Assembly (NCBI RefSeq): GCF_024502345.1
Contig: NZ_JALDNN010000001.1
Reading direction: 5' to 3' (one strand)
Length of the DNA stretch: 64,000 nt
Source of the DNA: Escherichia coli
GTDB taxonomy: Bacteria; Pseudomonadota; Gammaproteobacteria; Enterobacterales; Enterobacteriaceae
Positions 1-64,000 of this stretch are shown here, piece after piece. A program made the position numbers and the translations under genes. The notes beneath the pieces were generated by a model. That model did not search any database. It had not been told where the DNA came from and worked only from the letters and a program-made list of their open reading frames with translations. The stretch's first letter is position 1. Each line of letters begins with the position of its first letter.

Positions 1-1
1 G

Positions 2-745
2 CATTACGCCGCGACTACGCCGATTGTCGATATGGTGCGCTTCTCTCCGGCGCAACTGGACGCCGAAGCGCTGATTAATCTGCTGCGCCCGCTGACGCCG
101 CGTCTCTATTCCATCGCCTCCTCGCAGGCGGAAGTCGAGAACGAAGTACACGTCACCGTTGGTGTGGTGCGTTACGACGTGGAAGGCCGCGCCCGTGCCG
201 GTGGTGCCTCCAGCTTCCTCGCGGACCGCGTGGAAGAAGAGGGCGAAGTTCGCGTATTTATCGAACATAACGATAACTTCCGCCTGCCCGCTAACCCGGA
301 AACCCCGGTGATTATGATTGGCCCAGGCACCGGCATCGCGCCGTTCCGCGCCTTTATGCAGCAGCGCGCCGCTGACGAAGCGCCGGGTAAAAACTGGCTG
401 TTCTTTGGCAACCCGCATTTTACGGAAGATTTCCTCTACCAGGTGGAGTGGCAGCGCTACGTCAAAGAGGGCGTGCTGACACGTATCGATCTCGCCTGGT
501 CGCGCGATCAAAAAGAAAAAGTTTACGTACAAGACAAACTGCGCGAACAGGGCGCGGAGCTGTGGCGCTGGATCAATGACGGTGCCCACATTTATGTCTG
601 CGGCGACGCTAATCGCATGGCGAAAGACGTTGAGCAGGCACTTCTGGAAGTGATTGCCGAATTTGGTGGCATGGACACCGAAGCGGCGGATGAATTTTTA
701 AGTGAGCTGCGCGTAGAGCGCCGTTATCAGCGAGATGTCTACTAA
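2..745 (+). CDS. cysJ: Sulfite reductase [NADPH] flavoprotein alpha subunit, C-terminal part (5' end lies outside window)
   Basis: ORF 32..745 in frame from window edge; FAD/NADPH-binding C-terminal motifs; directly precedes cysI with 1-bp ATG/TAA overlap as in E. coli. Confidence 0.93.
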
Positions 746-2457
746 TGAGCGAAAAACATCCAGGGCCTTTAGTGGTCGAAGGAAAACTGACAGACGCCGA
801 GCGCATGAAGCTTGAAAGCAACTACCTGCGCGGCACCATTGCGGAAGATTTAAACGACGGTCTGACCGGCGGCTTTAAGGGCGACAACTTCCTGCTGATC
901 CGCTTCCACGGCATGTATCAGCAGGATGACCGCGACATCCGCGCCGAACGTGCTGAACAGAAGCTGGAGCCGCGCCACGCGATGCTGTTGCGCTGCCGTC
1001 TGCCGGGTGGGGTGATTACCACTAAACAGTGGCAGGCGATCGACAAATTTGCCGGTGAAAACACCATCTATGGCAGCATTCGCCTGACCAACCGCCAGAC
1101 GTTTCAGTTCCACGGCATTCTGAAAAAGAACGTCAAACCGGTGCACCAGATGCTGCACTCGGTCGGTCTTGATGCGCTGGCGACCGCTAACGACATGAAC
1201 CGTAACGTACTCTGCACCTCGAACCCTTACGAGTCGCAGCTACACGCGGAAGCGTATGAATGGGCGAAGAAAATCTCTGAACATCTGCTGCCGCGTACCC
1301 GCGCGTATGCGGAGATCTGGCTCGATCAGGAAAAAGTCGCCACCACCGATGAAGAACCGATCCTCGGCCAGACCTACCTGCCGCGTAAATTCAAAACCAC
1401 GGTAGTGATCCCGCCACAGAACGATATCGATCTGCACGCCAACGACATGAACTTCGTGGCAATCGCCGAAAACGGCAAGCTGGTGGGCTTTAACCTGCTG
1501 GTGGGCGGTGGGCTTTCCATCGAACACGGCAACAAGAAAACCTACGCCCGCACCGCGAGTGAGTTTGGCTATCTGCCGCTGGAGCATACGCTGGCAGTGG
1601 CGGAAGCCGTCGTGACAACTCAGCGTGACTGGGGTAACCGAACCGATCGTAAAAATGCCAAAACCAAATACACGCTGGAGCGCGTGGGGGTTGAGACGTT
1701 TAAAGCGGAAGTGGAGCGTCGCGCGGGGATCAAATTCGAGCCGATTCGCCCGTATGAGTTTACCGGACGCGGAGATCGTATTGGCTGGGTTAAGGGCATT
1801 GATGATAACTGGCACCTGACGCTGTTTATCGAAAATGGTCGCATCCTTGATTATCCGGGGCGTCCGCTGAAAACCGGCCTGCTGGAGATCGCGAAGATCC
1901 ACAAAGGCGATTTCCGCATTACGGCGAACCAGAATCTGATCATCGCCGGTGTGCCGGAAAGCGAGAAAGCGAAGATCGAGAAGATCGCTAAAGAGAGCGG
2001 GTTAATGAATGCCGTCACGCCGCAGCGTGAAAACTCAATGGCCTGCGTGTCATTCCCGACTTGCCCGCTGGCGATGGCGGAAGCGGAGCGTTTCCTGCCG
2101 TCTTTTATCGACAACATCGATAATTTAATGGCGAAACATGGTGTCAGCGATGAGCATATCGTGATGCGTGTAACAGGCTGCCCGAACGGTTGTGGTCGCG
2201 CGATGCTGGCGGAAGTGGGCCTGGTGGGTAAAGCGCCGGGTCGCTACAACCTGCATCTTGGCGGCAACCGTATTGGGACACGTATCCCACGGATGTATAA
2301 AGAAAACATCACCGAGCCGGAAATCCTGGCGTCGCTTGATGAACTGATAGGGCGCTGGGCGAAAGAGCGCGAAGCGGGTGAAGGCTTCGGCGACTTTACG
2401 GTGCGTGCGGGCATCATTCGCCCGGTGCTCGATCCGGCGCGCGATTTGTGGGATTAA
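745..2457 (+). CDS. cysI: Sulfite reductase hemoprotein beta subunit
   Basis: 570-aa ORF starting [22 protein letters not shown]; conserved position between cysJ and cysH. Confidence 0.95.
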
Positions 2458-2530
2458 CCATCAGCCCGGTCTTGTAGGCCTGATAAGACGCGTGAGCGTC
2501 GCATCAGGCAAGGCAAACAGTGAGGAATCT

Positions 2531-3265
2531 ATGTCCAAACTCGATCTAAACGCCCTGAACGAACTGCCGAAGGTAGATCGCATTCTGGCGCTGGCGGAAA
2601 CTAACGCCCAACTGGAAAAACTGGACGCTGAAGGCCGCGTAGCTTGGGCGCTGGATAATCTGCCCGGTGAATATGTACTTTCTTCCAGCTTTGGCATTCA
2701 GGCGGCGGTGAGCCTGCATCTGGTGAATCAAATTCGCCCGGATATTCCGGTGATCCTCACCGATACCGGTTACTTGTTCCCGGAAACCTACCGCTTTATT
2801 GACGAGTTAACGGACAAACTCAAGCTCAACCTGAAAGTGTACCGTGCTACCGAAAGCGCAGCCTGGCAGGAAGCACGCTACGGAAAACTGTGGGAACAGG
2901 GCGTTGAAGGCATTGAAAAGTACAATGACATCAACAAAGTCGAACCGATGAACCGGGCGCTGAAAGAACTTAACGCGCAAACGTGGTTTGCTGGCCTGCG
3001 CCGTGAACAATCCGGCAGCCGCGCCAATTTACCGGTGCTGGCAATTCAGCGTGGCGTATTTAAAGTGCTGCCGATTATCGACTGGGATAACCGAACGATA
3101 TATCAGTATCTGCAAAAGCATGGCCTGAAATATCACCCATTATGGGACGAAGGATATTTATCGGTGGGCGATACCCATACAACCCGTAAATGGGAACCCG
3201 GCATGGCGGAAGAAGAAACGCGTTTCTTTGGCTTAAAAAGGGAATGTGGGTTACACGAAGGGTAA
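2531..3265 (+). CDS. cysH: Phosphoadenosine phosphosulfate (PAPS) reductase
   Basis: ORF in frame 2378..3265; start set at ATG 2531 ([20 protein letters not shown]...), 244 aa, C-terminal ECGLH motif. Confidence 0.93.
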
Positions 3266-3282
3266 ATATTGTCGGATAAATT

Positions 3283-3320
3283 AAACGCCTCTGTCAGAAA
3301 TGATGGGGGCGTTTTTATTT
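3283..3320 (+). terminator. Rho-independent terminator after cysH
   Basis: GC stem aaacgcc ... ggcgttt followed by T-run (gtttttatttt). Confidence 0.6.
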
Positions 3321-3528
3321 TGCGAGCAGCATTCCTGATTTTAAACGTGAACGCCGCTGGAAGAATTATCAGGTATAGAATGGCGTCGGGTGCTTGAGGC
3401 TGTCTGGCGTTAAGCATTCGCGAGGTTCCAGATGGACAAAAGCCCCAGGCGATATTTCTATCAACCTGAGGCTCGCGTTCGAACGTAGCAATTCGAATGT
3501 TAGTCTCTTCTTTGCAGGGAGGCAAGAC

Positions 3529-3681
3529 ATGCTGACAAAATATGCCCTTGTGGCAATCATAGTGCTGTGTTTTACAGTACTGGGATTCACGCTGATGGTA
3601 GGCGACTCGTTGTGTGAGTTGAGTATCAGAGAACGTGGTATGGAGTTTAAGGCTGTTCTCGCTTACGAATCGAAGAAGTAG
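3529..3681 (+). CDS. Hok/Gef-family type I toxin (small membrane peptide), hokX-like locus
   Basis: 50-aa [53 protein letters not shown] preceded by gggagg RBS; matches Hok signature (hydrophobic N-terminus, SLCE(I/L), AYESxK); longer in-frame ORF 3394..3681 probably not translated as such. Confidence 0.72.
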
Positions 3682-3870
3682 CCACCACGCGGGGGTAAAA
3701 CCCCGCGTATTGAATTGTGATGGTTTGGTCTCCTGCACCCTTTTTTAAATTTATATTTTTTATGTGAATATATTGTCTCTATTTATTATTATGAATTTCA
3801 AATGAAAATCATAAATTTATTCACAATATAAATGTTTTATTGGCTGATATATATCACAGATAATTTTTAA

Positions 3871-6135
<2,265 letters not shown>

Positions 6136-6231
6136 GTTAGACGTTCTTTAAAAATAAGGAAATGTTTTAATTTAGTTGGTAGATTGTTGATGCGGAATAA
6201 ATTTGTTTAAAAACAGTTATGTATGCTTAGT
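6136..6231 (+). promoter_or_regulatory. AT-rich CRISPR leader immediately upstream of first repeat
   Basis: AT-rich tract (…taaaaataaggaaatgttttaatttagttggtagattgttgatgcggaataaatttgtttaaaaacagttatgtatgcttagt) abutting repeat 1; orientation consistent with repeat sense strand. Confidence 0.55.
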
Positions 6232-6443
6232 GTGTTCCCCGCGCCAGCGGGGATAAACCGGGGCCGACGGTCGCAGTATTGGACCATTTCAAGTGTTCCC
6301 CGCGCCAGCGGGGATAAACCGACTCTTACATGCTTAATCAGATTCTGGCGGATGTGTTCCCCGCGCCAGCGGGGATAAACCGGGCGCACTGGATGCGATG
6401 ATGGATATCACTTAGAATTCCCCGCCCCTGCGGTAGAACTCCC
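6232..6443 (+). CRISPR. Short type I-E CRISPR array: 4 repeats (last degenerate), 3 spacers of 32 bp
   Basis: 29-bp repeat GTGTTCCCCGCGCCAGCGGGGATAAACCG at 6232-6260, 6293-6321, 6354-6382; degenerate terminal repeat gaattccccgcccctgcggtagaactccc at 6415-6443; spacers 6261-6292, 6322-6353, 6383-6414. Confidence 0.92.
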
Positions 6444-6463
6444 AGCTCCCATTTTCAAACCCA

Positions 6464-7501
6464 TCAAGACGCCTTCGCCAGCTCCTTCACCAACGGTAGC
6501 ATTATCCGCATAACGTCACGGCAGCGACGTTCTATTCTTCCAGGAAGTGCCTTATCAATATGCTGTTGATTATCCAGTCTTACGTCATGCCAGCTATTTC
6601 CCGCAGGGAATGCGGCTGTTTTTGCGCGTTGCTGATAACCATCCTTATTCCCAAGATTCCAGTTAGTCGCTTCCACCGAAAGTACAGCAATGCCCGCTTT
6701 GTCGAATATTTCTGCGTCATTACAACACCCAGTGCCTTTCGGATAATTTTTATTCAGACTCGGATTGGTCGTTGCGGCTATTCCGTGACTGCGCGCAATT
6801 GCCAGCGCCCTGTCGCGCGTTAATTTCCTTACTGATTCAGGGGTTTTTACACCGCTGTTGAAATACAATTTATCGCCAACAATTAAGTTATCGAGATTAA
6901 TCACCAGCAGCGTATTTTTCTTTTCGGTGTCACTCATCCGCTTGAGTAAATTCTCAGCGCCTAATTTCCCTTCCTCTTCGCCGCTGGTCGCCACAAATCG
7001 AATACCATACTCGGTAGGCGTATTTTTCAGGCGTTCTGCCAGTTCCAGCATGACACCTAAACCTGCGGCGTTATCATCCATTCCTTGTAACGTCAGCCCG
7101 CCGAGATTGGCATCGGCGTCAGCATCGCTCAGCGGGGCGTAAGTATCCAGATGCGCCATAATGATGATCTGCTGCGGCGCTTTGCCTTCATGAGCGGCAA
7201 TCACCGTACTTCCCGTCACGTTATGCCAGCTCTTACGATTATCGCGGGCGGTATAAATATACCGACTATTAAATGTCCGAATATCACTGCGATAACCCAT
7301 TTGCTGAAACTGTTGGCGAATATAATCGGCAGATAACATTTCTGCAGGAGTTCCGGTCATGCGTCCCGGAAAGAAAGTAGCAATATGTCGTGCCTGAGTA
7401 TTAGCAAAATCGCCAGGTTTAGGTGACGAGGCGTGTACGGGGAGAATAAAGCATACGCCGAGCGCCAGGGCAGCGGTACGGTGGCGCAATGCGGAAAACA
7501 T
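6464..7501 (-). CDS. iap: Alkaline phosphatase isozyme conversion aminopeptidase
   Basis: 345-aa ORF with signal peptide (MFSALRHRTAALALGVCFILPVHA), M28-type peptidase motifs; conserved position next to CRISPR array. Confidence 0.88.
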   Translation of the reverse strand: MFSALRHRTAALALGVCFILPVHASSPKPGDFANTQARHIATFFPGRMTGTPAEMLSADYIRQQFQQMGYRSDIRTFNSRYIYTARDNRKSWHNVTGSTVIAAHEGKAPQQIIIMAHLDTYAPLSDADADANLGGLTLQGMDDNAAGLGVMLELAERLKNTPTEYGIRFVATSGEEEGKLGAENLLKRMSDTEKKNTLLVINLDNLIVGDKLYFNSGVKTPESVRKLTRDRALAIARSHGIAATTNPSLNKNYPKGTGCCNDAEIFDKAGIAVLSVEATNWNLGNKDGYQQRAKTAAFPAGNSWHDVRLDNQQHIDKALPGRIERRCRDVMRIMLPLVKELAKAS

Positions 7502-7752
7502 AGTGAGTCCTTAAATACCATGCAAATTTTTTTACCGCCATAGTATGAAACTGCCGCTGCGCTAAAACAATTTCAAATCTTCCTAAACGCCCGAAATCCG
7601 GTGCCTTAAGCACTTTTTGATATTAGCTTTGCCAAATCGTTATTCCGTTAAGGAACTACTCATTCTAATTGGTAATTTCATTCGTTCTCTTACGCTCCCT
7701 ATAGTCGAAACATCTGATGGCAAGAAAATAGCGGTATTGCAAAGGAACGGTT

Positions 7753-8661
7753 ATGGATCAAAAACGACTTACTCACCTGCGGCAACTGGAGGCGGAAAGC
7801 ATCCACATTATTCGCGAGGTGGCGGCAGAATTCTCAAATCCGGTGATGCTCTACTCTATCGGTAAAGATTCCAGCGTCATGCTGCATCTGGCGCGCAAGG
7901 CGTTTTATCCAGGTACGCTGCCTTTCCCGTTGCTGCATGTTGATACCGGCTGGAAATTCCGCGAGATGTATGAGTTCCGCGATCGTACGGCTAAAGCCTA
8001 CGGCTGCGAGTTGCTGGTGCATAAAAACCCGGAAGGCGTGGCGATGGGGATTAATCCATTCGTGCACGGCAGCGCGAAACATACCGATATTATGAAGACC
8101 GAAGGCCTGAAGCAGGCGCTGAATAAATACGGTTTTGATGCCGCCTTCGGTGGTGCGCGCCGCGACGAAGAGAAATCCCGTGCTAAAGAGCGTATCTACT
8201 CTTTCCGTGATCGCTTCCATCGCTGGGACCCGAAAAATCAGCGCCCGGAGCTGTGGCACAACTATAACGGGCAGATTAACAAAGGCGAAAGCATCCGCGT
8301 TTTCCCGCTCTCTAACTGGACCGAGCAGGATATCTGGCAATACATCTGGCTGGAAAATATCGACATTGTGCCGCTGTATCTCGCTGCGGAACGTCCGGTT
8401 CTGGAACGCGACGGTATGTTGATGATGATTGATGACAACCGTATCGACCTGCAACCGGGCGAAGTGATCAAAAAACGGATGGTGCGTTTCCGTACGCTGG
8501 GCTGCTGGCCGCTGACCGGTGCGGTGGAGTCAAATGCACAAACACTGCCGGAAATCATTGAAGAGATGCTGGTTTCCACCACCAGTGAACGTCAGGGCCG
8601 CGTGATTGACCGCGACCAGGCGGGATCCATGGAGCTGAAAAAACGTCAGGGGTATTTTTAA
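7753..8661 (+). CDS. cysD: Sulfate adenylyltransferase subunit 2
   Basis: 302-aa [30 protein letters not shown]..., PAPS-reductase-like fold; precedes cysN. Confidence 0.95.
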
Positions 8662-8662
8662 G

Positions 8663-10090
8663 ATGAACACCGCACTTGCACAACAAATCGCCAATGAAGG
8701 CGGCGTCGAAGCCTGGATGATTGCGCAACAACATAAAAGCCTGCTGCGTTTTCTGACCTGTGGTAGCGTCGATGACGGCAAAAGTACCCTGATTGGTCGT
8801 CTGCTGCACGATACCCGCCAAATCTATGAAGATCAGCTCTCATCGCTGCATAACGACAGTAAGCGTCACGGCACCCAGGGCGAAAAGCTGGATCTGGCAC
8901 TGCTGGTGGACGGCCTGCAAGCTGAGCGCGAACAGGGCATCACCATTGACGTGGCTTACCGTTATTTCTCTACCGAGAAGCGTAAATTTATTATCGCCGA
9001 CACCCCAGGGCACGAGCAGTACACCCGCAATATGGCGACTGGCGCATCGACATGTGAACTGGCGATCTTACTGATCGATGCCCGTAAAGGCGTGCTCGAT
9101 CAAACCCGTCGTCACAGTTTTATCTCCACACTGTTGGGGATCAAACATCTGGTCGTGGCGATCAACAAAATGGATCTGGTGGATTACAGTGAAGAGACGT
9201 TCACCCGTATTCGTGAAGATTATCTGACCTTTGCCGGGCAGCTGCCGGGTCATCTGGATATCCGCTTTGTGCCGCTCTCCGCACTGGAAGGTGACAACGT
9301 GGCTTCGCAAAGTGAAAGTATGCCGTGGTACAGCGGTCCGACACTGCTCGAAGTGCTGGAAACCGTGGAGATCCAGCGAGTGGTGGATGCCCAGCCAATG
9401 CGCTTCCCGGTGCAGTACGTTAACCGCCCAAATCTCGATTTTCGTGGCTACGCCGGAACGCTGGCATCCGGTCGCGTGGAAGTCGGGCAACGTGTAAAAG
9501 TGCTGCCCTCTGGTGTGGAATCAAACGTCGCGCGGATCGTGACTTTTGATGGTGATCGCGAAGAAGCCTTTGCCGGAGAAGCGATCACCCTGGTGCTGAC
9601 GGATGAGATCGACATCAGCCGTGGCGATCTGCTGCTGGCGGCAGACGAAGCGTTACCAGCTGTGCAGAGCGCGTCGGTGGATGTGGTATGGATGGCGGAA
9701 CAGCCGCTTTCCCCGGGCCAGAGTTATGACATCAAAATTGCCGGTAAGAAGACGCGTGCGCGTGTTGATGGCATTCGTTATCAGGTTGATATTAATAACC
9801 TTACCCAACGCGAAGTTGAAAACCTGCCGCTGAACGGCATCGGCCTGGTGGATCTCACTTTTGACGAGCCGCTGGTGTTAGATCGTTATCAGCAAAACCC
9901 GGTTACCGGTGGGCTGATTTTTATCGATCGCCTGAGCAATGTGACCGTAGGTGCCGGTATGGTGCATGAGCCAGTTAGCCAGGCAACTGCTGCGCCATCT
10001 GAATTTAGTGCATTCGAACTGGAATTGAATGCCCTGGTTCGCCGCCACTTTCCACACTGGGGCGCGCGCGATTTGCTGGGGGATAAATAA
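8663..10090 (+). CDS. cysN: Sulfate adenylyltransferase subunit 1 (GTPase)
   Basis: 475-aa ORF with GTP-binding motifs ([19 protein letters not shown]). Confidence 0.95.
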
Positions 10091-10695
10091 TGGCGCTGCA
10101 TGACGAAAACGTCGTCTGGCATAGCCATTCGGTCACTGTGCAACAACGCGAGCTACACCACGGTCATCGTGGTGTAGTGCTGTGGTTTACCGGCCTCTCC
10201 GGGTCCGGTAAATCAACGGTCGCCGGGGCGCTGGAGGAGGCGTTACATAAACTCGGCGTCAGTACGTATCTGCTGGATGGCGACAATGTTCGCCACGGAT
10301 TATGCAGCGATCTCGGTTTTAGCGATGCCGATCGTAAAGAGAATATCCGTCGCGTCGGTGAAGTGGCGAATTTGATGGTTGAAGCCGGACTGGTGGTGCT
10401 GACCGCATTTATCTCGCCACACCGCGCCGAACGCCAGATGGTTCGCGAACGCGTAGGAGAAGGGCGCTTTATCGAAGTGTTTGTCGATACGCCGCTGGCG
10501 ATTTGCGAAGCCCGCGATCCCAAAGGCTTATATAAGAAAGCGCGTGCCGGTGAACTGCGCAACTTTACGGGAATAGATTCCGTTTACGAAGCGCCTGAAT
10601 CGGCAGAAATTCATCTCAATGGTGAACAATTAGTAACAAATTTGGTACAGCAATTATTAGATCTGTTGAGACAGAACGATATTATCAGATCCTGA
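10090..10695 (+). CDS. cysC: Adenylyl-sulfate (APS) kinase
   Basis: 201-aa ORF with P-loop GLSGSGKST; overlaps cysN stop. Confidence 0.95.
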
Positions 10696-10744
10696 GACAC
10701 CACCGGGTTTCCATGCCCGGTTCGTCAAAGTAACAGGATCAAAT

Positions 10745-11068
10745 ATGCGTAATAGCCATAACATTACACTAACAAATAACGACAGCCTTACTGAGGATGA
10801 AGAAACCACATGGTCACTGTCTGGTGCCGTGGTCGGTTTTATCTCCTGGTTATTTGCGCTGGCGATGCCGATGTTGATTTATGGCTCTAACACGCTGTTC
10901 TTCTTTATCTACACCTGGCCTTTCTTTCTGGCACTGATGCCTGTCGCGGTAGTGGTGGGGATTGCGCTGCATTCATTGATGGACGGAAAGCTACGCTACA
11001 GTATTGTTTTCACCCTGATGACAGTAGGCATTATGTTTGGCGCACTGTTTATGTGGCTACTGGGCTAA
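10745..11068 (+). CDS. ygbE: Inner membrane protein YgbE
   Basis: 107-aa hydrophobic ORF in conserved position between cysC and ftsB. Confidence 0.8.
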   Translation: MRNSHNITLTNNDSLTEDEETTWSLSGAVVGFISWLFALAMPMLIYGSNTLFFFIYTWPFFLALMPVAVVVGIALHSLMDGKLRYSIVFTLMTVGIMFGALFMWLLG

Positions 11069-11261
11069 TTTGTACTTTCCCGTCTCCTCTGTTCATAATT
11101 CAAACCGTAACTAATAATGAGATTATGTTCTGCACGCCCTGGGTATACGTAACAATGGACAAATGTGGTACATTTGCCCGCGTTGTCGCGGTATCCCCAA
11201 CAGAGGATGTAGAGTCGTCTTCGGATGCATGGGATGATGATGCCGTTTTTCAGGGGGCAGG

Positions 11262-11573
11262 ATGGGTAAACTAACGCTGCTGTTGCTGGCTATTCTGGTC
11301 TGGCTACAGTATTCGCTGTGGTTCGGTAAGAACGGTATACATGACTATACCCGCGTCAATGATGATGTGGCGGCACAGCAAGCTACAAACGCGAAACTTA
11401 AAGCGCGAAACGATCAACTTTTTGCCGAAATTGACGATCTCAATGGCGGCCAGGAGGCGCTCGAAGAGCGTGCGCGTAATGAACTCAGCATGACCAGGCC
11501 GGGCGAAACTTTTTATCGTCTGGTGCCTGACGCGTCGAAGCGCGCACAGTCTGCGGGGCAAAACAATCGATAA
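11262..11573 (+). CDS. ftsB: Cell division protein FtsB
   Basis: 103-aa [28 protein letters not shown]..., TM helix plus coiled coil. Confidence 0.9.
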
Positions 11574-11591
11574 ATCAGCCCGGGAATTAAC

Positions 11592-12302
11592 ATGGCAACC
11601 ACTCATTTGGATGTTTGCGCCGTGGTTCCGGCGGCCGGATTTGGCCGTCGAATGCAAACGGAATGTCCTAAGCAATATCTCTCAATCGGTAATCAAACCA
11701 TTCTTGAACACTCGGTGCATGCGCTGCTGGCGCATCCCCGGGTGAAACGTGTCGTCATTGCCATAAGTCCTGGCGATAGCCGTTTTGCACAACTTCCTCT
11801 GGCGAATCATCCGCAAATCACCGTTGTAGATGGCGGTGATGAGCGTGCCGATTCCGTGCTGGCAGGTTTGAAAGCCGCTGGCGACGCGCAGTGGGTATTG
11901 GTGCATGACGCCGCTCGTCCTTGTCTGCATCAGGATGACCTCGCGCGATTGTTGGCGTTGAGCGAAACCAGCCGCACGGGAGGGATCCTAGCCGCACCAG
12001 TGCGCGATACTATGAAACGTGCCGAACCGGGCAAAAATGCCATTGCTCATACCGTTGATCGCAACGGCTTATGGCACGCGCTGACGCCGCAATTTTTCCC
12101 TCGTGAGCTGTTACATGACTGTCTGACGCGCGCTCTAAATGAAGGCGCGACTATTACCGACGAAGCCTCGGCGCTGGAATATTGCGGATTCCATCCTCAG
12201 TTGGTCGAAGGCCGTGCGGATAACATTAAAGTCACGCGCCCGGAGGATTTGGCACTGGCCGAGTTTTACCTCACCCGAACCATCCATCAGGAGAATACAT
12301 AA
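11592..12302 (+). CDS. ispD: 2-C-methyl-D-erythritol 4-phosphate cytidylyltransferase
   Basis: 236-aa [15 protein letters not shown]-terminal motif. Confidence 0.94.
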
Positions 12303-12781
12303 TGCGAATTGGACACGGTTTTGACGTACACGCCTTTGGCGGTGAAGGCCCAATTATCATTGGTGGCGTACGCATTCCTTACAAAAAAGGATTGCTGGCG
12401 CATTCTGATGGCGACGTGGCGCTCCATGCGTTGACCGATGCATTGCTTGGCGCGGCGGCGCTGGGGGATATCGGCAAGCTGTTCCCGGATACCGATCCGG
12501 CATTTAAAGGTGCCGACAGCCGCGAGCTGCTACGCGAAGCCTGGCGTCGTATTCAGGCGAAGGGTTATACCCTTGGCAACGTCGATGTCACTATCATCGC
12601 TCAGGCACCGAAGATGTTGCCGCACATTCCACAAATGCGCGTGTTTATTGCCGAAGATCTCGGCTGCCATATGGATGATGTTAACGTGAAAGCCACTACT
12701 ACGGAAAAACTTGGATTTACCGGACGTGGGGAAGGGATTGCCTGTGAAGCGGTGGCGCTACTCATTAAGGCAACAAAATGA
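12302..12781 (+). CDS. ispF: 2-C-methyl-D-erythritol 2,4-cyclodiphosphate synthase
   Basis: 159-aa [30 protein letters not shown]... Confidence 0.95.
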
Positions 12782-13807
12782 TTGAGTTTGATAATCTCAC
12801 TTACCTCCACGGTGAACCGCAAGGCACCGGGCTGCTGAAAGCCAATCCGGAAGACTTTGTGGTGGTGGAAGATTTGGGCTTTGAGCCTGATGGTGAAGGT
12901 GAGCATATTCTGGTTAGAATCCTCAAAAACGGCTGCAATACCCGATTTGTGGCGGATGCACTGGCGAAATTCCTGAAAATTCATGCCCGTGAAGTCAGCT
13001 TCGCTGGGCAAAAAGACAAACATGCTGTTACGGAACAGTGGTTATGCGCTCGCGTGCCAGGCAAGGAAATGCCCGATCTGAGCGCCTTTCAACTGGAAGG
13101 CTGCCAGGTGCTGGAGTATGCGCGGCACAAGCGCAAGCTGCGTTTAGGCGCGCTGAAAGGTAACGCCTTTACCCTGGTTCTGCGCGAAGTGAGCAATCGC
13201 GATGACGTTGAACAACGTCTGATCGATATTTGCGTAAAAGGTGTACCGAACTACTTCGGTGCCCAACGTTTTGGGATTGGCGGTAGCAACTTGCAGGGGG
13301 CGCAGCGCTGGGCGCAAACCAATACTCCGGTGCGCGATCGCAATAAACGGAGTTTTTGGTTGTCGGCAGCCCGCAGTGCGTTGTTTAATCAGATTGTTGC
13401 TGAGCGCCTCAAAAAAGCAGACGTTAATCAAGTTGTTGACGGCGATGCGCTACAATTAGCCGGACGTGGTAGCTGGTTTGTCGCAACCACCGAAGAACTG
13501 GCGGAATTACAGCGTCGCGTTAACGATAAAGAGCTGATGATAACCGCCGCATTGCCGGGCAGTGGCGAATGGGGAACTCAGCGTGAAGCGCTGGCATTCG
13601 AACAAGCAGCTGTCGCCGCAGAAACTGAATTACAAGCTTTACTGGTGCGCGAAAAAGTTGAAGCCGCGCGCAGAGCGATGCTGCTGTATCCGCAACAATT
13701 AAGCTGGAATTGGTGGGATGACGTCACCGTAGAGATCCGTTTCTGGCTTCCGGCGGGTAGTTTTGCAACCAGCGTTGTCAGGGAACTTATCAACACAACA
13801 GGTGATT

Positions 13808-13827
<20 letters not shown>
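12778..13827 (+). CDS. truD: tRNA pseudouridine(13) synthase
   Basis: 349-aa ORF in conserved position after ispF. Confidence 0.9.
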
Positions 13828-15189
<1,362 letters not shown>

Positions 15190-15328
15190 AACGTGAGGAA
15201 ATACCTGGATTTTTCCTGGTTATTTTGCCGCAGGTCAGCGTATCGTGAACATCTTTTCCAGTGTTCAGTATGGTGCCTTGCACGGTAATTATGTCACTGG
15301 TTATTAACCAATTTTTCCTGGGGGATAA

Positions 15329-16468
15329 ATGAGCGCGGGAAGCCCAAAATTCACCGTTCGCCGCATTGCGGCTTTGTCACTGGTTTCGCTATGGCTGGCA
15401 GGCTGTTCTGACACTTCAAATCCACCGGCACCGGTCAGCTCCGTTAATGGCAATGCGCCTGCAAATACCAATTCTGGTATGTTGATTACGCCGCCGCCGA
15501 AAATGGGGACGACGTCTACAGCCCAGCAACCGCAAATTCAGCCGGTACAGCAGCCACAAATTCAGGCCACTCAACAACCGCAAATCCAGCCAGTGCAGCC
15601 AGTAGCTCAGCAGCCGGTACAGATGGAAAACGGACGCATCGTCTATAACCGTCAGTATGGGAACATTCCGAAAGGCAGTTATAGCGGCAGTACCTATACC
15701 GTGAAAAAAGGCGACACGCTTTTCTATATCGCCTGGATTACTGGCAACGATTTCCGTGACCTTGCTCAGCGCAACAATATTCAGGCACCATACGCGCTGA
15801 ACGTCGGTCAGACCTTACAGGTGGGTAATGCTTCCGGTACGCCAATCACTGGCGGAAATGCCATTACCCAGGCCGACGCAGCAGAGCAAGGAGTTGTGAT
15901 CAAGCCTGCACAAAATTCCACCGTTGCTGTTGCGTCGCAACCGACAATTACGTATTCTGAGTCTTCGGGTGAACAGAGTGCTAACAAAATGTTGCCGAAC
16001 AACAAGCCAACTGCGACCACGGTCACAGCGCCTGTAACGGTACCAACAGCAAGCACAACCGAGCCGACTGTCAGCAGTACATCAACCAGTACGCCTATCT
16101 CCACCTGGCGCTGGCCGACTGAGGGCAAAGTGATCGAAACCTTTGGTGCTTCTGAGGGGGGCAACAAGGGGATTGATATCGCAGGCAACAAAGGACAGGC
16201 AATTATCGCGACCGCAGATGGCCGCGTTGTTTATGCCGGTAACGCGCTGCGCGGCTACGGTAATCTGATTATCATCAAACATAATGATGATTACCTGAGT
16301 GCCTACGCCCATAACGACACAATGCTGGTCCGGGAACAACAAGAAGTGAAGGCGGGGCAAAAAATAGCAACCATGGGTAGCACCGGAACCAGTTCAACAC
16401 GCTTGCATTTTGAAATTCGTTACAAGGGGAAATCCGTAAACCCGCTGCGTTATTTGCCGCAGCGATAA
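15329..16468 (+). CDS. nlpD: Murein hydrolase activator lipoprotein NlpD (LysM + M23 domains)
   Basis: 379-aa ORF with lipobox LAGCS, Q/P-rich tandem repeat ([25 protein letters not shown]), C-terminal M23 peptidase-like domain. Confidence 0.95.
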
Positions 16469-16530
16469 ATCGGCGGAACCAGGCTTTTGCTTGAATGTTC
16501 CGTCAAGGGATCACGGGTAGGAGCCACCTT

Positions 16531-17523
16531 ATGAGTCAGAATACGCTGAAAGTTCATGATTTAAATGAAGATGCGGAATTTGATGAGAACGGAGTTGAGG
16601 TTTTTGACGAAAAGGCCTTAGTAGAAGAGGAACCCAGTGATAACGATTTGGCCGAAGAGGAACTGTTATCGCAGGGAGCCACACAGCGTGTGTTGGACGC
16701 GACTCAGCTTTACCTTGGTGAGATTGGTTATTCACCACTGTTAACGGCCGAAGAAGAAGTTTATTTTGCGCGTCGCGCACTGCGTGGAGATGTCGCCTCT
16801 CGCCGCCGGATGATCGAGAGTAACTTGCGTCTGGTGGTAAAAATTGCCCGCCGTTATGGCAATCGTGGTCTGGCGTTGCTGGACCTTATCGAAGAGGGCA
16901 ACCTGGGGCTGATTCGCGCGGTAGAGAAGTTTGACCCGGAACGTGGTTTCCGCTTCTCAACATACGCAACCTGGTGGATTCGCCAGACGATTGAACGGGC
17001 GATTATGAACCAAACCCGTACTATTCGTTTGCCGATTCACATCGTAAAGGAGCTGAACGTTTACCTGCGAACCGCACGTGAGTTGTCCCATAAGCTGGAC
17101 CATGAACCAAGTGCGGAAGAGATCGCAGAGCAACTGGATAAGCCAGTTGATGACGTCAGCCGTATGCTTCGTCTTAACGAGCGCATTACCTCGGTAGACA
17201 CCCCGCTGGGTGGTGATTCCGAAAAAGCGTTGCTGGACATCCTGGCCGATGAAAAAGAGAACGGTCCGGAAGATACCACGCAAGATGACGATATGAAGCA
17301 GAGCATCGTCAAATGGCTGTTCGAGCTGAACGCCAAACAGCGTGAAGTACTGGCACGTCGATTCGGTTTGCTGGGGTACGAAGCGGCAACACTGGAAGAT
17401 GTAGGTCGTGAAATTGGCCTCACCCGTGAACGTGTTCGCCAGATTCAGGTTGAAGGCCTGCGCCGTTTGCGCGAAATCCTGCAAACGCAGGGGCTGAATA
17501 TCGAAGCGCTGTTCCGCGAATAA
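16531..17523 (+). CDS. rpoS: RNA polymerase sigma factor RpoS (sigma-38), apparently full length
   Basis: start at ATG 16531 ([21 protein letters not shown]...), 330 aa, no internal stop. Confidence 0.96.
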
Positions 17524-17537
17524 GTAAGCATCTGTCA

Positions 17538-17575
17538 GAAAGGCCAGTCTCAAGCGAGGCTGGCCTTTTTTCTTT
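17538..17575 (+). terminator. Rho-independent terminator after rpoS
   Basis: stem aggccag ... ctggcct followed by tttttt. Confidence 0.75.
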
Positions 17576-17643
17576 TGTTTGGGAAGCATGTGTTTTTGTC
17601 GCCTGGATAAGACACGTCAGCCTCCTACCCGGCAATCAGCATT

Positions 17644-18084
17644 CTATGTGCTCATCATCTTGCGCACCAACTGCATAAACAGCTCCTGCTCTTCTACACT
17701 CAAACGCCCCAAAAATTCCTCATCCACGCGGTCACCAATCGGTATCGCCGCAGCAAGTATCTTTTCTCCTTCGGCAGTCAGCCAGACAAAGCGTCGCCGC
17801 TTATCAGCGGCGTCATGTTCACGTCTGACTAAGCCACGATTTTCCATTCTTGCCAACATTTCTGCCAGCGTTGCTTTGGTGCTGACTGCTGCTTCTATCA
17901 GTGCCACCTGTTCGATACCAGGCTTATCAGCAATGGCACGCATCACCGCATACTGTGGTTTGGTCAGGTCAGGTAACTCGTGCTGCCAGCGAGCCGTGTG
18001 CTGCTGAAAAAGCTGTCGTAACTGATGGAACGCTTTATTTCGTAACGCCATGTAAACTCCGGGCAAACTATCTGCCGCTATCAT
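17644..18084 (-). CDS. MarR/SlyA-family transcriptional regulator (rpoS-mutS variable region)
   Basis: 146-aa ORF (start possibly at internal MALRNK); winged-helix MarR-like sequence; divergent from decarboxylase cluster. Confidence 0.72.
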   Translation of the reverse strand: MIAADSLPGVYMALRNKAFHQLRQLFQQHTARWQHELPDLTKPQYAVMRAIADKPGIEQVALIEAAVSTKATLAEMLARMENRGLVRREHDAADKRRRFVWLTAEGEKILAAAIPIGDRVDEEFLGRLSVEEQELFMQLVRKMMST

Positions 18085-18197
18085 AACGGTTTTTCAGTGA
18101 CGAAGGGGATGTTGTTACTTTTCAGTGCTTGCCGCAATGAGAACAGAGGCGTATTTTAATAATAACGTTCGTATACGAACAATTAAGAGAGTAAGCA

Positions 18198-18791
18198 ATG
18201 AAACTGATCGTCGGGATGACAGGGGCTACCGGTGCGCCTCTTGGTGTGGCATTACTGCAAGCGCTGCGGGAGATGCCGAATGTCGAGACTCATCTGGTGA
18301 TGTCGAAGTGGGCGAAAACCACCATTGAACTGGAAACGCCTTACAGCGCCCGCGATGTTGCTGCCCTCGCTGACTTCAGCCATAACCCGGCGGATCAGGC
18401 GGCGACCATCTCCTCAGGTTCCTTTCGTACCGACGGCATGATCGTTATTCCGTGCAGTATGAAAACGCTCGCCGGTATCCGCGCTGGTTACGCTGATGGC
18501 CTGGTAGGGCGCGCGGCGGACGTCGTGCTCAAAGAAGGCCGCAAACTGGTGCTGGTGCCGCGTGAAATGCCGCTTAGCACCATCCATCTCGAAAATATGC
18601 TCGCACTTTCACGCATGGGCGTGGCGATGGTGCCGCCGATGCCTGCCTTTTATAACCATCCCGAAACGGTAGATGACATTGTCCACCATGTAGTAGCCCG
18701 CGTGCTGGATCAATTTGGCCTCGAACATCCCCACGCCAGGCGCTGGCAAGGATTGCCGCAGGCCGGGAATTTTTCTCAGGAGAATGAATAA
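18198..18791 (+). CDS. ecdB: UbiX/Pad1-like flavin prenyltransferase
   Basis: 197-aa ORF MKLIVGMTGATGAPLGVALLQALREMPNVETHLVMSKWA... typical UbiX family. Confidence 0.82.
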   Translation: MKLIVGMTGATGAPLGVALLQALREMPNVETHLVMSKWAKTTIELETPYSARDVAALADFSHNPADQAATISSGSFRTDGMIVIPCSMKTLAGIRAGYADGLVGRAADVVLKEGRKLVLVPREMPLSTIHLENMLALSRMGVAMVPPMPAFYNHPETVDDIVHHVVARVLDQFGLEHPHARRWQGLPQAGNFSQENE

Positions 18792-20217
18792 TGGCATTTG
18801 ATGATTTACGCAGCTTTTTACAGGCGCTTGATGACCACGGCCAGTTACTGAAAATCAGCGAAGAGGTGAACGCGGAACCGGATCTGGCTGCCGCTGCCAA
18901 CGCCACCGGGCGTATCGGCGATGGTGCACCGGCGCTGTGGTTTGATAATATTCGCGGTTTTACCGATGCCCGCGTGGCGATGAATACCATCGGTTCCTGG
19001 CAGAACCACGCGATTTCCCTCGGCCTGCCGCCAAACACTCCGGTCAAAAAGCAGATTGATGAGTTTATCCGCCGCTGGGATAACTTCCCGATTGCCCCGG
19101 AGCGCCGCGCCAATCCTGCCTGGGCGCAGAACACCGTTGATAGCGACGAGATTAACCTGTTCGATATCCTGCCGCTGTTTCGTTTAAACGATGGCGATGG
19201 CGGTTTCTATCTCGACAAAGCGTGCGTGGTTTCCCGCGATCCGCTCGACCCAGATAACTTCGGCAAGCAGAACGTCGGCATCTACCGCATGGAAGTGAAG
19301 GGCAAGCGTAAGCTCGGCCTGCAACCGGTGCCGATGCACGATATCGCCCTGCATCTGCATAAAGCAGAAGAGCGCGGTGAAGATCTGCCGATTGCGATCA
19401 CGCTCGGTAACGATCCGATCATCACGCTGATGGGGGCCACGCCGCTGAAATACGATCAGTCTGAGTATGAAATGGCAGGCGCGCTGCGTGAAAGCCCGTA
19501 CCCGATCGCCACCGCCCCGCTGACCGGTTTTGATGTGCCGTGGGGTTCAGAAGTGATCCTCGAAGGGGTCATCAAAAGCCGTAAACGCGAAATCGAGGGG
19601 CCGTTCGGTGAGTTTACCGGGCACTACTCCGGCGGGCGTAACATGACCGTGGTGCGTATCGATAAAGTCTCTTACCGCACCAGGCCGATTTTCGAATCGC
19701 TGTACCTCGGCATGCCGTGGACCGAAATCGACTACCTGATGGGGCCAGCCACCTGCGTACCGCTGTATCAACAACTGAAAGCCGAGTTCCCGGAAGTGCA
19801 GGCGGTAAACGCCATGTACACCCACGGCCTGCTGGCGATTATCTCCACCAAAAAACGCTACGGCGGCTTTGCCCGCGGGTGGGCCTGCGTGCGATGACCA
19901 CGCCGCACGGTCTGGGCTACGTAAAGATGGTGATTATGGTCGATGAAGACGTTGACCCGTTCAACCTGCCGCAGGTGATGTGGGCGCTCTCCTCGAAAGT
20001 GAACCCGGCAGGGGATTTGGTGCAGTTGCCGAATATGTCCGTGCTGGAACTCGACCCAGGCTCAAGCCCGGCAGGGATCACCGACAAGCTGATTATCGAC
20101 GCCACCACGCCTGTTGCCCCGGACAACCGTGGTCACTACAGCCAGCCGGTGGTGGATTTGCCGGAAACCAAAGCCTGGGCTGAAAAACTGACCACTATGC
20201 TGGCTGCACGTAAATAA
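18791..20217 (+). pseudogene. ecdC: UbiD-family (hydroxyaryl acid) decarboxylase, interrupted by a frameshift near 19877
   Basis: two overlapping ORFs in different frames (18791..19897 and 19717..20217) together form one UbiD-like protein; joining sequence gcccgcgggtgggcctgcgtgcgatg suggests a 1-bp deletion. Confidence 0.75.
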
Positions 20218-20227
20218 GGAGAACAAG

Positions 20228-20464
20228 ATGATTTGTCCACGTTGTGCCGATGAACAGATTGAAGTGATGGTGAAATCGCCGGTGAAAGATGTCTGGACGG
20301 TATATCAGTGCCAGCATTGCCTTTATACCTGGCGCGATACCGAACCGCTACGCCGCACCAGTCGCGAACATTACCCGGAAGCGTTCCGCATGACGCAGAA
20401 AGATATTGATGATGCGCCAATGGTGCCGAGCATCCCGCCGCTGCTGGCGGAAGGTAAGCGCTAA
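20228..20464 (+). CDS. ecdD: Small subunit of decarboxylase (BsdD/EcdD-like, Cys-rich)
   Basis: 78-aa ORF MICPRCADEQIEV...YQCQHCLYTW, immediately after UbiD-like gene. Confidence 0.7.
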   Translation: MICPRCADEQIEVMVKSPVKDVWTVYQCQHCLYTWRDTEPLRRTSREHYPEAFRMTQKDIDDAPMVPSIPPLLAEGKR

Positions 20465-20466
20465 AT

Positions 20467-20498
20467 AAAAAGGTCCGATGCCCATCGGACCTTTTTAT
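20467..20498. terminator. Bidirectional rho-independent terminator between convergent ecdD and ygbN
   Basis: perfect hairpin aaaaaggtccgatgcccatcggacctttttatt flanked by A-run and T-run. Confidence 0.7.
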
Positions 20499-20503
20499 TA
20501 AGG

Positions 20504-21868
20504 TCAAATTACCGCCCATACGCACCAGGTAATTAAGAATCCGGTAAAACCGAGAATGGTCGTTAACACTGTCCAGGTTTTCAGACCGTCTGCTACCGAC
20601 AACCCCAGATATTTGGTCACAATCCAGAACCCTGAGTCATTAATATGTGACGCGCCAAGCCCACCAAAGCAGGCTGCCAGCGTCACCAATACGCACTGAA
20701 TCGGATTCAATCCCATCACCGCTTCTGAGAGTAACCCGCCGGTTGTCAGGATTGCTACGGTTGCTGACCCCTGCGATGCACGCAGCGCCAGTGAAATAAT
20801 AAATGCGGCTGGTAACAGAGGCAGGTCAATCATTTGTAGCATGTTGGCAAGGGCTTTGCCGACGCCCGATTCCACCAGCACTTTGCCAAATACCCCTCCA
20901 GCACCAGTAACCAAAATCACTACCGCCGCAGTGGGAAGGGCTGAGCCCATAATGTCGCTGGTGTGTTGTAAGCTCCAGCCGCGACGTAAAGCCAATAACC
21001 AGAATGCCAGCACCAGCGCAATCATTAGAGCTACCATTGGTGAGCCGATCAGCTGTAGCGTACCAAGCAGGGGATGCGAAGGCGGCATCAGTGTTGCGGA
21101 AACCGTACCCGCCATGATAATCGCGATAGGAATAACAATTAGCGAGGTGACCAGCGCGACGCCCGGTGGATTTATTTTATCGCTTAATTTTGTCGCGCCT
21201 TCCTCACTGGCCGGAGCCAGTTGCATCTGTTCCAGTACTTCCACCGACATCGCATATTGGCGTTTATTGATTATTTTCGCTGCAAAGTAGCCAACAACCC
21301 CTACGGGAATAGAAATCGCAATACCGATGATGGTTAGCCAGCCGATGTCTGCGTGGAGTAACCCCGCTGCGGCGACAGGGCCTGGATGCGGCGGTACCGC
21401 CACGTGAACAGTGAGCATGATCCCAGCGACAGGCAGGCCAAATTTGAGTGGCGATATTTTGGCTACCTTGGCAAAACCGTAAATGATTGGCGCAAGAATA
21501 ATAAAGCCGACATCAAAGAAGACGGGAATACCGAGGAAGAACGCTGCCAGAGTCAGCGCAGCGATAGTTCGTTTGTCACCTAACTTGCGACTGAAATAAT
21601 TAGCCAGTGATTCTGCACCACCAGAGTGTTCGATCATACGCCCCAGCATAGCGCCCAGACCAATAATAATAGTGACGGAACCAAGCACACCGCCCATCCC
21701 GGCGATCATCACTTTACCCACTTCGCCCGCCGGTATACCCGCCGCAAGTGCGACTAACAGGCTGACGAGGAGCAGAGCAACGAATGGTTGTACCTTTGCC
21801 TTGATGACCAGCAGCAACAGCATGATTACGCCAGCTAACGCAATGCATAACAATGTAATTGTGGACAT
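20504..21868 (-). CDS. ygbN: GntP-family permease
   Basis: 454-aa polytopic membrane ORF, GntP family. Confidence 0.85.
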   Translation of the reverse strand: MSTITLLCIALAGVIMLLLLVIKAKVQPFVALLLVSLLVALAAGIPAGEVGKVMIAGMGGVLGSVTIIIGLGAMLGRMIEHSGGAESLANYFSRKLGDKRTIAALTLAAFFLGIPVFFDVGFIILAPIIYGFAKVAKISPLKFGLPVAGIMLTVHVAVPPHPGPVAAAGLLHADIGWLTIIGIAISIPVGVVGYFAAKIINKRQYAMSVEVLEQMQLAPASEEGATKLSDKINPPGVALVTSLIVIPIAIIMAGTVSATLMPPSHPLLGTLQLIGSPMVALMIALVLAFWLLALRRGWSLQHTSDIMGSALPTAAVVILVTGAGGVFGKVLVESGVGKALANMLQMIDLPLLPAAFIISLALRASQGSATVAILTTGGLLSEAVMGLNPIQCVLVTLAACFGGLGASHINDSGFWIVTKYLGLSVADGLKTWTVLTTILGFTGFLITWCVWAVI

Positions 21869-21956
21869 GGGAAACCCTGTCTGAAAGTTATAGTTAACCT
21901 ACCCCATCCGTAGATGGGGGGATGTATGGGTACGTTGTAATTAGGGATTTAACGAA

Positions 21957-22733
21957 TTAGCGCCAGGCGTCAAACCAGCCAAGCCCTTCTTCGGTGAGGC
22001 CACGAGGTTTATATTCACAACCGATCCAGCCCTGATATCCCACCTCATCGAACAGGCGGAACAGCCACGGATAGTTGATTTCTCCATCGTCCGGTTCATG
22101 TCGATCAGGTAGTCCGGCAATTTGTACGTGCGCATATTTCCCAGCGTAGTCGCGGATTAAATGCGTCAGGTTGCCATCTACTTTTTGCGCATGAAAAGTA
22201 TCTAGTTGAATAAACACGTTATCTCGCGCAACCTCTTCAACAATAGCCAGTGCCTGATACTGGCTGGAGAAGAGATAATGAGGCTTAACGTCGGGGCTGA
22301 GTGCTTCAACTAATATTCGCTTGCCGTGTAGCGCAAAGCGGTCGGCCGCGTAGCGGAGATTATCGATAAATACTGCCCGGTACCGTTCAGCGTCTTCGCC
22401 AGCGGGCACGACGCCTGCCATCACATGGACTTGTTCACAATTGAGCGCCAATGCATATTCCAGTGCCAGGTCGATGTCTGCGTGTGCTTCGTGCTCACGT
22501 CCGGGAAGGGCGGATAATCCCCATTCCCCCGCATTAATATCTCCGGGAGCGGTATTGAACAGCGCCAGTGTCAGATGGTTTTGCTCCAGTTGCTTTTGGA
22601 TTTGCAGGGTGGAGTAGTCATAGGGAAACAGAAATTCCACAGCATCGAACCCGGCTTTTCGCGCTGCGGCGAAGCGTTCAATAAAAGGCACTTCGGTGAA
22701 CATCATGGATAAATTAGCTGCAAAACGAGGCAT
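21957..22733 (-). CDS. ygbM: Hydroxypyruvate isomerase-like (TIM-barrel)
   Basis: 258-aa ORF, xylose-isomerase-like TIM barrel; ygb operon position. Confidence 0.85.
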
Positions 22734-22737
22734 TGCA

Positions 22738-23376
22738 TTAACTCCTTAATTCCGCAATTTCACCTGCGGTCAGATAACGGATCGGGCGGTCACCGAGAAT
22801 AAAAATCAGCTTTGCCGTTTCCTCCAGCTCTTCCATATTGTTGGCGGCTTCTTGCAGGCTTTCACCGCAAACCACTGGGCCATGATTTGCCAGTAAAAAA
22901 GCCTGATTGTCTGCTGCCAGTTCCGCCAGATCCTGTGCGATGCGTTTATCGCCCGGTCGGTAATAAGGCACCAGCGGGACATTTCCCATCCGCATCACCA
23001 CGTATGGTGTGAACGGACGAATAACGTTGCTGCTGTCCAGCCCTTGCAGGCAGGAAAGCGCCGTCGACCATGTGCTGTGCAAATGCACCACCGCTTTACA
23101 GCGCGGATTGTTGCGATACAGCGCCAGATGAAAGAGCACCTCTTTCGAGGGTTTGTCACCACTTAACCATTCGCCATCCGCGGCGACTTTGGAAAGCCGC
23201 TGCGGATCGAGATTGCCCAGGCATGAACCTGTCGGTGTCGCCAGTAAATTCCCGTCAGGTAAAAGCAGCGACAGATTGCCAGCCGAACCGGTTGCATAGC
23301 CGCGCTGAAAGAATGAACTGGCAATCCGCGTCATCTCCTCTCGCAAAGACTGCTCTACTTTTGCGAAATCGCTCAT
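22738..23376 (-). CDS. ygbL: Class II aldolase/adducin-family protein
   Basis: 212-aa ORF, class II aldolase fold motifs. Confidence 0.85.
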
Positions 23377-24635
23377 GATAAAAACTCTCTTTGGGCTCGT
23401 GAAAAAAAGGCTTCATCACCGAAGTTGCCAGATTTAAGGGCGAGTGAGACAGGCTTATCCAGTGCGTTTACCCACGGCACGCCGGGGGAAATGGTTGGGC
23501 CAATATGAAACCCTTTTATGCCCAGGCTCTGTGTGACTACGCCGGAGGTCTCACCGCCTGCGACAATAAAGCGTGTCACGCCTTCCGCTGCTAACCGCGC
23601 CGCTAGTTGAGAAAACAGAGTTTCTACTGCCTGACTGGCTTTTTGTGCACCGTATTGCTGTTGAATTGCTGCCAATGCGTCAGTGCTGGCGGTGGCAAAA
23701 ACCAGTGGAGCAAGTACACTTTCCTGGCCCAGAACCCACTCTGCCAGTTCGTGTGCATAAGCGGCCAGAGTTTCGGTTGAGAGGCAGCGTGCCACATCAA
23801 CTTCACGGGCTGGTGCAATTTGACGGTAATGTGCCACCTGGCGGTTGGTCATTTGAGAGCATGAACCGGAGAGCACTACGCCGCGCCCAGCGAGCGGACG
23901 CCCTGCTTCGCGAGCCTGGTTACCGTTTTCTTGCGCCCACTGCCGGGCCAGGCCAATCGCCAGACCAGAACCGCCCGTTACCAGTGGGGCATCGCGCAAG
24001 GCTTCTCCCTGAATTTCCAGATGGTGTTCGGTCAGCGCATCAAGCACCGCGTAGCGGTAGCCTTCTTGCTGTAAGCGAGCCAGCTCTTGACGAACGGCAT
24101 CCACACCTTGTTCGAAAACATGTGCCGAAACGACGCCGCAGCGCCCTGTGGATTGCGCTTCAACCAGACGGGGAAGATAGCTGTCGGTCATGGGATTTAC
24201 CGGGTGATGGCGCATCCCGGATTCGGCCAGCAGTTGATTCATTACGAACAAATACCCCTGATAAACCGTACGTCCGTTGACCGGCAGGGCCGGAGAGAAG
24301 ACCGTAAACGGCGTGTCGAGAGCATCCATTAATGCATCGGTAACCGGGCCAATATTACCTTTCGCCGTACTGTCGAAAGTAGAGCAGTATTTGAAATAGA
24401 TCTGTTTGCAACCTTGCTGTTGCAACCAGCTCAGAGCCGCCAGCGATTGCTGTGTGGCTTCAACCACCGGACAGGAGCGCGTTTTCAGGCTGATCACCAG
24501 TGCGTCGATTGCTTCCGGCATTTTACCTGTTGGAACACCGTTAATTTGTACCGTTGGTAGACCGTTTTCCACCAGAAAACTGGCGATATCCGTCGCGCCG
24601 GTAAAATCATCGGCGATAACGCCAATCTTGATCAT
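23373..24635 (-). CDS. ygbK: Four-carbon acid sugar kinase family protein
   Basis: 420-aa ORF beginning MIKIGVIADDFTGATD (DUF1537-type N-terminus). Confidence 0.83.
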   Translation of the reverse strand: MIKIGVIADDFTGATDIASFLVENGLPTVQINGVPTGKMPEAIDALVISLKTRSCPVVEATQQSLAALSWLQQQGCKQIYFKYCSTFDSTAKGNIGPVTDALMDALDTPFTVFSPALPVNGRTVYQGYLFVMNQLLAESGMRHHPVNPMTDSYLPRLVEAQSTGRCGVVSAHVFEQGVDAVRQELARLQQEGYRYAVLDALTEHHLEIQGEALRDAPLVTGGSGLAIGLARQWAQENGNQAREAGRPLAGRGVVLSGSCSQMTNRQVAHYRQIAPAREVDVARCLSTETLAAYAHELAEWVLGQESVLAPLVFATASTDALAAIQQQYGAQKASQAVETLFSQLAARLAAEGVTRFIVAGGETSGVVTQSLGIKGFHIGPTISPGVPWVNALDKPVSLALKSGNFGDEAFFSRAQREFLS

Positions 24636-25540
24636 GATTTCGCTCCCGGTAGAGTGATGCCAGAGAAAATCTTGATAACTGCGCTATCGTCTTCTTTCCC
24701 GTAACCCGCGTTACTGGCGCTGGTGAACATATTCAATGCTGTTGAGGCCAATGGCAGCGGGAAGTGCAGGGCTTTGGCTGTATCGGCAACCAGACCAAGA
24801 TCCTTAACAAAAATATCGACGGCTGAATGCGGGGTGTAATCGCCATCCACCACATGACGCATCCGGTTTTCGAACATCCAGGAATTTCCGGCGGCATTGG
24901 TCACGACGTCATACATCACATCCAGCGGGATCCCCGCACGGGCTGCAAGTGCCATCGCTTCGGCTCCGGCAGCAATATGTACGCCCGCTAACAACTGGTG
25001 AATAATTTTTACGGTCGAACCTAGTCCCGGTTCTGCACCTATGCGATAAACTTTTCCGGCAACGGCTTCCAGCACGGGTGCCAGTCGTTCAAAGGCAATA
25101 TCGCTACCGGAGGCCATGACAGTCATTTCACCGTTAGCGGCTTTTACTGCACCACCAGAAACTGGCGCATCCAGCATTTCCAGATCGAATCCAGCCAGAG
25201 CGGTAGCAATTTCTTGCGCATCAGCACTAGCGATAGTGGAAGAAACCATTACTGCCGTACCGGGTTTCAGATGTTGTGCAACGCCTGTTTCACCAAACAG
25301 CACCTGTTTAACCTGGGCCGCATTGACCACCAGCACCAGCAGAGCGTCCAGTTTTTCGGCAAACGTCGCGGCGTTATCAGAAACCCCGCAAGCACCTGCC
25401 TCTTTCAACGTAGCGCAGGCATTGCTGTTCAGGTCTGCGCCCCAGGTAGAAAGACCTGCGCGGACACATGACAGTGCTGCTCCCATTCCCATTGACCCTA
25501 AGCCAACGATACCGACATGAAACTCAGATCCCGTTTTCAT
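24632..25540 (-). CDS. ygbJ: NAD-dependent 3-hydroxyisobutyrate dehydrogenase-like oxidoreductase
   Basis: 302-aa ORF with Rossmann motif GIVGLGSMGMG. Confidence 0.85.
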   Translation of the reverse strand: MKTGSEFHVGIVGLGSMGMGAALSCVRAGLSTWGADLNSNACATLKEAGACGVSDNAATFAEKLDALLVLVVNAAQVKQVLFGETGVAQHLKPGTAVMVSSTIASADAQEIATALAGFDLEMLDAPVSGGAVKAANGEMTVMASGSDIAFERLAPVLEAVAGKVYRIGAEPGLGSTVKIIHQLLAGVHIAAGAEAMALAARAGIPLDVMYDVVTNAAGNSWMFENRMRHVVDGDYTPHSAVDIFVKDLGLVADTAKALHFPLPLASTALNMFTSASNAGYGKEDDSAVIKIFSGITLPGAKS

Positions 25541-25705
25541 CTGCTCTCCTTGTTAATTTAAGTGATATTTTGTTTGATATTGTTAATATAAGCGCTGGAA
25601 GATAACGATATGGTGAGCTGATTCACATAAATTAACATTGTGTGTTATTTTATGTGAACTAAGCGTTAGTTGCGCCGCGCACGTTTCGCAGGCAAATAGC
25701 GTAGA

Positions 25706-26503
25706 ATGTCAGCAGGACAAAGGAAGGAGCAAAAGTTGATACCCGTAGAGCGTCGCCAAATCATCCTTGAGATGGTAGCTGAAAAAGGCATTGTCAGTAT
25801 TGCTGAACTAACGGACAGAATGAATGTGTCACATATGACCATTCGTCGGGATTTACAAAAACTGGAGCAGCAGGGAGCCGTTGTGCTGGTGTCCGGAGGC
25901 GTCCAGTCTCCGGGACGCGTGGCGCATGAACCTTCTCATCAGGTAAAAACTGCGCTGGCAATGACGCAAAAAGCGGCTATTGGCAAGCTGGCGGCAAGTC
26001 TTGTTCAGCCGGGAAGTTGTATCTATCTGGATGCGGGAACGACCACGTTAGCGATAGCACAGCATCTGATTCACATGGAGTCACTGACTGTGGTCACAAA
26101 CGATTTCGTTATTGCAGACTACTTGCTCGACAACAGTAATTGCACAATTATTCACACTGGCGGTGCAGTGTGTCGGGAAAACCGTTCCTGTGTCGGGGAA
26201 GCCGCTGCGACCATGCTGCGCAGCCTGATGATTGATCAGGCTTTTATTTCTGCATCGTCATGGAGTGTGCGGGGGATTTCTACGCCAGCGGAAGATAAAG
26301 TCACGGTGAAACGGGCGATTGCCAGTGCCAGCCGCCAGCGAGTTTTGGTCTGTGATGCGACGAAATATGGTCAGGTGGCGACATGGCTGGCGTTACCATT
26401 AAGCGAGTTTGATCAGATTATCACAGACGACGGTTTGCCGGAGAGTGCCAGTCGCGCGCTGGCGAAGCAGGATCTCTCTTTGCTGGTAGCGAAAAATGAA
26501 TAA
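25706..26503 (+). CDS. ygbI: DeoR-family transcriptional regulator (start codon uncertain)
   Basis: DeoR HTH (SIAELTDRMNVSHMTIRRDLQKLE) and sugar-binding C-terminal domain; divergent from ygbJ. Confidence 0.8.
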   Translation: MSAGQRKEQKLIPVERRQIILEMVAEKGIVSIAELTDRMNVSHMTIRRDLQKLEQQGAVVLVSGGVQSPGRVAHEPSHQVKTALAMTQKAAIGKLAASLVQPGSCIYLDAGTTTLAIAQHLIHMESLTVVTNDFVIADYLLDNSNCTIIHTGGAVCRENRSCVGEAAATMLRSLMIDQAFISASSWSVRGISTPAEDKVTVKRAIASASRQRVLVCDATKYGQVATWLALPLSEFDQIITDDGLPESASRALAKQDLSLLVAKNE

Positions 26504-26553
26504 TGGCCTGCAATAACATTTGGTTACTCATGCTTCACAGAAGAAGCATGAGA

Positions 26554-27210
26554 CTACTTTATTTTATAAAATGACAGCCGCCCGCTTTTCGGCGTGCCGG
26601 TATCAATATAAATCTGGTTAGCGAACGTCTGAATGTTATCAAACATCATATGTCCAAATATAAAATAATCAGCGCCGTTTATTTGTTGTAACTCGCCATT
26701 AAGCGATTTCTGCACACGATCAACAGGCCAGAGTAATTCGCTCTCCGCTATTTCTTTACCAAAGAGATATTCACTCCCCGGATAATCTGCATGTGCGATG
26801 ACATATTTTATGTTGTCGTTAGTGATTTCAATAATATGTGGAAGGTGATGGAATTTCAGCAACAGATCTGTAGCTTCTTTTTGCTCTGAATCATTTAAAT
26901 CGAAAAACCAGTCACCACCGCTGGCAAGCCACATATTGCCATCGCCGGTCGCGAACGCATCCAGCGCCATTGCTTCGTGGTTGCCTTTAACGGAGATAAA
27001 CCAGGGCTGGTTTAGCAGGCGCAGGACGTCAAGACTCTCCGGCCCACGATCAATATTATCGCCGACAGAAATAAGTAAGTCGGTTTCAGGGCAAAAAGAG
27101 AGTTGATGTAAGCGGGATTGTAATAATTGATATTCACCATGAATATCACCAACGACCCATATATGGCGATAGTGATGGGCATTAATTTTTTGATAGCGTG
27201 TAGATGGCAT
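26554..27210 (-). CDS. pphB: Serine/threonine protein phosphatase 2
   Basis: 218-aa ORF with metallophosphatase motifs (GDIHG, GDNIDRG, GNHE). Confidence 0.88.
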   Translation of the reverse strand: MPSTRYQKINAHHYRHIWVVGDIHGEYQLLQSRLHQLSFCPETDLLISVGDNIDRGPESLDVLRLLNQPWFISVKGNHEAMALDAFATGDGNMWLASGGDWFFDLNDSEQKEATDLLLKFHHLPHIIEITNDNIKYVIAHADYPGSEYLFGKEIAESELLWPVDRVQKSLNGELQQINGADYFIFGHMMFDNIQTFANQIYIDTGTPKSGRLSFYKIK

Positions 27211-27315
27211 GGTTTTACCCTGTAAAATAAGCTTTCCTATTATACAGGGTGTTTTTATTTTATTCGTCAGTTGTCGTTAATATTCCCGATAGCAAAAGAC
27301 TATCGGGAATTGTTA

Positions 27316-29877
27316 TTACACCAGGCTCTTCAAGCGATAAATCCATTCCAGCGCCTGACGCGGAGTCAGTGAATCCGGGTCCAGGTTTTCCAGAGCTTCG
27401 ACCGCTGGCGAGGTTTCTTCCGGTACTGACAGCAAAGACATTTGCGTACCATCCACTTGCGTAGCGGCGGCGTTCGGCGAAATGCTTTCCAGCTCACGCA
27501 GTTTTTGCCGTGCGCGCTTAATCACCTCTTTTGGCACGCCTGCCAGAGCTGCAACCGCCAGGCCGTAGCTTTTGCTCGCCGCGCCATCCTGCACGCTATG
27601 CATAAAGGCAATGGTGTCTCCGTGCTCCAGCGCATCGAGATGCACGTTGGCGACGCCTTCCATTTTTTCCGGTAACTGGGTCAGCTCGAAATAGTGGGTA
27701 GCAAACAGCGTCAATGCCTTAATCTTATTCGCCAGATTTTCTGCGCACGCCCACGCCAGCGACAGACCATCGTAAGTGGACGTTCCACGCCCGATCTCAT
27801 CCATCAATACCAGACTGTACTCGGTGGCGTTATGTAAAATATTGGCGGTTTCGGTCATCTCCACCATAAAGGTTGAGCGCCCGGACGCCAGGTCATCTGC
27901 CGCGCCTACGCGGGTAAAGATGCGATCGATAGGTCCAATCTCGACTTTTTGTGCCGGTACATAGCTGCCGATGTAGGCCATCAGCGCAATCAGTGCGGTC
28001 TGGCGCATATAGGTACTTTTACCGCCCATGTTCGGACCGGTGATGATCAACATGCGGCGCTGCGGCGACAGATTCAGCGGGTTGGCGATAAATGGCTCAT
28101 TCAGTACTTGTTCAACTACCGGATGGCGACCTTCGGTAATGCGAATGCCCGGTTTATCAATGAAGGTCGGGCAGGTGTAGTTCAGGGTATAGGCCCGTTC
28201 CGCCAGGTTCACCAGCACGTCGAGTTCCGCCAGCGCGCTCGCGCTCTGTTGCAACGCTTCCAGATGCGGCAACAGCAGGTCGAACAACTCTTCATAAAGC
28301 TGTTTTTCCAGTGCCAGTGCTTTGCCTTTTGAGGTGAGAACTTTATCTTCGTACTCTTTTAGCTCTGGAATGATGTAGCGCTCGGCGTTTTTCAGCGTCT
28401 GGCGACGCATGTAGTTGATGGGTGCCAGATGGCTTTGCCCACGGCTGATTTGAATGTAGTAGCCGTGCACCGCATTAAAGCCAACTTTCAGCGTGTCCAG
28501 GCCGGTACGTTCACGCTCGCGGACTTCCAGACGCTCCAGATAATCGGTCGCGCCGTCAGCCAGCGCGCGCCACTCATCCAGCTCTTCGTTATAGCCCGAT
28601 GCGATAACACCACCGTCGCGTACCAGCACCGGCGGTGTGTCGATGATTGCTCGCTCCAGCAGATCGCGCAGCTCGGCAAACTCGCCCATCTTCTCACGTA
28701 GCGCCTGTACCGGTGCACTATCGACAGTTTCTAACTGCGCACGCAGCTCCGGCAGTTGCTGGAAAGCGTGGCTCATACGGGCCAGATCGCGTGGGCGAGC
28801 AGTTCGTAAAGCCAGACGTGCCAGAATACGTTCCAGGTCGCCGACCTGACGCAGTACCGGCTGTAGCCCGGCGGTGAAATCCTGCAATGCGCCAATAGTT
28901 TGCTGGCGCTCAAGCAACACGCGGGTATCGCGCACTGGCATATGCAGCCAGCGTTTCAGCATACGGCTGCCCATCGGCGTGACGGTGCAGTCGAGCACAG
29001 AAGCCAGCGTATTTTCCGCACCACTCGCCAGGTTCTGGGTGATTTCCAGATTACGACGCGTCGCGGCATCCATAATGATGCTGTCCTGCTCACGTTCCAT
29101 GGTGATGGAACGAATATGCGGCAGAGTCGTACGTTGGGTATCTTTCGCATACTGCAACAGACAACCGGCAGCACAAAGTCCGCGCGGCGCGTTCTCGACG
29201 CCAAAACCGACCAGATCGCGAGTGCCAAATTGTAGATTCAACTGCTGGCGCGCGGTGTCGATTTCAAACTCCCACAGCGGGCGACGGCGCAGGCCGCGAC
29301 GGCCTTCAATTAACGACATTTCAGCAAAATCTTCTGCATACAGCAGTTCCGCAGGATTAGTGCGTTGCAGTTCTGCCGCCATCGTTTCCCGGTCAGCCGG
29401 TTCGCTCAGGCGAAAACGACCGGAACTGATATCCAGCGTCGCGTAGCCGAAACCTTTGCTGTCCTGCCAGATAGCCGCCAGCAGGTTGTCCTGACGCTCC
29501 TGCAACAGGGCTTCATCGCTGATGGTGCCTGGCGTAACGATACGCACAACTTTGCGCTCAACCGGACCTTTGCTGGTCGCCGGATCGCCAATTTGTTCGC
29601 AGATGGCAACGGACTCGCCCTGATTCACCAGTTTGGCGAGGTAGTTTTCCACCGCATGGTAGGGAATCCCCGCCATCGGGATCGGCTCTCCCGCCGAAGC
29701 ACCGCGTTTGGTCAGTGAAATATCCAGCAGTTGCGACGCGCGTTTTGCGTCGTCATAAAACAGTTCATAAAAATCACCCATCCGGTAAAACAGCAGGATC
29801 TCGGGATGCTGGGCTTTCAGCTTGAGATACTGCTGCATCATGGGGGTGTGCGAGTCTAAATTTTCTATTATACTCAT
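27316..29877 (-). CDS. mutS: DNA mismatch repair protein MutS
   Basis: 853-aa ORF; Walker [10 protein letters not shown], conserved N-terminal mismatch-binding region. Confidence 0.97.
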
Positions 29878-29971
29878 CGGCTTGTGATGTCCATTCTCTT
29901 AATTTTTAATGAGTTAGTGGTTTTTATGGTTATCATTATGTTTCACGTTGTCTCATCGAATATCATGAAAT

Positions 29972-29989
29972 CCTACATTTAAATGTAGG
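29972..29989. repeat. 18-bp perfect palindrome at the mutS-proximal island junction
   Basis: cctacatttaaatgtagg is its own reverse complement; overlaps the 11-bp sequence tgtaggttaaa (29984-29994) repeated at 50655-50665. Confidence 0.5.
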
Positions 29990-30073
29990 TTAAAGTGTAG
30001 CTTGCCAACCTATAGCTTGGTAAAATATGGGCACATACAGCACAACCTATATTTATGTTCATGACTGCATAAG

Positions 30074-31375
30074 GTGCATGATAACGGAGTCTTTATGGCA
30101 GGAAAACAAGAGGGAAAGCCACTTTCGTTTAAAGGGGTAGAAATGATGAAGCCAGGCGATAAAGATAAGGCTGATGTAGGCGAAAATCGTGGCTTACGTG
30201 TCTCCTGTGGTGCAACTGGTGTTAAGTCTTTTTTCTACCGTTACACAAGTCCTCTGACTGGCAAACTTGCTCAGGTTAAAATTGGTAACTTCCCGCAGAC
30301 TTCTCTCGCCGCTGCACGTCTTAAACTTCATGAATTAAAGCTCCTCCGGCAGGAAGGTCGGTGCCCTGCGTCAGAGCTTAAGCAAGATAAGCTCCAGCGT
30401 GCGATTGAAGCTGAACAGGCTAAGATCCCTGAATTGACCGTACAGGGATTAGTTGAACTGTATCTTACTGAACGTATTGAGGATCGTAAAACGAAGGACG
30501 GGAAGGTCATTCCCGGTGCCAGAAAACCGAAAGGACAGGCTGAGGTTCGTCGTACTCTCTATGGTGACGCTGTTAAAAGTTTAGGAACCCGGAATGCTGC
30601 TGAGATAACGCGCCAGGATGTTATTAATTTAATCAATGGCATTGTAGCTCGGGGCGCAACCGTACAGGCAGGGAATGTACTGAGAGAACTTTCACTCGCA
30701 TATGAATTTGCAATTGGACTTGGGCGCTTTGATGACAGTTTTGCGAATCCAGCGCTGTTAGCAAAATCTAGCTTACGACAGACCAGAATCAAGCTCACAA
30801 ATGGACGTGGAACACGAGTACTGAGTGAGGACGAGCTTGCAAAATTCCTTAAATGGCTACCGGGTTCGGCTTACACGCCAACGATCAAAAACGTGTTACG
30901 TCTGACTCTCTGGACCGGGTGTCGTACCGGTGAAGTCTGCAATATGGCATGGAAGGATGTTGATCTTGAAAAAGGCACCATTCATCTTAGAGAAACCAAG
31001 ACTGGAGTAGAGCGTTACGTTCAGTTATCGGATCAAGCGATCGACTTTCTCAAGGTTCTACGCCTTACCTCTGACAAATATCTATTCCCTTCACAAGCCA
31101 CTAAAAAGCCAATCCAGCAGAAGTATCTAACTGAAAACTCATGGCGTTTACGTGAAAGCGGTCAAATGCTTGATATACCTCATTGGACGCCGCATGATCT
31201 GCGTCGTACAGTACGAACGGGCTTATCTCGTTTGCAGTGTCCAAATGAGGTGGCTGAGGCCGTATTGGGGCATACACGAGGCGGTGTTGAAGGGATTTAT
31301 AATCTGTATAAGTATGATGCTGAGTGTAGGAAGTGGTTGCAGGTGTGGGCGGATTATTTAGATACTTTAACGTAA
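30074..31375 (+). CDS. Tyrosine-type integrase, P4-like family
   Basis: 433-aa ORF; C-terminal catalytic region with R...HDLRRT...LGH...Y pattern (TPHDLRRTVRTGLSRL, LGHTRGGVEGIYNLY). Confidence 0.85.
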   Translation: MHDNGVFMAGKQEGKPLSFKGVEMMKPGDKDKADVGENRGLRVSCGATGVKSFFYRYTSPLTGKLAQVKIGNFPQTSLAAARLKLHELKLLRQEGRCPASELKQDKLQRAIEAEQAKIPELTVQGLVELYLTERIEDRKTKDGKVIPGARKPKGQAEVRRTLYGDAVKSLGTRNAAEITRQDVINLINGIVARGATVQAGNVLRELSLAYEFAIGLGRFDDSFANPALLAKSSLRQTRIKLTNGRGTRVLSEDELAKFLKWLPGSAYTPTIKNVLRLTLWTGCRTGEVCNMAWKDVDLEKGTIHLRETKTGVERYVQLSDQAIDFLKVLRLTSDKYLFPSQATKKPIQQKYLTENSWRLRESGQMLDIPHWTPHDLRRTVRTGLSRLQCPNEVAEAVLGHTRGGVEGIYNLYKYDAECRKWLQVWADYLDTLT

Positions 31376-32161
31376 TTTGCCAATTAGATGTCCAATCATT
31401 TCGTTACATCAAAGTTGTGCTTAATTTTTATTTTATAAGGATAATATGGATATTTTTTCTGGAGAATCAATTCTTTCCCAAGTCCCTGATGTCAATCATT
31501 GGTTAGCTTCTTACGGCTTGAATTCAACTACATCAAGATATAGCAGATATATCTCTTATATTGATGCTTTTTTTGAGTCGAAAGATCCCACCTCATCTGA
31601 TGGAAGAGACAAATTTGATTTATTAACCAAGTCGTATGCAGAAATTATAGAAATAGTCAGCGTTAAAAAAGCGTTTGAACATGAAAGAAGCCCCGGATTT
31701 ATTGAGCGTTTAAGTAAGGTTGTTTCTGGAGTTGATCATGTTGGTATTAAAGAACCCAGTGAGCCAAGGAATTTTCTCTACGAATTACTTATGGCTGCCC
31801 GGCTAAAAAATGCTGGCTTTATTATTGATTTTGACCAAGGAACTGATGTTGTCGCATATGGATTTGGTCGTGCTATTTTCGTTGAATGTAAACGCACAAC
31901 ATCAATAAGAGGGTTCGAATCTAATTTCATTAAAGGTGGAAAGCAATTAGAGAGAAAGTTTAAGAGTACGAAACTTCCCCATTTTATGATTCGGGGATTT
32001 ATTGCTATCGATGTTTTACCATATGTATTGAACGATATTCCTAAATTTGAAATAGATAATGAAATGGAAGCTCGCATTTGTGCCAGGATAGTGATGGAAC
32101 GTTTTAAGCAAGATGCAAGTAGGCATATTAATAAGTATATATCACGTTATGAAAATGTTAG

Positions 32162-33356
<1,195 letters not shown>

Positions 33357-33775
33357 TTAGTGCAGGGGTGGTGATAATGGCGATGATACCTGTTTGGTTG
33401 CGTGATGTTATATTACTTCATGTTAATGAAATAGCTCATGTAATTCCTCCATCAACTAACACAGAAGATGTAGGTGAAGTCATATTTTTAGCCGAGAAGT
33501 TAAGCTATCCGCTACTTCCTGATTTTTAGTGTGAGTTAAAAGTTGATAGATCAAAAGTGTGTTTTTTTAGATTATATACTTGGATCCAAGCAGTGCTAAG
33601 GTTATTTCCTTAGCTCACTCATAACTAAATAGATATTTAGCTAGGGGGGACGATCAAACGTTAGCTCCTAGCTCATAACGGACGAACTGAGATATTTGTG
33701 CCCTGTAGAAGAGCACATCGACAGATAAAATTTCGACTGATACGGGGTTCGCTAACTGATGCCAGACAGGGCCAC

Positions 33776-34105
33776 TCAGTTCTTTTTCCCGGCCAGCATA
33801 TCAATCATCATGGGATAAATCTTTTCGCACTTCATGCCCGGATTCTGTACTGCGAAACTCCACCCCTCGTCCATCGCCGCAGCAACCTCTGTTGTTGAGG
33901 CTATGGGCCAATCGCTCACGGTGTCGTAGACTTTACTGATAGCCTTGTTCTTATCCATGCCGGTGTGTTGCTGCTGGCACATTCTGACCATTACTTCTGC
34001 GGCCTGAGCAGGCTGGCTTGCCGGGTAAGCAGCCAGCGCCGGGGCGGATGTCGTTGTGATGAGCAGTGCGGTAATAATATGCTTCTTTATTGTGTTACCC
34101 TTCAT
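33776..34105 (-). CDS. Small exported protein (signal peptide), function unknown
   Basis: 109-aa ORF with N-terminal hydrophobic signal (HIITALLITTTSAPALAAYPA); last gene of leftward operon. Confidence 0.5.
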   Translation of the reverse strand: MKGNTIKKHIITALLITTTSAPALAAYPASQPAQAAEVMVRMCQQQHTGMDKNKAISKVYDTVSDWPIASTTEVAAAMDEGWSFAVQNPGMKCEKIYPMMIDMLAGKKN

Positions 34106-34620
34106 TGAACCTGAATGCCCTGAACCGGGCTATTGTCCCATGTCATCGGTCGGTCTTCCGGAATTGCCGGGGCACTGTTAGTGGCCGGTTTATCAACAAC
34201 AGGTTTCGCGCTGGCGGGAAGGTCATCTGGTGAAATAACTCGGGTTATCACACCCATCTTCTCACCAACAGCGGAGTTCATCTGATCGCAGAGGGTTTTT
34301 ATCTGGAGCCGGATACCGCTCTGGTTTATTCCTTCGCTTTTGAATTGCTGCTCAAGAATAAAGCGGTCCTGAAGGGAATGGTAATAGTTAATATTGTCCT
34401 TCGTTAATATCATGATGTTGCCGGTATTATCCTGATAGCGATTGCTGCGGATAAGTTTATCCAGTGCGGTTAAAGCCTCATCGCCAGTGTAACCATACTG
34501 GTGGCAGGTATTCAGGGTGGCATAAGCCTCATACAGCCCCTGCAAATTTTCTGCGGGGAGTGTTTTTGCCCCGGCACAACCTGAAAATGCCAGAAGCAAC
34601 ATAGCAGCGGTTTTCCTCAT
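34102..34620 (-). CDS. Putative lipoprotein, function unknown
   Basis: 172-aa ORF, signal peptide with lipobox-like LAFSGC; overlaps downstream gene by 4 bp. Confidence 0.55.
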   Translation of the reverse strand: MRKTAAMLLLAFSGCAGAKTLPAENLQGLYEAYATLNTCHQYGYTGDEALTALDKLIRSNRYQDNTGNIMILTKDNINYYHSLQDRFILEQQFKSEGINQSGIRLQIKTLCDQMNSAVGEKMGVITRVISPDDLPASAKPVVDKPATNSAPAIPEDRPMTWDNSPVQGIQVQ

Positions 34621-34672
34621 TTTAGGTAGTCTCCTTTCATTGACGTTTCATCATCCGTCATGCGCGTTACAG

Positions 34673-35200
34673 TTAACGGATGCGGATATTTCTGGTGATT
34701 TTTCCATGTGTCAACGGGCTGCGTTTTTCCACAAAGAAATACGCGACATTGAACGCGGATTTGCGATGGTTGCCCCGGCCCAGAGAAGGCCAGCTCCTGA
34801 AGGACTCAATTTGTTCTTCGGTATAGGGTGTGTCAGAAAAATCGAACAGTACAAGCAGGGCTTTGCCGTCATACTTCATCAGTTTCTTCACCTCCGTGCT
34901 GTTGACGGAGGCTGACAGCGCAGAACGGGCAGCTCCCGGCTTACGGACGGCGAACTCTACAGCCACATCGTCAATGACGAAATCAATGTAGCCATGTCCG
35001 GACAAACTGCCCGGTAGTTTTCCCCTAACCTCAGGTGAGAGGCTGTCAGCAAACCAGCCCAGTAGGTAGCAACGCACCAGCGGTAATAGCTCCCGCTCAT
35101 TGCATTCGTTAAGGCGCAGGGTTTTGACAAATGCTTTCCGGTAAAGGGAACTAAAAAGGTACTCAAAGCATTCCGTTACTTCAGTAATAGTGGTCGCCAC
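34673..35200 (-). CDS. Hypothetical protein (175 aa)
   Basis: ORF directly downstream of Ner-like gene on the same strand; no family recognised. Confidence 0.5.
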   Translation of the reverse strand: MATTITEVTECFEYLFSSLYRKAFVKTLRLNECNERELLPLVRCYLLGWFADSLSPEVRGKLPGSLSGHGYIDFVIDDVAVEFAVRKPGAARSALSASVNSTEVKKLMKYDGKALLVLFDFSDTPYTEEQIESFRSWPSLGRGNHRKSAFNVAYFFVEKRSPLTHGKITRNIRIR

Positions 35201-35212
35201 TCTATGCTCCCT

Positions 35213-35491
35213 TCAGCTTTCCTTTTTGACAGACCTGCCTGCGTAGCGCTCAGGCCAGATAGTTTCGGGCGTGGTATCCAGTGCCTCAGCAATAATCTTT
35301 TCTGCCCGTGGATAGTGGCGCTCAAAAGCGTTACTCAGTGTCCTTGAGGCCAGCCCGTGATGCCGGGAGAGAGCAGACAGGGAAAGTCCCCGCTTGTGCA
35401 GGGCGGCGACAATATCAGCCCGGTGCCAGTTAACAGCACTTCCCTTACTTCGCTTTTTTTGCGAATCTGTTGAGTTACTCAATGTATTCAC
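35213..35491 (-). CDS. Ner/Nlp-family HTH DNA-binding regulator
   Basis: 92-aa ORF; WHRADIVAALHKRGLSLSALSR...IWPERY matches the Mu Ner / Sfs7 family pattern. Confidence 0.75.
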   Translation of the reverse strand: MNTLSNSTDSQKKRSKGSAVNWHRADIVAALHKRGLSLSALSRHHGLASRTLSNAFERHYPRAEKIIAEALDTTPETIWPERYAGRSVKKES

Positions 35492-35603
35492 TCCGGGTTG
35501 TTAGTACTGGAGATATTAAAAGCGAACAAAGGGAAGTTATCAAGTTCCTTTTGTGGTTATTTGCGCTCATTTAACTAACGCTTTGATAAGAGGTGAAATT
35601 TTT

Positions 35604-35984
35604 ATGGGCAGTGAACAGATGACTGACCCCTGCGTTACCGGAATGACGGAGAGTGGGGGGTGGCTTACAGCAGAGCAGTTTGCCGGAATGGAAGGGATGC
35701 CGGGCACAGCGAAAGGGGCGCGACTACGTCTGGAAAAGCTCACTGCTCTGCACCCGGAAATCCGCCGCAAACGCACCAGTGGGAAGGGGTTTCTGTACCA
35801 TATCAGCGCGGCAGGGATGGCACTGAAAAGTGAGCGGGATGCGACAGATACCTCAGCAGACGAGCAGCTCAACCTCTGGATACAGCTGTTTCGCACAATG
35901 AAACCGGCCTCCAGGGATAAACTTTTGCAGCAGGCTCTGGCTCAGGTTGCGAGGGACCTGACTAAAGGAGACGTTAACCAGTAA
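35604..35984 (+). CDS. Putative DNA-binding protein, Mu repressor-like N-terminal domain (divergent from ner-like gene)
   Basis: ATG 35604 with RBS gaggtgaaa; motif WLTAEQFAGMEGMPGTAKGARLRLEKL resembles the Mu-type winged-helix DNA-binding domain; weak. Confidence 0.4.
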   Translation: MGSEQMTDPCVTGMTESGGWLTAEQFAGMEGMPGTAKGARLRLEKLTALHPEIRRKRTSGKGFLYHISAAGMALKSERDATDTSADEQLNLWIQLFRTMKPASRDKLLQQALAQVARDLTKGDVNQ

Positions 35985-36031
35985 CAAGTGATAGATACTC
36001 TGGTTGCGCTGGAAGTGATAATAGGAATCAT

Positions 36032-36060
36032 TTGCTTTAACAGTTTGATTTTGCTATAAT
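36032..36060 (+). promoter_or_regulatory. Candidate sigma-70 promoter (TTGCTT-17 bp-TATAAT) upstream of the 207-aa ORF
   Basis: -35 ttgctt 36032-36037, 17-bp spacer, -10 tataat 36055-36060; followed by 12-bp inverted repeat taatacagtggc/gccactgtatta (36061-36100). Confidence 0.4.
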
Positions 36061-36067
36061 TAATACA

Positions 36068-36691
36068 GTGGCAGTCATTGCGTACTCAGCCACTGTATTA
36101 ACCCATCCTGGCTTGTTCACAGCCATCACTTTTCCTGGAATAGCAACAATGACACTTCCCCGAGACGTTCATGCGTCCCGTCAGGGCCAGCATGACTACT
36201 TATGTGGCATCTACAGCTTGATTAACACCCTCAGTTACCTTTATGACGGCAGAGTACGGCGAGAAAAATTAATGTACCGCCTGCTTAGCAGCTATAAGCG
36301 ACGATGGGATTTATTTGATCTCCTGACGCTCGGTCTGGACGAGGAACAAATGGACCACCTGATTGGTGATGTTCTCCTGAAAGGGCATTACGCCCGGCAT
36401 TATCCCCTGAATTTTCATACCCCCTTCCGTTACCGCTCCCTGCGCAGCCGACAGATACTCAGCGACATCAGCGACTGGCTGGCGTTGCCGGAGAACCAGG
36501 CGCAGCGCGTGGTGATTCTGGGCACATCCTGGCACTGGTCTGTGGTAGTCCGTACCGATGCTACCCGGCTGTTCCTGTTTGACAGCTTGGGAATACGCAG
36601 CCAGCGCAGGGATACGTTCTCCGTACAGCCGGAGCTGAAGCGCCACACGCTGCTGCCGGACGCCATCTATTTCGTCGAACGTGAGTTCTGA
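36068..36691 (+). CDS. Hypothetical protein (207 aa; start uncertain, alternative ATG at 36149)
   Basis: ORF upstream of radC-like gene; no family recognised. Confidence 0.45.
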   Translation: MAVIAYSATVLTHPGLFTAITFPGIATMTLPRDVHASRQGQHDYLCGIYSLINTLSYLYDGRVRREKLMYRLLSSYKRRWDLFDLLTLGLDEEQMDHLIGDVLLKGHYARHYPLNFHTPFRYRSLRSRQILSDISDWLALPENQAQRVVILGTSWHWSVVVRTDATRLFLFDSLGIRSQRRDTFSVQPELKRHTLLPDAIYFVEREF

Positions 36692-36713
36692 CCCCTGCAG
36701 AAGGAGACTGACC

Positions 36714-37202
36714 ATGACTTTTACCGCCTGCGACCAGAGCGGTTTTTACCGGACCACCGGGCCGGTGTCCCGCGAGGATATTATCCGCTTTGCCCATACG
36801 CTGCTCTCCCGCCGGTTTCGCAATCGCCGAAAAATTACGTCCTCTAATGATGTTCACCAGTGGCTGGTGCTGAAGCTGGCAGAGGACACCCGGGAGAGCT
36901 TCGGAATGATACTGCTCTCGCAGCAGCACCATCTTCTGGGCTACCACATCCTGTTCACCGGGACGCTGAACCAGACCATGGTTTACCCCCGCGAAATTGT
37001 CGCTCTGGCGCTGACGCATCATGCAGCCGCAGTGATACTGGTCCATAACCACCCAAGCGGTGAGCCTGAGCCGAGCCAGGCCGATAAACTCATTACCCAA
37101 AAAATTACCGATGCGCTTTCACTCCTTGATATCCGCGTCGTGGACCACCTTATTGTGGGTGGTGACGATGCTTACTCCTTTGCAGAACACGGCCTGCTCT
37201 GA
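36714..37202 (+). CDS. RadC-like JAB-domain protein (YeeS/YfjY/YkfG family)
   Basis: start at ATG 36714 after aaggag RBS; JAMM motif region ...AAAVILVHNHPSGEPEPSQADKLIT... and C-terminal DHLIVGGDDAYSFAEHGLL closely resemble E. coli YeeS. Confidence 0.85.
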   Translation: MTFTACDQSGFYRTTGPVSREDIIRFAHTLLSRRFRNRRKITSSNDVHQWLVLKLAEDTRESFGMILLSQQHHLLGYHILFTGTLNQTMVYPREIVALALTHHAAAVILVHNHPSGEPEPSQADKLITQKITDALSLLDIRVVDHLIVGGDDAYSFAEHGLL

Positions 37203-37289
37203 GTGACCTGGTTTAATACACATTAACCACGGTAATCCACGTTCGCCTTATCCCTTCATTTTTAAACTGTAAATACTGAGGTTTTAACC

Positions 37290-37721
37290 ATGAACATCAA
37301 TGCCGTTATTCAGCCGGCAGGCTTTGTGCTGCCTGTCAGTCTGCAGCTGTTCGACATGCTGATGGTAGAAGCAGGCGAAAAAACCGCTAGTAAACATCGC
37401 ATTACCGCCGTTACGCTCAATTTCCGGGACCCGAACTACAGCGCGGAGCGGGGCGGCTATCACCCGGTGGAAATTCGGCTGGTTCACCAGGGGGATGAAT
37501 GGTGCCTGGACTACGCCACCGATTTTGGCTATGTCGGCAACGCTTACCCCGAGCTTGAGAAAATCATCGATATCAGTTGGTCGCAGGGCTACGTCTGGCA
37601 CTGCCGTACAGGGGATTTGTCCCCGTCTGAGGCGCGGGCGCTCTACACCCTGTGGGAGCGCAACTTCCTGAGCTATCACGCCAGTGGGGTCTACATCACC
37701 CGAGTGCTGTGGGAAAGCTGA
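37290..37721 (+). CDS. Hypothetical protein in the position normally held by the CbeA-type antitoxin (143 aa)
   Basis: ORF between radC-like and cbtA-like genes; no similarity to YeeU/YfjZ antitoxins as I recall them. Confidence 0.5.
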   Translation: MNINAVIQPAGFVLPVSLQLFDMLMVEAGEKTASKHRITAVTLNFRDPNYSAERGGYHPVEIRLVHQGDEWCLDYATDFGYVGNAYPELEKIIDISWSQGYVWHCRTGDLSPSEARALYTLWERNFLSYHASGVYITRVLWES

Positions 37722-37864
37722 ACTACTGACCTGAGCTGCCGGGCGCACCGGTAAACATCCGTTCTCCCTTCTGGCGGGCGGGTTTCCATAAGCGCGGCTC
37801 GGGTTGCCGTTCATGTTCGCGCCCTCTTTTCAATACCATTCACATTACCCACGAGAATACTGTC

Positions 37865-38482
37865 ATGAAAAAACAACCTGTCTCACTGGCTCGGGAGACA
37901 TCGTGCTGCCTGTCGCCTGCTGATGTCTGGCGTACCCTGCTGACTCACCTGCTGGCACAGCACTATGGGCTTGCCCTCAACGATACGCCGTTTGGTGAGG
38001 AAGGCACCATTCAGGCGCATATTGACGCTGGTGTTACCATGATGGAAGCCCTGAATACCGTCGTTGAGAAGTATGATCTGGTACGTACAGATCGGGACAG
38101 TGTGGGCCTTCACCCTGGCTCCTCATTGATTACTGCTATTGATGTTCTCCGGGCGCGAAAAGCCACCGGGCTCCTGAAGCGGGGAGCATATCAGTTCGTG
38201 AGCCACATCACGCAGGGGCGCAGGCCCGCCCCGGACAGTGCAGTAACCGCCGGGCCCTCCGCGCCGTTACCATTGCTACCATCGGACACATTCACCCGAC
38301 AGGACGCGGTGTCCATTATGGCGGTGTATGACTGTGTGGCTATTGAGGATGACCAGCATACCCATTTCCGTCTGGCAATACGCGATGCTGAAGGTCAGCT
38401 TATCTGGCGGGCCTGGAACTTTGAGTCCGGAGCCGGGCAGGGGCTTAACCACTATCTGCAACGTTATGGTGTGAAAAAATGA
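37865..38482 (+). CDS. CbtA/YeeV-family type IV toxin homolog with about 75-aa C-terminal extension
   Basis: N-terminal 125 aa (…DVWRTLLTHLLAQHYGLALNDTPFGEEGTIQAHIDAGVTMMEALNTVVEKYDLVRTD…IDVLRARKATGL) align with CbtA (…[37 protein letters not shown]…VEKYALVRTD…IDILRARRATGL); ORF continues to 205 aa. Confidence 0.72.
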   Translation: MKKQPVSLARETSCCLSPADVWRTLLTHLLAQHYGLALNDTPFGEEGTIQAHIDAGVTMMEALNTVVEKYDLVRTDRDSVGLHPGSSLITAIDVLRARKATGLLKRGAYQFVSHITQGRRPAPDSAVTAGPSAPLPLLPSDTFTRQDAVSIMAVYDCVAIEDDQHTHFRLAIRDAEGQLIWRAWNFESGAGQGLNHYLQRYGVKK

Positions 38483-38576
38483 CCACACAGGGCTGAATGG
38501 CATCCCCAGATGAATTGACTGCTTCCCCGGTCTGCATGGCCGGGATACTCCATTTTTAAGTATTGAGGATGATGTT

Positions 38577-39524
38577 ATGACCTCGAACCGCAAGGGCAGG
38601 CGTGCGGAAACTGTGCGCCAACAAAACGTCCCCACCATCAACCCGGCACAGCTTTGGCTGGCAGGTCTGACGCGCGCCGGGCGCAAGGGGATGCAAAGCC
38701 AGCTTCGGCGCTGTGCCGGTATCCTGCTTCCGGGCTCGGATACCGACAGCTACCCCTGGCAGATGCTGAACTACACGGGGATGATGCAGATCCGTGCGCA
38801 CATGCTGGATGCTGGCTATGCTGTCGCGACTGTCAACATGGCACTGTCGGCGCTGAAATCGGTTGCCTTTAGCGCGTTCAGTATGGGTCTGATGGATGCT
38901 GACACGCTTGCGCGCATACGCAACGTCAGGCGGGTCAGTGGTGACGGTTGTAGGCTGGGGCGTGCGCTGGCCCGCCATGAAATCCGGTCAATGCTGGCGG
39001 CGGCAGCGACGTTCTCCACTGTGCGCTGTCAGCGCGAACGGGCCATTTTGTTGCTTCTGTGTGGTGCCGGGCTGCGAGCGGGTGAGCTGGTTGCCCTGAA
39101 TGCGGAGGATATTGACGTTGCCGCAGGGATTGTCTGGGTCAGGGAGGGAAAAGGGCGCAAAAGTCGTGAAATTCACCTTGCCGCGAAGGTATGCACGCAG
39201 CTGCGCCGTTGGCTGAAGTGCCGTGGAGACCATGAAGGGCCGTTGTTCAGTCGTATCAGCCGGGCAGACCGGCCAGGGCCACACAGGCTTACCACGACTG
39301 GATTGACGGGGCTGTTGGCACAGCTACGCGAAGCCGCTGGCGTGGACTATTTCACCCCGCACGACCTCAGACGAACGTTCATCACACAGTTGCTGGAGCA
39401 GGGAACCGACCTCAACGTGGTACGCCAGCTTGCGGGGCATGCCGATATCGCCACAACCACCCGATATGACTACAGGGGCCGGGGTACGCAGGACAGAGCC
39501 TCCAGGGCTTTCTGTTGCTGGTAA
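38577..39524 (+). CDS. Tyrosine recombinase / phage-integrase-family protein (XerC/D-like)
   Basis: 315-aa ORF; catalytic-domain motifs LLLCGAGLRAGELVAL, TPHDLRRTFIT, AGHADIATTTRYDY. Confidence 0.8.
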   Translation: MTSNRKGRRAETVRQQNVPTINPAQLWLAGLTRAGRKGMQSQLRRCAGILLPGSDTDSYPWQMLNYTGMMQIRAHMLDAGYAVATVNMALSALKSVAFSAFSMGLMDADTLARIRNVRRVSGDGCRLGRALARHEIRSMLAAAATFSTVRCQRERAILLLLCGAGLRAGELVALNAEDIDVAAGIVWVREGKGRKSREIHLAAKVCTQLRRWLKCRGDHEGPLFSRISRADRPGPHRLTTTGLTGLLAQLREAAGVDYFTPHDLRRTFITQLLEQGTDLNVVRQLAGHADIATTTRYDYRGRGTQDRASRAFCCW

Positions 39525-39823
39525 ATCTTCATGGGGTGGGGGATGGCCTTCGTCACCTGCTGATTAAATTCACCAGAGGGTCCCGGAGATATTTTTGATG
39601 CCCCAAAGGCACGTCCAGGGCGGGCTCAGTGCTATGGGGAGGCCGGGAAAGTACGACCAACTCACCACCCCTGCTGAATGACACTATCGTACTTCGCGGC
39701 GCGGAGAGTATAACTTGGTAGCTGAGTATTTCTCAGAGCGATTAAAGTAGTTGTCTGTATGCATGTAGCGTCGGGAAACCATGAAACTAAACTCTGAATT
39801 CATTTAGCTGAATTTGCAGGCAA

Positions 39824-40339
39824 CTACGCCGAAGGACTGTCTGCCCGCTCTGTGCCATCCAGCTTTTCCATTGTTTGGATTACCCAGCGAAAATCATTTA
39901 TTTTTTCAGTCGTTTCCTTGCTCCATGTTTTGCCCGTTACTGCTGTTTTTTTCTTCTCTATATCCACTGGCGATGGATATTTTTTACAAAATTTGAGCAT
40001 GATATCCTTCAGTTCACACTTTTCCTTCAACTCATGAAATTTCAGATAGAGTTCTTTCAGCAGTTTCGCTTCTTTCGATACAGGTTCATATAAGTAGTCG
40101 ATGTAGACCATGTTGATCATGTTATCCAGCGCCTGGCGATATACTTTTCCTCTTCCTTTCTTCAGCATTGAATAATCGTCGTCGTCAAGCCAGTTAGCGA
40201 TCTCCAGTAAACGCTCCTGGCTGTCTTCATGCAGGTTGATTTCAAACCGCTTTCCATATTTCTCCTCCAGCCCTTTGCGGCTTTTCTGCTTAGGCGTCCT
40301 GGGCTCCGCCTTAGCCATATTTTCTTCGTTTTTTCCCAT
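39824..40339 (-). CDS. Hypothetical Lys/Glu-rich protein (171 aa), AT-rich gene
   Basis: ORF between second recombinase and alpA, opposite strand; strongly AT-rich; overlapping plus-strand ORFs judged spurious. Confidence 0.45.
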   Translation of the reverse strand: MGKNEENMAKAEPRTPKQKSRKGLEEKYGKRFEINLHEDSQERLLEIANWLDDDDYSMLKKGRGKVYRQALDNMINMVYIDYLYEPVSKEAKLLKELYLKFHELKEKCELKDIMLKFCKKYPSPVDIEKKKTAVTGKTWSKETTEKINDFRWVIQTMEKLDGTERADSPSA

Positions 40340-40545
40340 AACTCATACCTCATTTCGGATTGCCACTATCAGAGATCTTTTTGGACCGTCATAAATCAAT
40401 GACGGTCATTCTACTCCAAAGAATGACCGTCCAAAAGTGGGCCGCGAACACTTTGACCGGCGATCGCCATGAATAATCGGCCGAAATCAACTTTGTAAAG
40501 GGAGGGCTGGCCGCCCACTGGGGGTGGATAGATGGAGTTAAAAAT

Positions 40546-40752
40546 ATGAATAACTGCAGGCTGCTCGATATCAAGACTGTGCTCGGGATGTACCCAGTAT
40601 CACGCGCAACGTTATATCGCCAGATCAAGGCGGGGCTCTTTCCGGAGCCTGTACGCATCGGTGCCCGTCGGGTGGCATGGCGTATGGAGGATATCCACGC
40701 GCATATCAGTGGGCTGCCCAATGTTGAGCTGGCTGAAGCAGCTCGTCTGTAA
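40546..40752 (+). CDS. alpA: AlpA-family phage regulatory protein (excisionase-like HTH)
   Basis: 68-aa ORF MNNCRLLDIKTVLGMYPVSRATLYRQIKAGLFPEPVRIGARRVAWRMEDIHAHI matches AlpA/MerR-type excisionase pattern. Confidence 0.8.
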   Translation: MNNCRLLDIKTVLGMYPVSRATLYRQIKAGLFPEPVRIGARRVAWRMEDIHAHISGLPNVELAEAARL

Positions 40753-40853
40753 GCCTCATATAGCCCCTCGTACAGGGGTTCATTCACCATAGTCAGTAGC
40801 ACCTCTACGGATAGCTACTGACATGAATTGCCGTGAGGCTAAGGGAACTGGCG

Positions 40854-41948
40854 ATGATTACAGTTAATCGTGAGCGTGTGGACAATCTCTCCGGGTCTGT
40901 ATACCTGGGGCGAAATACTGACGGCAATAGGTGCTATGGGCGAATTGATAAACTCGCCTGGGTAATGGATTTGTCTGATGATAGCGAGAATGCAGTGCTG
41001 AGTGGGCGTCTGGCTGGGCTGAGAGCGGGAGGGAACTATATCGTGCGGTGCCGCCCTGCCGGTAAAGGGGAGTGTTCTGGCCTCTATCGATCCGTGGTGG
41101 AGATCCGTCTCAAGAGTAAATCCAGTCATCATCCGCTGATGCTGGTCATTTACTTTGCGCCGACGAATACGGTGCGGGGCTCAGTGCGTATGGAAATGAG
41201 TCCTCAGCACTATTCAGCAGAGCAGATCACAGGACTGTTCATCTGGCTTGGGCGTAAGGGACGTCTGGGGAAGTACCTGTACAGGGGCTTGCGCCAGGCA
41301 TGGGTGACGTCCATTCACTACGCACTGGATGTAAAGGGAATGAAACTTCATGACTACCTGATTGGTCTGGCAAAGGTTCATGATGGTGAGTTTTACGATT
41401 TGCATGGTGAACAGGAAGGGTTGCGTCTGGGCTCTGCCACGCTGGTAGCCTCTGTCTACGCCAAGGTCCATTCTCCGTCGTTGAGCGTGGAGGAGCGCTA
41501 TGCATCTCCAAAGATTACGCTGGAGGAGGCGCAATTCGAGCGTTTTTTACGTCTGGAACTCCGCCTGCAGCCGGGGCGCCAGCAATTGAAGCTAAGTCAG
41601 ATGACGAGTATGACCTGTCTGGTCAGCAGGCTGATGTTCTGGCGTCGGGAGGTACTCCAGGATCGTCGGCTGGATCCGGATTTTGCGCAGCGGCTGGCGT
41701 TGATGTCAGTACCACGTGCACGGGCCACGTTTGAGCCCGCGAGGAGTCTGAATGGCCACAGAGTCAGTGCAACCCCAAAGGCTGCCAGGAAACGCGTGGA
41801 CAAGGTCATGGCTAATTACCGGGCGGCATTGTTTGATTCTGCGGCTATCTGGGACCAGTTACCGGTCATTCTCGCAAAACTCGGGCTTCTCGCGCAGCCT
41901 CAGTACTGGATTTACCGTAATCGCGTGAAGTGGCGAGGGAGCCGCTGA
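40854..41948 (+). CDS. Hypothetical protein (about 364 aa), possibly replication-associated
   Basis: ORF directly downstream of alpA with RBS aagggaa before ATG 40854; family not recognised with confidence. Confidence 0.45.
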   Translation: MITVNRERVDNLSGSVYLGRNTDGNRCYGRIDKLAWVMDLSDDSENAVLSGRLAGLRAGGNYIVRCRPAGKGECSGLYRSVVEIRLKSKSSHHPLMLVIYFAPTNTVRGSVRMEMSPQHYSAEQITGLFIWLGRKGRLGKYLYRGLRQAWVTSIHYALDVKGMKLHDYLIGLAKVHDGEFYDLHGEQEGLRLGSATLVASVYAKVHSPSLSVEERYASPKITLEEAQFERFLRLELRLQPGRQQLKLSQMTSMTCLVSRLMFWRREVLQDRRLDPDFAQRLALMSVPRARATFEPARSLNGHRVSATPKAARKRVDKVMANYRAALFDSAAIWDQLPVILAKLGLLAQPQYWIYRNRVKWRGSR

Positions 41949-42301
41949 AGATAAGCCAGAAGCATATTAGAGGGGGTGTGATGCCACCCTCGTCTGTGGC
42001 GACCAAAAAAATGGCTCCCCCTGATATGTTCTGTGAGGCACGCCTCATCACAGCTGAACAGGGGGTGTGGCTATAGTATGGTGTATACAGTACATACCAG
42101 TACCAGTCTGTTCCCCCTCTGGAACCCTCAATGAGATTGCGACAAGTCACAAGGCATTGTTTTGAGGAAAATTCAGATCCTGAGATAGCCCCCCAAAAAA
42201 TGCAGCCAGCCTGAGTCACATCACTCTGCGCAACCGTAATTCACTGTGCAAATGTACAGCCTGTAAACAGGCAGCATGTTCATAAAACGGAGCACAGTGA
42301 A

Positions 42302-43786
42302 ATGAAAGCCTACTGCACACAAAACAATATTCTCGTCACGGAAAGCACGATGAATGCTTTCAGGGAGGCCATTTTTAGCGTTCCATTCGACGACACATGT
42401 GACGGACGATGCAAGCCAACGTGGTATATGTCCATTGCTATTTTTTTGCAGCATCTTATTTGCAGCGCCACTGCGAGCCGTAACACGCGTAAGCGGTCGC
42501 AATTTAAGGGGAACCGACTATGGACCTGTTCAGTTCCGTTTCCTTATGCACTGGGAGAAAAAGTGGCTCCGGCAGTATTCAGACGCTCAAGAGAGCTACC
42601 GTTTGAAAGAGCGCTGGAAAAGCTGGAGGAAGTAGGGTTTATCAGAATCATTACACACGATGTTATACGTCACAAATGCCGGGAATTTGCGCTTTCTCGG
42701 CGGTTTCTCGACGTGCTGTTTCCCGGGGACAGAACTGCTTATCTCAACCTGGAAGATCGGTATGGCTATCTGACCGATGTTTACCGCAGACGTATGGGAC
42801 CGATGACGCTGGAAGAACGGCTTGCTCAGGCCATGTTACGAAAGTGCAAAGTCAGGCATTTAACGTCAACCCGGAATATACCTGATAAGGCCTTTCGTGA
42901 GCGGGTTGCAGCGGTGTATGACCGGCTTGAAGCGTTGCCGGTTAACATCGATGCGCTGAGGATGTACTGTAACGAGCAACCATCCACTGTGAACAGGGTT
43001 TATTATCACAATTTTATCAGCCATCTTTGTGAAGCCGGTGTTGAGGCTATCAGCCTGAGTCCGTTAATCGTCTCATATCGGCAGGTATATCGTACGGCTA
43101 GGCTGGGCGGGCGTTCGTTTGAGGTGGGGAAGGGGTTTCAGTATCTGCCAAAAGGCATGAAATGGGCATGTCTGGGGCAGGGCTATAACTACGATATAAA
43201 AAGCAGCCAGCTTGAGATACTGCGTCATGAGCTGCAGCGTATCGGATTATCCGATAAAAACCTGAAGCGGCTGGAAACGGATTACATTACAAAGAAACTG
43301 GGCGTCACCACGGATGAGGTAAAACAATTTAGGTTTGCTGCTGTCTTTAGCGCTGGTTCGGTCAGCCTTTCAGTGAAAAGTGGAGTAAGGAAGAGGCTGA
43401 ATAAAGTTCTCGGCGATAAGAGGGCAGAAAACGTGCTCAAACGCTGGAAAAAATTGATGCAACCGCTACGGGAAGATCTGAAGAGGCTGATCGAGGATTA
43501 TCTGGCGACGGGAACCACAAATCGATACGGGCTTTGCGTGAAAAATGCTGTGGGACAAAATTTTAACTGTAGCTGGAAGAATTTCAGCGCCAGACAGGCA
43601 TGGCAGCCAGCGCAGATGCACCGAAAGCTGCTTGCGCACATGTTACAGGGGCTGGAAAGTCAGGCTGTGTACGATTATGTTGCCAGCAATAAAGGCGTTT
43701 GTGCGCTAGAGCATGATGGGTTTGTTACATATGAAGAGATAACTGACTGGTCCCATCCATATCTTTTGATAGAGAAAAAGCATTGA
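42302..43786 (+). CDS. Hypothetical protein (494 aa)
   Basis: long ORF after a 350-bp intergenic gap; no family recognised. Confidence 0.5.
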   Translation: MKAYCTQNNILVTESTMNAFREAIFSVPFDDTCDGRCKPTWYMSIAIFLQHLICSATASRNTRKRSQFKGNRLWTCSVPFPYALGEKVAPAVFRRSRELPFERALEKLEEVGFIRIITHDVIRHKCREFALSRRFLDVLFPGDRTAYLNLEDRYGYLTDVYRRRMGPMTLEERLAQAMLRKCKVRHLTSTRNIPDKAFRERVAAVYDRLEALPVNIDALRMYCNEQPSTVNRVYYHNFISHLCEAGVEAISLSPLIVSYRQVYRTARLGGRSFEVGKGFQYLPKGMKWACLGQGYNYDIKSSQLEILRHELQRIGLSDKNLKRLETDYITKKLGVTTDEVKQFRFAAVFSAGSVSLSVKSGVRKRLNKVLGDKRAENVLKRWKKLMQPLREDLKRLIEDYLATGTTNRYGLCVKNAVGQNFNCSWKNFSARQAWQPAQMHRKLLAHMLQGLESQAVYDYVASNKGVCALEHDGFVTYEEITDWSHPYLLIEKKH

Positions 43787-43922
43787 AGCAAGTTATACAT
43801 TATCTAAATCTGAGGGCTCATAGATTGGGCTGTTGCTCGGTTAAATCATTGTATCTTTTCAGTATGTTATAGTGTATTCTCATTTAAAGTGAGCGTAACT
43901 ATATCCTGAGTCAATTGAAAAT

Positions 43923-45458
43923 ATGAAGCAAGAAACGATCGTTCAAAAAATTTGGAGTCTCTGCAACATACTAAGAGGTGATGGTATCACCTATTATCAG
44001 TATGTTTCTGAACTAAGTTATTTGCTTTTTCTGAAGATTGCTCAAGAAAATGGTTCAGAAAAGCTGATACCTCAAGGCTACCGCTGGGCTGATCTTGAAT
44101 CCCATCCAGAAGCAGGATTATTAGGGTTTTATCAAGAGATGCTCACTCACTTGGGTGCGCATGTTAAAAATGAAATCATAAGAGAGATTTACGCATTCCC
44201 TACAACCGTTTTCTCCCATTCTGAAAATTTAAAAGCTGTTGTAGATGGTATTTCGAAAATAGAGTGGCACCAAGTAGGAAAAGATGGGTTTGGCGACCTC
44301 TATAGTGGTTTAATTGATAAAAGTGCTCAAGATACGCGTTCGGGAGCCGGGCAGTATTTTACTCCACGCTCTTTAGTTAACACGATAGTGAGATTGATAA
44401 AACCGAGTCTTGGCGAATTGATTCAAGATCCTGCGTCAGGAAGTGGTGGCTTCTTAGTTTCTGCTGACAGCTATATTCGAGTCAAATATTCACGAAAAGA
44501 GTATCAATTGAACCCTCCTAAATATCAAGGAGTGGAAATAGAGAAAAATACTCGTCGAATTTGCTTAATGAATACCTTTTTACATGATTTAGATGCACAC
44601 ATTATCTATGGTGATGCACTGACTGATGACGTAGCAGGGTTGGATGAAGCCGATGTAATCTTAGCCAATCCCCCTTTTGGCAATAAGGCTGGGGGACAAC
44701 GTCCTTTACGTAACGATATTCCATTCCCCAATACAAATAAGCAATTAGCTTTTTTGCAGCATATTTATTTGAAGCTTAAAGCTGGCGGTCGAGCTGCTGT
44801 AGTGGTACCCGATAATGTACTATTCGAATCTGGGGTTGGTACCGATGTACGTCGTGACTTAATGAATAAGTGCAATCTTCATACTATCTTGCGACTGCCC
44901 ACTGGTATTTTTTACGCCCAAGGTGTTAAAACCAATGTTCTGTTCTTTACTAAAGGCTCTGACAAAGATAAATATCAACAAGATAGCTGCACTGAGAACG
45001 TCTGGGTATACGATCTACGTACCAATATGCCAAGTTTTGGTAAACGTACACCCTTCGGTAATTCAGATATTGGCTTTGCGGCAGAAGATTTCGGTACAGA
45101 TCAGCACCTCGGCGCGTTCGAAAAAGTGTTCGGAGATAATCCAGACGGCACCAGCAAGCGCACCGAAGGTGAATACAGCTTTGGTGCAACAGATATTGAA
45201 ATTGATACAGAAGCAGTAGAAGAAAACCTGAATGTTGATGAACAGCTAGCCCATTCTCGCTGGCGCTACTTCAGCCGTGAGTGGATAGCCAATAATAAAG
45301 GCGATTCGCTGGATATCTCATGGTTAAAAGACAAAAAGAGTGTCGATGCGGCTGGTTTATCCGAGCCAAACGTTCTCGCTCGCGAGGCAAAAGAAGAATT
45401 AGAAGCAGCATTGAGTGAGCTGGATAGTTTATTGATCGCATTGGAAGGGGCCGAATAA
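43923..45458 (+). CDS. hsdM: Type I restriction-modification N6-adenine DNA methyltransferase subunit
   Basis: 511-aa ORF with GQYFTPR, DPASGSGGFL (SAM binding) and NPPFG catalytic motif. Confidence 0.9.
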   Translation: MKQETIVQKIWSLCNILRGDGITYYQYVSELSYLLFLKIAQENGSEKLIPQGYRWADLESHPEAGLLGFYQEMLTHLGAHVKNEIIREIYAFPTTVFSHSENLKAVVDGISKIEWHQVGKDGFGDLYSGLIDKSAQDTRSGAGQYFTPRSLVNTIVRLIKPSLGELIQDPASGSGGFLVSADSYIRVKYSRKEYQLNPPKYQGVEIEKNTRRICLMNTFLHDLDAHIIYGDALTDDVAGLDEADVILANPPFGNKAGGQRPLRNDIPFPNTNKQLAFLQHIYLKLKAGGRAAVVVPDNVLFESGVGTDVRRDLMNKCNLHTILRLPTGIFYAQGVKTNVLFFTKGSDKDKYQQDSCTENVWVYDLRTNMPSFGKRTPFGNSDIGFAAEDFGTDQHLGAFEKVFGDNPDGTSKRTEGEYSFGATDIEIDTEAVEENLNVDEQLAHSRWRYFSREWIANNKGDSLDISWLKDKKSVDAAGLSEPNVLAREAKEELEAALSELDSLLIALEGAE

Positions 45459-47143
45459 TGATTGAGACTTCTTTACCATGGCTGAGAGTCCAGCTCGGTG
45501 ACGTAGTTCCCTATGGTAAAACCGAAAAATGCGAATTATCTGACGTTACAGGTAACACTTGGGTACTTGAGCTCGAAGATATAGAAAAAGATAGCTCGAA
45601 GATCATACAACGGCTAGATGCAACTGCACGACCATTTAAAAGCACGAAAAATAAATTCCGTAAAGGAGATGTCCTTTACGGGAAACTGCGACCTTACTTA
45701 AATAAAGTTGTCATTGCGGACAGTTCTGGCGTTTGTTCGACTGAAATCATGCCTCTAAATGCTGAGCCATTTATTGACAATAGGTACCTCTTTTACTGGT
45801 TGAAAACTGAAGTTTTTATTGATTTTGTAAATTCTGTAAGCTACGGCGTGAATATGCCTCGACTCGGAACTAAAGATGGATTAGCTGCTCCATTTATTGT
45901 AGCTCCGCTTGCTGAGCAAAAAGTTATTGCCGATAAACTTGATACCTTGTTGGTGCAGGTGGATGCCATTAAGGCTCGCCTCGAACGCATCCCAGAAATC
46001 CTAAAAACCTTCCGCCAATCGATCCTCACCGCCGCAGTTAGTGGGAAGTTGACGGAGGGATGGCGATTAAAGAATAAACTCAGTAATGTAGTTGTAAAAC
46101 AAAATATCAATCTACCAAAATTAACCCCAAATGAACACTACCTCGAACATGTTGAAGGATGGCAATGGGTAAGACTGGGTTCTGTTGTTAGTCTAATAAA
46201 CGGCGATAGAGGAAAAAACTACCCTAATAAAAATGAATATGTTAAGGATGGAATACCGTTCATAAATACAGGGCATATTAATTCAGATGGAACACTTTCT
46301 GATGAACGCATGAATTTTATTTCCAAGGATAAGTTTGACTCCTTAAGTGGGGGAAAGACGAAATCAACAGATCTAGTTTATTGCCTCCGAGGTGCAACTA
46401 TGGGAAAAACTGCACGTGTCCACTACAAAATAGGGGCAATAGCATCCTCTCTTGTAATTATCCGACCGAGTGATTACATAGACAGAGATTTCGCATATTA
46501 TTTTCTTATTAGCCCTCCGGCTAAAGATTTAATTAATGAATTTGATAACGGATCCGCTCAGCCAAATCTATCTGCAAAGAGTTTGTCTACATACCCTTTA
46601 CAACTCCCTTCGTTTAAAGAACAAATCGAAATCGTCAGTCGCGTCGAAGAAATGTTCAACTTTTCATCTCTTGCCGAAGCAAAAGCTAAAACTGCATTAG
46701 AGCGTGTCAATAAAATTACTCAATCAATCCTAGCCAAAGCTTTCCGAGGCGAACTCACTGCAGATTGGCGCGCCGCCAACCCGGATTTAATCAGCGAAGA
46801 GAAAAGTGCTGAAGCTTTGCTGGAAAAAATTAAGGCAGAACGTGAAGCCATCGAAAAACAACCTAAGCCAACACGTTCCGTTATAAAAAAAAATACAGGT
46901 GGCCGTATGAGTAAACAGATTATCAAAGTGGTTGAAGCGCTAAAACAAGCGGGAAAACCGCTTAGTGGCCAACAATTGTTAGCTGCAGCTGGTTACCCTA
47001 GTGATAGCAGTACTGAGCAACTGGAACAGTTCTTTCTGGATATACGTGACGCTCTTACCATAGAAGAGTCCATTGTAAAGCTTGAGCGCGGTGGCGACAG
47101 TCAAGATTGGTTCGCCTTGGCTAATAATAAAGCAAAGAACTAA
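45458..47143 (+). CDS. hsdS: Type I restriction-modification specificity subunit (two target-recognition domains)
   Basis: 561-aa ORF overlapping hsdM stop (ATAATG); repeated conserved segments (IPEILKTFRQSIL..., ITQSILAKAFRGELT) typical of HsdS central and C-terminal regions. Confidence 0.8.
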   Translation: MIETSLPWLRVQLGDVVPYGKTEKCELSDVTGNTWVLELEDIEKDSSKIIQRLDATARPFKSTKNKFRKGDVLYGKLRPYLNKVVIADSSGVCSTEIMPLNAEPFIDNRYLFYWLKTEVFIDFVNSVSYGVNMPRLGTKDGLAAPFIVAPLAEQKVIADKLDTLLVQVDAIKARLERIPEILKTFRQSILTAAVSGKLTEGWRLKNKLSNVVVKQNINLPKLTPNEHYLEHVEGWQWVRLGSVVSLINGDRGKNYPNKNEYVKDGIPFINTGHINSDGTLSDERMNFISKDKFDSLSGGKTKSTDLVYCLRGATMGKTARVHYKIGAIASSLVIIRPSDYIDRDFAYYFLISPPAKDLINEFDNGSAQPNLSAKSLSTYPLQLPSFKEQIEIVSRVEEMFNFSSLAEAKAKTALERVNKITQSILAKAFRGELTADWRAANPDLISEEKSAEALLEKIKAEREAIEKQPKPTRSVIKKNTGGRMSKQIIKVVEALKQAGKPLSGQQLLAAAGYPSDSSTEQLEQFFLDIRDALTIEESIVKLERGGDSQDWFALANNKAKN

Positions 47144-47152
47144 GGACAGCCC

Positions 47153-48757
47153 ATGAAAGTCGACAAACTGCATATTCGCTCACGCTTTAAAAATCTTGAA
47201 AACGTGAAAGTGGACTTTGACGAAAACCACCTGATGACCGTTATCGTAGGCCGTAATGGTTCCGGTAAGTCCAATGTTCTAGAAGCCTTGGTTGCTATAT
47301 TTCGCAATCTTGATTTAGGTGAAGCACCAACATTTTCTTATGAGTTGGACTATCAACTAGGTGAGGAAGCCGGGGTTAAGTGGTATGACGTCAAGGTTGA
47401 TGCAGATCCAGACCGCGGAACGCTAGCAAAGCAATACCAAGTTTATGTCAAAGATAAACACGATAGCAAAGCGGATTTCAAGCTTACACCCTTCTCCAAA
47501 GTGAAACGCGATAAGAAAACCAAACAAGCAGAGTTTCTTCCTAACTTTCTATTCGCCTATTATTCCGGACCATCGGATAGATTAGAAAAATACTTTCGAA
47601 AGCATCGTGATGATTATTATCGAAACCTACTCTACAACAAGCTTGACTTGAAAGCAGATATTCGTTCTCTATTTTATGCCAAACCCTATCACAGTCAGTT
47701 TGTGCTCTTGGCATTTTTCCTGTCAGATGAAAATAGTCCTCAGCGCAAGTTTATTAAGGAGCATTTGGGTATTGAGGGATTGGACAGTATTCATTTTGTG
47801 ATGCGCCAACCTGAGTGGGCTAAGCTGAAGGGGGAATTATTCTGGGGAGCACAAGGTGTAGTTCGTCGCTTTTTGGATGAATTGATACAGCACACATTGT
47901 CACCGATAAAAGTAACTCGTCAAGAAGATACGTCGTTAACGGGTAGTTATATTCGAAATGAGTTCTTTCATCTATTTTTACCTGACGTAAACGCACTACA
48001 TGAATTTGCTAGAGATCTCAGTGCTGACGAACTGTTTAAAATGCTTGAAAGCACTCTGCTGTCAGAAATTATCTCTGAGGTTAGCATACGGGTGAAAGTA
48101 ACCAGCAGCAGGGAGCCTCTCACTTTCCGTGAACTTAGCGAAGGTGAACAACAGCTATTAACCGTATTGGGCTTACTCTGGTTCACCGGTGGTAAAGATT
48201 CCTTATTTTTACTCGACGAACCTGATACCCACCTTAATCCGTCATGGGCCGTTAAATACCTTAAATTCCTGCGTGAATTCGTACCCAATCATGAAACCAG
48301 CCATTTACTAATGGTCACACACCATCCTTTAGCTATTGCCGAGCTGAAGAAACAACAAGTACAAGTCATGTGGCGTGACGATGAAAATAATGTTCACTCA
48401 CAAGAGCCTTATATAGATCCTCGTGGCGCTGGCTTTATGGCCACACTTACTGAGATTTTTGGTCTAAATACAACACTGGATCTGGAAACCCAAAAGTTAT
48501 TGGACGATAGGAACGAACTAGCCCATATCGAAAATCGAACAGAAGATCAGAACAACCAGCTTGACCTTCTTAATGATGAGTTAAACAGACTAGGATTTTC
48601 ACTTGAAAACAGGGACCCGTTATACAGCGAGTTTCTTTTAGCATGGCAAGACCTAAGATACAGCGATAAACCACCACTAACACCGGATAAAGCGGCTCAG
48701 AGACGAGCTGCTATGAAAAATGTAATTGAGGCGCTTAAAGCTAAGAAGGGTTGCTAA
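47153..48757 (+). CDS. ABC-type (AAA_15/21-like) ATPase, Septu PtuA-like
   Basis: 534-aa ORF; Walker A VGRNGSGKSNVLEAL, signature LSEGEQQLL, Walker B LFLLDEPDTHLNP, H-loop VTHHP; starts 10 bp after hsdS. Confidence 0.7.
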   Translation: MKVDKLHIRSRFKNLENVKVDFDENHLMTVIVGRNGSGKSNVLEALVAIFRNLDLGEAPTFSYELDYQLGEEAGVKWYDVKVDADPDRGTLAKQYQVYVKDKHDSKADFKLTPFSKVKRDKKTKQAEFLPNFLFAYYSGPSDRLEKYFRKHRDDYYRNLLYNKLDLKADIRSLFYAKPYHSQFVLLAFFLSDENSPQRKFIKEHLGIEGLDSIHFVMRQPEWAKLKGELFWGAQGVVRRFLDELIQHTLSPIKVTRQEDTSLTGSYIRNEFFHLFLPDVNALHEFARDLSADELFKMLESTLLSEIISEVSIRVKVTSSREPLTFRELSEGEQQLLTVLGLLWFTGGKDSLFLLDEPDTHLNPSWAVKYLKFLREFVPNHETSHLLMVTHHPLAIAELKKQQVQVMWRDDENNVHSQEPYIDPRGAGFMATLTEIFGLNTTLDLETQKLLDDRNELAHIENRTEDQNNQLDLLNDELNRLGFSLENRDPLYSEFLLAWQDLRYSDKPPLTPDKAAQRRAAMKNVIEALKAKKGC

Positions 48758-49599
48758 TGATTTACATCAAACGAGACGCCACGCTAATTCCTGCAAAGGT
48801 ACTTGCCGTTGCCCAACGCGCGCAAGATGCTCTGGAACAGCTTCCCGCTGAGCAGAGGAAAGGTTTCATCAAGAAAAAGTCTCATATATGGAGAGGCTTT
48901 TCTAAATACCTAGCCCAAATGTCTTATGGGAAGTGCTGGTATTCAGAAGCTAAAGATGCAGGTGCAAATTTCGATGTAGATCATTTCCGACCTAAGGCTG
49001 AAGCAAAGAGGACAGAAGATTTGGTCGATGCGGATGGTTATGCGTGGCTCGCATTTGATTGGGAAAACTTCAGGCTTTCTGCTCAGAATTGTAACCGTTT
49101 AAACACAGATGAATCAGGTAACACGGTAGGAAAAGGCAGTTGGTTCCCGCTGCTAGATGGTAGCCCTAAAGCCTGCTGGGATAATCGCTGTATTAACGAT
49201 GAAAAAGTCACTTTGCTAGACCCTGTAGTTAAAGCTGACCTCACCTATATAGACTACGACGACAGCGGTAGATTTACTTCAAGTAAGCTCTGCGTTGGTA
49301 AGGCAGCATTAAGGGTTAGGCAATCTGGCATTATTTATGGCCTCAATTTGGAGAAAATGCGTGAAGCACGATTTCAGGTTATGAGGGAGGCTAAAGAACT
49401 CCTTGAAACTATTCACCAATGTGCCGAAGACTTAGACCCTCTGGGCAATGAAGCCCCCATGAGAACTATTGAACGACAAATAGAACAACTCCAATCCAGA
49501 ACCCGGGCCGATGCACCATTTAGCCGTGCAGTAAGAACACAACTGATAAAACTCGGTGCAGAGGATTACTTAATTGATCGAAGTTTGGATGCAGCCTAG
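48757..49599 (+). CDS. HNH-motif nuclease-like protein, Septu PtuB-like
   Basis: ATG 48757 overlaps stop of upstream ATPase (TAATG); motif KCWYSEAKDAGANFDVDHFRPKA ... FRLSAQNCNRLN consistent with an HNH endonuclease fold. Confidence 0.6.
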   Translation: MIYIKRDATLIPAKVLAVAQRAQDALEQLPAEQRKGFIKKKSHIWRGFSKYLAQMSYGKCWYSEAKDAGANFDVDHFRPKAEAKRTEDLVDADGYAWLAFDWENFRLSAQNCNRLNTDESGNTVGKGSWFPLLDGSPKACWDNRCINDEKVTLLDPVVKADLTYIDYDDSGRFTSSKLCVGKAALRVRQSGIIYGLNLEKMREARFQVMREAKELLETIHQCAEDLDPLGNEAPMRTIERQIEQLQSRTRADAPFSRAVRTQLIKLGAEDYLIDRSLDAA

Positions 49600-49770
49600 T
49601 TGTTTATCTTTCTGATAATGGGGTTGTCCGTTAGCCAACCTGATATATTGCTTAAAGGGCTTGCCCGATGAGTGAGCCTTTGACGGGGCTTGATATGAAT
49701 TTGCGTAGAAGTTTTGGTATACTGTTTAAACGATGTCTTTCAGCCCAGATTCAACTTCTTAGGAGTGATT

Positions 49771-49941
49771 ATGAGCACCCACAAAAAAACTCAGGCAAGC
49801 TACGCTAAGCCATCTCGTGCTGACATTGTTCGCTCAGTAGCAACATCTACGGCTGTTGAAACAGGGCAGTCCTCCGCGAAGATCGAAGCTTCACTTGAAG
49901 CCACGCGCAAAAAATTTGCTCATTTGCGTCTTGCGGTTTAA
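49771..49941 (+). CDS. Small hypothetical protein (56 aa)
   Basis: ATG 49771 preceded by aggagtg RBS; convergent with and overlapping the 3' end of fic by 4 bp. Confidence 0.3.
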   Translation: MSTHKKTQASYAKPSRADIVRSVATSTAVETGQSSAKIEASLEATRKKFAHLRLAV

Positions 49942-50555
49942 TCCCTTCTTAATGCTTCTCGCACCCAGTGTTTCATCGGCTCATAGTCCATTGATATGCC
50001 AGCATGGATGGCCGATATATACTGAGTTTTGTTTTGCTCCCAGCTTTGATAATCCAGCGGTTTGTATCCTCCCTGAACGGCCATCACGTCGGCTAGCAGT
50101 CGCGACAGGCGTCCGTTTCCCTCTCTGAATGGATGGATAAGTATTATCTCTACATGGGTTATGGCGATAGCGGTGATGAGTTGTTCTTCGTCCATGCCGC
50201 TACACGGTGTGTATTGAGCCAGATACTTAGTGTCGAATTCGTTCAGCAGTTTTGGCACCTGCGCTGAGGGGGCAAACATAAAGCCGCCTTTGCTAATATT
50301 CACCGCTCTTTCTTGTCCAGCCCACTCGTAGATGTTACCTAACCAGCGGCGATGCCAGCTTTTTAGCATGGCTACGCTGAGCTGTCCTTCCGGGAACTGC
50401 TCTTCAAAAACAGACTGGTAGAGTTGTTCTAACAGGACAAGTTCAGCCTCATCCATCTCATCAGAAGTCGCAATCCCCAGCTTATTAGCCAAAACCTGCT
50501 CGCCAGAGTCTTTCTCATACTGGCCTTCACTGCTGGATACATGGTATCGGCTCAT
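49938..50555 (-). CDS. Fic/Doc-family protein (probable AMPylase/toxin)
   Basis: 205-aa ORF with canonical Fic motif HPFREGNGRLSR. Confidence 0.85.
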   Translation of the reverse strand: MSRYHVSSSEGQYEKDSGEQVLANKLGIATSDEMDEAELVLLEQLYQSVFEEQFPEGQLSVAMLKSWHRRWLGNIYEWAGQERAVNISKGGFMFAPSAQVPKLLNEFDTKYLAQYTPCSGMDEEQLITAIAITHVEIILIHPFREGNGRLSRLLADVMAVQGGYKPLDYQSWEQNKTQYISAIHAGISMDYEPMKHWVREALRRD

Positions 50556-51053
50556 GGAGATGCCCTGTGTTATTAGAAGGAGGGGAAAACAGAGAGAGTA
50601 TAACGCTGGATGAGTACAGCAAACAATATTCTTAAAATCAGATAGTTACAAAAGTGTAGGTTAAAATGTATTTTTTATTCTCTGGTGGAAAATAATCTTT
50701 AATAATCAGCATTAACACACCAATGCATCATGGGCGTATGGGCGTCGAAATTTTCTATTGCACTCATGGGGTTATGTCCGGTTCCCTGATATTAAATGGG
50801 GTGTGATGGTTTTTATTTTCGTTGTAATCACATAAGGCGCACATGATACCGGAGTTAATCATTTCAGGGGAAGAAGCGAACGGCGAGTTCTTGATGTTGG
50901 TTCCGGGAAAGATGCTGTTTTGCAGCTTTTGCGTGATGCTTATGAAGCAAGTACGCAAAATTGCGTCGGTTGAATAAACCTCCTCCTTCAGAGCCATAGT
51001 CCCCTTTCAAATTAAGTTGTAGTATAAATACACCTTAAGAGTATGGAGGCAGT

Positions 51054-51407
51054 ATGTCCGGCAAGCGTATCTCTCGTGAAAAACTGACGATTAAAAAAAT
51101 GATCGATCTTTATCAAGCGAAATGCCCGCAGGCGTCAGCGGAGCCGGAGCATTACGAGGCGTTGTTTGTTTACGCGCAAAAGCGGCTGGATAAATGTGTG
51201 TTCGGCGAAGAGAAACCAGCCTGTAAGCAGTGTCCGGTGCACTGTTACCAGCCTGCAAAGCGTGAAGAGATGAAACAGATTATGCGTTGGGCCGGGCCGA
51301 GAATGCTGTGGCGTCATCCGATCTTAACCGTGCGTCATCTCATCGATGACAAGCGTCCGGTGCCAGAACTGCCGGAAAAATATCGTCCGAAAAAACCTCG
51401 TGAATAG
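51054..51407 (+). CDS. ygbA: Uncharacterized protein YgbA
   Basis: 117-aa ORF MSGKRISREKLTIKKMIDLYQAKCPQ... with CxxC pairs; conserved position next to fhlA. Confidence 0.88.
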   Translation: MSGKRISREKLTIKKMIDLYQAKCPQASAEPEHYEALFVYAQKRLDKCVFGEEKPACKQCPVHCYQPAKREEMKQIMRWAGPRMLWRHPILTVRHLIDDKRPVPELPEKYRPKKPRE

Positions 51408-51443
51408 TATGCCGGACAGTCAGATCTGTCCGGCAATTTGCAG

Positions 51444-53522
51444 TTAAATCAATGCCGATTTATCAATTCCCAGTCGCTTCATCCGTGACAGCAGGGTCGT
51501 GCGTTTCAGCCCCAGACGTTGCGCAGCGCCTTTAGGCCCGGCAACCACGCCGTTAGTTTCTTTCAGCACGCGAACAATCAACTGATATTCATCTTCGCCC
51601 TCCTGAGCGACAACCGTTGCGGCAGGCGGCGTTTCAGGCTCCGGTAAAGCAATATCTGGCAATGACAACTGCAGCACGTTGCCGCGTGTTAGCAATACCG
51701 CGCGCTCAATGACGTTTTCCAGTTCGCGTACGTTACCCGGCCACTCCATATTGCTCAAGGTGCGCAACGTCTCGGCAGGAATGCTGTCGATATTGCGCCC
51801 CAGACGACGGGCAATTTTGAAGGTAAAGGCTTTCGCCAGCAGCGGAATATCTTCCGGACGCTCGCGTAGTGGCGGAAGGTGAATCGGGAATACGTTCAGG
51901 CGGTAATAGAGATCGCTACGGAACTCACGGTCGGCGACCATTTTTTTCAGATCGCGGTTAGTCGCGGCAATTAAACGTACGTCCGTCTGAATGATTTTGT
52001 TGCTGCCGAGACGTTCAAACTCCTGTTCCTGCAATACACGCAGCAACTTCGGCTGTAACTCCAGTGGCATATCGCCCACTTCGTCGAGGAACAGGGAGCT
52101 TTTATCCGCCAGTTCAAAACGACCAATGCGCTGGGCGCTGGCACCGGTAAAAGCCCCACGCTCATGACCAAACAGATCGCTTTCCAGTAATCCGGCAGGC
52201 ATCGCCGCGCAGTTCATTTTGACCATGCGGCGATTATTACGCCCACTGAGATTATGGATCGCGCGGGCAATCAGCTCTTTACCCGTGCCAGTTTCACCGA
52301 GGATCAGCACGGTACTGTCACTTTGCGCCACCATTTCAACTTGTTTAAGCACGCTGTACATGGCTTCGCTGCGGCCAATAATCTCGCCAAATTCACTATC
52401 AACATTGTTGAGCTGCTCGGTCAGGGCGAGGTTTTCATCAACCAGCCGTTCTTTCAGACGATGGATTTCCTGATAGGCGAGGGCGTTATCGACAGCGATT
52501 GCCACACGTTCGGCAATCTGGCGCAGTAAATTCAGATTGGTAGTGGTAAACACTTTCTCTTCGCATTGCGCCAGTTTCAGCACGCCCAGCATGGTGTCGC
52601 CAGACATCAGCGGTAACAGGCACAAGGTTTGAATCTGGTTGCCCCAGGTGTCGAACAACATGCGTTCATAGGGGGCTAAATCGTCCCGCTCGTGGAGATT
52701 GATCAGCAGCATCTCTTTACTTTTGAACACGCGTTCGGTGAGGGTTCCGGCTTCATCGACTTCGCTCTGTTCGTGGGCGGGATGTTGTTTATCAAGATAG
52801 TGAGTGGAGTAGATGTTGAGTTTGTTTTTACGGTGGCTGCGTAAGACAATGCTGATATCGTCAATGTCGAAATAGTAATGGATTTCTTTGGCGACTTCGC
52901 TGACCAGTTCGTCCATATCCAGGCGGGAAAGCACCGCGTTGGTGATGGCGACCAGGATGCGGAAGTTATCGCGTTCCCGGCATAACAACTCATAGTCGAC
53001 ATTGTTAACGACGCGACTCTGGATTTGTTCGGTGATGACAGAAACGATCTGCGTAAATGTTTGCAGACGATTGAACTCTTTTTCGCTCCAGGGGCGATCG
53101 TCATAACGAATAAATTCACAGCCACCAAAAATATGCCCTTCCGCCGCCAGTGGCATCAGGCAATAGTGACCAAATTTTGGGTATAGCCCACCTGCGGCCA
53201 GCTGCGGCCAGGTTTCACAAAATTCTTCGTAACTGCAATGCAGCGTATCAGGGCGCGACAAAATGCTGCGTACCGGACCGTGTGCCAGAACAGTTTCGTC
53301 TTCATATTTAATGGGGGTGTCTTTTTCACGCGATGCGTAATAAGACGCACGTTGAGTCTGCGCTTGCCACAACACAATAGCCGCGTTGTCGGCGAGCGCA
53401 GAACGCTTTACCAGTTGCGAAAGAGCCTCACACAGCGAGGCCAGATCGGGCTGCTGCAATAGTGTCCGAGTGATGTCGAACAACCCTTGCTGTCCGAGAT
53501 CACTCATCGGTGTATATGACAT
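51444..53522 (-). CDS. fhlA: Formate hydrogenlyase transcriptional activator (sigma-54 enhancer-binding protein)
   Basis: start set at MSYTPMSDLGQQGLF (53522); GAF domains plus AAA+ sigma-54 interaction domain (GETGTGKE, GAFTGA) and C-terminal HTH. Confidence 0.95.
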   Translation of the reverse strand: MSYTPMSDLGQQGLFDITRTLLQQPDLASLCEALSQLVKRSALADNAAIVLWQAQTQRASYYASREKDTPIKYEDETVLAHGPVRSILSRPDTLHCSYEEFCETWPQLAAGGLYPKFGHYCLMPLAAEGHIFGGCEFIRYDDRPWSEKEFNRLQTFTQIVSVITEQIQSRVVNNVDYELLCRERDNFRILVAITNAVLSRLDMDELVSEVAKEIHYYFDIDDISIVLRSHRKNKLNIYSTHYLDKQHPAHEQSEVDEAGTLTERVFKSKEMLLINLHERDDLAPYERMLFDTWGNQIQTLCLLPLMSGDTMLGVLKLAQCEEKVFTTTNLNLLRQIAERVAIAVDNALAYQEIHRLKERLVDENLALTEQLNNVDSEFGEIIGRSEAMYSVLKQVEMVAQSDSTVLILGETGTGKELIARAIHNLSGRNNRRMVKMNCAAMPAGLLESDLFGHERGAFTGASAQRIGRFELADKSSLFLDEVGDMPLELQPKLLRVLQEQEFERLGSNKIIQTDVRLIAATNRDLKKMVADREFRSDLYYRLNVFPIHLPPLRERPEDIPLLAKAFTFKIARRLGRNIDSIPAETLRTLSNMEWPGNVRELENVIERAVLLTRGNVLQLSLPDIALPEPETPPAATVVAQEGEDEYQLIVRVLKETNGVVAGPKGAAQRLGLKRTTLLSRMKRLGIDKSALI

Positions 53523-53595
53523 TTTGTTCTTCCAGGAAAGCACCGCAAAGCGGTGCAAAAGGTCATTGACTAACTATAGGAGATTTAGAATTTTA

Positions 53596-54606
53596 TTAGC
53601 ATATACGCGGAAGCGGTTCGGCGTGTGGTAAATCGAGGGTTCGTTTCACGCCATACAGACCGGCAAGACGAACACCTTTACGTTCCACCACTTCACCAAT
53701 CAGCGCCGCGTCTTTCCCCAGTGGATGGGAATGTAACGCTGCCAGCACTTGCTCTGCCGCGTTGCGTTCAACGGCGATCACCAGTTTGCCTTCGTTGGCA
53801 AAGTTCAGGGCGTCCAGTCCCAGCAGTTCGCAAACGCCGCGCACGGCTGGTTTAACCGGCAGTGCCGCTTCTGAAATTTCAATACCACAACCGCAGGCTG
53901 CCGCGAACTCATGTACCACCGCGTTTACACCACCACGGGTGGCATCACGCAGCGCTTTCACGCCGGGAATGTCACGCAGCGTCTGAATAAGCGGCGTTAG
54001 TACCGCGCAGTCGCTGACCAGTTCGCCATCCAGCCCCAGCTGCTCACGCAAGTTAAGGATAGTCGCCCCGTGGTCGCCGAGTGTACCGCTAACCAGTAAT
54101 ACATCGCCTGCGGTTAGCGTCTGTGCGCCCCAGTGAATATTCGCCGGAATTGCGCCCATGCCAGCGGTGTTGATAAACAGTTTATCTGCCGCGCCGCGCT
54201 GCACCACTTTAGTATCGCCAGTGACGATGGCAATGCCTGCCGCGCGCGCGGTTTCTGCCATGCTGGTCACTACGGCTTTCAGTGTCTCCATCGGCAATCC
54301 TTCTTCGAGGATAAAGCCACAGGAGAGATAGCGCGGAATGGCACCACTGACCGCAACGTCATTGGCTGTGCCGCAAATCGCCAGCTTGCCGATATTACCG
54401 CCAGGAAAGAACAGCGGGTCAATGACGTAACTGTCGGTGGAGAACGCCAGACGGTCGCCTTCCGCTACCAGCTGCGCCAGATCAAGACGAGCCTGATCTT
54501 CCTGCTCTGCCAGCCACGGGTTGGCAAAGGCTTCCATAAACAGACTGTTGATTAATTGCTGCATCGCCTGGCCGCCGCTGCCGTGGGCGAGTTGGATATT
54601 ATTCAC
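53596..54606 (-). CDS. hypE: Hydrogenase maturation factor HypE
   Basis: 336-aa ORF, AIR-synthase-like fold, C-terminal PRIC. Confidence 0.95.
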   Translation of the reverse strand: MNNIQLAHGSGGQAMQQLINSLFMEAFANPWLAEQEDQARLDLAQLVAEGDRLAFSTDSYVIDPLFFPGGNIGKLAICGTANDVAVSGAIPRYLSCGFILEEGLPMETLKAVVTSMAETARAAGIAIVTGDTKVVQRGAADKLFINTAGMGAIPANIHWGAQTLTAGDVLLVSGTLGDHGATILNLREQLGLDGELVSDCAVLTPLIQTLRDIPGVKALRDATRGGVNAVVHEFAAACGCGIEISEAALPVKPAVRGVCELLGLDALNFANEGKLVIAVERNAAEQVLAALHSHPLGKDAALIGEVVERKGVRLAGLYGVKRTLDLPHAEPLPRIC

Positions 54607-55724
54607 GCTTCACTCTCCTGCTGACGATACTGATACCACGCGGCGCACGCTCCTTCGGAGGAAACCATCAGCGCACCAAACGCGGTTTGAGGATTACAGG
54701 TGTTACCAAACAGCGGGCATTGATGCGGCTTACATTTGCCCGTTAATACTTCACCACAACGCGCACGCGGGTCATCGCAGACCTGCTGCGGTGCCGGGCG
54801 GAAATGTGCTTCGGCATCGAATCGTTGATAATCCGGCGTCAGGTGCACGCCAGAAGATTCAATCACGCCTAAGCCGCGCCATTCGCTGTCGCCGTTGACA
54901 CAGAACACATCGGCAATCGCCTGTTGCGCCAGCAGGTTACCGGCATCCGGTACCACCCGACGATACTGATTCTCTACCTTGCTGTGGGCCGCTATTTTCT
55001 GCTCCACCAGCATGACCACGCCTTGCAGTAGATCAAGGGGTTCGAAACCAGCGACCACCAGCGGACGATGAAAATCGCTGGCGATAAAATTATAGGCATC
55101 AGTGCCGATAACCATACTAACGTGGCCCGGCGCGAGGAACGCGTCGATACCGTTATCCGGCTGTTCCAGCAAACTGCGAAGCGTCGGGATAAGCGTAATG
55201 TGCTGGCAGAAGAAGTAAAAATTCTGCACATCACGCGCTTTCGCCTGTTGCAGAGTGATGGCGGTGGTCGGCATGGTGGTTTCAAAACCTAAGCCGAAGA
55301 ACACCACTTTGCGGGTTGGATTCTCCTGCGCCAGTTTCAACGCATCCATCGGCGAGTAAACGATGCGCACATCGGCACCGCGTGCTTTTGCCTGCAACAG
55401 CGATCCCTGTTTCCCCGGCACGCGCATGGCGTCGCCAAAGGTACAGAAGATGACTTCCGGATGGCTGGCAATCTCCACGCAGGTGTCGATTCTGCCCATC
55501 GGCAGTACGCACACCGGGCAACCCGGACCGTGGATAAACTCAACATTTTCAGGCAGTAACTGGTCGAGGCCGAATTTAAAAATGGCGTGGGTATGACCAC
55601 CGCACACTTCCATAATCCGCAGAGGGCGTTCGGCGGTGTAAGAGAGATGTGAAGCACGTTCGCGCAGATGCTCAATTAACTGCATCACCTGTTCCGGCGC
55701 GCGATATTCATCAACAAAACGCAT
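54603..55724 (-). CDS. hypD: Hydrogenase maturation factor HypD
   Basis: 373-aa ORF with Cys motifs (CGGHTH, GPGCPVC). Confidence 0.95.
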   Translation of the reverse strand: MRFVDEYRAPEQVMQLIEHLRERASHLSYTAERPLRIMEVCGGHTHAIFKFGLDQLLPENVEFIHGPGCPVCVLPMGRIDTCVEIASHPEVIFCTFGDAMRVPGKQGSLLQAKARGADVRIVYSPMDALKLAQENPTRKVVFFGLGFETTMPTTAITLQQAKARDVQNFYFFCQHITLIPTLRSLLEQPDNGIDAFLAPGHVSMVIGTDAYNFIASDFHRPLVVAGFEPLDLLQGVVMLVEQKIAAHSKVENQYRRVVPDAGNLLAQQAIADVFCVNGDSEWRGLGVIESSGVHLTPDYQRFDAEAHFRPAPQQVCDDPRARCGEVLTGKCKPHQCPLFGNTCNPQTAFGALMVSSEGACAAWYQYRQQESEA

Positions 55725-55996
55725 TATTTTTCCTCGCCATACAACAGCGCGCCGACATCCGGCTCAACGTCAAACATGTTTTGTAAGGCGTCGAGAGTGT
55801 CGCGTGCTTCGGCTTCATTAATTACGCTCATGGCAAAGCCAACGTGTACCAGTACCCACTGGCCCACGCGCGGCTGACCGTTTTCATCGCAGCTGCCGAC
55901 TAACGTTAAATCGACATCGCGCTGAATGCCGCAGACGTCGACTTTCGCCTGGTTGCCGTCAATGGTGCGGATCTGGCCGGGAACGCCTATGCACAT
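55724..55996 (-). CDS. hypC: Hydrogenase maturation factor HypC
   Basis: start set at [10 protein letters not shown] (90 aa). Confidence 0.93.
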
Positions 55997-56859
55997 CGCT
56001 GTGTCTCCAGCCAGTTCAGCCACTGGTCCATCCCTTCACCGCTGGTGGCGGAAATAAGGATGATTTCAATTTCTGGATTGACTTCGCGGGCGCAGGCGAT
56101 GCACTTCTCAACGTCAAAGTTGAGATACGGCAACAGGTCAACTTTGTTGAGCAGCATCAGCGAGGCGGCGGCAAACATATGCGGATATTTCAGCGGTTTG
56201 TCTTCACCTTCGGTAACGGAAAGCACCGCCACTTTGTGTTTTTCACCGAGATCGAAGCTGGCCGGGCATACGAGGTTGCCAACGTTTTCGATAAACAGAA
56301 TACCGTTATCGTCCAGTGGCAGACGCGGTGCGGCGTCGGCAATCATCTGTGCGTCAAGATGGCAGCCTTTACCGGTGTTCACCTGAATCGCTGGTGTGCC
56401 GGTAGCGCGAATGCGTGCGGCATCGTTCACGGTTTGCTGATCGCCTTCAATAACCGCGCACGGAACGCTGTCTTTCAGGCGCATTAAGGTTTCCGTCAGC
56501 AGGGTGGTTTTACCGGAACCAGGGCTGGAAACCAGGTTGAGCACCAGTTGCTTGCGGGCAGCAAAGCGCGCGCGGTTGCGTTCAGCCAGACGGTTATTTT
56601 TGTCCAGCACGTCAATTTCGACTTCCAGCATCCGGCGCTGGCTCATGCCCGGCGCGTGAGTGCCCGCTTCGCCATGACCGTAATGCAGGTCGCCTTCTTC
56701 AGTCTGGCTGGGGGTAAATTCAGGCGTTTTAATGCCGGTGATTTTCATCTTCGGGCGTGCCGCCGGGGCAAATGGCGCGCTACGAAACGCGGAATGAGGG
56801 TTATGTTCATCACCCTCGATATACAGGTTGCCTTCACCGCAACCGCATGTTGTACACAT
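55987..56859 (-). CDS. hypB: Hydrogenase nickel incorporation GTPase HypB
   Basis: 290-aa ORF, N-terminal Cys/His metal-binding ([10 protein letters not shown]) and GTPase motif (GSGKTT). Confidence 0.95.
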
Positions 56860-56862
56860 CGC

Positions 56863-57213
56863 TCACTCCTGGTCTATTTCTATCCGCCGAATCTGTAAAC
56901 CGTCGTCTGCCACAATCTGTAGCATGTCACCATGACACTGTGGACAGCGGCGGACTCGCTGGGTCAGTAGCGTCACATACTGTTGGCATGTTTCACACCA
57001 GCATTCGGCCTCTTGTTCTTCGAGGTGCAGTTTACAACCTTCCGCCACGCTGCCGCGGCAAACCAGATCAAAACAAAAGGCAAGAGAGCTGGTTTCGACA
57101 CAAGAAAATGCGCCAATTTTGAGCCAGACCCCAGTTACGCGTTTTGCGCCGTGTTTTGCGGCCTGCTGTTCGATCAATTCCAGTGCCCGTTGGCAGAGGG
57201 TTATTTCGTGCAT
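56863..57213 (-). CDS. hypA: Hydrogenase nickel incorporation protein HypA
   Basis: start set at MHEITLCQRALE; zinc CxxC...CxxC motifs. Confidence 0.93.
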   Translation of the reverse strand: MHEITLCQRALELIEQQAAKHGAKRVTGVWLKIGAFSCVETSSLAFCFDLVCRGSVAEGCKLHLEEQEAECWCETCQQYVTLLTQRVRRCPQCHGDMLQIVADDGLQIRRIEIDQE

Positions 57214-57244
57214 ATCGCCTCCCATTAACTATTGCCAGCTACAA

Positions 57245-57259
57245 GCAATAATTGTGCCA
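57245..57259 (-). promoter_or_regulatory. Candidate sigma-54 promoter for the hyp operon
   Basis: plus-strand gcaataattgtgcca = reverse complement of TGGCAC-N5-TTGC; hyp/hyc divergent region is FhlA/sigma-54 controlled in E. coli. Confidence 0.5.
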
Positions 57260-57372
57260 GTGTTGATTATCCCTACAGTGAATAATGTCGATGATGTCGA
57301 AATGACACGTCGACACGGCGACGAAATTCACCAAAATCTTAAAAATCGCTTTAATAACAATAAATTAAAAGT

Positions 57373-57389
57373 TGGCACAAAAAATGCTT
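57373..57389 (+). promoter_or_regulatory. Candidate sigma-54 promoter upstream of hycA
   Basis: ttggcacaaaaaatgctt with GG and GC elements 10 nt apart. Confidence 0.5.
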
Positions 57390-57424
57390 AAAGCTGGCAT
57401 CTCTGTTAAACGGGTAACCTGACA

Positions 57425-57886
57425 ATGACTATTTGGGAAATAAGCGAGAAAGCCGATTACATCGCACAGCGGCATCGTCGCCTACAGGACCAGTGGCACA
57501 TCTACTGCAATTCGCTGGTTCAGGGGATCACGTTATCGAAAGCGCGCCTGCATCACGCCATGAGCTGCGCGCCGGACAAAGAACTCTGTTTCGTCCTTTT
57601 TGAACATTTTCGTATTTACGTCACCCTGGCGGATGGCTTTAACAGCCACACCATCGAGTATTACGTCGAAACAAAAGATGGCGAAGACAAACAGCGGATT
57701 GCGCAGGCGCAACTGAGCATTGACGGCATGATTGATGGCAAGGTCAACATCCGCGATCGCGAACAGGTTCTGGAACACTATCTCGAAAAAATCGCTGGCG
57801 TTTACGACAGCTTATACACCGCTATTGAAAACAATGTGCCGGTGAATTTAAGCCAACTGGTAAAGGGACAAAGCCCGGCAGCATGA
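57425..57886 (+). CDS. hycA: Formate hydrogenlyase regulatory protein HycA
   Basis: 153-aa ORF in conserved position. Confidence 0.92.
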   Translation: MTIWEISEKADYIAQRHRRLQDQWHIYCNSLVQGITLSKARLHHAMSCAPDKELCFVLFEHFRIYVTLADGFNSHTIEYYVETKDGEDKQRIAQAQLSIDGMIDGKVNIRDREQVLEHYLEKIAGVYDSLYTAIENNVPVNLSQLVKGQSPAA

Positions 57887-58010
57887 GCTGAGGCTTTGCC
57901 CGTTTTGCAGGCGTTACGCCTGTTTGGGGATGGGCGTGTCGATGAGTGTCGAAAATGACATTTCATCGGCATGTTTTCGTCAAAAATGACAATCACCTGA
58001 GGAATGCCTG

Positions 58011-58622
58011 GTGAATCGTTTTGTAATTGCTGACTCCACGCTCTGTATCGGCTGCCACACTTGTGAGGCCGCCTGTTCAGAGACGCATCGCCAGCACGGC
58101 CTGCAATCAATGCCGCGCCTGAGAGTGATGCTAAATGAAAAAGAATCTGCGCCGCAGCTCTGTCACCACTGTGAAGATGCACCCTGCGCGGTGGTCTGCC
58201 CGGTTAACGCCATCACCCGCGTTGATGGGGCCGTGCAGTTGAATGAAAGCCTGTGCGTAAGCTGCAAACTGTGCGGCATCGCCTGCCCGTTTGGCGCAAT
58301 TGAATTTTCCGGCAGCCGTCCGCTGGATATTCCGGCAAACGCCAATACCCCGAAAGCGCCACCGGCACCGCCTGCTCCGGCGCGTGTCAGCACATTGCTT
58401 GACTGGGTGCCAGGTATTCGCGCGATCGCCGTCAAATGTGACCTTTGTAGCTTTGATGAACAAGGTCCGGCCTGCGTGCGGATGTGCCCGACTAAAGCCC
58501 TGCATCTGGTGGATAACACCGATATCGCCCGCGTCAGCAAACGTAAGCGTGAGCTGACCTTTAACACGGACTTTGGCGATCTCACCTTGTTTCAGCAGGC
58601 TCAAAGTGGAGAGGCTAAATGA
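58011..58622 (+). CDS. hycB: Formate hydrogenlyase subunit 2, 4Fe-4S ferredoxin-type
   Basis: 203-aa ORF with multiple CxxCxxCxxxCP clusters. Confidence 0.95.
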   Translation: MNRFVIADSTLCIGCHTCEAACSETHRQHGLQSMPRLRVMLNEKESAPQLCHHCEDAPCAVVCPVNAITRVDGAVQLNESLCVSCKLCGIACPFGAIEFSGSRPLDIPANANTPKAPPAPPAPARVSTLLDWVPGIRAIAVKCDLCSFDEQGPACVRMCPTKALHLVDNTDIARVSKRKRELTFNTDFGDLTLFQQAQSGEAK

Positions 58623-60445
58623 GCGCAATTTCCCTGATCAATAGCGGCGTGGCGTGGTTTGTCGCCGCCGCTGTTCTGGCATTTCTCTTTTCTTTTCAAA
58701 AGGCGCTAAGCGGCTGGATAGCCGGAATTGGCGGCGCGGTTGGTAGTCTGTATACGGCAGCCGCGGGCTTCACTGTACTGACTGGCGCGGTTGGCGTGAG
58801 CGGTGCGCTGTCGCTGGTAAGCTACGATGTGCAAATCTCTCCGCTTAACGCGATTTGGCTGATTACGCTCGGTCTGTGCGGTCTGTTTGTCAGCCTCTAC
58901 AACATTGACTGGCATCGCCACGCGCAGGTGAAGTGCAACGGCTTGCAGATCAATATGTTGATGGCTGCCGCCGTCTGCGCCGTCATTGCCAGCAACCTCG
59001 GCATGTTCGTGGTAATGGCCGAAGTCATGGCCTTGTGTGCGGTGTTCCTCACCAGCAACAGCAAAGAGGGCAAACTGTGGTTTGCGCTGGGGCGTCTTGG
59101 CACTCTGCTGCTGGCGATTGCTTGCTGGCTGCTGTGGCAGCGTTACGGCACGCTGGATCTGCGCCTGCTGGATATGCGTATGCAACAGCTGCCGCTCGGT
59201 TCCGATATCTGGCTGCTCGGTGTGATTGGCTTTGGCCTGCTGGCCGGGATTATTCCGCTGCACGGCTGGGTGCCGCAGGCACATGCGAACGCCTCTGCGC
59301 CAGCTGCCGCGTTGTTTTCTACGGTAGTCATGAAAATTGGCCTGCTGGGCATTTTAACCCTGTCGCTGCTGGGCGGTAATGCACCGCTGTGGTGGGGGAT
59401 CGCGCTGCTGGTGCTCGGCATGATCACCGCGTTCGTCGGTGGTCTGTATGCGTTGATGGAACACAACATCCAGCGCCTGCTGGCTTACCACACCCTGGAA
59501 AATATCGGCATTATCCTGCTGGGGCTGGGCGCTGGCGTAACGGGTATCGCGCTCGAACAACCGGCGCTGATTGCCCTTGGTCTGGTCGGTGGTCTGTACC
59601 ATCTGCTTAACCATAGCCTGTTCAAAAGCGTACTGTTCCTCGGGGCGGGGAGCGTCTGGTTCCGTACCGGTCATCGCGATATCGAAAAACTCGGTGGTAT
59701 TGGCAAGAAAATGCCGGTTATCTCCATCGCCATGTTAGTCGGGCTGATGGCAATGGCTGCGCTGCCGCCACTGAACGGTTTTGCCGGGGAATGGGTTATC
59801 TATCAATCCTTTTTCAAACTGAGCAATAGTGGCGCGTTTGTTGCCCGTCTGCTGGGGCCGCTGCTCGCTGTGGGTCTGGCAATTACCGGTGCGCTGGCGG
59901 TGATGTGTATGGCGAAAGTCTATGGCGTCACGTTCCTCGGCGCGCCGCGTACCAAAGAAGCCGAAAACGCCTCCTGTGCACCGATCCTGATGAGCGTAAG
60001 CGTAGTGGCACTGGCGATTTGCTGCGTAATTGGCGGTGTTGCTGCGCCGTGGCTGCTGCCGATGCTCTCTGCTGCTGTACCTCTGCCTCTGGAGCCTGCT
60101 AACACCACCGTTTCTCAACCAATGATCACATTGCTGCTGATTGCCTGCCCGCTGCTGCCATTCATCATTATGGCGATTTGCAAAGGCGACCGCCTGCCGT
60201 CACGTTCCCGCGGTGCGGCCTGGGTGTGCGGCTACGACCATGAAAAATCAATGGTGATTACCGCTCACGGTTTTGCCATGCCGGTGAAACAGGCGTTTGC
60301 GCCAGTGCTGAAACTGCGCAAATGGCTGAATCCGGTGTCGCTGGTGCCGGGCTGGCAGTGCGAAGGTAGTGCGTTGCTGTTCCGCCGGATGGCGCTGGTT
60401 GAACTGGCGGTACTGGTGGTGATTATTGTTTCACGAGGAGCCTGA
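58619..60445 (+). CDS. hycC: Formate hydrogenlyase subunit 3 (membrane, NuoL/ND5-like)
   Basis: 608-aa polytopic membrane ORF. Confidence 0.95.
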   Translation: MSAISLINSGVAWFVAAAVLAFLFSFQKALSGWIAGIGGAVGSLYTAAAGFTVLTGAVGVSGALSLVSYDVQISPLNAIWLITLGLCGLFVSLYNIDWHRHAQVKCNGLQINMLMAAAVCAVIASNLGMFVVMAEVMALCAVFLTSNSKEGKLWFALGRLGTLLLAIACWLLWQRYGTLDLRLLDMRMQQLPLGSDIWLLGVIGFGLLAGIIPLHGWVPQAHANASAPAAALFSTVVMKIGLLGILTLSLLGGNAPLWWGIALLVLGMITAFVGGLYALMEHNIQRLLAYHTLENIGIILLGLGAGVTGIALEQPALIALGLVGGLYHLLNHSLFKSVLFLGAGSVWFRTGHRDIEKLGGIGKKMPVISIAMLVGLMAMAALPPLNGFAGEWVIYQSFFKLSNSGAFVARLLGPLLAVGLAITGALAVMCMAKVYGVTFLGAPRTKEAENASCAPILMSVSVVALAICCVIGGVAAPWLLPMLSAAVPLPLEPANTTVSQPMITLLLIACPLLPFIIMAICKGDRLPSRSRGAAWVCGYDHEKSMVITAHGFAMPVKQAFAPVLKLRKWLNPVSLVPGWQCEGSALLFRRMALVELAVLVVIIVSRGA

Positions 60446-60447
60446 GA

Positions 60448-61371
60448 ATGAGTGTTTTATATCCGTTAATTCAGGCGCTGGTGTTATTTGCCTTTGCGCC
60501 GCTGCTCTCCGGTATTACCCGCGTGGCGCGCGCCCGTCTGCATAACCGTCGTGGGCCGGGTGTGTTGCAGGAGTATCGTGACATTTTCAAACTGCTGGGC
60601 CGCCAGAGCGTTGGCCCGGATGCCTCCGGCTGGGTGTTCCGCCTGACGCCGTATGTGATGGTGGGCGTCATGCTGACTATCGCTACTGCGCTGCCGGTGG
60701 TGACCGTCGGTTCTCCGCTGCCGCAACTGGGTGATTTAATCACCTTACTGTATCTCTTTGCCATCGCGCGTTTCTTCTTTGCCATTTCTGGTCTGGATAC
60801 CGGTAGCCCGTTTACCGCTATCGGCGCGAGCCGTGAAGCGATGCTTGGCGTGCTGGTCGAACCGATGCTTCTGCTTGGTCTGTGGGTTGCCGCACAGGTT
60901 GCCGGTTCCACCAACATCAGCAACATCACCGACACCGTTTATCACTGGCCGCTGAGCCAGAGCATCCCGCTGGTACTGGCGCATTGTGCCTGTGCGTTCG
61001 CCACCTTTATCGAAATGGGCAAACTGCCGTTCGACCTGGCGGAAGCCGAGCAGGAGCTGCAGGAAGGCCCGCTCTCTGAATACAGCGGCAGCGGCTTTGG
61101 CGTCATGAAATGGGGTATCAGCCTGAAACAGCTGGTGGTGCTGCAGATGTTCGTCGGCGTATTTATCCCGTGGGGACAGATGGAAACCTTCACCGCCGGT
61201 GGGCTGCTGCTGGCGCTGGTGATTGCCATCGTCAAACTGGTCGTCGGCGTCCTGGTTATCGCGCTGTTCGAAAACAGCATGGCCCGTCTGCGTCTTGATA
61301 TTACTCCGCGCATTACCTGGGCTGGGTTTGGCTTTGCATTTTTAGCGTTCGTCTCCTTGCTGGCGGCGTGA
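60448..61371 (+). CDS. hycD: Formate hydrogenlyase subunit 4 (membrane, NuoH-like)
   Basis: 307-aa membrane ORF. Confidence 0.95.
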   Translation: MSVLYPLIQALVLFAFAPLLSGITRVARARLHNRRGPGVLQEYRDIFKLLGRQSVGPDASGWVFRLTPYVMVGVMLTIATALPVVTVGSPLPQLGDLITLLYLFAIARFFFAISGLDTGSPFTAIGASREAMLGVLVEPMLLLGLWVAAQVAGSTNISNITDTVYHWPLSQSIPLVLAHCACAFATFIEMGKLPFDLAEAEQELQEGPLSEYSGSGFGVMKWGISLKQLVVLQMFVGVFIPWGQMETFTAGGLLLALVIAIVKLVVGVLVIALFENSMARLRLDITPRITWAGFGFAFLAFVSLLAA

Positions 61372-61388
61372 TTAAAGAGAGTTTGAGC

Positions 61389-63098
61389 ATGTCTGAAGAA
61401 AAATTAGGTCAACATTATCTCGCCGCGCTGAATGAGGCATTTCCGGGCGTCGTGCTGGACCACGCCTGGCAGACCAAAGATCAGCTGACCGTGACCGTGA
61501 AGGTGAACTATCTGCCAGAAGTGGTGGAGTTTCTCTACTACAAACAGGGTGGCTGGCTGTCGGTGCTTTTTGGTAACGACGAACGCAAACTGAATGGTCA
61601 TTACGCCGTTTATTACGTGCTGTCGATGGAGAAGGGGACTAAGTGTTGGGTAACGGTGCGCGTCGAAGTTGACGCCAACAAACCGGAATATCCGTCCGTA
61701 ACGCCGCGCGTTCCGGCGGCGGTGTGGGGCGAGCGCGAAGTGCGCGATATGTACGGATTGATTCCGGTTGGTCTGCCGGATGAACGCCGTCTGGTGCTGC
61801 CGGATGACTGGCCGGATGAACTTTATCCGCTGCGTAAAGACAGCATGGATTATCGTCAGCGTCCGGCACCGACCACCGATGCTGAAACCTACGAGTTCAT
61901 CAACGAACTGGGCGACAAGAAAAACAACGTCGTGCCGATTGGTCCGCTGCACGTCACTTCTGACGAACCGGGCCACTTCCGTCTGTTCGTCGATGGCGAA
62001 AACATTATCGACGCCGACTACCGCCTGTTCTATGTCCATCGCGGCATGGAAAAACTGGCGGAAACCCGCATGGGTTATAACGAAGTGACCTTCCTCTCTG
62101 ACCGTGTGTGCGGGATCTGCGGCTTTGCTCACAGCACCGCCTACACCACGTCGGTGGAAAACGCGATGGGTATTCAGGTGCCAGAACGTGCGCAGATGAT
62201 CCGCGCCATTCTGCTGGAGGTGGAACGCCTGCACTCGCATCTGCTCAACCTCGGCCTCGTCTGCCACTTTACCGGCTTCGACTCCGGCTTTATGCAGTTC
62301 TTCCGCGTGCGTGAAACCTCCATGAAAATGGCAGAGATCCTTACCGGTGCGCGTAAAACCTACGGCCTGAACCTGATCGGCGGGATTCGTCGCGATCTGC
62401 TGAAAGATGACATGATCCAGACCCGCCAGCTGGCGCAACAGATGCGTCGTGAAGTGCAGGAGCTGGTGGATGTGCTGCTGAGCACACCGAACATGGAACA
62501 ACGCACCGTCGGCATTGGTCGTCTGGACCCGGAAATCGCCCGCGATTTCAGTAATGTCGGCCCGATGGTCCGTGCCAGCGGTCACGCCCGTGATACCCGT
62601 GCCGATCACCCGTTTGTCGGCTATGGCCTGCTGCCAATGGAAGTCCACAGCGAGCAGGGGTGCGACGTTATTTCCCGTCTGAAAGTGCGTATCAACGAAG
62701 TCTATACCGCGCTGAACATGATCGACTACGGTCTGGATAACCTGCCGGGTGGCCCACTGATGGTGGAAGGCTTTACCTACATTCCGCACCGCTTTGCGCT
62801 GGGCTTTGCCGAAGCGCCGCGCGGCGATGATATCCACTGGAGCATGACCGGCGACAACCAGAAGCTGTACCGCTGGCGCTGCCGTGCCGCGACCTACGCG
62901 AACTGGCCGACCCTGCGCTACATGCTGCGCGGCAACACCGTTTCCGATGCGCCGCTGATTATCGGTAGCCTGGACCCTTGCTACTCCTGTACCGACCGCA
63001 TGACCGTAGTCGATGTGCGTAAGAAGAAGAGCAAAGTGGTGCCGTACAAAGAACTCGAGCGCTACAGCATTGAGCGTAAAAACTCGCCGCTGAAATAA
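61389..63098 (+). CDS. hycE: Formate hydrogenlyase subunit 5, [NiFe] hydrogenase 3 large subunit
   Basis: start set at MSEEKLGQHYLAALNEAF; Ni-binding CxxC motifs (RVCGICGFAH; C-terminal DPCYSCTDR). Confidence 0.95.
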   Translation: MSEEKLGQHYLAALNEAFPGVVLDHAWQTKDQLTVTVKVNYLPEVVEFLYYKQGGWLSVLFGNDERKLNGHYAVYYVLSMEKGTKCWVTVRVEVDANKPEYPSVTPRVPAAVWGEREVRDMYGLIPVGLPDERRLVLPDDWPDELYPLRKDSMDYRQRPAPTTDAETYEFINELGDKKNNVVPIGPLHVTSDEPGHFRLFVDGENIIDADYRLFYVHRGMEKLAETRMGYNEVTFLSDRVCGICGFAHSTAYTTSVENAMGIQVPERAQMIRAILLEVERLHSHLLNLGLVCHFTGFDSGFMQFFRVRETSMKMAEILTGARKTYGLNLIGGIRRDLLKDDMIQTRQLAQQMRREVQELVDVLLSTPNMEQRTVGIGRLDPEIARDFSNVGPMVRASGHARDTRADHPFVGYGLLPMEVHSEQGCDVISRLKVRINEVYTALNMIDYGLDNLPGGPLMVEGFTYIPHRFALGFAEAPRGDDIHWSMTGDNQKLYRWRCRAATYANWPTLRYMLRGNTVSDAPLIIGSLDPCYSCTDRMTVVDVRKKKSKVVPYKELERYSIERKNSPLK

Positions 63099-63107
63099 GG
63101 AATCGCC

Positions 63108-63650
63108 ATGTTTACCTTTATCAAAAAAGTTATCAAAACCGGCACGGCGACCTCGTCTTATCCGCTGGAGCCGATTGCGGTTGATAAAAACTTCCGTGGT
63201 AAGCCAGAGCAGAACCCGCAGCAGTGCATCGGCTGCGCGGCCTGCGTCAATGCCTGCCCGTCAAACGCCTTAACGGTTGAAACTGACCTCGCCACAGGAG
63301 AGCTTGCGTGGGAGTTTAATCTCGGGCGTTGCATCTTCTGTGGACGCTGCGAAGAAGTTTGCCCGACGGCGGCGATCAAACTGTCGCAAGAGTACGAACT
63401 GGCGGTGTGGAAGAAAGAAGACTTCCTGCAACAGTCCCGCTTCGCGCTGTGCAACTGCCGCGTCTGCAATCGTCCTTTCGCCGTTCAGAAAGAGATCGAC
63501 TACGCCATTGCGCTGCTTAAGCACAACGGCGACAGCCGCGCGGAAAACCACCGCGAAAGCTTTGAGACTTGCCCGGAATGTAAGCGCCAGAAATGCCTGG
63601 TGCCGTCCGACCGTATTGAACTGACTCGCCATATGAAAGAGGCCATCTGA
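63108..63650 (+). CDS. hycF: Formate hydrogenlyase subunit 6 (2x 4Fe-4S)
   Basis: 180-aa ORF with CxxCxxCxxxCP motifs. Confidence 0.95.
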
Positions 63651-64000
63651 TGAGCAATTTATTAGGCCCCCGTGACGCCAACGGCATTCCGGTCCCGATG
63701 ACGGTGGATGAATCCATCGCCAGTATGAAGGCGTCGTTACTGAAAAAAATCAAACGCTCTGCCTACGTTTACCGCGTGGACTGCGGCGGCTGCAACGGCT
63801 GCGAAATCGAAATTTTCGCCACGCTTTCGCCGCTGTTTGATGCAGAACGCTTCGGCATTAAAGTCGTTCCTTCACCGCGTCATGCGGATATTTTACTGTT
63901 TACCGGCGCGGTCACCCGTGCAATGCGATCCCCTGCGCTGCGTGCGTGGCAGTCCGCGCCGGACCCGAAAATTTGTATCTCCTACGGTGCCTGCGGTAAC
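63650..64000 (+). CDS. hycG: Formate hydrogenlyase subunit 7, hydrogenase 3 small subunit (3' end outside window)
   Basis: ATG 63650 overlapping hycF stop; [22 protein letters not shown]...; ORF runs to window edge. Confidence 0.9.

Follow-up and report, generated by a model that had tools for sequence, protein, structure and literature searches.

The hok/sok-type locus beside cysH, hokX/sokX, has been both published and annotated before in Escherichia coli. Its hokX gene lies within the cysH-iap region, where it is intact in the AIEC strain NRG857c and IS inactivated in E. coli B (PMC7232551). The genes hok and sokX have been found beside cysH in 90% of 237 urological (UPEC) strains (PMC12736100), and low-level transcription of the hokX region has been reported in EHEC (PMC5331693). 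A "hok sok system" is described in every strain but those carrying the K-12-type cas-E variant, and beside cas-E variant E1 (PMC3903273). Studies of how the E. coli CRISPR-Cas locus evolved have used the cysH-linked hok locus as a landmark. K-12 MG1655 has an annotated ncRNA gene, sokX (b4701), in the homologous spacer, opposite in strand to cysH. RefSeq names the cysH-adjacent coding sequence "Hok/Gef family protein" (WP_000956458.1), and the UniProt name in the same cluster is "Putative protein HokG" (HOKG_ECO57).

Here, we analyze the copy in a 64-kb stretch of E. coli DNA, referred to below as the window. Sequence comparison gives us high confidence that positions 3376 to 3746 hold an uninterrupted copy of this chromosomal type I toxin-antitoxin module. 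A preliminary description had proposed a hok/sok-like locus between cysH and cas3, and since hokX/sokX at cysH was already known, this was a correct but ordinary find. It carries little weight as a discovery and is more useful as a positive control, in which a real type I module was recognized from raw sequence. Three points may nevertheless serve annotators of hok loci: the strand on which the Rfam model runs, the missing canonical mok start in Escherichia hokX, and a 3' hairpin in which insertions recur. Only the apparent lineage-wide absence of the canonical mok start in hokX and hokE is mildly new.

Identity and distribution of the cysH-linked hokX locus

The locus lies between cysH, which ends at 3265, and a cas3-derived open reading frame (ORF) that begins at 3874. 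Across the entire window, a single Rfam family matches at gathering thresholds, namely RF01794 ("sok"). The covariance-model match spans the leader at 3388 to 3544 on the plus strand and covers model positions 1 to 157 of 157, with 106.7 bits against a gathering score of 59 (E = 3e-23). The Rfam "sok" model runs on the hok-mRNA strand, so that Sok itself lies opposite the matched strand. The annotated sokC, sokB, sokE, and sokX genes of K-12 are all antisense to the Rfam match.

The toxin gene hokX occupies 3529 to 3681 on the plus strand and encodes 50 amino acids, including Cys14, Cys29, and Tyr46. Its Shine-Dalgarno (SD) sequence, GGGAGG (3517 to 3522, plus strand), ends 6 nt before ATG 3529 and overlaps the -35 box of the Sok promoter on the other strand; the intact ORF with this ribosome-binding site was read correctly in the preliminary description. 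The peptide matches the full-length Pfam profile PF01848 (HOK_GEF) with 43.1 bits against a cutoff of 22, and the E value of 3e-11 puts the assignment to Hok far beyond chance. Whereas Pfam is clearly satisfied, the NCBIfam Hok subfamily model NF007279 is not reached (41 against a cutoff of 73), and the HokA equivalog NF007290 scores 57.7 bits, below its curated cutoff of 89, indicating that the peptide is not HokA. That the ORF and hairpins merely resemble hok/sok by chance in an intergenic spacer is extremely improbable: the small size of the ORF is the one feature in favor of this explanation, and it is already refuted by the Pfam and Rfam E values, the synteny across genera, and the curated annotation.

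The exact window peptide occurs in at least 1,000 public contigs, beside cysH in all matches listed. It is identical to WP_000956458.1 at 49 of 50 positions and retains both Cys14 and Cys29; the sole difference is C15F. Residue 15 is C, F, L, I, G, A, or S among orthologues and is also F in HokA, and we therefore do not regard C15F as inactivating. The alignment that the preliminary description had named as a way to expose inactivating substitutions thus yields one difference from the reference, at a variable position. Overexpression toxicity has effectively been assayed for the sister C15 allele, since a preprint (10.1101/2025.08.07.668861) lists it in its supplement among the toxicity constructs (46_982; 49/50 identical). 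The preprint tested 45 sequences, and its main text names only three as nontoxic, none of which is 46_982.

We searched the region against 5,426 complete E. coli genomes with megablast and found at least some part of the locus beside cysH in essentially all of them. The 3' half (3600 to 3747) is present in 4,220 genomes (78%) and contiguous in 3,416. In about 800 genomes, the similarity breaks at window position 3703 or 3696, inside a GC-rich hairpin that is unbroken in the window, and in one compared locus, it ends within this hairpin and is followed by a DDE-transposase gene. The hairpin thus appears to be a recurrent site of IS-type insertion, which explains many of the "truncated" hokX copies. 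The similarity of K-12 to the window ends right after the hok ATG, indicating that K-12 lacks the toxin ORF, which it has lost, but keeps the leader together with sokX. None of the 6,190 megablast match places in complete E. coli genomes is a plasmid copy.

A DNA-pattern scan of species-representative genomes recovered syntenic, cysH-linked hokX in E. albertii, E. whittamii, cryptic Escherichia clades, Pseudocitrobacter, Kluyvera, Atlantibacter, and Pluralibacter, along with hokE-type and hokB-type paralogues. The order of cysH, hokX, and cas3 or iap is found in E. coli records, public contigs, other Escherichia species, Pseudocitrobacter, Kluyvera, and Atlantibacter. As for the neighboring CRISPR-Cas region, a search for a CRISPR array with Tandem Repeats Finder returned none, and a separate repeat search found three repeats. 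A search of complete E. coli genomes for the cas3::cas2 junction yielded similarly arranged matches of only about 90% identity.

The hok mRNA, SokX, and their predicted pairings

A generic promoter and terminator scan did not call the promoter of either hok or sok, and we assigned both by homology and conservation. The putative -10 box of the hok promoter, TAGAAT (3376 to 3381, plus strand), lies 6 nt upstream of the GGGTGC at the presumed 5' end. A TAGAAT, TAAGAT, TAGGAT, or TATGAT box is found at an equal distance upstream in hokX, hokE, and hokB-type loci. The promoter is probably weak, with no good -35 box. The full-length hok mRNA would span about 359 nt (3388 to 3746, plus strand), with its 5' end at the start of the RF01794 match. 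We place its 3' end at 3746 on the basis of the T6 run at 3741 to 3746 (plus strand) and the homology boundary found there, where similarity to cas-less E. coli ends (query position 478 of 601). Neither the generic scan nor local folding predicted a local terminator hairpin at 3741.

The minimum free energy (MFE) structure of 3388 to 3746 (-131.7 kcal/mol, z = -4.5) pairs the 5' and 3' ends. The 5'-terminal tac element, GGGTGCTTGAGGCT (3388 to 3401, plus strand), can pair at 12 of its 14 positions with the fold-back inhibitory (fbi) element, GGTCTCCTGCACCC (3727 to 3740, plus strand), and the two are paired in the MFE structure. The tac element is predicted to pair either with fbi, in an inactive full-length form, or within a 5' stem at 3388 to 3446. 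The fbi element is conserved in orthologues, and hokB-type loci carry a compensatory change, in which position 4 of the 5' end changes from U to C and the 3' element changes from A to G to match. The preliminary description had assigned the fold-back role to a hairpin at about 3687 to 3709. This hairpin is real (3687 to 3708, plus strand; 8 bp, -17.7 kcal/mol, z = -4.5) and follows the stop codon, but the fold-back element is the more distal 3727 to 3740. The hairpin is the GC-rich insertion site described above, is present in all X-, E-, and B-type loci as a conserved element of the hok 3' UTR, and, by analogy with R1, is likely the 3'-processing stop of the hok mRNA. IS186 copies are annotated immediately downstream of both hokE and hokC in K-12.

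Folded in isolation, 3388 to 3448 forms the Rfam 5' stem (-23.7 kcal/mol). RNAalifold analysis of 20 leaders recovered both this stem and a hairpin at 3468 to 3507, with 10 pairs showing compensatory changes. The latter hairpin (plus strand; -18.8 kcal/mol, z = -4.4) includes compensatory pairs and holds the predicted target of the Sok 5' tail. In hokB and hokC, its counterpart is the hairpin at which mok translation initiates; here, there is no ATG in the 5' arm. The global MFE structure of a 3'-truncated mRNA (3388 to 3710) shows another 5' hairpin and does not reproduce the Rfam 5' stem, so we do not use this fold as evidence of refolding. The alternative hairpin might be the equivalent of the metastable 5' hairpin of R1.

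On the opposite strand, alignment with K-12 sokX (b4701) maps a SokX antisense RNA of about 58 nt, running from 3489 to 3432 on the minus strand. Its predicted fold (-23.7 kcal/mol, z = -4.05) comprises a single-stranded 5' tail, a hairpin, and a U-tract. The putative Sok promoter (3497 to 3525, minus strand) consists of a -35 box TTGCCT (complement of 3520 to 3525), a 17-nt spacer, and a -10 box TAACAT (complement of 3497 to 3502), and the start site at 3489 is 7 nt downstream of this -10 box. Both hexamers, with this spacing, are conserved across the X-, E-, and B-type loci of 30 contigs. The promoter agrees with the consensus at 8 of 12 positions, which explains why the generic scan, with a threshold of 9 of 12, missed it. 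The sequence thus points to a cis-encoded antisense Sok gene with its own promoter, overlapping the leader. A Sok-like RNA had been expected on the minus strand over about 3440 to 3530; the strand is borne out by the sokX homologue, but the interval is not one block, as the RNA runs from 3489 to 3432 and the promoter extends to 3525.

The DNA of the locus is 98.1 to 98.3% identical to its E. coli counterparts over 360 nt, and 98.3% is the highest identity over the locus in any complete E. coli genome. The window allele carries a 1-nt deletion and substitutions at 3473 to 3487, in the hairpin that holds the target of the Sok 5' tail, and the region of that tail (3473 to 3488) is the most polymorphic part of the locus. 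This variation bears on the idea that the SokX small RNA is itself the relevant product, directed at the mRNA of the paralogue hokE, for example, or at unrelated mRNAs, with hokX being dispensable. SokX is a catalogued small RNA, and K-12-type genomes keep the leader with sokX and delete hokX, as this idea would predict. However, a highly polymorphic 5' tail is unexpected for a trans-acting seed, the retention of sokX in K-12 is simply explained by the position of the deletion boundary, and SokX overexpression had no phenotype in a screen of biofilm, motility, and fimbriae (PMC4606813). We consider a trans-acting role of this kind very unlikely.

The mok start, Tyr46, and the activity of hokX

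The canonical mok start is an ATG located 7 to 8 nt after a GAGG (GAGG-N7-8-ATG). It is found in hokB, in hokC, and in the hokX orthologues of Kluyvera (two loci), Klebsiella michiganensis, and Pluralibacter. In these hokX orthologues, the mok ATG is in frame with hok or opens a frame whose stop overlaps the hok ATG, and in hokC and hokB, the annotated mok ATG is overlapped by the 5' end of Sok. The corresponding GAGG of the window is at 3468 to 3471, with no start codon 7 to 8 nt after it. The canonical ATG is absent from every Escherichia and Pseudocitrobacter hokX copy examined, which read TTCG or TCCG at this spot (TTCG in the window), and likewise from the hokE copies examined. Because the missing ATG is common to all Escherichia hokX and hokE copies examined, it does not exclude the locus from the family.

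Other candidate starts lie upstream of hok. The preliminary description took a longer in-frame ORF from 3394 as mok, and the frame is indeed open from TTG 3394 for 95 codons; no other start codon upstream of hok is in frame. We rejected this TTG as a mok start, as it lies 6 nt from the presumed 5' end at 3388 and has no SD sequence. A 34-codon ORF from ATG 3432, preceded by GAGG at 3423 to 3426, was also rejected. It is cut by a TAG in the window and by a TAA in the commonest E. coli alleles, and ATG 3432 is absent outside Escherichia and Pseudocitrobacter. This leaves a 12-codon upstream ORF (3497 to 3535, plus strand) as the sole candidate through which translation could be coupled in a mok-like manner. 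It has no SD sequence, and its UGA overlaps the AUG of hok (AUGCUGA). The conservation of ATG 3497 is no proof of translation, since this triplet belongs to the complement of the Sok -10 box.

A further potential control point is RNA editing. TadA is reported to convert A to I in hok mRNAs, changing Tyr to Cys at codon 29 of hokB and at codon 46 of hokC, hokD, and hokE (PMC5630033, PMC12214031). A TadA-edited Hok is recognized by a Tyr codon, TAC within TACG, that specifies residue 29 or 46 and lies in a loop, with Cys hard-coded at the partner position (PMC5630033). The Tyr46 codon of hokX is TAC followed by G (TACG, 3664 to 3667, plus strand), lies in a predicted 9-nt loop, CUUACGAAU, whose local fold is weak (z = -1.6), and has as its partner a Cys29 hard-coded by TGT. 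TAC+G occupies codon 46 in all 27 X- and E-type loci and codon 29 in all 7 hokB-type loci. At the sequence level, the window gene thus has the features of a TadA-edited Hok, and editing of A3665 would produce Cys46.

These observations are consistent with a reading that we advance only tentatively. The cysH-linked hokX of Escherichia may have lost an ancestral mok start and kept all other regulatory elements. In that case, the hok/sok design would have a mok-less form, represented by hokX and similarly by hokE, in which translation of Hok is coupled to the SD-less 12-codon ORF or starts directly at the hok SD sequence, and TadA editing of Tyr46 is an added gate.

The main rival concerns the activity of the locus rather than its identity. 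It holds that hokX/sokX is intact in sequence but a silent relic, in which Hok is essentially never translated following the loss of the mok start, and which persists through linkage, Sok function, or neutral drift. The contrast between the mok ATG of hokB, hokC, and the Kluyvera, K. michiganensis, and Pluralibacter orthologues and the TTCG or TCCG of all Escherichia copies examined fits this explanation, as does an AUG at 3497 that lacks an SD sequence and whose conservation is accounted for by the Sok -10 box. So does the frequent loss or breakage of the locus in E. coli, through K-12-type deletion of the ORF or the 3'-hairpin interruptions in about 800 genomes. In addition, chromosomal hok loci (hokA, hokB, and hokC) are reported to be unable to mediate postsegregational killing, according to Pedersen and Gerdes (1999) as cited in the preprint 10.1101/2025.08.07.668861. 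On the other hand, the ORF, SD sequence, tac, fbi, GC hairpin, and TAC-G codon are kept across genera, and the peptide changes are mostly at tolerated positions, a pattern that favors purifying selection acting on a translated toxin. The canonical ATG is missing from hokE-type loci as well, yet HokE is among the published toxic controls (10.1101/2025.08.07.668861), and the strong GGGAGG could permit direct initiation once the mRNA has refolded. We view a silent relic as a serious possibility, although one that falls short of probable.

Proposed mechanism and comparison with known systems

By homology with R1 hok/sok, hokB, and hokC, the observed elements and the predicted, conserved pairings can be assembled into a mechanism. 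Those systems are the source of its inferred parts, which are the ends of the transcripts, their processing, the action of Sok, editing, and toxicity in the native setting. The weak promoter would produce a stable mRNA of about 359 nt, in which tac (3388 to 3401) is locked on fbi (3727 to 3740), so that the full-length RNA would be closed to both translation and Sok binding. Slow 3' trimming to the GC hairpin (3687 to 3708) would free the 5' end and allow the leader to refold. The unstable SokX would then pair with the leader, blocking translation and leading to decay. Upon depletion of Sok, the 50-aa Hok would be made and inserted into the inner membrane, collapsing the membrane potential and causing killing or growth arrest. 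Full toxicity would probably require TadA A-to-I editing of Tyr46 to Cys46, with Cys29 as the partner, as for hokC, hokD, and hokE. With no canonical mok start, hok translation may proceed via the SD-less ORF at 3497 to 3535, may initiate directly at the hok SD sequence, or may be very inefficient.

The window locus is closest to the hokX/sokX reference of E. coli, with which it shares the position beside cysH, the leader, the Sok promoter, the hairpin, fbi, and about 98% DNA identity over 360 nt. It differs in carrying the F15 allele and, unlike K-12, it keeps the toxin ORF. The closest paralogue is hokE/sokE of K-12 (b4415/b4835), with 78% peptide identity, the TAC-G codon at Tyr46, the same Sok promoter layout, and likewise no ATG at the canonical mok position. 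However, hokE occupies another chromosomal site, on the ybdK side, and the K-12 gene is followed by an IS186 copy. It also has 4 extra nt before the hok ATG, which places the +55 AUG in frame and yields a 62-aa extended form.

The hokB/sokB and hokC/sokC loci of K-12 share the same Rfam leader (109.7 and 118.3 bits, respectively), with Sok likewise antisense to it. In contrast to the TTCG of the window, both carry an annotated mok with GAGG-N7-8-ATG, and the editable Tyr of hokB is at codon 29 rather than codon 46. Plasmid R1 hok/sok belongs to the same family (PF01848 and RF01794) and would share the same logic of tac/fbi pairing, 3' processing, and a single-stranded Sok 5' tail. Nevertheless, the window peptide is only 40% identical to R1 Hok, compared with 78% to HokE, and its characterization in the preliminary description as "closely paralleling" R1 Hok was overstated. 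The window locus further differs from R1 hok/sok in being chromosomal rather than plasmid borne and in having no canonical mok start, and as a chromosomal locus, it is not expected to mediate postsegregational killing.

Transcription and strand assignment of hokX/sokX

The hokX/sokX locus (3376-3746) lies between cysH, which ends at 3265, and a cas3-derived ORF. A strong intrinsic-terminator-like hairpin of 14 pairs with a T-run occupies 3283-3314 on the plus strand, directly after cysH. This predicted terminator points to transcription of hokX separate from that of cysH. Rfam RF01794 matches the window at 3388-3544, as well as comparison loci L004-L007, and these matches run antisense to the annotated Sok genes. 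The family is named "sok antitoxin," and its 157-nt model was built on the strand of the hok mRNA leader. Reading the strand of an RF01794 match as the Sok strand would produce a wrong strand call.

Variation in the Sok 5' tail and leader

The most variable stretch within the hokX/sokX locus is 3473-3488, which encodes the 5' tail of Sok together with the target of that tail. The window's allele here, CTCGCGTTCGAACGT-AGC, carries a 1-nt deletion and was found in no complete E. coli genome, where the top identity is 98.3% over 360 nt. Among comparison loci L025, L035, and L040, the same allele is present in Escherichia sp. MOD1-EC7003 and a Pseudocitrobacter metagenome-assembled genome (MAG), and that of Pseudocitrobacter vendiensis differs from it by one substitution. 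This pattern could stem from recombination or from diversifying Sok specificity. Separately, a 3.3-kb contig of a MAG labeled Bacillota (L031) contains a stretch that matches the hokX leader (window 3346-3531) at 97% identity. This stretch looks like the K-12-type truncated form and is probably E. coli DNA introduced through contamination or mis-binning.

Insertions at the post-stop hairpin

Insertions seem to recur in the GGGG-N-CCCC hairpin directly 3' of the hok stop codon (3687-3708 in hokX), where hokX is interrupted in approximately 800 E. coli genomes. In one interrupted example (L012), similarity ends within the hairpin around 4175, and the next gene encodes a DDE transposase. In K-12, IS186 copies are annotated just downstream of both hokE and hokC, and IS186 is likely the inserting element at this hairpin. 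Several Escherichia genomes additionally carry hokE-type or hokB-type loci in tandem pairs approximately 500 bp apart (L021, L029, L034, and L039), an arrangement consistent with the hok "islets" described in a preprint (10.1101/2025.08.07.668861).

The remnant CRISPR-Cas locus

Directly after hokX, a single plus-strand ORF (3874-6135) encodes Cas3_HD, a helicase C-terminal domain, and then Cas2 profile positions 19-86. This in-frame cas3::cas2 fusion implies that cse1 through cas1 have been deleted in the window, and its junction was absent above approximately 91% identity from the complete E. coli genomes searched. A residual type I-E CRISPR array is present at 6231-6384, comprising three repeats (GTGTTCCCCGCGCCAGCGGGGATAAACCG) and two spacers with a 61-nt period. 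The array is followed by a candidate iap on the minus strand (6464-7501; 345 amino acids) and a candidate cysD (7753-8661; 302 amino acids), both with the ORF sizes expected for these genes. The array-iap-cysD side of the window shares its gene order with cas-less E. coli.

Follow-up and report, generated by a model that had tools for sequence, protein, structure and literature searches.

That the interval between rpoS and mutS is polymorphic in Escherichia coli was described as early as 2000, and the polymorphism has served as a typing marker ever since. A long mutS–rpoS region was published for EPEC1, EPEC2, and EHEC2 (Herbelin 2000, as cited in PMC5491219), and the citing paper gives its 2.9-kb segment as hosA-pad1-yclC. 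Four patterns of the o454–nlpD region have been distinguished, of which pattern IV consists of slyA-kpdBCD plus o454 and is found in several phylogroups (Ewers 2014, PMC4209514); it is also called the E2348/69 or EPEC type. Part of this region has a described counterpart in the HosA/hydroxyarylic acid decarboxylase operon of E. coli UMN026 (Roy and Ranjan 2016), in which, according to work citing that study, HosA acts as a 4-hydroxybenzoate-responsive repressor of the decarboxylase genes. The name HosA for this MarR regulator is that of the literature (PMC5491219; bioRxiv 10.1101/2024.04.24.590444), and substrates and activity have been reported for EcdCD of O157:H7 (PMC6644310). The phenolic acid decarboxylases of the BsdBCD/VdcBCD type (structure 7AE4) have the same three-gene B/C/D organization, although they come from other organisms and genomic contexts; intact EcdC of E. 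coli F9792 aligns with this structure over residues 3–471 (E = 3e-160).

Gene order and junctions of the rpoS–mutS interval

We analyzed a 64,000-nucleotide stretch of E. coli DNA (contig NZ_JALDNN010000001.1), here called the window. The features of the interval are collected in Table 1. The gene order, reading from rpoS, is hosA, ecdB/ecdC/ecdD, ygbN-ygbM-ygbL-otnK-ltnD, ygbI, pphB, and mutS, and the identity of every gene in 17644–27210 is backed by NCBIfam and Pfam profiles. Taking our explanation as a whole, we consider it very probable that the rpoS–mutS intergenic region of E. coli is present at 17.5–27.2 kb in its long allelic form. A preliminary description of the window had claimed this long variant, and the open reading frames and profiles bear it out, with the K-12-type block and the MarR/decarboxylase segment both present.

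Table 1. Features of the rpoS–mutS interval and its borders (positions in the window).
Feature	Positions	Strand	Basis
rpoS, full length (330 aa, E33)	16531..17523	+	NCBIfam RpoS equivalog, 604.6 bits
rpoS terminator hairpin; final bases common to K-12 ahead of the 2.9-kb segment	17524..17569	+	alignment to K-12 rpoS-ygbN intergenic region
~2.9-kb segment missing in K-12 MG1655 (11-bp filler instead), present in O157:H7	17570..20465	.	alignments
hosA, MarR/SlyA-family repressor, 135 aa	17644..18051	-	Pfam MarR
Perfect 14-bp palindrome GTTCGTATACGAAC, HosA operator, 17 bp upstream of ecdB ATG	18167..18180	.	matches published oligonucleotides
ecdB, UbiX-type flavin prenyltransferase, subunit B, 197 aa, intact	18198..18791	+	NCBIfam VdcB, 312.2 bits vs cut-off 290
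ecdC (VdcC/UbiD), whole split gene	18791..20217	+	
ecdC N-terminal fragment, 368 aa: native residues 1-362, out-of-frame tail GWACVR, then TGA	18791..19897	+	
ecdC 1-bp deletion site, CGCGCGG to CGCGGG (~19877)	19875..19880	+	
ecdC C-terminal fragment, 107 aa, native residues 369-475	19894..20217	+	
ecdD, small subunit D, 78 aa, intact	20228..20464	+	NCBIfam VdcD, 120.5 bits vs cut-off 30
~6.1-kb block ygbN to ygbI, missing in O157:H7 (~37-bp filler instead), present in K-12	20467..26554	.	alignments
Hairpin between convergent ecdD and ygbN, terminator-like stem; K-12 homology restarts, O157 homology stops	20472..20491	.	alignments
ygbN, GntP-family transporter, 454 aa	20504..21868	-	NCBIfam PRK09821, 828 bits
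ygbM / otnI, 2-oxo-tetronate isomerase, 258 aa	21957..22733	-	NCBIfam OxoTetrIsom, 395 bits vs cut-off 325
ygbL / otnC, 3-oxo-tetronate 4-phosphate decarboxylase, 212 aa	22738..23376	-	NCBIfam OxoTetrPhDc, 335 bits vs cut-off 250
otnK / ygbK, 3-oxo-tetronate kinase, 420 aa	23373..24635	-	NCBIfam OxoTetrKin, 600 bits vs cut-off 350
ltnD / ygbJ, L-threonate dehydrogenase, 302 aa	24632..25540	-	NCBIfam ThreonDh, 474 bits vs cut-off 350
ygbI, DeoR-family repressor, 255 aa	25736..26503	+	NCBIfam trans_reg_YgbI, 482 bits vs cut-off 400
pphB, Ser/Thr protein phosphatase 2, 218 aa	26554..27210	-	NCBIfam PRK09968, 473 bits vs cut-off 332
mutS, 853 aa, intact ORF; first ~14 codons come from adjoining island	27316..29877	-	

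The allele is o454–nlpD pattern IV (PMC4209514). The interval is bounded by the 3' ends of rpoS and mutS; the 2.9-kb group of slyA/hosA, pad1/kpdB, yclC/kpdC, and kpdD, missing in K-12, adjoins rpoS; and o454/ygbN with the ~6-kb K-12 block lies directly beside the decarboxylase genes (ecdD ends at 20464, ygbN at 20504). The gene order and the 2.9-kb and ~6-kb blocks are those of the published long region. The window differs from it as follows: ecdC/yclC is frameshifted, identity to the strains compared is only 96.6–98.8% for the alleles of the 2.9-kb segment, and mutS adjoins a 20.8-kb island at its far end. This island carries an integrase and sits in the mutS 5' end. The long variant with intact ecdC is present in E. 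coli F9792 and FDAARGOS_944. The long form is already known, and the interval is ordinary apart from the 1-bp deletion in ecdC; that the window has the long form matters little in itself.

The preliminary description had also stated that rpoS is full length, and the reading frame contains no internal stop over its 330 aa. The protein is a 100% match to that of E. coli F9792 (WP_000081550.1), which is also annotated in KMi029 and O157:H7 WS4202, and the single difference from MG1655 is Q33E (Q33 in K-12, E33 in the window).

The window combines the blocks that K-12 and O157:H7 carry separately. The order in K-12 MG1655 (pattern II) is rpoS-ygbN...ygbI-pphB-mutS, and alignment with MG1655 finds no MarR/decarboxylase segment there, as had been claimed; the ygbN–ygbI–pphB block is the same, with 99–100% identity per gene (96% for pphB), the YgbN proteins are identical, and K-12 ygbK encodes 388 aa vs 420 aa in the window. 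O157:H7 WS4202 (pattern I) has the order rpoS-MarR-B-C-D-pphB-mutS, in agreement with the earlier view of the segment as O157-type. Its hosA-ecdBCD, with intact ecdC, adjoins rpoS and is 97.4% identical over the segment, but the 6.1-kb ygbN–ygbI block is missing and pphB follows ecdD directly. The fillers at the K-12 and O157 junctions (11 and ~37 bp) are short and unrelated, so neither junction is a plain excision from the window's allele.

Three modules and their predicted functions

The interval holds three unrelated modules between two core genes and is no single system. Module 1 comprises hosA and the divergent ecdBCD, module 2 ygbI and ltnD-otnK-otnC-otnI-ygbN, and module 3 pphB; the biochemical roles proposed here are taken from published work on orthologues.

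In module 1, hosA (-) is divergent from ecdB (+, start 18198), and in F9792 and O157:H7 the annotation of its counterpart reads MarR family regulator, with a length of 135 aa. The palindrome GTTCGTATACGAAC and its flanks agree with the published oligonucleotides for the HosA binding site (PMC6261655 supplement). The UMN026 operon has the same divergent layout of regulator and operon, with the same 14-bp palindromic operator a short way ahead of the first decarboxylase gene, whereas in the window the gene for the catalytic subunit is interrupted and the regulation is predicted from sequence. By analogy, HosA bound to the palindrome would repress the operon, and 4-hydroxybenzoate would release HosA and derepress it. 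EcdB would make prenylated FMN for the UbiD-type EcdC, which would work with the small EcdD, and together the three would catalyze the reversible decarboxylation of 4-hydroxybenzoate and vanillate.

In module 2, the enzymes expected of an L-threonate/D-erythronate cluster (dehydrogenase, DUF1537 kinase, class II aldolase-type decarboxylase, and isomerase) all score above their equivalog cut-offs, and a published reference on the DUF1537 kinase pathway supports the assignment of this tetronate cluster. Module 2 would constitute a DeoR-repressed pathway converting the four-carbon acid sugars L-threonate and D-erythronate to dihydroxyacetone phosphate.

The ecdC frameshift

The preliminary description had listed UbiX, UbiD, and small-subunit genes. 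All three are present by NCBIfam, but the frameshift in the UbiD-like gene had been missed. Subunits B and D are found complete, and a full-length UbiD-type subunit C is lacking because of the 1-bp deletion. At 606.1 bits, the N-terminal fragment falls short of the VdcC cut-off (650), and its match spans model positions 2–362 of 467; the C-terminal fragment, which has been called as a gene of 107 aa, scores 164.8 bits. The break falls inside Pfam UbiD_C (residues 315–438), at model positions ~51–60 of 127. Restoring one C gives a 475-aa ecdC reading frame with just three substitutions relative to intact alleles. The deletion thus appears to be recent; it cuts the protein within its C-terminal domain, and we infer that the decarboxylase is most likely inactive in the window strain. 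Unlike the BsdBCD/VdcBCD-type enzymes, the window copy is in two fragments. hosA, the operator, ecdB, and ecdD are all still intact despite the broken ecdC.

Could the split ecdC nevertheless be functional, with coupled translation of two pieces that assemble into an active UbiD-type enzyme? The ATG of the C-terminal fragment overlaps the TGA of the N-terminal fragment as ATGA, just residues 363–368 are lost, so that 469 of the 475 native residues are kept, and there are no other disabling mutations in the ecdC fragments, hosA, ecdB, or ecdD. Furthermore, the allele persists in several independent samples. However, the protein is interrupted midway through the UbiD_C domain, away from a domain boundary, and the lack of further decay equally fits a recent mutation, the repaired protein being 3 aa from intact alleles. 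No UbiD enzyme that is naturally split in this way is known to us, and a functional two-piece enzyme is unlikely. Slightly less likely again is the broader proposal that the fragments, with EcdD and prFMN made by EcdB, form an active, naturally split UbiD decarboxylase, maintained in a lineage of gut E. coli that has no representative among the 5,426 complete genomes.

That the frameshift is a sequencing or assembly error, the gene being intact in the organism, is highly improbable: the change is a single base within a short CG repeat, and the exact deletion sequence has no match in the 5,426 complete E. coli genomes, but the identical 368-aa truncated product occurs on at least 10 independent contigs (NCBI, ENA, and Logan). 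The deletion is therefore a real lineage mutation. The sources include NCBI assembly GCA_050022275.1, three ENA metagenome assemblies, and one Logan run; over the full 2,980 bp aligned, GCA_050022275.1 and ERZ28657917 show no difference from the window, and ERZ19693311 carries the deletion too, its background differing slightly. Annotation pipelines would label the window's ecdC a pseudogene, so predictions of 4-hydroxybenzoate or paraben detoxification for this strain need caution.

Ancestry and distribution of the long form

The MarR/decarboxylase segment had been called extra in the preliminary description, which holds relative to K-12 only; by synteny, it is the conserved state across the Enterobacteriaceae. 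The long region is said to have been judged ancestral already in Herbelin's abstract of 2000. A genome collection was scanned for ecdC, and the best 80 loci, with one genome per species, were compared. rpoS lies within 5 kb of ecdC in 51 of these 80, mutS in 47, both in 42, and one or both in 56; the ygb block is missing from most. The order rpoS-hosA-ecdBCD-mutS occurs in representative species of Citrobacter, Klebsiella, Enterobacter, Kluyvera, Leclercia, Kosakonia, Atlantibacter, and Salmonella arizonae/diarizonae, among others. Thus, hosA-ecdBCD beside rpoS is the ancestral enterobacterial state, and this synteny across genera makes the K-12 state a deletion. In K-12-type strains, a deletion from the rpoS terminator to the ecdD/ygbN hairpin would have removed ~2.9 kb, and O157-type strains would have lost the 6.1-kb ygb block; the window strain retained both.

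A preprint argues that HosA came from Shigella dysenteriae (bioRxiv 10.1101/2024.04.24.590444), and hosA-ecdBCD might be viewed as a horizontally acquired island, both here and throughout pathogenic E. coli. Some E. coli carry the segment and others do not, and the G+C of ecdBC is slightly raised (0.57–0.59 vs ~0.52 in the flanks), which alone could suggest a foreign origin. However, no integrase, IS element, or att repeat is present at the segment borders, which coincide with the hairpins after rpoS and ecdD, and the broad synteny contradicts acquisition of HosA from Shigella. We therefore regard horizontal acquisition as very improbable and retain the ancestral state as the explanation.

Among the 5,426 complete E. 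coli genomes, the long form is found in 1,582 (~29%) and an O157-like form in ~15%, and the 2.9-kb segment is missing in ~55%. At ≥80% coverage, the 2.9-kb segment is present in 2,380 of these genomes, and a query spanning the ygb block plus pphB (20480–27300) in 4,575. Hence, the long form, proposed earlier as a useful lineage marker, is coarse and mainly excludes the K-12/ECOR-A, O157, and typical B2 types. The lineage of the window strain has no close relative among the complete genomes. A Cas3::Cas2 deletion fusion occurs elsewhere in the window; together with the ecdC frameshift it makes the lineage recognizable, both lesions being private to it and both also seen in human gut metagenomes.

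Composition of the rpoS-mutS region

The genes between rpoS and mutS were identified from an ORF list and family searches (see the table). The preliminary description, made from the sequence alone, had placed the same genes at the same positions and had called the region the long variant, in which a MarR-family gene and decarboxylase genes, absent from K-12 but present in O157:H7, accompany the ygb genes. Comparison with K-12 MG1655 and O157:H7 WS4202 agrees with this. In MG1655, rpoS is followed directly by ygbN to ygbI, pphB and mutS; in WS4202, the order is rpoS, the MarR gene, the B, C and D genes, and then directly pphB and mutS. By junction alignment, the segment missing from K-12 spans about 17570-20465; it begins just past the rpoS terminator and ends at the ecdD/ygbN hairpin, and 11 unrelated bases stand there in K-12. 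The segment missing from O157, at about 20467-26554, extends from that hairpin to the pphB stop codon and is replaced in O157 by about 37 unrelated bases. The window holds both the 2.9-kb segment and the ygb block, as do F9792 and FDAARGOS_944.

Features of the rpoS-mutS region and of the island in mutS (window positions)
Feature	Position	Strand
rpoS	16531-17523	+
hosA, MarR-family, 135 aa	17644-18051	-
ecdB, UbiX-type	18198-18791	+
ecdC, UbiD-type, frameshifted	18791-20217	+
ecdD, small subunit, 78 aa	20228-20464	+
ygbN, ygbM, ygbL, otnK (ygbK), ltnD (ygbJ), in order	20504-25540	- (all)
ygbI	25736-26503	+
pphB	26554-27210	-
mutS	27316-29877	-
Island cargo, whole span	30074-50555	
Tyrosine integrase	30074-31375	
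Second integrase	38577-39524	
N6-methylase	43923-45458	
S subunit	45458-47143	
Restriction-associated AAA ATPase, PtuA-like	47153-48757	
PtuB-like HNH protein	48751-49599	
Fic protein	49938-50555	
JAB, DUF2787, CbtA-like and DUF905 genes (island cargo)		

The distribution of these blocks was counted in 5,426 complete RefSeq E. coli genomes at a threshold of 80% coverage or more. The whole 11-kb region is found in 1,582 genomes, the 2.9-kb segment in 2,380, and the ygb block plus pphB (query 20480-27300) in 4,575; roughly 29% of the genomes are long, 15% are O157-like and 55% do not have the 2.9-kb segment. Ewers et al. 2014 (PMC4209514) defined four o454-nlpD patterns, of which pattern IV (E2348/69, EPEC group), found across several non-B2 phylogroups, has slyA-kpdB-kpdC-kpdD beside o454/ygbN. 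The window shows exactly this arrangement. For the hosA-pad1-yclC segment of 2.9 kb that EPEC carries downstream of rpoS, PMC5491219 cites Herbelin et al. 2000. The long rpoS-mutS region is a polymorphism already described, and the earlier interpretation of it is supported; the ecdC frameshift and the synteny evidence presented below are small additions to a known feature.

RpoS is full length, as had been proposed, with 330 aa and no stops. It is the same as the F9792 protein (annotated WP_000081550.1), an accession also carried by KMi029 and O157:H7 WS4202, and differs from MG1655 RpoS only by Q33E. In FDAARGOS_944, which combines the long variant with an unbroken ecdC, rpoS (locus L010, 13175-14167) contains an internal stop and is annotated as a pseudogene, a polymorphism not shared by the strain of the window. 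The ygb genes exceed the NCBIfam equivalog cut-offs for the L-threonate/3-oxo-tetronate pathway (Zhang et al. 2016). OtnK/YgbK has 420 aa in the window (23373-24635), F9792, KMi029 and FDAARGOS_944, and its gene overlaps ygbL. The annotated K-12 ygbK (MG1655 locus L002, 7336-8502) encodes 388 aa and is separated from ygbL by 91 bp, which makes the protein of K-12 appear C-terminally truncated. No known structured RNAs were found in the rpoS-mutS region, nor any tRNAs; the sole Rfam match in the window is sok (3388-3544).

The MarR protein is HosA, a reported repressor of the non-oxidative hydroxyarylic acid decarboxylase operon that 4-hydroxybenzoate releases (literature citing Roy and Ranjan 2016). 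A perfect palindrome, GTTCGTATACGAAC, is located at 18167-18180, 17 bp upstream of ecdB, and it agrees, together with its flanks, with the published HosA-site oligonucleotides. EcdCD of E. coli O157:H7 is listed as a 4-hydroxybenzoate/vanillate decarboxylase (PMC6644310).

Ancestry of the hosA-ecdBCD segment and source lineage

One genome per bacterial species was scanned with intact EcdC, and the best 80 loci were considered. Among these, rpoS lies within 5 kb of ecdC in 51, mutS in 47, and both in 42. Loci with these neighbours belong to Citrobacter, Pseudocitrobacter, Klebsiella, Enterobacter, Kluyvera, Leclercia, Kosakonia, Atlantibacter, Franconibacter and Phytobacter, and also to Salmonella enterica subsp. 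arizonae and diarizonae. Phytobacter and Salmonella carry the block in the opposite orientation with respect to rpoS. The majority arrangement is rpoS-hosA-ecdBCD-mutS without the ygb block. In the more distant Enterobacterales Pantoea, Rahnella and Erwinia, the cluster is present but located elsewhere. This synteny across genera indicates that the 2.9-kb segment, "extra" only in relation to K-12, is an old resident of the site and the K-12 state a loss. The same synteny makes it very unlikely that hosA-ecdBCD is a recent horizontal island, a reading also countered by the junction alignment, in which no mobility genes or repeats were found at the segment borders. The ancestry suggested by synteny contradicts the claim in a preprint that HosA was acquired from Shigella. 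It agrees with Herbelin et al. 2000, who reportedly regarded the long region as ancestral.

The O157-like order rpoS-hosA-ecdBCD-pphB-mutS is also seen in Escherichia sp. E1V33. A 6-kb contig in a 'Citrobacter sp.' MAG encodes proteins 92-99% identical to those of E. coli over hosA-ecdBCD-pphB-mutS, which suggests that it is a mis-binned E. coli contig.

Core-gene identities are 98.6-100% to E. coli strains vs 91-97% to Escherichia sp. E1V33, and these per-gene values show E. coli in the strict sense. The identities form a mosaic and are lowest in the hosA-ecd segment (96.6-98.8%). Among complete genomes, the best identity is only 98.9% for the rpoS-mutS region and 98.2% for 1-16400, where O157/O55:H7 rank top. 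An identity of 99.7% is reached in the hyp-hyc genes by FDAARGOS_943 and FDAARGOS_944 alone, FDAARGOS_944 being the closest complete genome for that flank. The 5,426 complete genomes include no close relative of this lineage, and the window contains no Clermont phylogroup markers; phylogroup E or D/F would be compatible with its nearest neighbours. Contig JBAOKM010000018.1 of GCA_050022275.1 runs collinear with the window.

The frameshift in ecdC

The decarboxylase genes are present as first described, but the preliminary description overlooked that ecdC is broken. One base is missing at about 19877 relative to intact alleles (CGCGCGG to CGCGGG). The N-terminal fragment (18791-19897) retains residues 1-362, followed by GWACVR and a stop. 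Restoring one C yields an ORF of 475 aa with only three residue differences from intact alleles, which argues that the lesion is recent.

A sequencing error is rejected, because at least 10 independent contigs, derived from an NCBI assembly, a Logan run and ENA gut metagenomes, encode the identical 368-aa truncated product. Furthermore, full alignment of GCA_050022275.1 and ERZ28657917 with the window shows no DNA difference over 2,980 bp, and ERZ19693311 has the same deletion. An exact 61-mer across the deletion was found in none of the 5,426 complete E. coli genomes. The C-terminal fragment (19894-20217) begins at the native Met369, with its ATG overlapping the TGA of the first fragment (ATGA), and the break falls within the Pfam UbiD_C domain (residues 315-438). 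A functional two-piece enzyme formed by these fragments has a low probability, and we take the split ecdC to be a lineage-specific pseudogene.

The island in mutS and the CRISPR-Cas remnant

A 20.8-kb integrase island occupies the 5' end of mutS (29835-50816), and an imperfect direct repeat of about 93 bp bounds it on both sides (29835-29927 and 50724-50816). The left att-like copy derives from the island and shares 88% identity with the native sequence; mutS now takes from it codons 1 to about 14 (changes A3I, F7L, A9S) and everything upstream. The original 5' end and the sequence before it, presumably with the promoter, are shifted to the ygbA side. The mutS ORF is still full length at 853 aa. 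Integrases targeting mutS have been noted previously (PMC7192596), and fhlA-mutS is a known hotspot (PMC7232297). From its cargo, the island looks like a defence island. At 99.7% identity, it is found in only 4-5 of the 5,426 complete E. coli genomes (KMi029, ET490, ES10, MSB1_9D); of these carriers, KMi029 was inspected at the flank, where its rpoS junction is of the K-12 type. An IS5-family transposase gene (32194-33210, 338 aa) interrupts an island gene whose KMi029 copy is intact, explaining roughly 1.2 kb of extra length relative to that strain, and probably accounts for the many multi-copy and plasmid matches.

The stretch separating cysH from the cas3 remnant holds a hok/sok toxin-antitoxin locus (3388-3680), with a sok match of 106.7 bits; matching contigs have an annotated Hok/Gef gene of 50 aa. 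The CRISPR-Cas locus, of type I-E (3874-6135, 6231-6384), has shrunk to one 753-aa in-frame Cas3::Cas2 fusion, in which Cas3 (residues ~14-674) is joined to the C-terminal ~67 residues of Cas2e. Genes casA-E and cas1 are deleted, and an array of 3 repeats and 2 spacers is left after the fusion. The exact fusion protein occurs on at least 16 public contigs, of which one is the GCA_050022275.1 contig that also bears the ecdC frameshift and others are from human gut metagenomes.

Follow-up and report, generated by a model that had tools for sequence, protein, structure and literature searches.

A single-base deletion that very probably makes ecdC a pseudogene in one lineage of Escherichia coli

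We conclude that a real, heritable deletion of one base has very probably turned ecdC into a pseudogene in one lineage of Escherichia coli. The gene would encode the UbiD-family catalytic subunit of EcdBCD, a putative prFMN-dependent 4-hydroxybenzoate/vanillate decarboxylase of the VdcBCD/KpdBCD type in the polymorphic rpoS-mutS region. Codon 363, which lies within the palindrome CCGCGCGG, has lost a C, truncating the protein after 362 native residues, and the deletion has been inherited together with a linked private SNP, 19574A. The resulting 368-aa product would retain the prFMN-binding domain and the E-R-E residues and is predicted to have lost decarboxylase activity. Such a loss was presumably tolerated because the cluster is accessory, being absent from ~55% of E. 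coli, and ecdB and ecdD are probably still intact because the lesion is recent. The deletion is an ordinary, recent and lineage-specific frameshift in a known accessory cluster.

The ecd locus and its frameshift

The window, by which we mean the whole 64-kb stretch of DNA that was analysed, follows the E. coli chromosome from cysH through a cas remnant, iap and cysDNC to nlpD and rpoS (16531-17523). The ecd cluster adjoins rpoS and consists of a divergent MarR/SlyA-like gene followed by ecdB, ecdC (18791-20217) and ecdD. Beyond the 3′ end of ecdD lie ygbN through mutS, an integrase-bearing island and the hyp/hyc genes. The presence/absence patterns of the mutS-rpoS region, which is known for gene loss, were set out by Ewers et al., whose 'pattern IV' arrangement contains kpdD, kpdC, kpdB and slyA (PMC4209514). 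The features of the cluster in the window are as follows.

17644-18051, minus strand: MarR/SlyA-like regulator of the ecd cluster ('slyA'/kpdR in older literature); intact, divergent from ecdB, with MarR-family matches
18198-18791, plus strand: ecdB, UbiX-family flavin prenyltransferase (subunit B), 197 aa; intact, NF041206 VdcB 312 bits against a cut-off of 290
18791-19897, plus strand: ecdC 5′ fragment, 368 aa; 362 native codons, 6 out-of-frame codons (GWACVR) and TGA
19574, plus strand: private SNP 19574A (E262K) in ecdC
19877-19878, plus strand: site of the 1-bp deletion; the missing C is the middle base of codon 363, within wild-type CCGCGCGG
19894-20217, plus strand: ecdC 3′ remnant in the native frame, from Met369 to the native stop, 107 aa
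20228-20464, plus strand: ecdD, zinc-ribbon small subunit D, 78 aa; intact, NF041205 VdcD 120.5 bits against a cut-off of 30

The 135-aa CDS of the regulator is annotated in close genomes and was called in all deletion-bearing loci that reach it, and ecdB is annotated as subunit B in relatives. EcdD carries two CXXC motifs (C3-x2-C6 and C28-x2-C31) and its gene has a strong Shine-Dalgarno (SD) sequence of its own, AAGGAG (dG -9.3). Thus ecdC has both neighbours of a VdcBCD-type catalytic subunit directly beside it, a UbiX-family B and a zinc-ribbon D with two CXXC motifs. A first-pass annotation of this DNA had taken the UbiX-like and small subunits to be intact, and ecdB (197 aa) and ecdD (78 aa) indeed pass their family cut-offs.

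The same annotation had described a change of frame in the UbiD-like gene near 19877, and both the reading frames and the family profile agree. The ORF at 18791..19897 (368 aa) terminates ...GGFARGWACVR*, whilst the other frame holds ...VGLRAMTTPHGLGYVKMV... and runs on to 20217. The 368-aa and 107-aa pieces cover consecutive stretches of NF041204, positions 2-362 (E 3e-182) and 361-466 (E 5e-49) of 467. Alignment to the two closest genomes gives GCCCGCGCGGTGGGC in the wild type against GCCCGCG-GGTGGGC in the window, so that the C was lost between 19877 and 19878; this is exactly the position proposed from the letters alone, as gcccgcg(c)ggtgggcctg. When the C was put back in silico a single 475-aa ORF resulted. 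The ecdC span in the window is 1427 bp, compared with 1428 bp in all 40 full-length matches listed, and the comparison with intact orthologues that had been suggested as a check shows wild-type copies retaining the C, with 1428 bp and 475 aa.

We scored each piece against NCBIfam NF041204 (UbiD family, TIGR00148), whose curated VdcC cut-off is 650 bits for the whole protein. The repaired 475-aa protein scores 790 bits, whilst the encoded 368-aa product falls below the cut-off at 606 bits and the 107-aa piece scores 167. The ecdC locus is therefore a disrupted member of the VdcC/EcdC family: the gene belongs to it and the encoded product does not qualify.

The lesion site reads GCCCGCGGGTGG with the deletion and CGCGCGG without it, the missing C being flanked by two Gs inside a perfect 8-bp palindrome. 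The suggestion of a homopolymer-type error does not fit this site, because its context is the alternating CG palindrome CCGCGCGG. We also considered a quasi-palindrome-templated mutation and rejected it: wild type (CCGCGCGG) and mutant (CCCGCGGG) each hold a perfect 8-bp palindrome, and the hairpin is therefore not improved by the change.

Several other features of the window are worth recording. At 3874-6135 (plus strand) a 753-aa ORF is an in-frame Cas3-Cas2e fusion, residues 14-674 matching positions 4-665 of the 878 in the Cas3 profile and residues 678-744 matching positions 20-87 of the 87 in the Cas2e profile; a deletion therefore took out cse1 through cas1. A residual type I-E CRISPR array with only three repeats at 61-bp spacing lies at 6231-6384, and at the Cas site strain KMi029 has a full cas3-cas2 operon and a 1.5-kb array. 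Between mutS and ygbA, at ~29900-51000, there is an island of ~21 kb that, by the KMi029 annotation, contains two integrases, a type I restriction-modification methylase and S subunit, an AAA ATPase, a Fic/DOC protein and toxin-antitoxin fragments. Within it an IS5 family element of 1195 bp (32162-33356; 338-aa transposase ORF at 32194-33210, NF033581, 366 bits) is bordered by a TTAG duplication (32158-32161 and 33357-33360). It has inserted in a hypothetical island gene, the ORF at 31446-32189 is shortened, and KMi029 is without an insertion there. The island is rare: the stretch 20400-45000, covering ygbN through mutS and most of the island, was found as a single match with at least 80% coverage in only 5 of the 5426 complete genomes, four of them at 99.5-99.6% identity.

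Carriers of the deletion and the ancestral state

An exact-sequence look-up showed that NCBI, ENA and Logan already contain the 368-aa product complete with its GWACVR tail. The NCBI carrier is an isolate assembly (GCA_050022275.1), six carriers are ENA metagenomes (ERZ27268145, ERZ19693311, ERZ27268317, ERZ10621112, ERZ28657917 and ERZ19695678) and the Logan carrier is the assembly of read set SRR10692701. The deletion was confirmed in the DNA of all 8 distinct carrier contigs. Their flanks differ from the window at 0, 0, 1, 5, 8, 17, 38 and 45 positions and they are therefore not copies of one dataset; moreover, the submitters differ and the record names suggest different assemblers. The NCBI carrier contig (88,676 bp) would end near 31.6 kb of the window, so that the 64-kb window probably comes from yet another assembly.

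All 8 distinct deletion contigs carry 19574A (E262K), compared with 0 of the 9 contigs without the deletion that we examined, and the SNP is absent from the closest complete genomes. The deletion is thus bound to one haplotype family, which points to descent from a single mutation and not to a motif-driven artefact. Conservation of E262 across the enterobacterial alignment is otherwise 90% or more, and E262K may be either a neutral hitch-hiker or a first sign of relaxed constraint.

The quality of the surrounding assembly can be gauged from the close relatives KMi029 and AHM8C212RI. Over the ~56 kb of the window alignable to them there are six small indels, of which five are intergenic; the sixth, the ecdC deletion, alone lies within a gene. 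The window assembly is therefore not error-prone. Likewise, no other coding indels were found in the deletion-bearing contigs.

These observations bear on whether the strain might in fact have an intact 475-aa ecdC from which one C was dropped by sequencing or assembly at a GC-rich palindrome. GC-rich palindromes are a context of base-calling problems, and CCGCGCGG, itself a perfect palindrome, has very GC-rich surroundings. The deletion allele also occurs in 0 of 1712 complete genomes, and nearby frameshift alleles in read-set assemblies look artefactual, two of them having extra deletions (L016 and L020) and another containing Ns (L021). However, eight distinct contigs, which come from different submitters and are not alike in their flanking SNPs, would all have to contain this same error, in perfect linkage to a private SNP and only within a single haplotype family (identity to the window of 99.3% or more). 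Thousands of assemblies with the identical 61-bp context read wild type, and a systematic artefact is not expected to be so confined. Neither the window nor the carrier contigs hold any other coding indel. The marks of a sequencing error, namely confinement to one assembly, irreproducibility and further indels, are thus lacking for the ecdC deletion, and we regard such an error as highly unlikely. Where the first-pass annotation had left a genuine pseudogene and a homopolymer-type error side by side, the 8 other contigs strongly favour the genuine mutation and speak against the error. In effect, the independent datasets answer in the negative the question of whether resequencing would restore a single ecdC ORF.

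All evidence that the deletion is real comes from assemblies, and 6 of the 8 other carriers are metagenome contigs, which may be chimeric between co-occurring strains. Clustered SNP blocks in three loci (L007, L008 and L017) could accordingly be assembly mosaics rather than recombination. The contig from ERZ27268317 (L008/L019) has a dense block of ~20 differences at the equivalent of window 18065-18191, in the marR-ecdB intergenic (promoter) region, and its ecdC 3′ remnant shows five synonymous differences matching other E. coli backgrounds. This pattern reflects either recombination after the deletion or a chimeric metagenome assembly. A scan of JGI metagenomes gave 0 matches to the deletion allele, but with only 8 to the wild-type control this zero carries no information.

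We then placed the allele against the species as a whole. Among 5426 complete E. coli genomes, ecdC is present in 2415 (2374 full-length) and absent from 3011 (~55%). A 61-bp deletion-bearing probe found 0 exact copies of the deletion allele among the 1712 complete genomes matched. In an even sample of 60 gene-bearing genomes, 56 copies were 1428 bp, 2 were 1422 bp with the frame kept, 1 was cut short and 1 was a remnant. EcdC residues 353-371 are invariant across E. coli, Salmonella, Cronobacter and Enterobacter orthologues, and the ShVdcC structure (S. hydroxybenzoicus) aligns straight across the break site. Since nearly all gene-bearing genomes are intact and residues 353-371 are invariant, intact ecdC is the ancestral and normally maintained state, and the deletion allele is rare, young and lineage-specific. 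KMi029, a close relative on the mutS side, has no cluster, rpoS directly adjoining ygbN; E. coli clearly tolerates being without the enzyme. Apart from a single private non-synonymous SNP there is no sign of decay after the lesion, which is therefore young, too young to gauge selection.

Consequence for the enzyme and alternative readings

The structure of ShVdcC provides a frame for the effect of the truncation. Its prFMN-binding domain comprises residues 1-323 and is followed by a hinge at T325/S326; the core of the hexamer is built from the oligomerisation domains, the active site is found where the two domains meet, and turnover needs domain motion (PMC8379154). VdcD, a zinc ribbon, is needed for VdcC activity, and 4-hydroxybenzoate/vanillate decarboxylation is known for homologues of EcdBCD (PMC8379154). 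In our alignment the ShVdcC hinge corresponds to T321/C322 of the window EcdC. The catalytic E-R-E residues R166, E269 and E274 are all present upstream of the break, E274 being the equivalent of the ShVdcC catalytic E278. The 368-aa chain therefore comprises the prFMN-binding domain in full, the hinge and, of the oligomerisation domain, ~40 residues. The ~107 residues that it lacks, which make up the rest of that domain and the C-terminal helix, are no longer joined to the prFMN-binding domain and are encoded by the 107-aa remnant.

From this architecture the 368-aa product should neither hexamerise nor complete an active site. Most of the oligomerisation domain, which would supply the core of the hexamer and one side of the active site, is missing, so that decarboxylase activity has presumably been lost and truncated EcdC is most likely a dead enzyme. 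Polarity of the premature stop on ecdD is possible. An AlphaFold2 model of the repaired protein (13 close homologues) was unusable, with a mean pLDDT of 28.5 and a pTM of 0.19, and a DSSP helix at 358-369 in that low-confidence model (mean pLDDT 28.5) is a hint only.

The break leaves an arrangement that invites a second reading. The TGA stop at 19895-19897 overlaps the native Met369 ATG at 19894-19896, forming ATGA at 19894-19897, and an SD-like GGGUGG lies 10 nt upstream of that ATG (dG -6.4 kcal/mol). The real starts of the operon have SD dG values of -4.9 to -9.3, and if the 24 ATG triplets found in the repaired gene, whatever their frame, are taken for comparison (median -2.45), the -6.4 would come second. 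Gene callers call the 107-aa ORF. Translation might thus restart at the ATG, and the 368-aa and 107-aa pieces might together with EcdD make an active or partly active decarboxylase from a functional split gene. In keeping with this, the native Met369 would be used, so that six residues are changed (AVGLRA to GWACVR) and none lost; the SD-like site falls within the range of the real starts; and wherever a carrier contig extends over them, both frames are undamaged, as are ecdB and ecdD. However, the ATGA overlap arises by chance from the native sequence, its TGA being simply where the shifted frame first meets a stop. Enterobacterial orthologues do not vary in the segment that contains the break and the six substitutions, and this segment lies within the oligomerisation domain and not at a domain boundary. 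Moreover, the allele is rare and young, so that intact flanking genes carry no weight. To our knowledge no naturally split UbiD enzyme has its break at the position of codon 363. We therefore consider a functional split gene very unlikely. The more specific proposal, that coupled translation through ATGA and GGGUGG yields a natural split UbiD and a working hexameric EcdCD, is very unlikely; if true, it would account for both frames, ecdB and ecdD being intact in all carriers. The word pseudogene could overstate the loss if the C-terminal piece is made from the overlapping native ATG.

Other frameshift alleles of ecdC came to light in public assemblies. Shortening of A6 to A5 at window 19850-19855 was seen in strain SI-NP020 and four Logan assemblies (loci L014/L022, L015, L016, L018 and L020). 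SI-NP020, a bovine isolate from Japan, is L014/L022 (NZ_AP024130.1, 1096204-1097630) and its gene carries the RefSeq label 'frameshifted'. Extension of CCC to CCCC at window 19872-19874 was seen in Logan SRR33768571 (L012). In two of the A5 assemblies (L016 and L020) genes next to ecdC have lost single bases as well, and the L021 locus includes Ns. We rejected a recurrent inactivation hotspot as a firm claim, A5 being found in 1 of 2307 complete genomes and some carriers being error-prone assemblies. One A5 locus (L018, Logan ERR499301) also has a ~3 kb deletion, equivalent to window 21031-24074, that fuses ygbN to otnK with ygbM and ygbL gone, another gene loss in the rpoS-mutS region.

Three 1-bp indel alleles within 30 bp (the C deletion, A6 to A5 and CCC to CCCC) might suggest programmed recoding or phase variation, with slippage bypassing the frameshift or the site acting as a reversible contingency locus. 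However, this clustering is a matter of ascertainment, since an exact look-up with the 107-aa remnant finds only lesions near Met369, and the assemblies behind several of the other alleles are prone to error. Recoding would need a -1 shift at C GCG GGU, where there is no slippery heptamer of the form X XXY YYZ, and a long A or T run for transcriptional slippage is absent. Known contingency repeats are far longer than the tracts at the ecdC site. Moreover, the shifted arrangement is not conserved, the C deletion occurring in 0 of 1712 and A5 in 1 of 2307 complete genomes. Recoding or phase variation is therefore almost certainly not at work here, and a heritable frameshift mutation remains the reading that we prefer.

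Implications and comparison with known systems

If ecdC has indeed been inactivated by mutation, it should be labelled a frameshifted pseudogene in the carrier lineage and not 'corrected'. We predict that carriers cannot use EcdBCD to decarboxylate 4-hydroxybenzoate or vanillate. The lesion would be a further case of the ongoing loss of the phenolic-acid decarboxylase cluster from the rpoS-mutS variable region, and the deletion together with 19574A offers a handy marker for a lineage found in several metagenome assemblies. In addition, an exact-sequence look-up of a truncated product in public assemblies can replace read-level inspection.

The locus resembles the EcdBCD, KpdBCD, VdcBCD and BsdBCD systems in having a MarR-type regulator, a UbiX-like B, a UbiD-like C and a zinc-ribbon D, and it occupies the same chromosomal place as the 'pattern IV' o454-nlpD region of EPEC-type E. 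coli (PMC4209514). Repaired EcdC is similar to ShVdcC (PDB 7AE4/7AE5/7AE7) from end to end (E 1e-160, residues 3-471) with the ERE residues conserved. Unlike in VdcBCD, the C subunit of the window is broken at codon 363 and is without most of its oligomerisation domain. The nearest parallel to the lesion that we found is ecdC of SI-NP020 (NZ_AP024130.1, FFK26_RS05350), whose deposited sequence likewise lacks 1 bp and has the same stop codon and the same 107-aa leftover ORF. However, the SI-NP020 lesion is a homopolymer change, A6 to A5, that lies 27 bp upstream on a ~97.6% identical background. In the predicted outcome the carrier lineage is like the K-12-like and pattern II/III strains, which are without the cluster and have no EcdBCD decarboxylase (PMC4209514). 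It differs from them in that its loss is a point frameshift, the cluster being otherwise physically kept.

Follow-up and report, generated by a model that had tools for sequence, protein, structure and literature searches.

Organization of the enrR locus

The window, that is, the whole 64,000-nt stretch of E. coli DNA analysed here, contains a group of four leftward genes headed by an enrR-like regulator, which faces a divergent c-like gene (Table 1). All five open reading frames of the initial annotation were present in the ORF list at the coordinates proposed there, with the exception of the start of the regulator, and the five genes are annotated alike by RefSeq in 99.9%-identical E. coli chromosomes. 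The three minus-strand genes downstream of the regulator, for products of 175, 172 and 109 aa, are referred to as g2, g3 and g4. The short or overlapping junctions described for this strand were confirmed by reading the sequence: 12 nt separate the enrR-like gene from g2, with an AGGGAG ribosome-binding site, and 52 nt separate g2 from g3, with an AAAGGAG site, while g3 and g4 overlap by ATGA. No integron-like cassette boundary repeats were found between the operon genes.

Pairwise dN/dS values between the window and two other islands were 0.05-0.21 in all eight genes of the block, and therefore these are real, constrained genes. For g3 and g4, values of 0.12-0.18 (0.12-0.16 for g4 alone) indicate purifying selection, not the diversification often seen in receptor-masking proteins, and this was counted against an envelope-protective role. 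The four leftward genes and the divergent one are thus genuine, closely packed and under purifying selection. The anatomy of the locus is solid; the leftward operon and its promoter are predicted from the DNA letters.

Table 1. Coordinates of the features of the locus and of its host island within the window.
Feature	Coordinates	Strand	Description
left att-like direct repeat	29834..29886	.	overlaps the mutS start codon at 29877
P4/IntSXT-type tyrosine integrase	30074..31375	+	NCBIfam integrase matches
g4	33776..34105	-	109-aa exported protein (predicted); ORF, homologues, dN/dS
g3	34102..34620	-	172-aa exported protein (predicted)
g2	34673..35200	-	175-aa stand-alone PD-(D/E)xK (BamHI-like) nuclease-fold protein (modelled)
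enrR-like gene	35213..35482	-	89 aa, Ner family, HTH_35; alternative GTG start at 35491
18-nt inverted repeat	35440..35535	.	arms 35440-35457 / 35518-35535
divergent control region	35483..35603	.	conserved; alignment of 27 loci
c-like gene	35604..35984	+	126 aa; Mu-type DNA-binding signals
backbone genes downstream of c-like	36149..37721	+	180-aa protein, RadC/JAB (36714-37202), DUF2787 (37290-37721)
right att-like direct repeat	50724..50776	.	81% identical to the left repeat

The head gene of the operon encodes a close homologue of EnrR

The assignment of the head gene to the Ner family was borne out by profile matches of its product to Mu Ner (PDB 1neq, E 2.3e-24), to EnrR (PDB 7f9h, E 2.8e-38, residues 5-88) and to phrog_769 (E 1.5e-31), and HTH_35 (PF13693) was found on the orthologous genes of related loci. 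Its identity with EnrR, judged by eye, was about 80% over 84 aligned residues. A basic N-terminal extension, SQKKRSKGS, was invariant in an alignment and aligned with EnrR residues 2-16; in EnrR, the extension comprises about 10 extra residues that form alpha-0 and are absent from Mu Ner (PMC9023278). The gene is a close homologue of enrR, and probably an orthologue. The start at 35491 given by the initial annotation had to be replaced, although the gene itself stood: the conserved start is a TTG at 35482, preceded by a GGAG ribosome-binding site (35494-35491), whereas the GTG at 35491 falls inside this site and is missing from the 26 related loci aligned.

EnrR (ETAE_0051; PDB 7f9h/7f9i) is encoded on genomic island GI2 of Edwardsiella piscicida, an island that has genes for integrases, transposases and DNA repair on its flanks. 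It is a highly abundant, reportedly constitutive, Ner-family nucleoid-associated protein that counteracts H-NS, binds its own promoter and AT-rich DNA, acts as a virulence regulator in Edwardsiella and raises SPI-2 expression in Salmonella; its deletion in E. piscicida caused no growth defect, and its overexpression in E. coli induced a Mu/D108-like prophage (PMC9023278). Both regulators share the Ner/HTH_35 fold, are island-borne and have integrases as neighbours, together with a 'DNA repair' gene of the RadC type. The published work dealt with the regulator only, whereas the downstream genes and the c-like partner are described here; conversely, H-NS antagonism and DNA binding were measured in Edwardsiella, and the copy in the window is known from its sequence. 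AFDB holds an E. piscicida fragment that is 47% identical to g2, which, together with the description of GI2 in that paper, suggests that GI2 may have the same backbone.

The divergent c-like gene and the control region

The Mu-repressor-like motif attributed to the product of the divergent gene received weak but consistent signals. The protein matched phrog_310 (Mu-type transposase N-terminus, 6.3e-8) and phrog_7148 (repressor, 1.2e-5), and the Mu c repressor 1g4d was its top PDB profile match, but with an E value of 1.4. Of 12 members of the c-like family, two matched HTH_Tnp_Mu_1 (PF02316) with E values of 0.1 or lower (best 1.8e-3), and the protein of the window had no Pfam match of its own and no significant one in NCBIfam. 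Its N-terminal part, roughly residues 19-75, is a putative Mu-type winged-helix-like DNA-binding region, and its C-terminal half is helical.

The divergent enrR/c-like pair, with its control region of about 120 bp, was present in 27 species-level genomes (one per species) of Enterobacterales and Aeromonas, and the control regions of these 27 loci were aligned. In the 121-bp spacer of the window, our own reading places a putative P_enrR, with a -35 element TTGATA (35543-35538), a 17-nt spacer and a -10 element TTTAAT (35520-35515), which would be a conserved sigma-70-like promoter; a consensus promoter scanner made no call for it. The palindrome GGAACTTGATAACTTCC (35548-35532) overlaps the putative -35 element, and the 18-nt inverted repeat has one arm in the promoter spacer and -10 element and the other in the codons of the enrR N-terminal extension. 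The published EnrR site, the AT-rich palindrome AATAAATNATTTATT (PMC9023278), had no match in this region when up to three mismatches were allowed, and therefore autoregulation at this locus is extrapolated.

The arrangement had been compared with the c/ner switch of phage Mu. Its layout agrees with that comparison: as in Mu and D108 (Repc and Ner, Pc/Pe), a Ner-family gene and a gene of the winged-helix repressor type, here putative, diverge from a short control region that they share. A role only as a lytic-switch protein was not upheld, as the regulator belongs to a family described as xenogeneic nucleoid-associated (PMC9023278). In contrast to Mu and D108, the element described here lacks the transposase genes A/B and phage genes and moves by tyrosine recombinases, and its Ner-side operon encodes nuclease-fold and exported proteins. 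The Mu Repc protein has 196 aa, whereas the c-like protein has 126 aa and matches it weakly.

g2 encodes a restriction-endonuclease-fold protein

No significant match to g2 was found in Pfam, NCBIfam, PHROGs or PADLOC, in the PDB by sequence with either a single alignment or a deep profile, or by tblastn in 50,697 phage genomes. An AF2 model from a shallow alignment reached a pLDDT of 50.6, and modelling succeeded with diverse homologues taken from a profile search. On this model, g2 can confidently be assigned the alpha-beta-beta-beta-alpha-beta core of the restriction-endonuclease fold (PD-(D/E)xK, BamHI-like). Residues E35, E57, D73, E82, E103, K106 and D120 are near-invariant, with D73 and E82 on adjacent strands of the model, and the third (D/E)xK position is occupied by Ala84, invariant among close homologues. 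On our reading, BamHI and BglII likewise lack the Lys of this motif.

Among the 27 loci, tblastn placed g2 directly downstream of enrR in 16, six of which showed a 4-nt overlap between the genes, and the remaining 11 carried enrR without g2; the two genes appear to be often translationally coupled. Homologues of the protein, in organisms ranging from E. coli to Geobacter, share 64-95% identity, and in Geobacter and Nitrosomonas its gene was found alone, amid toxin-antitoxin modules. No methyltransferase gene adjoined g2 in the E. coli, Aeromonas, Pseudomonas, Geobacter or Nitrosomonas contexts. In size, g2 is comparable to BamHI, BglII, BstYI and OkrAI, and its position behind a small, presumably autoregulating HTH gene recalls that of R behind C in restriction-modification operons with a C protein. 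It differs from type II systems in its unusual conservation, in having Ala where a third catalytic residue would stand and no adjoining methyltransferase, in an identity of only 10-16%, and in a regulator of the Ner type instead of an Xre-type C protein. The plasmid matches obtained by tblastn with g2 and g4 came from 'plasmid' records of very large size that contain this same backbone of the island.

g3 and g4 form a predicted exported cassette

The signal-peptide calls were made manually and with a heuristic of our own. The secretion signals described earlier for the two last products were recovered, with n, h and c regions, AxA sites and pairs of Cys in the mature parts conserved across alleles; no homologues were found whose annotations consistently point to a housekeeping function outside mobile elements. 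In g4, the predicted signal peptide MKGNTIKKHIITALLITTTSAPALA|AYP (...TSAPALA|AYP) is followed by two conserved Cys, C43 and C93. In g3, a signal-peptidase-I site AGA|KTLP (...CAGA|KTLP) precedes the conserved C39 and C110, a Pro-rich linker and an invariant C-terminal tail, PEDRPMTWDNSPVQG.

The description of g3 as a lipoprotein was only partly sustained. This allele has a lipobox, AFSG|C15, also called LIPO by the heuristic, and MRKTAAMLLLAFSG|C15 fits the PROSITE PS51257-type pattern, against which it was checked by hand. However, P0122 has Tyr in place of the Cys, the Enterobacter homologue P0128 lacks it and in Aeromonas it is displaced, whereas the signal-peptidase-I site AxA|K/N-x-LP was kept in all g3 homologues compared. 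Secretion of g3, as predicted, is therefore solid, and its lipoprotein nature uncertain.

The g4 family comprised 31 clusters, all at least 66% identical, with named members from E. coli, Salmonella and Enterobacter, and only 8 clusters of g3 homologues were found. The Enterobacter g4 homologue (76% identical) adjoins a g3 homologue. The distribution of these families points to a rare exported cassette restricted to Enterobacteriaceae and Aeromonas. Neither g3 nor g4 had a significant match in Pfam, NCBIfam or PADLOC, the latter giving no match for any of the five proteins; in PHROGs, g3 had no match and g4 only a weak one to a family of unknown function (E 0.0037), and g4 was not found by tblastn in the 50,697 phage genomes. 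No annotation was found for the C-terminal domain of a 320-aa Aeromonas homologue of g3. A resemblance of the g3 tail (PMTWDNSP) to a colicin TolB box was considered and dropped, as the spacing was unsuitable.

The slot downstream of enrR is modular and enriched in exported proteins

In Enterobacter and Buttiauxella, g3 and g4 occur without g2, so by gene content the operon is modular, with g2 and g3-g4 as separable cassettes. Most related islands carry in the same slot unrelated families of lipoproteins, periplasmic proteins with a signal peptide and transmembrane proteins. The possibility that g3 and g4 are divergent copies of these canonical families was rejected, because the similarity detected with hhalign was confined to the signal peptides. 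Of the 105 ORFs located up to 2.3 kb downstream of enrR, 40 were called as having a signal peptide or lipobox, against 19 of 348 elsewhere in the same loci, an enrichment of about tenfold (odds ratio 10.7, with one heuristic) whose P value is inflated because the loci are phylogenetically related. Lipoboxes numbered 19 downstream of enrR and none elsewhere in these loci.

The locus belongs to a pipolin-like island without piPolB

The element is an integrative island of about 20.9 kb with two tyrosine integrases, bounded by 53-nt att-like repeats (81% identical, spaced by 20,890 nt) and inserted between mutS and ygbA. This is a known integration hotspot, which holds SPI-1 in Salmonella (PMC7232297). 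Besides the integrases, the island carries genes for an AlpA-like HTH protein, a type I restriction-modification system and Fic, and in related loci the gene equivalent to the first integrase encodes Arm-DNA-bind_3 and Phage_integrase domains. The c-like gene heads the backbone genes, for the 180-aa protein, RadC/JAB, DUF2787 and the second integrase. The element is not a prophage, the setting assumed by the initial annotation, given these integrases, att-like repeats and defence cargo: no phage structural, transposase A/B or lysis genes were found in the gene list of the island. An Rfam scan of the island gave no match.

The core of pipolins consists of IntSXT, DUF2787, a second integrase and an excisionase, with piPolB as hallmark (PMC11551731). 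The island has an IntSXT-type integrase, DUF2787 and a second integrase plus excisionase, and resembles a pipolin that lacks piPolB. Specifically, it shares with pipolins and 'piPolB-less pipolin-like islands' the position of an IntSXT/P4-type integrase at the site of insertion, a DUF2787 gene, and a further integrase gene with an AlpA-like gene behind it. The bimodular structure is also shared, with one arm that is variable and rich in defence genes, here the type I system, next to a core that is conserved (PMC11551731). On the other hand, no island ORF (29.9-50.8 kb) exceeds 561 aa, no polymerase is annotated by RefSeq in the 99.9%-identical island, and the two largest unannotated island proteins had no polymerase match; no WYL gene was seen in the island either, and integration is at mutS or yicC, not at a tRNA gene as in pipolins. 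The Ner/c pair is not mentioned in PMC11551731.

Possible role of the enrR operon

On balance, we lean towards the locus being the regulatory hub and leftward operon of an integrated island, with envelope-protective cargo under EnrR. EnrR would keep the operon transcribed in the integrated state, autoregulating and relieving H-NS silencing, and as a result g2, g3 and g4 would be made constitutively. The g3 and g4 proteins would be exported by Sec, g3 being possibly lipid-anchored in this allele, and each would be stabilised by one disulfide. At the envelope, they would most probably act as protective factors, either in the exclusion of phage or DNA entry or in immunity to periplasmic toxins. 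This final step is guesswork: a part in exclusion or immunity is plausible, but no homology in Pfam, NCBIfam, PHROGs or PADLOC supports it.

The initial annotation had instead proposed that a prophage switches between lysis and lysogeny through a c/Ner pair of the Mu type, driving lipoprotein-mediated superinfection exclusion or receptor masking. The divergent Ner-family and Mu-c-like genes, the two exported products, the defence genes on the element and the prophage induction by overexpressed EnrR (PMC9023278) are all in line with it. Nevertheless, it appears improbable: the island has two tyrosine integrases and att repeats in place of phage structural, transposase and lysis genes, g2 and g4 had no counterpart in the phage genomes, none of the proteins resembles an exclusion or defence family of PHROGs or PADLOC, the lipobox Cys of g3 is not conserved, and EnrR is constitutively abundant, unlike a lytic-phase product (PMC9023278). 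It is also unlikely, though somewhat less so, that EnrR and g2 form the functional unit, as a controller/endonuclease-like or antitoxin-toxin pair serving methylase-less defence or island maintenance, with g3 and g4 as unrelated passengers. The modelled BamHI/BglII-like fold of g2 with its near-invariant acidic residues, its frequent and at times overlapping position behind enrR, the binding of EnrR to its own promoter (PMC9023278), the solo copies amid toxin-antitoxin modules and the existence of g3 and g4 without g2 would suit such a pair. Against it, g2 stands alone in distant phyla with no adjoining HTH or methylase gene, and therefore is not intrinsically lethal; enrR lacks g2 in 11 of the 27 loci, the conservation of g2 across phyla is unlike that of fast-evolving restriction enzymes, Ala84 replaces the canonical Lys and PADLOC gave no match. 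Moreover, E. piscicida tolerated the loss of enrR without a growth defect (PMC9023278), although g2 may be decayed there.

A very unlikely alternative is that g3, g4 and the canonical lipoprotein, periplasmic and transmembrane set serve as orphan immunity proteins against toxins that act in the periplasm, for instance T6SS effectors, colicins or CDI, or as EnrR-controlled host-interaction morons for virulence or fitness. Small, exported proteins with predicted disulfides are typical of periplasmic immunity, non-homologous cassettes alternate within one slot, EnrR regulates virulence in Edwardsiella and SPI-2 in Salmonella (PMC9023278), and the island occupies the SPI-1 locus of Salmonella (PMC7232297). 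However, a cognate toxin gene was adjacent in none of the loci examined, no homology to known immunity families was detected (Pfam, NCBIfam, PHROGs, PADLOC), and the carriers do not form a pathotype, as isolates from the environment, a frog and a river are among them.

Within the preferred reading of an EnrR-controlled, envelope-protective operon, a more specific and doubtful version is that the operon is a two-layer protection module, in which EnrR would drive both the exceptionally conserved, methylase-less, BamHI-fold g2 and swappable envelope cassettes of small exported, lipoprotein or membrane proteins (here g3 and g4) that block phage, foreign DNA or periplasmic toxins. If true, it would be an unrecognised defence or exclusion system of a widespread island family.

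The regulator and the island type are already known, and the operon cargo is uncharacterised. EnrR had been presented as a solitary xenogeneic regulator with the capacity to override H-NS and enhance virulence. What is added here is that it heads a conserved operon and is one partner in a Mu-like divergent control module, that this module is common to a family of integrative, defence-carrying islands of Enterobacterales and Aeromonas, and that exported proteins are almost always encoded in the operon, usually along with a restriction-fold protein of unusual conservation. If the co-transcribed genes shape the phenotypes linked to EnrR, or build an envelope or nuclease barrier, the persistence of the islands would be explained and three uncharacterised protein families would gain a testable role; otherwise, this is an ordinary island operon of hypothetical proteins. 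The envelope exclusion proteins Cor, Llp, TraT, SieA and Imm/Sp of prophages and plasmids are small, exported or lipid-anchored, and encoded by resident mobile elements. Despite having no family match in PHROGs, PADLOC, Pfam or NCBIfam, g3 and g4 resemble them in being small, exported or lipid-anchored as predicted, and borne by a mobile element.

Gene structure and the EnrR-like regulator

Four consecutive minus-strand ORFs, headed by a Ner-like gene, and a divergent ORF on the plus strand had been read in the initial annotation. All five were present, and chromosomes sharing 99.9% identity with the window have the same five genes annotated in RefSeq. Downstream of the Ner-like gene lie the genes for a 175-aa protein (g2), a 172-aa protein (g3) and a 109-aa protein (g4), with junctions of 12 nt (RBS AGGGAG), 52 nt (RBS AAAGGAG) and an ATGA overlap, respectively; the divergent gene encodes a 126-aa protein (c-like). 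Pairwise dN/dS, computed among the window, E. coli KL53 and an Enterobacter hormaechei island, was 0.05-0.21 across all eight genes of the block, which are therefore constrained coding genes, chance ORFs being excluded. The GTG start first assigned to the Ner-like gene had to be abandoned, as it falls inside the RBS GGAG; in the upstream alignment of 27 related loci, the conserved start was a TTG 8 nt past GGAG (Table).

When compared with known structures, the Ner-like protein matched EnrR, a Ner-family nucleoid protein of Edwardsiella, over residues 5-88 (7f9h, E 2.8e-38), and it also matched Mu Ner (E 2.3e-24). Judged by its sequence, it is closely homologous to the EnrR subtype, a characterised group within the Ner family. 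Cells contain ~29,000 copies of EnrR, which competes with H-NS and binds AT-rich DNA, its own promoter giving the top ChIP peak (PMC9023278). Homologues in E. coli, Salmonella and Yersinia were noted in that work, in which the genes downstream of enrR were not analysed (PMC9023278).

Coordinates of the features in the window
Feature	Position	Strand	Details
Ner-like (enrR-like) ORF	35213-35491 as first read; start more likely 35482	-	ORF call
g2 ORF	34673-35200	-	ORF call
g3 ORF	34102-34620	-	ORF call
g3 C-terminal tail	34102-34160		PEDRPMTWDNSPVQG
g4 ORF	33776-34105	-	ORF call
c-like ORF	35604-35984	+	ORF call
Putative enrR promoter	-35, 35543-35538; -10, 35520-35515		TTGATA, 17-nt spacer, TTTAAT; conserved in 27-locus alignment
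Palindrome	35548-35532		consensus GAACTTgatAAGTTC, in window GGAACTTGATAACTTCC; overlaps -35
ATATCAAWGCGTTA box	adjoins c-like start		in conserved control region
18-nt inverted repeat	35440-35457 / 35518-35535		89% complementary; recognisable in 27-locus consensus
53-nt imperfect direct repeat	29834-29886 and 50724-50776		81% identity; brackets ~20.9-kb island
IS5-family element	transposase 32194-33210		splits hypothetical gene adjoining integrase (31446-33210)
180-aa backbone protein	36149-36691
205-aa ORF	37865-38482
Second integrase	38577-39524
494-aa protein	42302-43786

The divergent pair and its control region

A Ner alignment was used to scan 100,044 species, each represented by a single genome, and 80 loci were recovered. 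In 27 of these, belonging to Enterobacterales and Aeromonas, an EnrR-type gene (60-88% identity) and a c-like gene were divergently oriented, with a backbone of 180-aa protein, RadC and DUF2787 nearly always behind the c-like gene; the other loci (46-67% identity) had no c-like partner. In PHROGs, the c-like protein matched phrog_310 (N-terminus of Mu-like transposases, 6.3e-8) and phrog_7148 (repressor, 1.2e-5). The top PDB match of its family profile was the DNA-binding domain of the Mu c repressor (1g4d), but with E 1.4, placed on the motif W..ae.f....GMPGt.kG.R, and Pfam HTH_Tnp_Mu_1 was detected at E <= 0.1 in 2/12 family members. These signals are weak but concordant, and the protein is likely, if not proven, to be Mu-repressor-like.

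The ~120-bp region between enrR and the c-like gene was conserved in the alignment of the 27 loci. The putative enrR promoter is our own reading of this conserved sequence, and it was not called by a consensus scanner that demands A at position 2 of the -10 box. One arm of the 18-nt inverted repeat covers the promoter spacer and -10 region and the other the enrR codons for a basic N-terminal extension (SQKKRSKGS); this repeat may act as a looping or operator element. The published EnrR consensus was not found in the control region with up to 3 mismatches allowed. The layout resembles that of the divergent c/Ner switch of phage Mu, but the host element is not a Mu-like prophage.

A pipolin-like island between mutS and ygbA

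The five-gene block lies in the E. coli chromosome, inside an island flanked by mutS and ygbA and bracketed by imperfect repeats. The 5' end of mutS appears to have been rebuilt on integration, because the left repeat copy overlaps its start codon. The interval fhlA/ygbA-mutS has been documented as a hotspot, where SPI-1 is located in Salmonella (PMC7232297). The island encodes one P4/IntSXT-type and a second, XerC-like integrase, an AlpA-like protein, RadC/JAB, DUF2787 and CbtA/YeeU remnants, together with defence-type cargo (a type I R-M system with an AAA ATPase, and Fic/DOC). As no phage structural or transposition genes were found among its genes, the prophage setting originally supposed was discarded. 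The island backbone was present in ~40 of 5,426 complete E. coli genomes.

The core of gammaproteobacterial pipolins consists of IntSXT, DUF2787 and a second integrase with an excisionase (PMC11551731). The island backbone resembles this core, but lacks piPolB, the hallmark gene of pipolins, and thus fits the 'piPolB-less pipolin-like islands' mentioned in passing in the same paper (PMC11551731).

g2, a conserved nuclease-fold protein

No match to g2 was obtained by sequence in Pfam, NCBIfam, PHROGs, PADLOC or PDB. Nevertheless, 282 close homologues (64-95% identity) were found in very different bacteria, including Salmonella, Serratia, Aeromonas, Pseudomonas, Geobacter, Nitrosomonas, a Syntrophobacteraceae MAG and Salinisphaera. 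The family had only 121 members among 1.84 billion representative proteins, nearly all of them single-domain proteins of ~170 aa or fragments. Near-invariant residues were E35, E57, D73, E82, E103, K106 and D120; D73 and E82 lie on adjacent strands in a D...ExK-like arrangement, but the third position is Ala84. By its fold, g2 falls in the PD-(D/E)xK class, without being a member of any described family, and is predicted to be a metal-dependent nuclease with a lysine-less, BamHI/BglII-like site. No methyltransferase was adjacent to g2 in any context examined, and it therefore cannot be counted as a member of an R-M system.

Among the 27 island loci, g2 was directly behind enrR in 16, with a 4-nt overlap in 6 of these, an arrangement typical of translational coupling. 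The Geobacter and Nitrosomonas homologues share 64-70% identity with the E. coli protein, which is unusually high for a small accessory protein in bacteria so distantly related. They were solitary among toxin-antitoxin modules of HicAB, HigBA, MazE and TumE types, with no Ner gene nearby.

Envelope-targeted cargo behind enrR

In the related loci, the ORFs that follow enrR were called and clustered, in counts that include a few duplicates, as loci were also added by hand. The usual operon began with enrR, often followed by g2, and continued with members of a Cys-rich family of ~120 aa with signal peptides (17 sequences), a family of ~110-130-aa lipoproteins whose L(A/S)GC lipoboxes are canonical (20), a ~110-aa family with 2-3 TM segments (12) and a 65-77-aa FtsK-gamma-like protein (8). 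Signal-peptide or lipobox ORFs made up 40/105 within 2.3 kb downstream of enrR compared to 19/348 elsewhere in the same loci by the same heuristic (odds ratio 10.7, with a P value overstated because the loci are related to each other), and lipobox ORFs numbered 19 and 0, respectively. The association of a Ner-type regulator with envelope-targeted products, initially proposed for this operon, thus extends to the whole island family.

A relationship of g3 and g4 to the usual signal-peptide, lipoprotein or TM families was rejected, as the similarity was confined to signal peptides; the pair is thus a less common alternative for filling the same slot behind enrR. Neither protein had annotated relatives in Pfam, NCBIfam, PHROGs or PADLOC, and both belong to no known family. 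Only 8 homologue clusters were found for g3 (the named ones from E. coli and Enterobacter), with further homologues in Aeromonas and Buttiauxella loci, and 31 for g4, each at least 66% identical (the named ones from E. coli, Salmonella and Enterobacter). In E. hormaechei and Buttiauxella brennerae, enrR is followed by the g3 and g4 homologues without g2, and in Aeromonas a g3 homologue with a fused extra domain comes after g2; therefore, g2 and the g3-g4 pair are cassettes that can occur apart.

The signal peptide of g4 is of the classical type and ends in ALA↓AYP. In g3, a lipobox (AFSG↓C15) is accompanied by an AGA↓KTLP site; among homologues the lipobox Cys is replaced by Tyr, missing or shifted, and AxA↓K/N-x-LP is invariant. 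Two Cys are conserved in each mature protein, as would fit a periplasmic disulfide. The C-terminal tail of g3 was unchanged between alleles otherwise 36% identical, and Aeromonas has a similar one (PEESPIEWESSPVEG); the tail may serve as a docking motif or mark a boundary of recombination with g4.

Proposed mode of action

In our model, EnrR would be expressed from a strong conserved promoter, autoregulate and keep the AT-poorly-adapted island operon out of H-NS silencing, so that g2, g3 and g4 would be produced while the island is integrated, the last two working in the periplasm or at a membrane. In Mu, c and Ner cross-regulate divergent promoters, and the c-like protein and EnrR would act likewise on both promoters here. 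Because the island is defence-laden and the envelope cassettes are interchangeable, the most economical guess for the cargo is a protective role (entry exclusion, toxin immunity or nuclease restriction). Overall, the locus belongs to a regulatory and island type already known and carries uncharacterised cargo, its main interest being the very conserved orphan g2 and the systematic envelope cargo behind EnrR.

Other genes of the island

The hypothetical gene split by the IS5-family element is unbroken (294 aa) in E. coli KMi029, which is otherwise 99.9% identical. The 205-aa ORF stands where a truncated CbtA-family toxin pseudogene is annotated in RefSeq (99.9%-identical island), and in KL53 the equivalent place is taken by a CbtA pseudogene and a separate gene for a YeeU-family antitoxin; a DUF905 gene and the second integrase follow. 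For the 494-aa protein, the sole match was phrog_30690 (unknown function, E 2.4e-29); as its gene is located just upstream of the cluster for type I R-M and the AAA ATPase The 180-aa backbone protein, followed by RadC/JAB and DUF2787, had no family match, is 100% identical to the Enterobacter copy and is kept in 23/27 islands; its conserved pattern (...LCGIYS... / ...WHWSVV... / ...FDS...) looks like the Cys-His-Asp triad of a papain/C39-type protease.

Follow-up and report, generated by a model that had tools for sequence, protein, structure and literature searches.

The window analysed here, a stretch of 64,000 nucleotides of Escherichia coli DNA, encodes a putative two-domain cell-shape toxin in which a CbtA domain is fused to a YkfF-like DUF905 domain. 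Very probably, the locus represents a CbeA/CbtA module of type IV whose antitoxin gene was removed by one deletion of ~395 bp, and which is carried as accessory cargo in a defence island inserted between mutS and ygbA, with the DUF2787 gene next to the toxin belonging to the backbone of that island.

Both open reading frames described in the original prediction, of 205 and 143 aa, are present. The longer one, the cbtA::DUF905 fusion gene, occupies positions 37865-38482 on the plus strand (205 aa and a stop codon) and is defined by its ORF and by two Pfam domains. Residues 1-111 (37865-38197, plus strand) form the CbtA_toxin domain, which covers 111 of the 112 model positions of PF06755 with an E-value of 3.7e-39, shares 49.6% identity with K-12 CbtA across 121 residues (tblastn), and includes Cys15 and Thr65. 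About 80 residues follow C-terminal to this domain, as expected from the earlier description of a CbtA-family protein with an extension. The first of them, residues 112-136 (38198-38272, plus strand), form a linker rich in Pro and Ala, which AlphaFold2 predicts to be disordered and which differs in length between relatives. The remainder, residues 137-205 (38273-38479, plus strand), matches DUF905 (PF06006, E-value 2.2e-27), and residues 137-204 align with residues 6-73 of YkfF (PDB 2HJJ, E-value 6.7e-21), so that the extension can be described as a YkfF-like domain. The proposal that the extension was gained by fusion with a yeeW-like gene was right as to the fusion and wrong as to the partner, since tblastn with K-12 YeeW gave no match in the window (E > 2) and Pfam assigns the extension to DUF905. 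No family in NCBIfam or PADLOC was matched by the toxin, by the DUF2787 protein, or by the adjoining hypothetical proteins.

The AlphaFold2 model of the fusion, calculated from an alignment of 28 sequences, has a mean pLDDT of 68.6. The toxin domain is helical and modelled with moderate confidence, the linker is disordered, with pLDDT below 50 at residues 118-133, and the DUF905 domain is well predicted (pLDDT 78-87) as a helix, three strands, and a second helix. The pTM of 0.40 means that no fixed packing between the CbtA and DUF905 domains is predicted; no confident inter-domain packing was found in the model, and structural support for inhibition in cis is absent.

Among the known systems, the window locus most resembles CbeA/CbtA (YeeU/YeeV) of E. 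coli CP4-44 and its paralogues YafW/YkfI and YfjZ/YpjF. The resemblance consists of the full-length CbtA_toxin domain and of the gene order in relatives of the window, where a CbeA_antitoxin gene lies immediately upstream of the toxin gene and radC lies further upstream. The canonical order given in the original prediction, radC, a small gene, cbeA, and cbtA, is indeed that of K-12 (radC - yeeT - cbeA - cbtA - yeeW). The window departs from it in several respects. A DUF2787 gene, rather than DUF987/yeeT, is found between radC and the module, DUF5983/yeeW is missing downstream, and cbeA is deleted. In addition, while the toxins of the CbtA/CbeA modules are single-domain proteins of ~124 residues, with a conserved Phe at position 65 in K-12 CbtA, YkfI, and YpjF, the window toxin has 205 residues, carries a second Pfam domain, and has Thr65. 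The other system, YkfF of CP4-6, shares with the C-terminal domain both the sequence match and the predicted helix, three strands, helix arrangement. However, YkfF is a free-standing small protein (the chain in 2HJJ has 87 residues) encoded elsewhere in CP4-type arrays, whereas the window domain is the C-terminus of a toxin.

No CbeA-like sequence was detected anywhere in the 64-kb window when three CbeA proteins were used as tblastn queries (best E-value 0.11), and the absence of a recognisable CbeA noted from the first reading is thus borne out. In place of the CbeA_antitoxin gene (PF06154) expected immediately upstream of the toxin, the window has the DUF2787 gene. The comparison with related loci reveals how this arrangement arose. 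A cbeA gene of 118-121 codons (Pfam CbeA_antitoxin) is located between DUF2787 and a fusion of the same architecture in seven related loci (L001, L005, L009, L011, L015, L016, and L017), and in an eighth, L007, its 3' end alone is found, at a contig edge. The same position of cbeA, in front of an intact fusion of 205-210 aa, is seen in E. coli KL53 and AR_0128 (87% and 85% identical to the window in DNA sequence, respectively), in a Salmonella plasmid, and in further Salmonella and E. coli contigs. Thus, the order in most relatives is radC - DUF2787 - cbeA - cbtA::DUF905 - integrase, and the 143-aa protein does not stand in the antitoxin position, as had been assumed, but has become the neighbour of the toxin through the deletion.

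Alignments with L001, L009, and L015 put the net loss in the window at about 390-395 bp. What is left is a deletion scar of 30 nt (37722-37751), at the site that is occupied in relatives by cbeA and its ribosome-binding region, followed by a conserved toxin leader of 113 nt (37752-37864, plus strand), which in the relatives that retain cbeA extends from the cbeA stop codon (TAA) to the toxin start codon. Homology resumes from 37752 exactly at this stop codon (TAAAC...), which marks the 3' breakpoint, and the leader is nearly identical to the corresponding spacer of L009, which has cbeA. A scan of 36600-38700 for promoters and terminators gave no more sites than shuffled sequence, with nothing above chance in the toxin leader. 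The possibility of a residual or divergent cbeA was also considered and rejected, the tblastn searches being empty and the 30-nt scar having no confident match to cbeA or to the hairpin upstream of it.

The deletion junction is common to the window and two independent contigs, L014 and L018, whose toxins are 97% and 90% identical, respectively, to that of the window, so that this lineage comprises three toxin alleles (90-100% identical) with one deletion in common. The gene is present in the deeper branches represented by AR_0128 and L017 (dS above 1), and most simply cbeA would be ancestral, with a single loss in the lineage to which the window belongs. The ancestral order would then have been the one still present in most relatives, and a single deletion of ~395 bp would have removed cbeA up to its stop codon while leaving the toxin its own leader. 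A separate loss of cbeA is found in a 193-aa variant of the fusion from E. coli CPE35 and L008, where the fusion gene is positioned directly 3' of a truncated DUF932 gene in a CP4-like array.

The fused toxin is not a peculiarity of one strain, nor the result of a recent loss of a stop codon. Proteins with both domains, 193-210 aa in length and 60-97% identical to the window protein, fall into ~20 clusters at 90% identity and constitute a conserved, narrow family of CbtA-DUF905 toxins, and the fusion is not a read-through accident. The narrowness of the family is evident from a search of 1.84 billion representatives of clusters at 50% identity, in which a single representative spanned both domains, the other matches being to the CbtA part or to the DUF905 part. 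The fusion is present in 37 of 5,426 complete E. coli genomes, and also in Salmonella; the 37 genomes carry the window allele (5 genomes), the KL53 type (5), the AR_0128 type (~25), and the CPE35 type (2). The closest CbtA loci with a single domain, from Hafnia, are followed by DUF5983 rather than DUF905 and so do not reveal a precursor arrangement, and full-text literature searches returned no published CbtA-DUF905 fusion. In every complete E. coli genome with a fusion, the PGAP/RefSeq annotation splits it into a "partial CbtA pseudogene" and a "DUF905 family protein". As no relative examined has an interruption of the ORF, this pseudogene label is an annotation artefact, caused by the presence of two domains in one protein.

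The residue at position 65 sets the family apart from the well-studied toxins. F65 is conserved in CbtA, YkfI, and YpjF, and its replacement by Ser abolishes the binding of FtsZ, whereas toxicity that depends on MreB persists (PMC5624674). Among the 19 proteins of the fusion family that were tallied, this position is occupied by Ala, Thr, Ser, or Asp, and by Phe in none (0/19); one unrelated DUF905 protein with Cys at this position, P0092, was also taken into the tally. Among single-domain sequences, F65 is found in 53 of 70, the other 17 comprising six truncated members of the fusion family and 11 sequences with Val, Ala, or Asp. Position 15 is uninformative, since the Cys15 of the window toxin is also present in YkfI and YpjF. 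Judged by these sequences, contact with FtsZ may be lost or changed in the fusion family, and toxins of this kind may act through MreB only, or weakly. F65 is missing throughout the family, and was so before the deletion of cbeA.

The two-domain make-up of the protein, the deletion, the occurrence of the fusion across genomes, and the selection to which it is subject are directly observed, whereas the tolerance of the orphan toxin we infer. From published work, together with counts in complete genomes, it appears that the loss of cbeA is probably tolerated. In K-12 lacking all three CbeA-type antitoxin genes, growth and viability are unaffected, and the operons are weakly transcribed (PMC5371832); toxins of the CbtA family at their native level would accordingly be expected to be non-lethal even when the antitoxin is absent. 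YfjZ neutralises the non-cognate toxin YkfI (PMC5371832). CbeA, for its part, does not bind the toxin but FtsZ and MreB, which it bundles, and it also counters unrelated inhibitors of FtsZ (PMC5624674). As CbeA acts on FtsZ and MreB and not on the toxin, any cbeA paralogue should be able to act in trans, and paralogues encoded elsewhere in the genome could protect both targets in a strain with the window allele. Tolerance would be eased further if the fused toxin, lacking F65, affects MreB alone or has little effect. A probe joining the DUF2787 junction to K-12 cbeA matched 1-4 extra places in all five complete genomes that carry this allele. The probe matched 4,999 genomes overall, whereas its DUF2787 half is rare, being found in about 40 genomes, and for this reason we infer that the extra places are cbeA paralogues. 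Orphan toxins are, moreover, common in E. coli genomes (PMC10790755).

The selection acting on the family bears on whether the toxin gene is still functional. Over long range, both domains of the fusion have dN/dS of 0.07-0.24, indicative of purifying selection, and the cbeA genes adjoining a fusion are likewise under purifying selection (dN/dS 0.12-0.32), which suggests, indirectly, that the fused toxin has remained active and that CbeA continues to counteract it. Over short range, the values for the CbtA domain reach 0.7-1.0, with or without cbeA and from small counts, and some alleles, including that of the window, may already be functionally relaxed. One could go further and regard the toxin gene of the window lineage as an inert relic that has been decaying since the module was broken, a view with which the RefSeq pseudogene flag would agree. 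In its support, the CbtA part is flagged by PGAP as a partial pseudogene, the CbtA domain of the three cbeA-less alleles has a dN/dS of 0.70-0.84, F65 is absent, and orphan toxins abound in the species. However, the full-length ORF is intact in these three alleles and in every fusion locus for which a complete translation was made; the flag is due to the two-domain nature of the protein; the pair L001-L009, in which cbeA is retained, gives the same short-range value (0.82), against ~0.2 over long range; and F65 was missing from the family before the deletion took place. Taken together, these observations make decay to an inert relic unlikely.

A different role can be envisaged for the extension, namely that DUF905 is a modulator in cis, attenuating or retargeting the CbtA domain, so that CbeA would be dispensable and the fusion would persist with no antitoxin beside it. 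The conservation of the fusion, with purifying selection on both of its domains, is in agreement with this possibility, as are the absence of F65 from every family member and the fact that cbeA has been lost at least two times, in the lineage of the window and in the 193-aa variant of CPE35 and L008, without damage to the fusion ORF. On the other hand, cbeA is kept next to the fusion, under the constraint given above, in all other lineages examined, and the AlphaFold2 model consists of two independent domains that are joined by a disordered linker and do not pack against each other. Furthermore, CbtA carrying GFP at its C terminus is still toxic (PMC5624674), which means that a C-terminal appendage alone does not disarm the toxin. 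A role of the extension as a regulator in cis is unlikely, and the locus can be explained without it.

The gene preceding the toxin (37290-37721, plus strand, 143 aa) encodes a VC0508-like DUF2787 protein and is a backbone gene of the island, not an antitoxin. Its product matches Pfam DUF2787 (PF10980, E-value 1.4e-34) and is homologous to VC0508, a protein of the Vibrio cholerae VSP-II island with a solved structure (PDB 2W56 and 2V1L), with which it shares both the family signature and the fold. The absence of any relationship to antitoxins of the YeeU/YfjZ type, noted in the original prediction, is fully supported. There is no BLASTP similarity to two CbeA proteins (E-values 0.88 and 2.9), the profile-profile comparison with CbeA by hhalign yields a probability of 0.5%, and the folds are unlike as well, which rules out a divergent CbeA at the levels of sequence, profile, and structure. 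The same island backbone also carries DUF2787 in Aeromonas, Pectobacterium, and E. coli NCTC11121, where a toxin gene is absent altogether. In Aeromonas caviae, the order is HTH_35, two hypothetical genes, RadC, DUF2787, integrase, AlpA, and cargo, with nothing between DUF2787 and the integrase; the Pectobacterium backbone, which has no toxin-antitoxin genes, differs slightly in its gene order; and in NCTC11121, a type I restriction-modification system directly follows DUF2787. The occurrence in other genera of a backbone with DUF2787 but lacking the toxin-antitoxin module makes DUF2787 a backbone gene independent of the toxin, and it is also present in Vibrio VSP-II and in pipolins. The dN/dS of DUF2787 is 0.11-0.28 and is alike with or without cbeA. 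No published function was found for any DUF2787 protein in full-text literature searches.

A hint at a functional link comes from Serratia fonticola, where a 218-aa protein (P0117) combines, in frame, a partial CbtA-like domain (Pfam E-value 2.1e-15, model positions 21-82) with a complete DUF2787 domain. No separate CbtA-like ORF that would parallel this fusion was found upstream of DUF2787 in Pectobacterium. We can speculate that the CbtA-like helical domain, DUF905/YkfF, and DUF2787/VC0508 form one functional network, in which the fusion to DUF905 would retarget or self-limit the toxin and DUF2787, as the Serratia protein suggests, would act with or on the CbtA-like domain. Such a network, improbable as we consider it, would explain both the loss of F65 throughout the family and the two independent losses of cbeA, and it would provide the first functional handle on DUF905 and DUF2787, two families that are structurally solved and unexplained. 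The narrower proposal that the 143-aa protein neutralises the toxin as a non-canonical antitoxin, or is otherwise its partner, could draw on the Serratia protein and on the adjacency of the two genes in the window, the synteny of the pair being kept in all loci examined from E. coli and Salmonella, yet it is highly improbable given that toxin-less backbones carry DUF2787, that a normal cbeA separates the two genes in most relatives, that no likeness to CbeA is present at any level, and that the constraint on DUF2787 is the same irrespective of cbeA.

The preferred reading, that of a module deprived of its antitoxin gene by deletion, places the toxin among the accessory genes of an integrative defence island of ~20 kb (30074-50555) located between mutS and ygbA. 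The island was delineated with the annotation of the 99.9%-identical region of E. coli MSB1_9D, together with PADLOC and NCBIfam, and the chromosomes of ES10, ET490, and KMi029 contain the region at 99.9% identity as well. It starts with a 433-aa integrase, followed by an IS5 insertion, an SfsB-like HTH protein, several hypothetical proteins, RadC/JAB, DUF2787, the fusion toxin, a 315-aa tyrosine recombinase, AlpA, and the cargo, which consists of the M and S subunits of a type I restriction-modification system, a Septu PtuA/PtuB pair, and a Fic protein. PtuA/PtuB was called by PADLOC, whereas the integrase, the SfsB-like HTH protein, and Fic were called by NCBIfam; the 371-aa and 494-aa ORFs of the island have no match in either. 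The RadC/JAB-domain gene of the backbone (36714-37202, plus strand) matches NCBIfam TIGR00608 RadC with an E-value of 1.5e-40, and its relatives are annotated in RefSeq as JAB domain or RadC family proteins. The second tyrosine recombinase, XerC/D-like (38577-39524, plus strand, 315 aa), matches TIGR02224 with an E-value of 9e-36, which is below the curated cut-off, and nearly all the relatives examined have it 3' of the toxin gene or of the DUF2787 gene. DUF2787 and two tyrosine recombinases beside exchangeable defence cargo make up the core of gammaproteobacterial pipolins and their relatives (PMC11551731), and the island in the window has all of these elements. It differs from pipolins in having no piPolB, their hallmark, nor any other polymerase family, according to the MSB1_9D annotation and NCBIfam. 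The fusion toxin subfamily thus rides on a pipolin-like defence island.

These results do not overturn the current understanding of CbeA/CbtA modules, since the missing antitoxin is accounted for by a plain deletion and the seemingly unrelated protein by a backbone gene. They correct a systematic mis-annotation, by which RefSeq splits a conserved two-domain toxin. The locus offers a natural case of a type IV module that has kept its toxin after the loss of the adjacent antitoxin, which fits a CbeA that protects the targets and acts in trans. Finally, a subfamily of CbtA that carries a YkfF-like domain and lacks the residue known to determine FtsZ binding could be used to separate the activities of these toxins against MreB and FtsZ, and to probe DUF905.

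The continuous 205-aa ORF of the cbtA::DUF905 fusion gene (window 37865-38482) is cut by PGAP into two features, the first annotated as "TA system toxin CbtA family protein, partial, pseudo" and the second, of 54-56 aa, as "DUF905 family protein". The same split is found in each of the complete E. coli genomes having the gene (37/37), as seen in RefSeq records NZ_LR890349.1, NZ_CP030919.1, and NZ_CP021722.1. Within the fusion, the CbtA domain (37865-38197) gives dN/dS values of 0.7-1.0 among close alleles (the window compared with the related loci L001, L009, L014, and L018), whereas the value for distant alleles is ~0.2, and this contrast between short and long range is the same in the presence or absence of cbeA, the usual antitoxin gene. 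Relaxed or diversifying selection over short times would explain the high values among close alleles; otherwise they are noise from small counts.

The DUF2787 gene (37290-37721) is overlapped along its entire length by an antisense ORF of 176 aa on the minus strand (37284-37814). Since the plus-strand frame has strong matches in both Pfam and PDB, the antisense ORF is most likely spurious, of a kind common in G+C-rich coding sequence. In two loci of Serratia fonticola, L019 (2246-2902) and L020 (130-786), which share the island backbone of the window, a complete DUF2787 domain follows in frame a partial CbtA-like domain, yielding a 218-aa fusion protein. The CbtA-like part, at residues 6-67, covers positions 21-82 of the Pfam model (E 2.1e-15). 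The DUF2787 gene keeps its internal ATG in the fusion. No ORF equivalent to the CbtA-like part of the Serratia protein was found upstream of DUF2787 in Pectobacterium.

Elsewhere in the island, a 247-aa ORF (31446-32189) immediately precedes the ORF of a 338-aa transposase (32194-33210), which we take to be of the IS5 type from its InsH-like sequence. The corresponding place in E. coli MSB1_9D is occupied by an uninterrupted gene of a 294-aa hypothetical protein, and thus the strain of the window appears to carry an IS insertion within its island. The cargo (43923-49599) includes the methylase and specificity subunits of type I RM, with no restriction subunit among the annotated genes, followed by the Septu pair PtuA/PtuB (PADLOC E 2e-215 and 1e-99). 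Relatives have RADAR, a YobI-ATPase gene, GmrSD, or GASH/DO-GTPase genes at this place. A Fic/DOC family protein encoded on the minus strand at the distal end (49938-50555) weakly resembles VbhT and Fic adenylyltransferases (E 7.5e-20, under curated cut-offs).

A 193-aa variant of the cbtA::DUF905 fusion, with a short linker, is found in E. coli CPE35 (locus L029, 4516-5537) and in L008 (17-1038). It lies in a CP4-like array, in the order GTPase, DUF932, and fusion, with a truncated DUF932 gene directly 5' of the fusion. In neither locus does cbeA adjoin the fusion, which therefore occurs in a second, independent antitoxin-less context.
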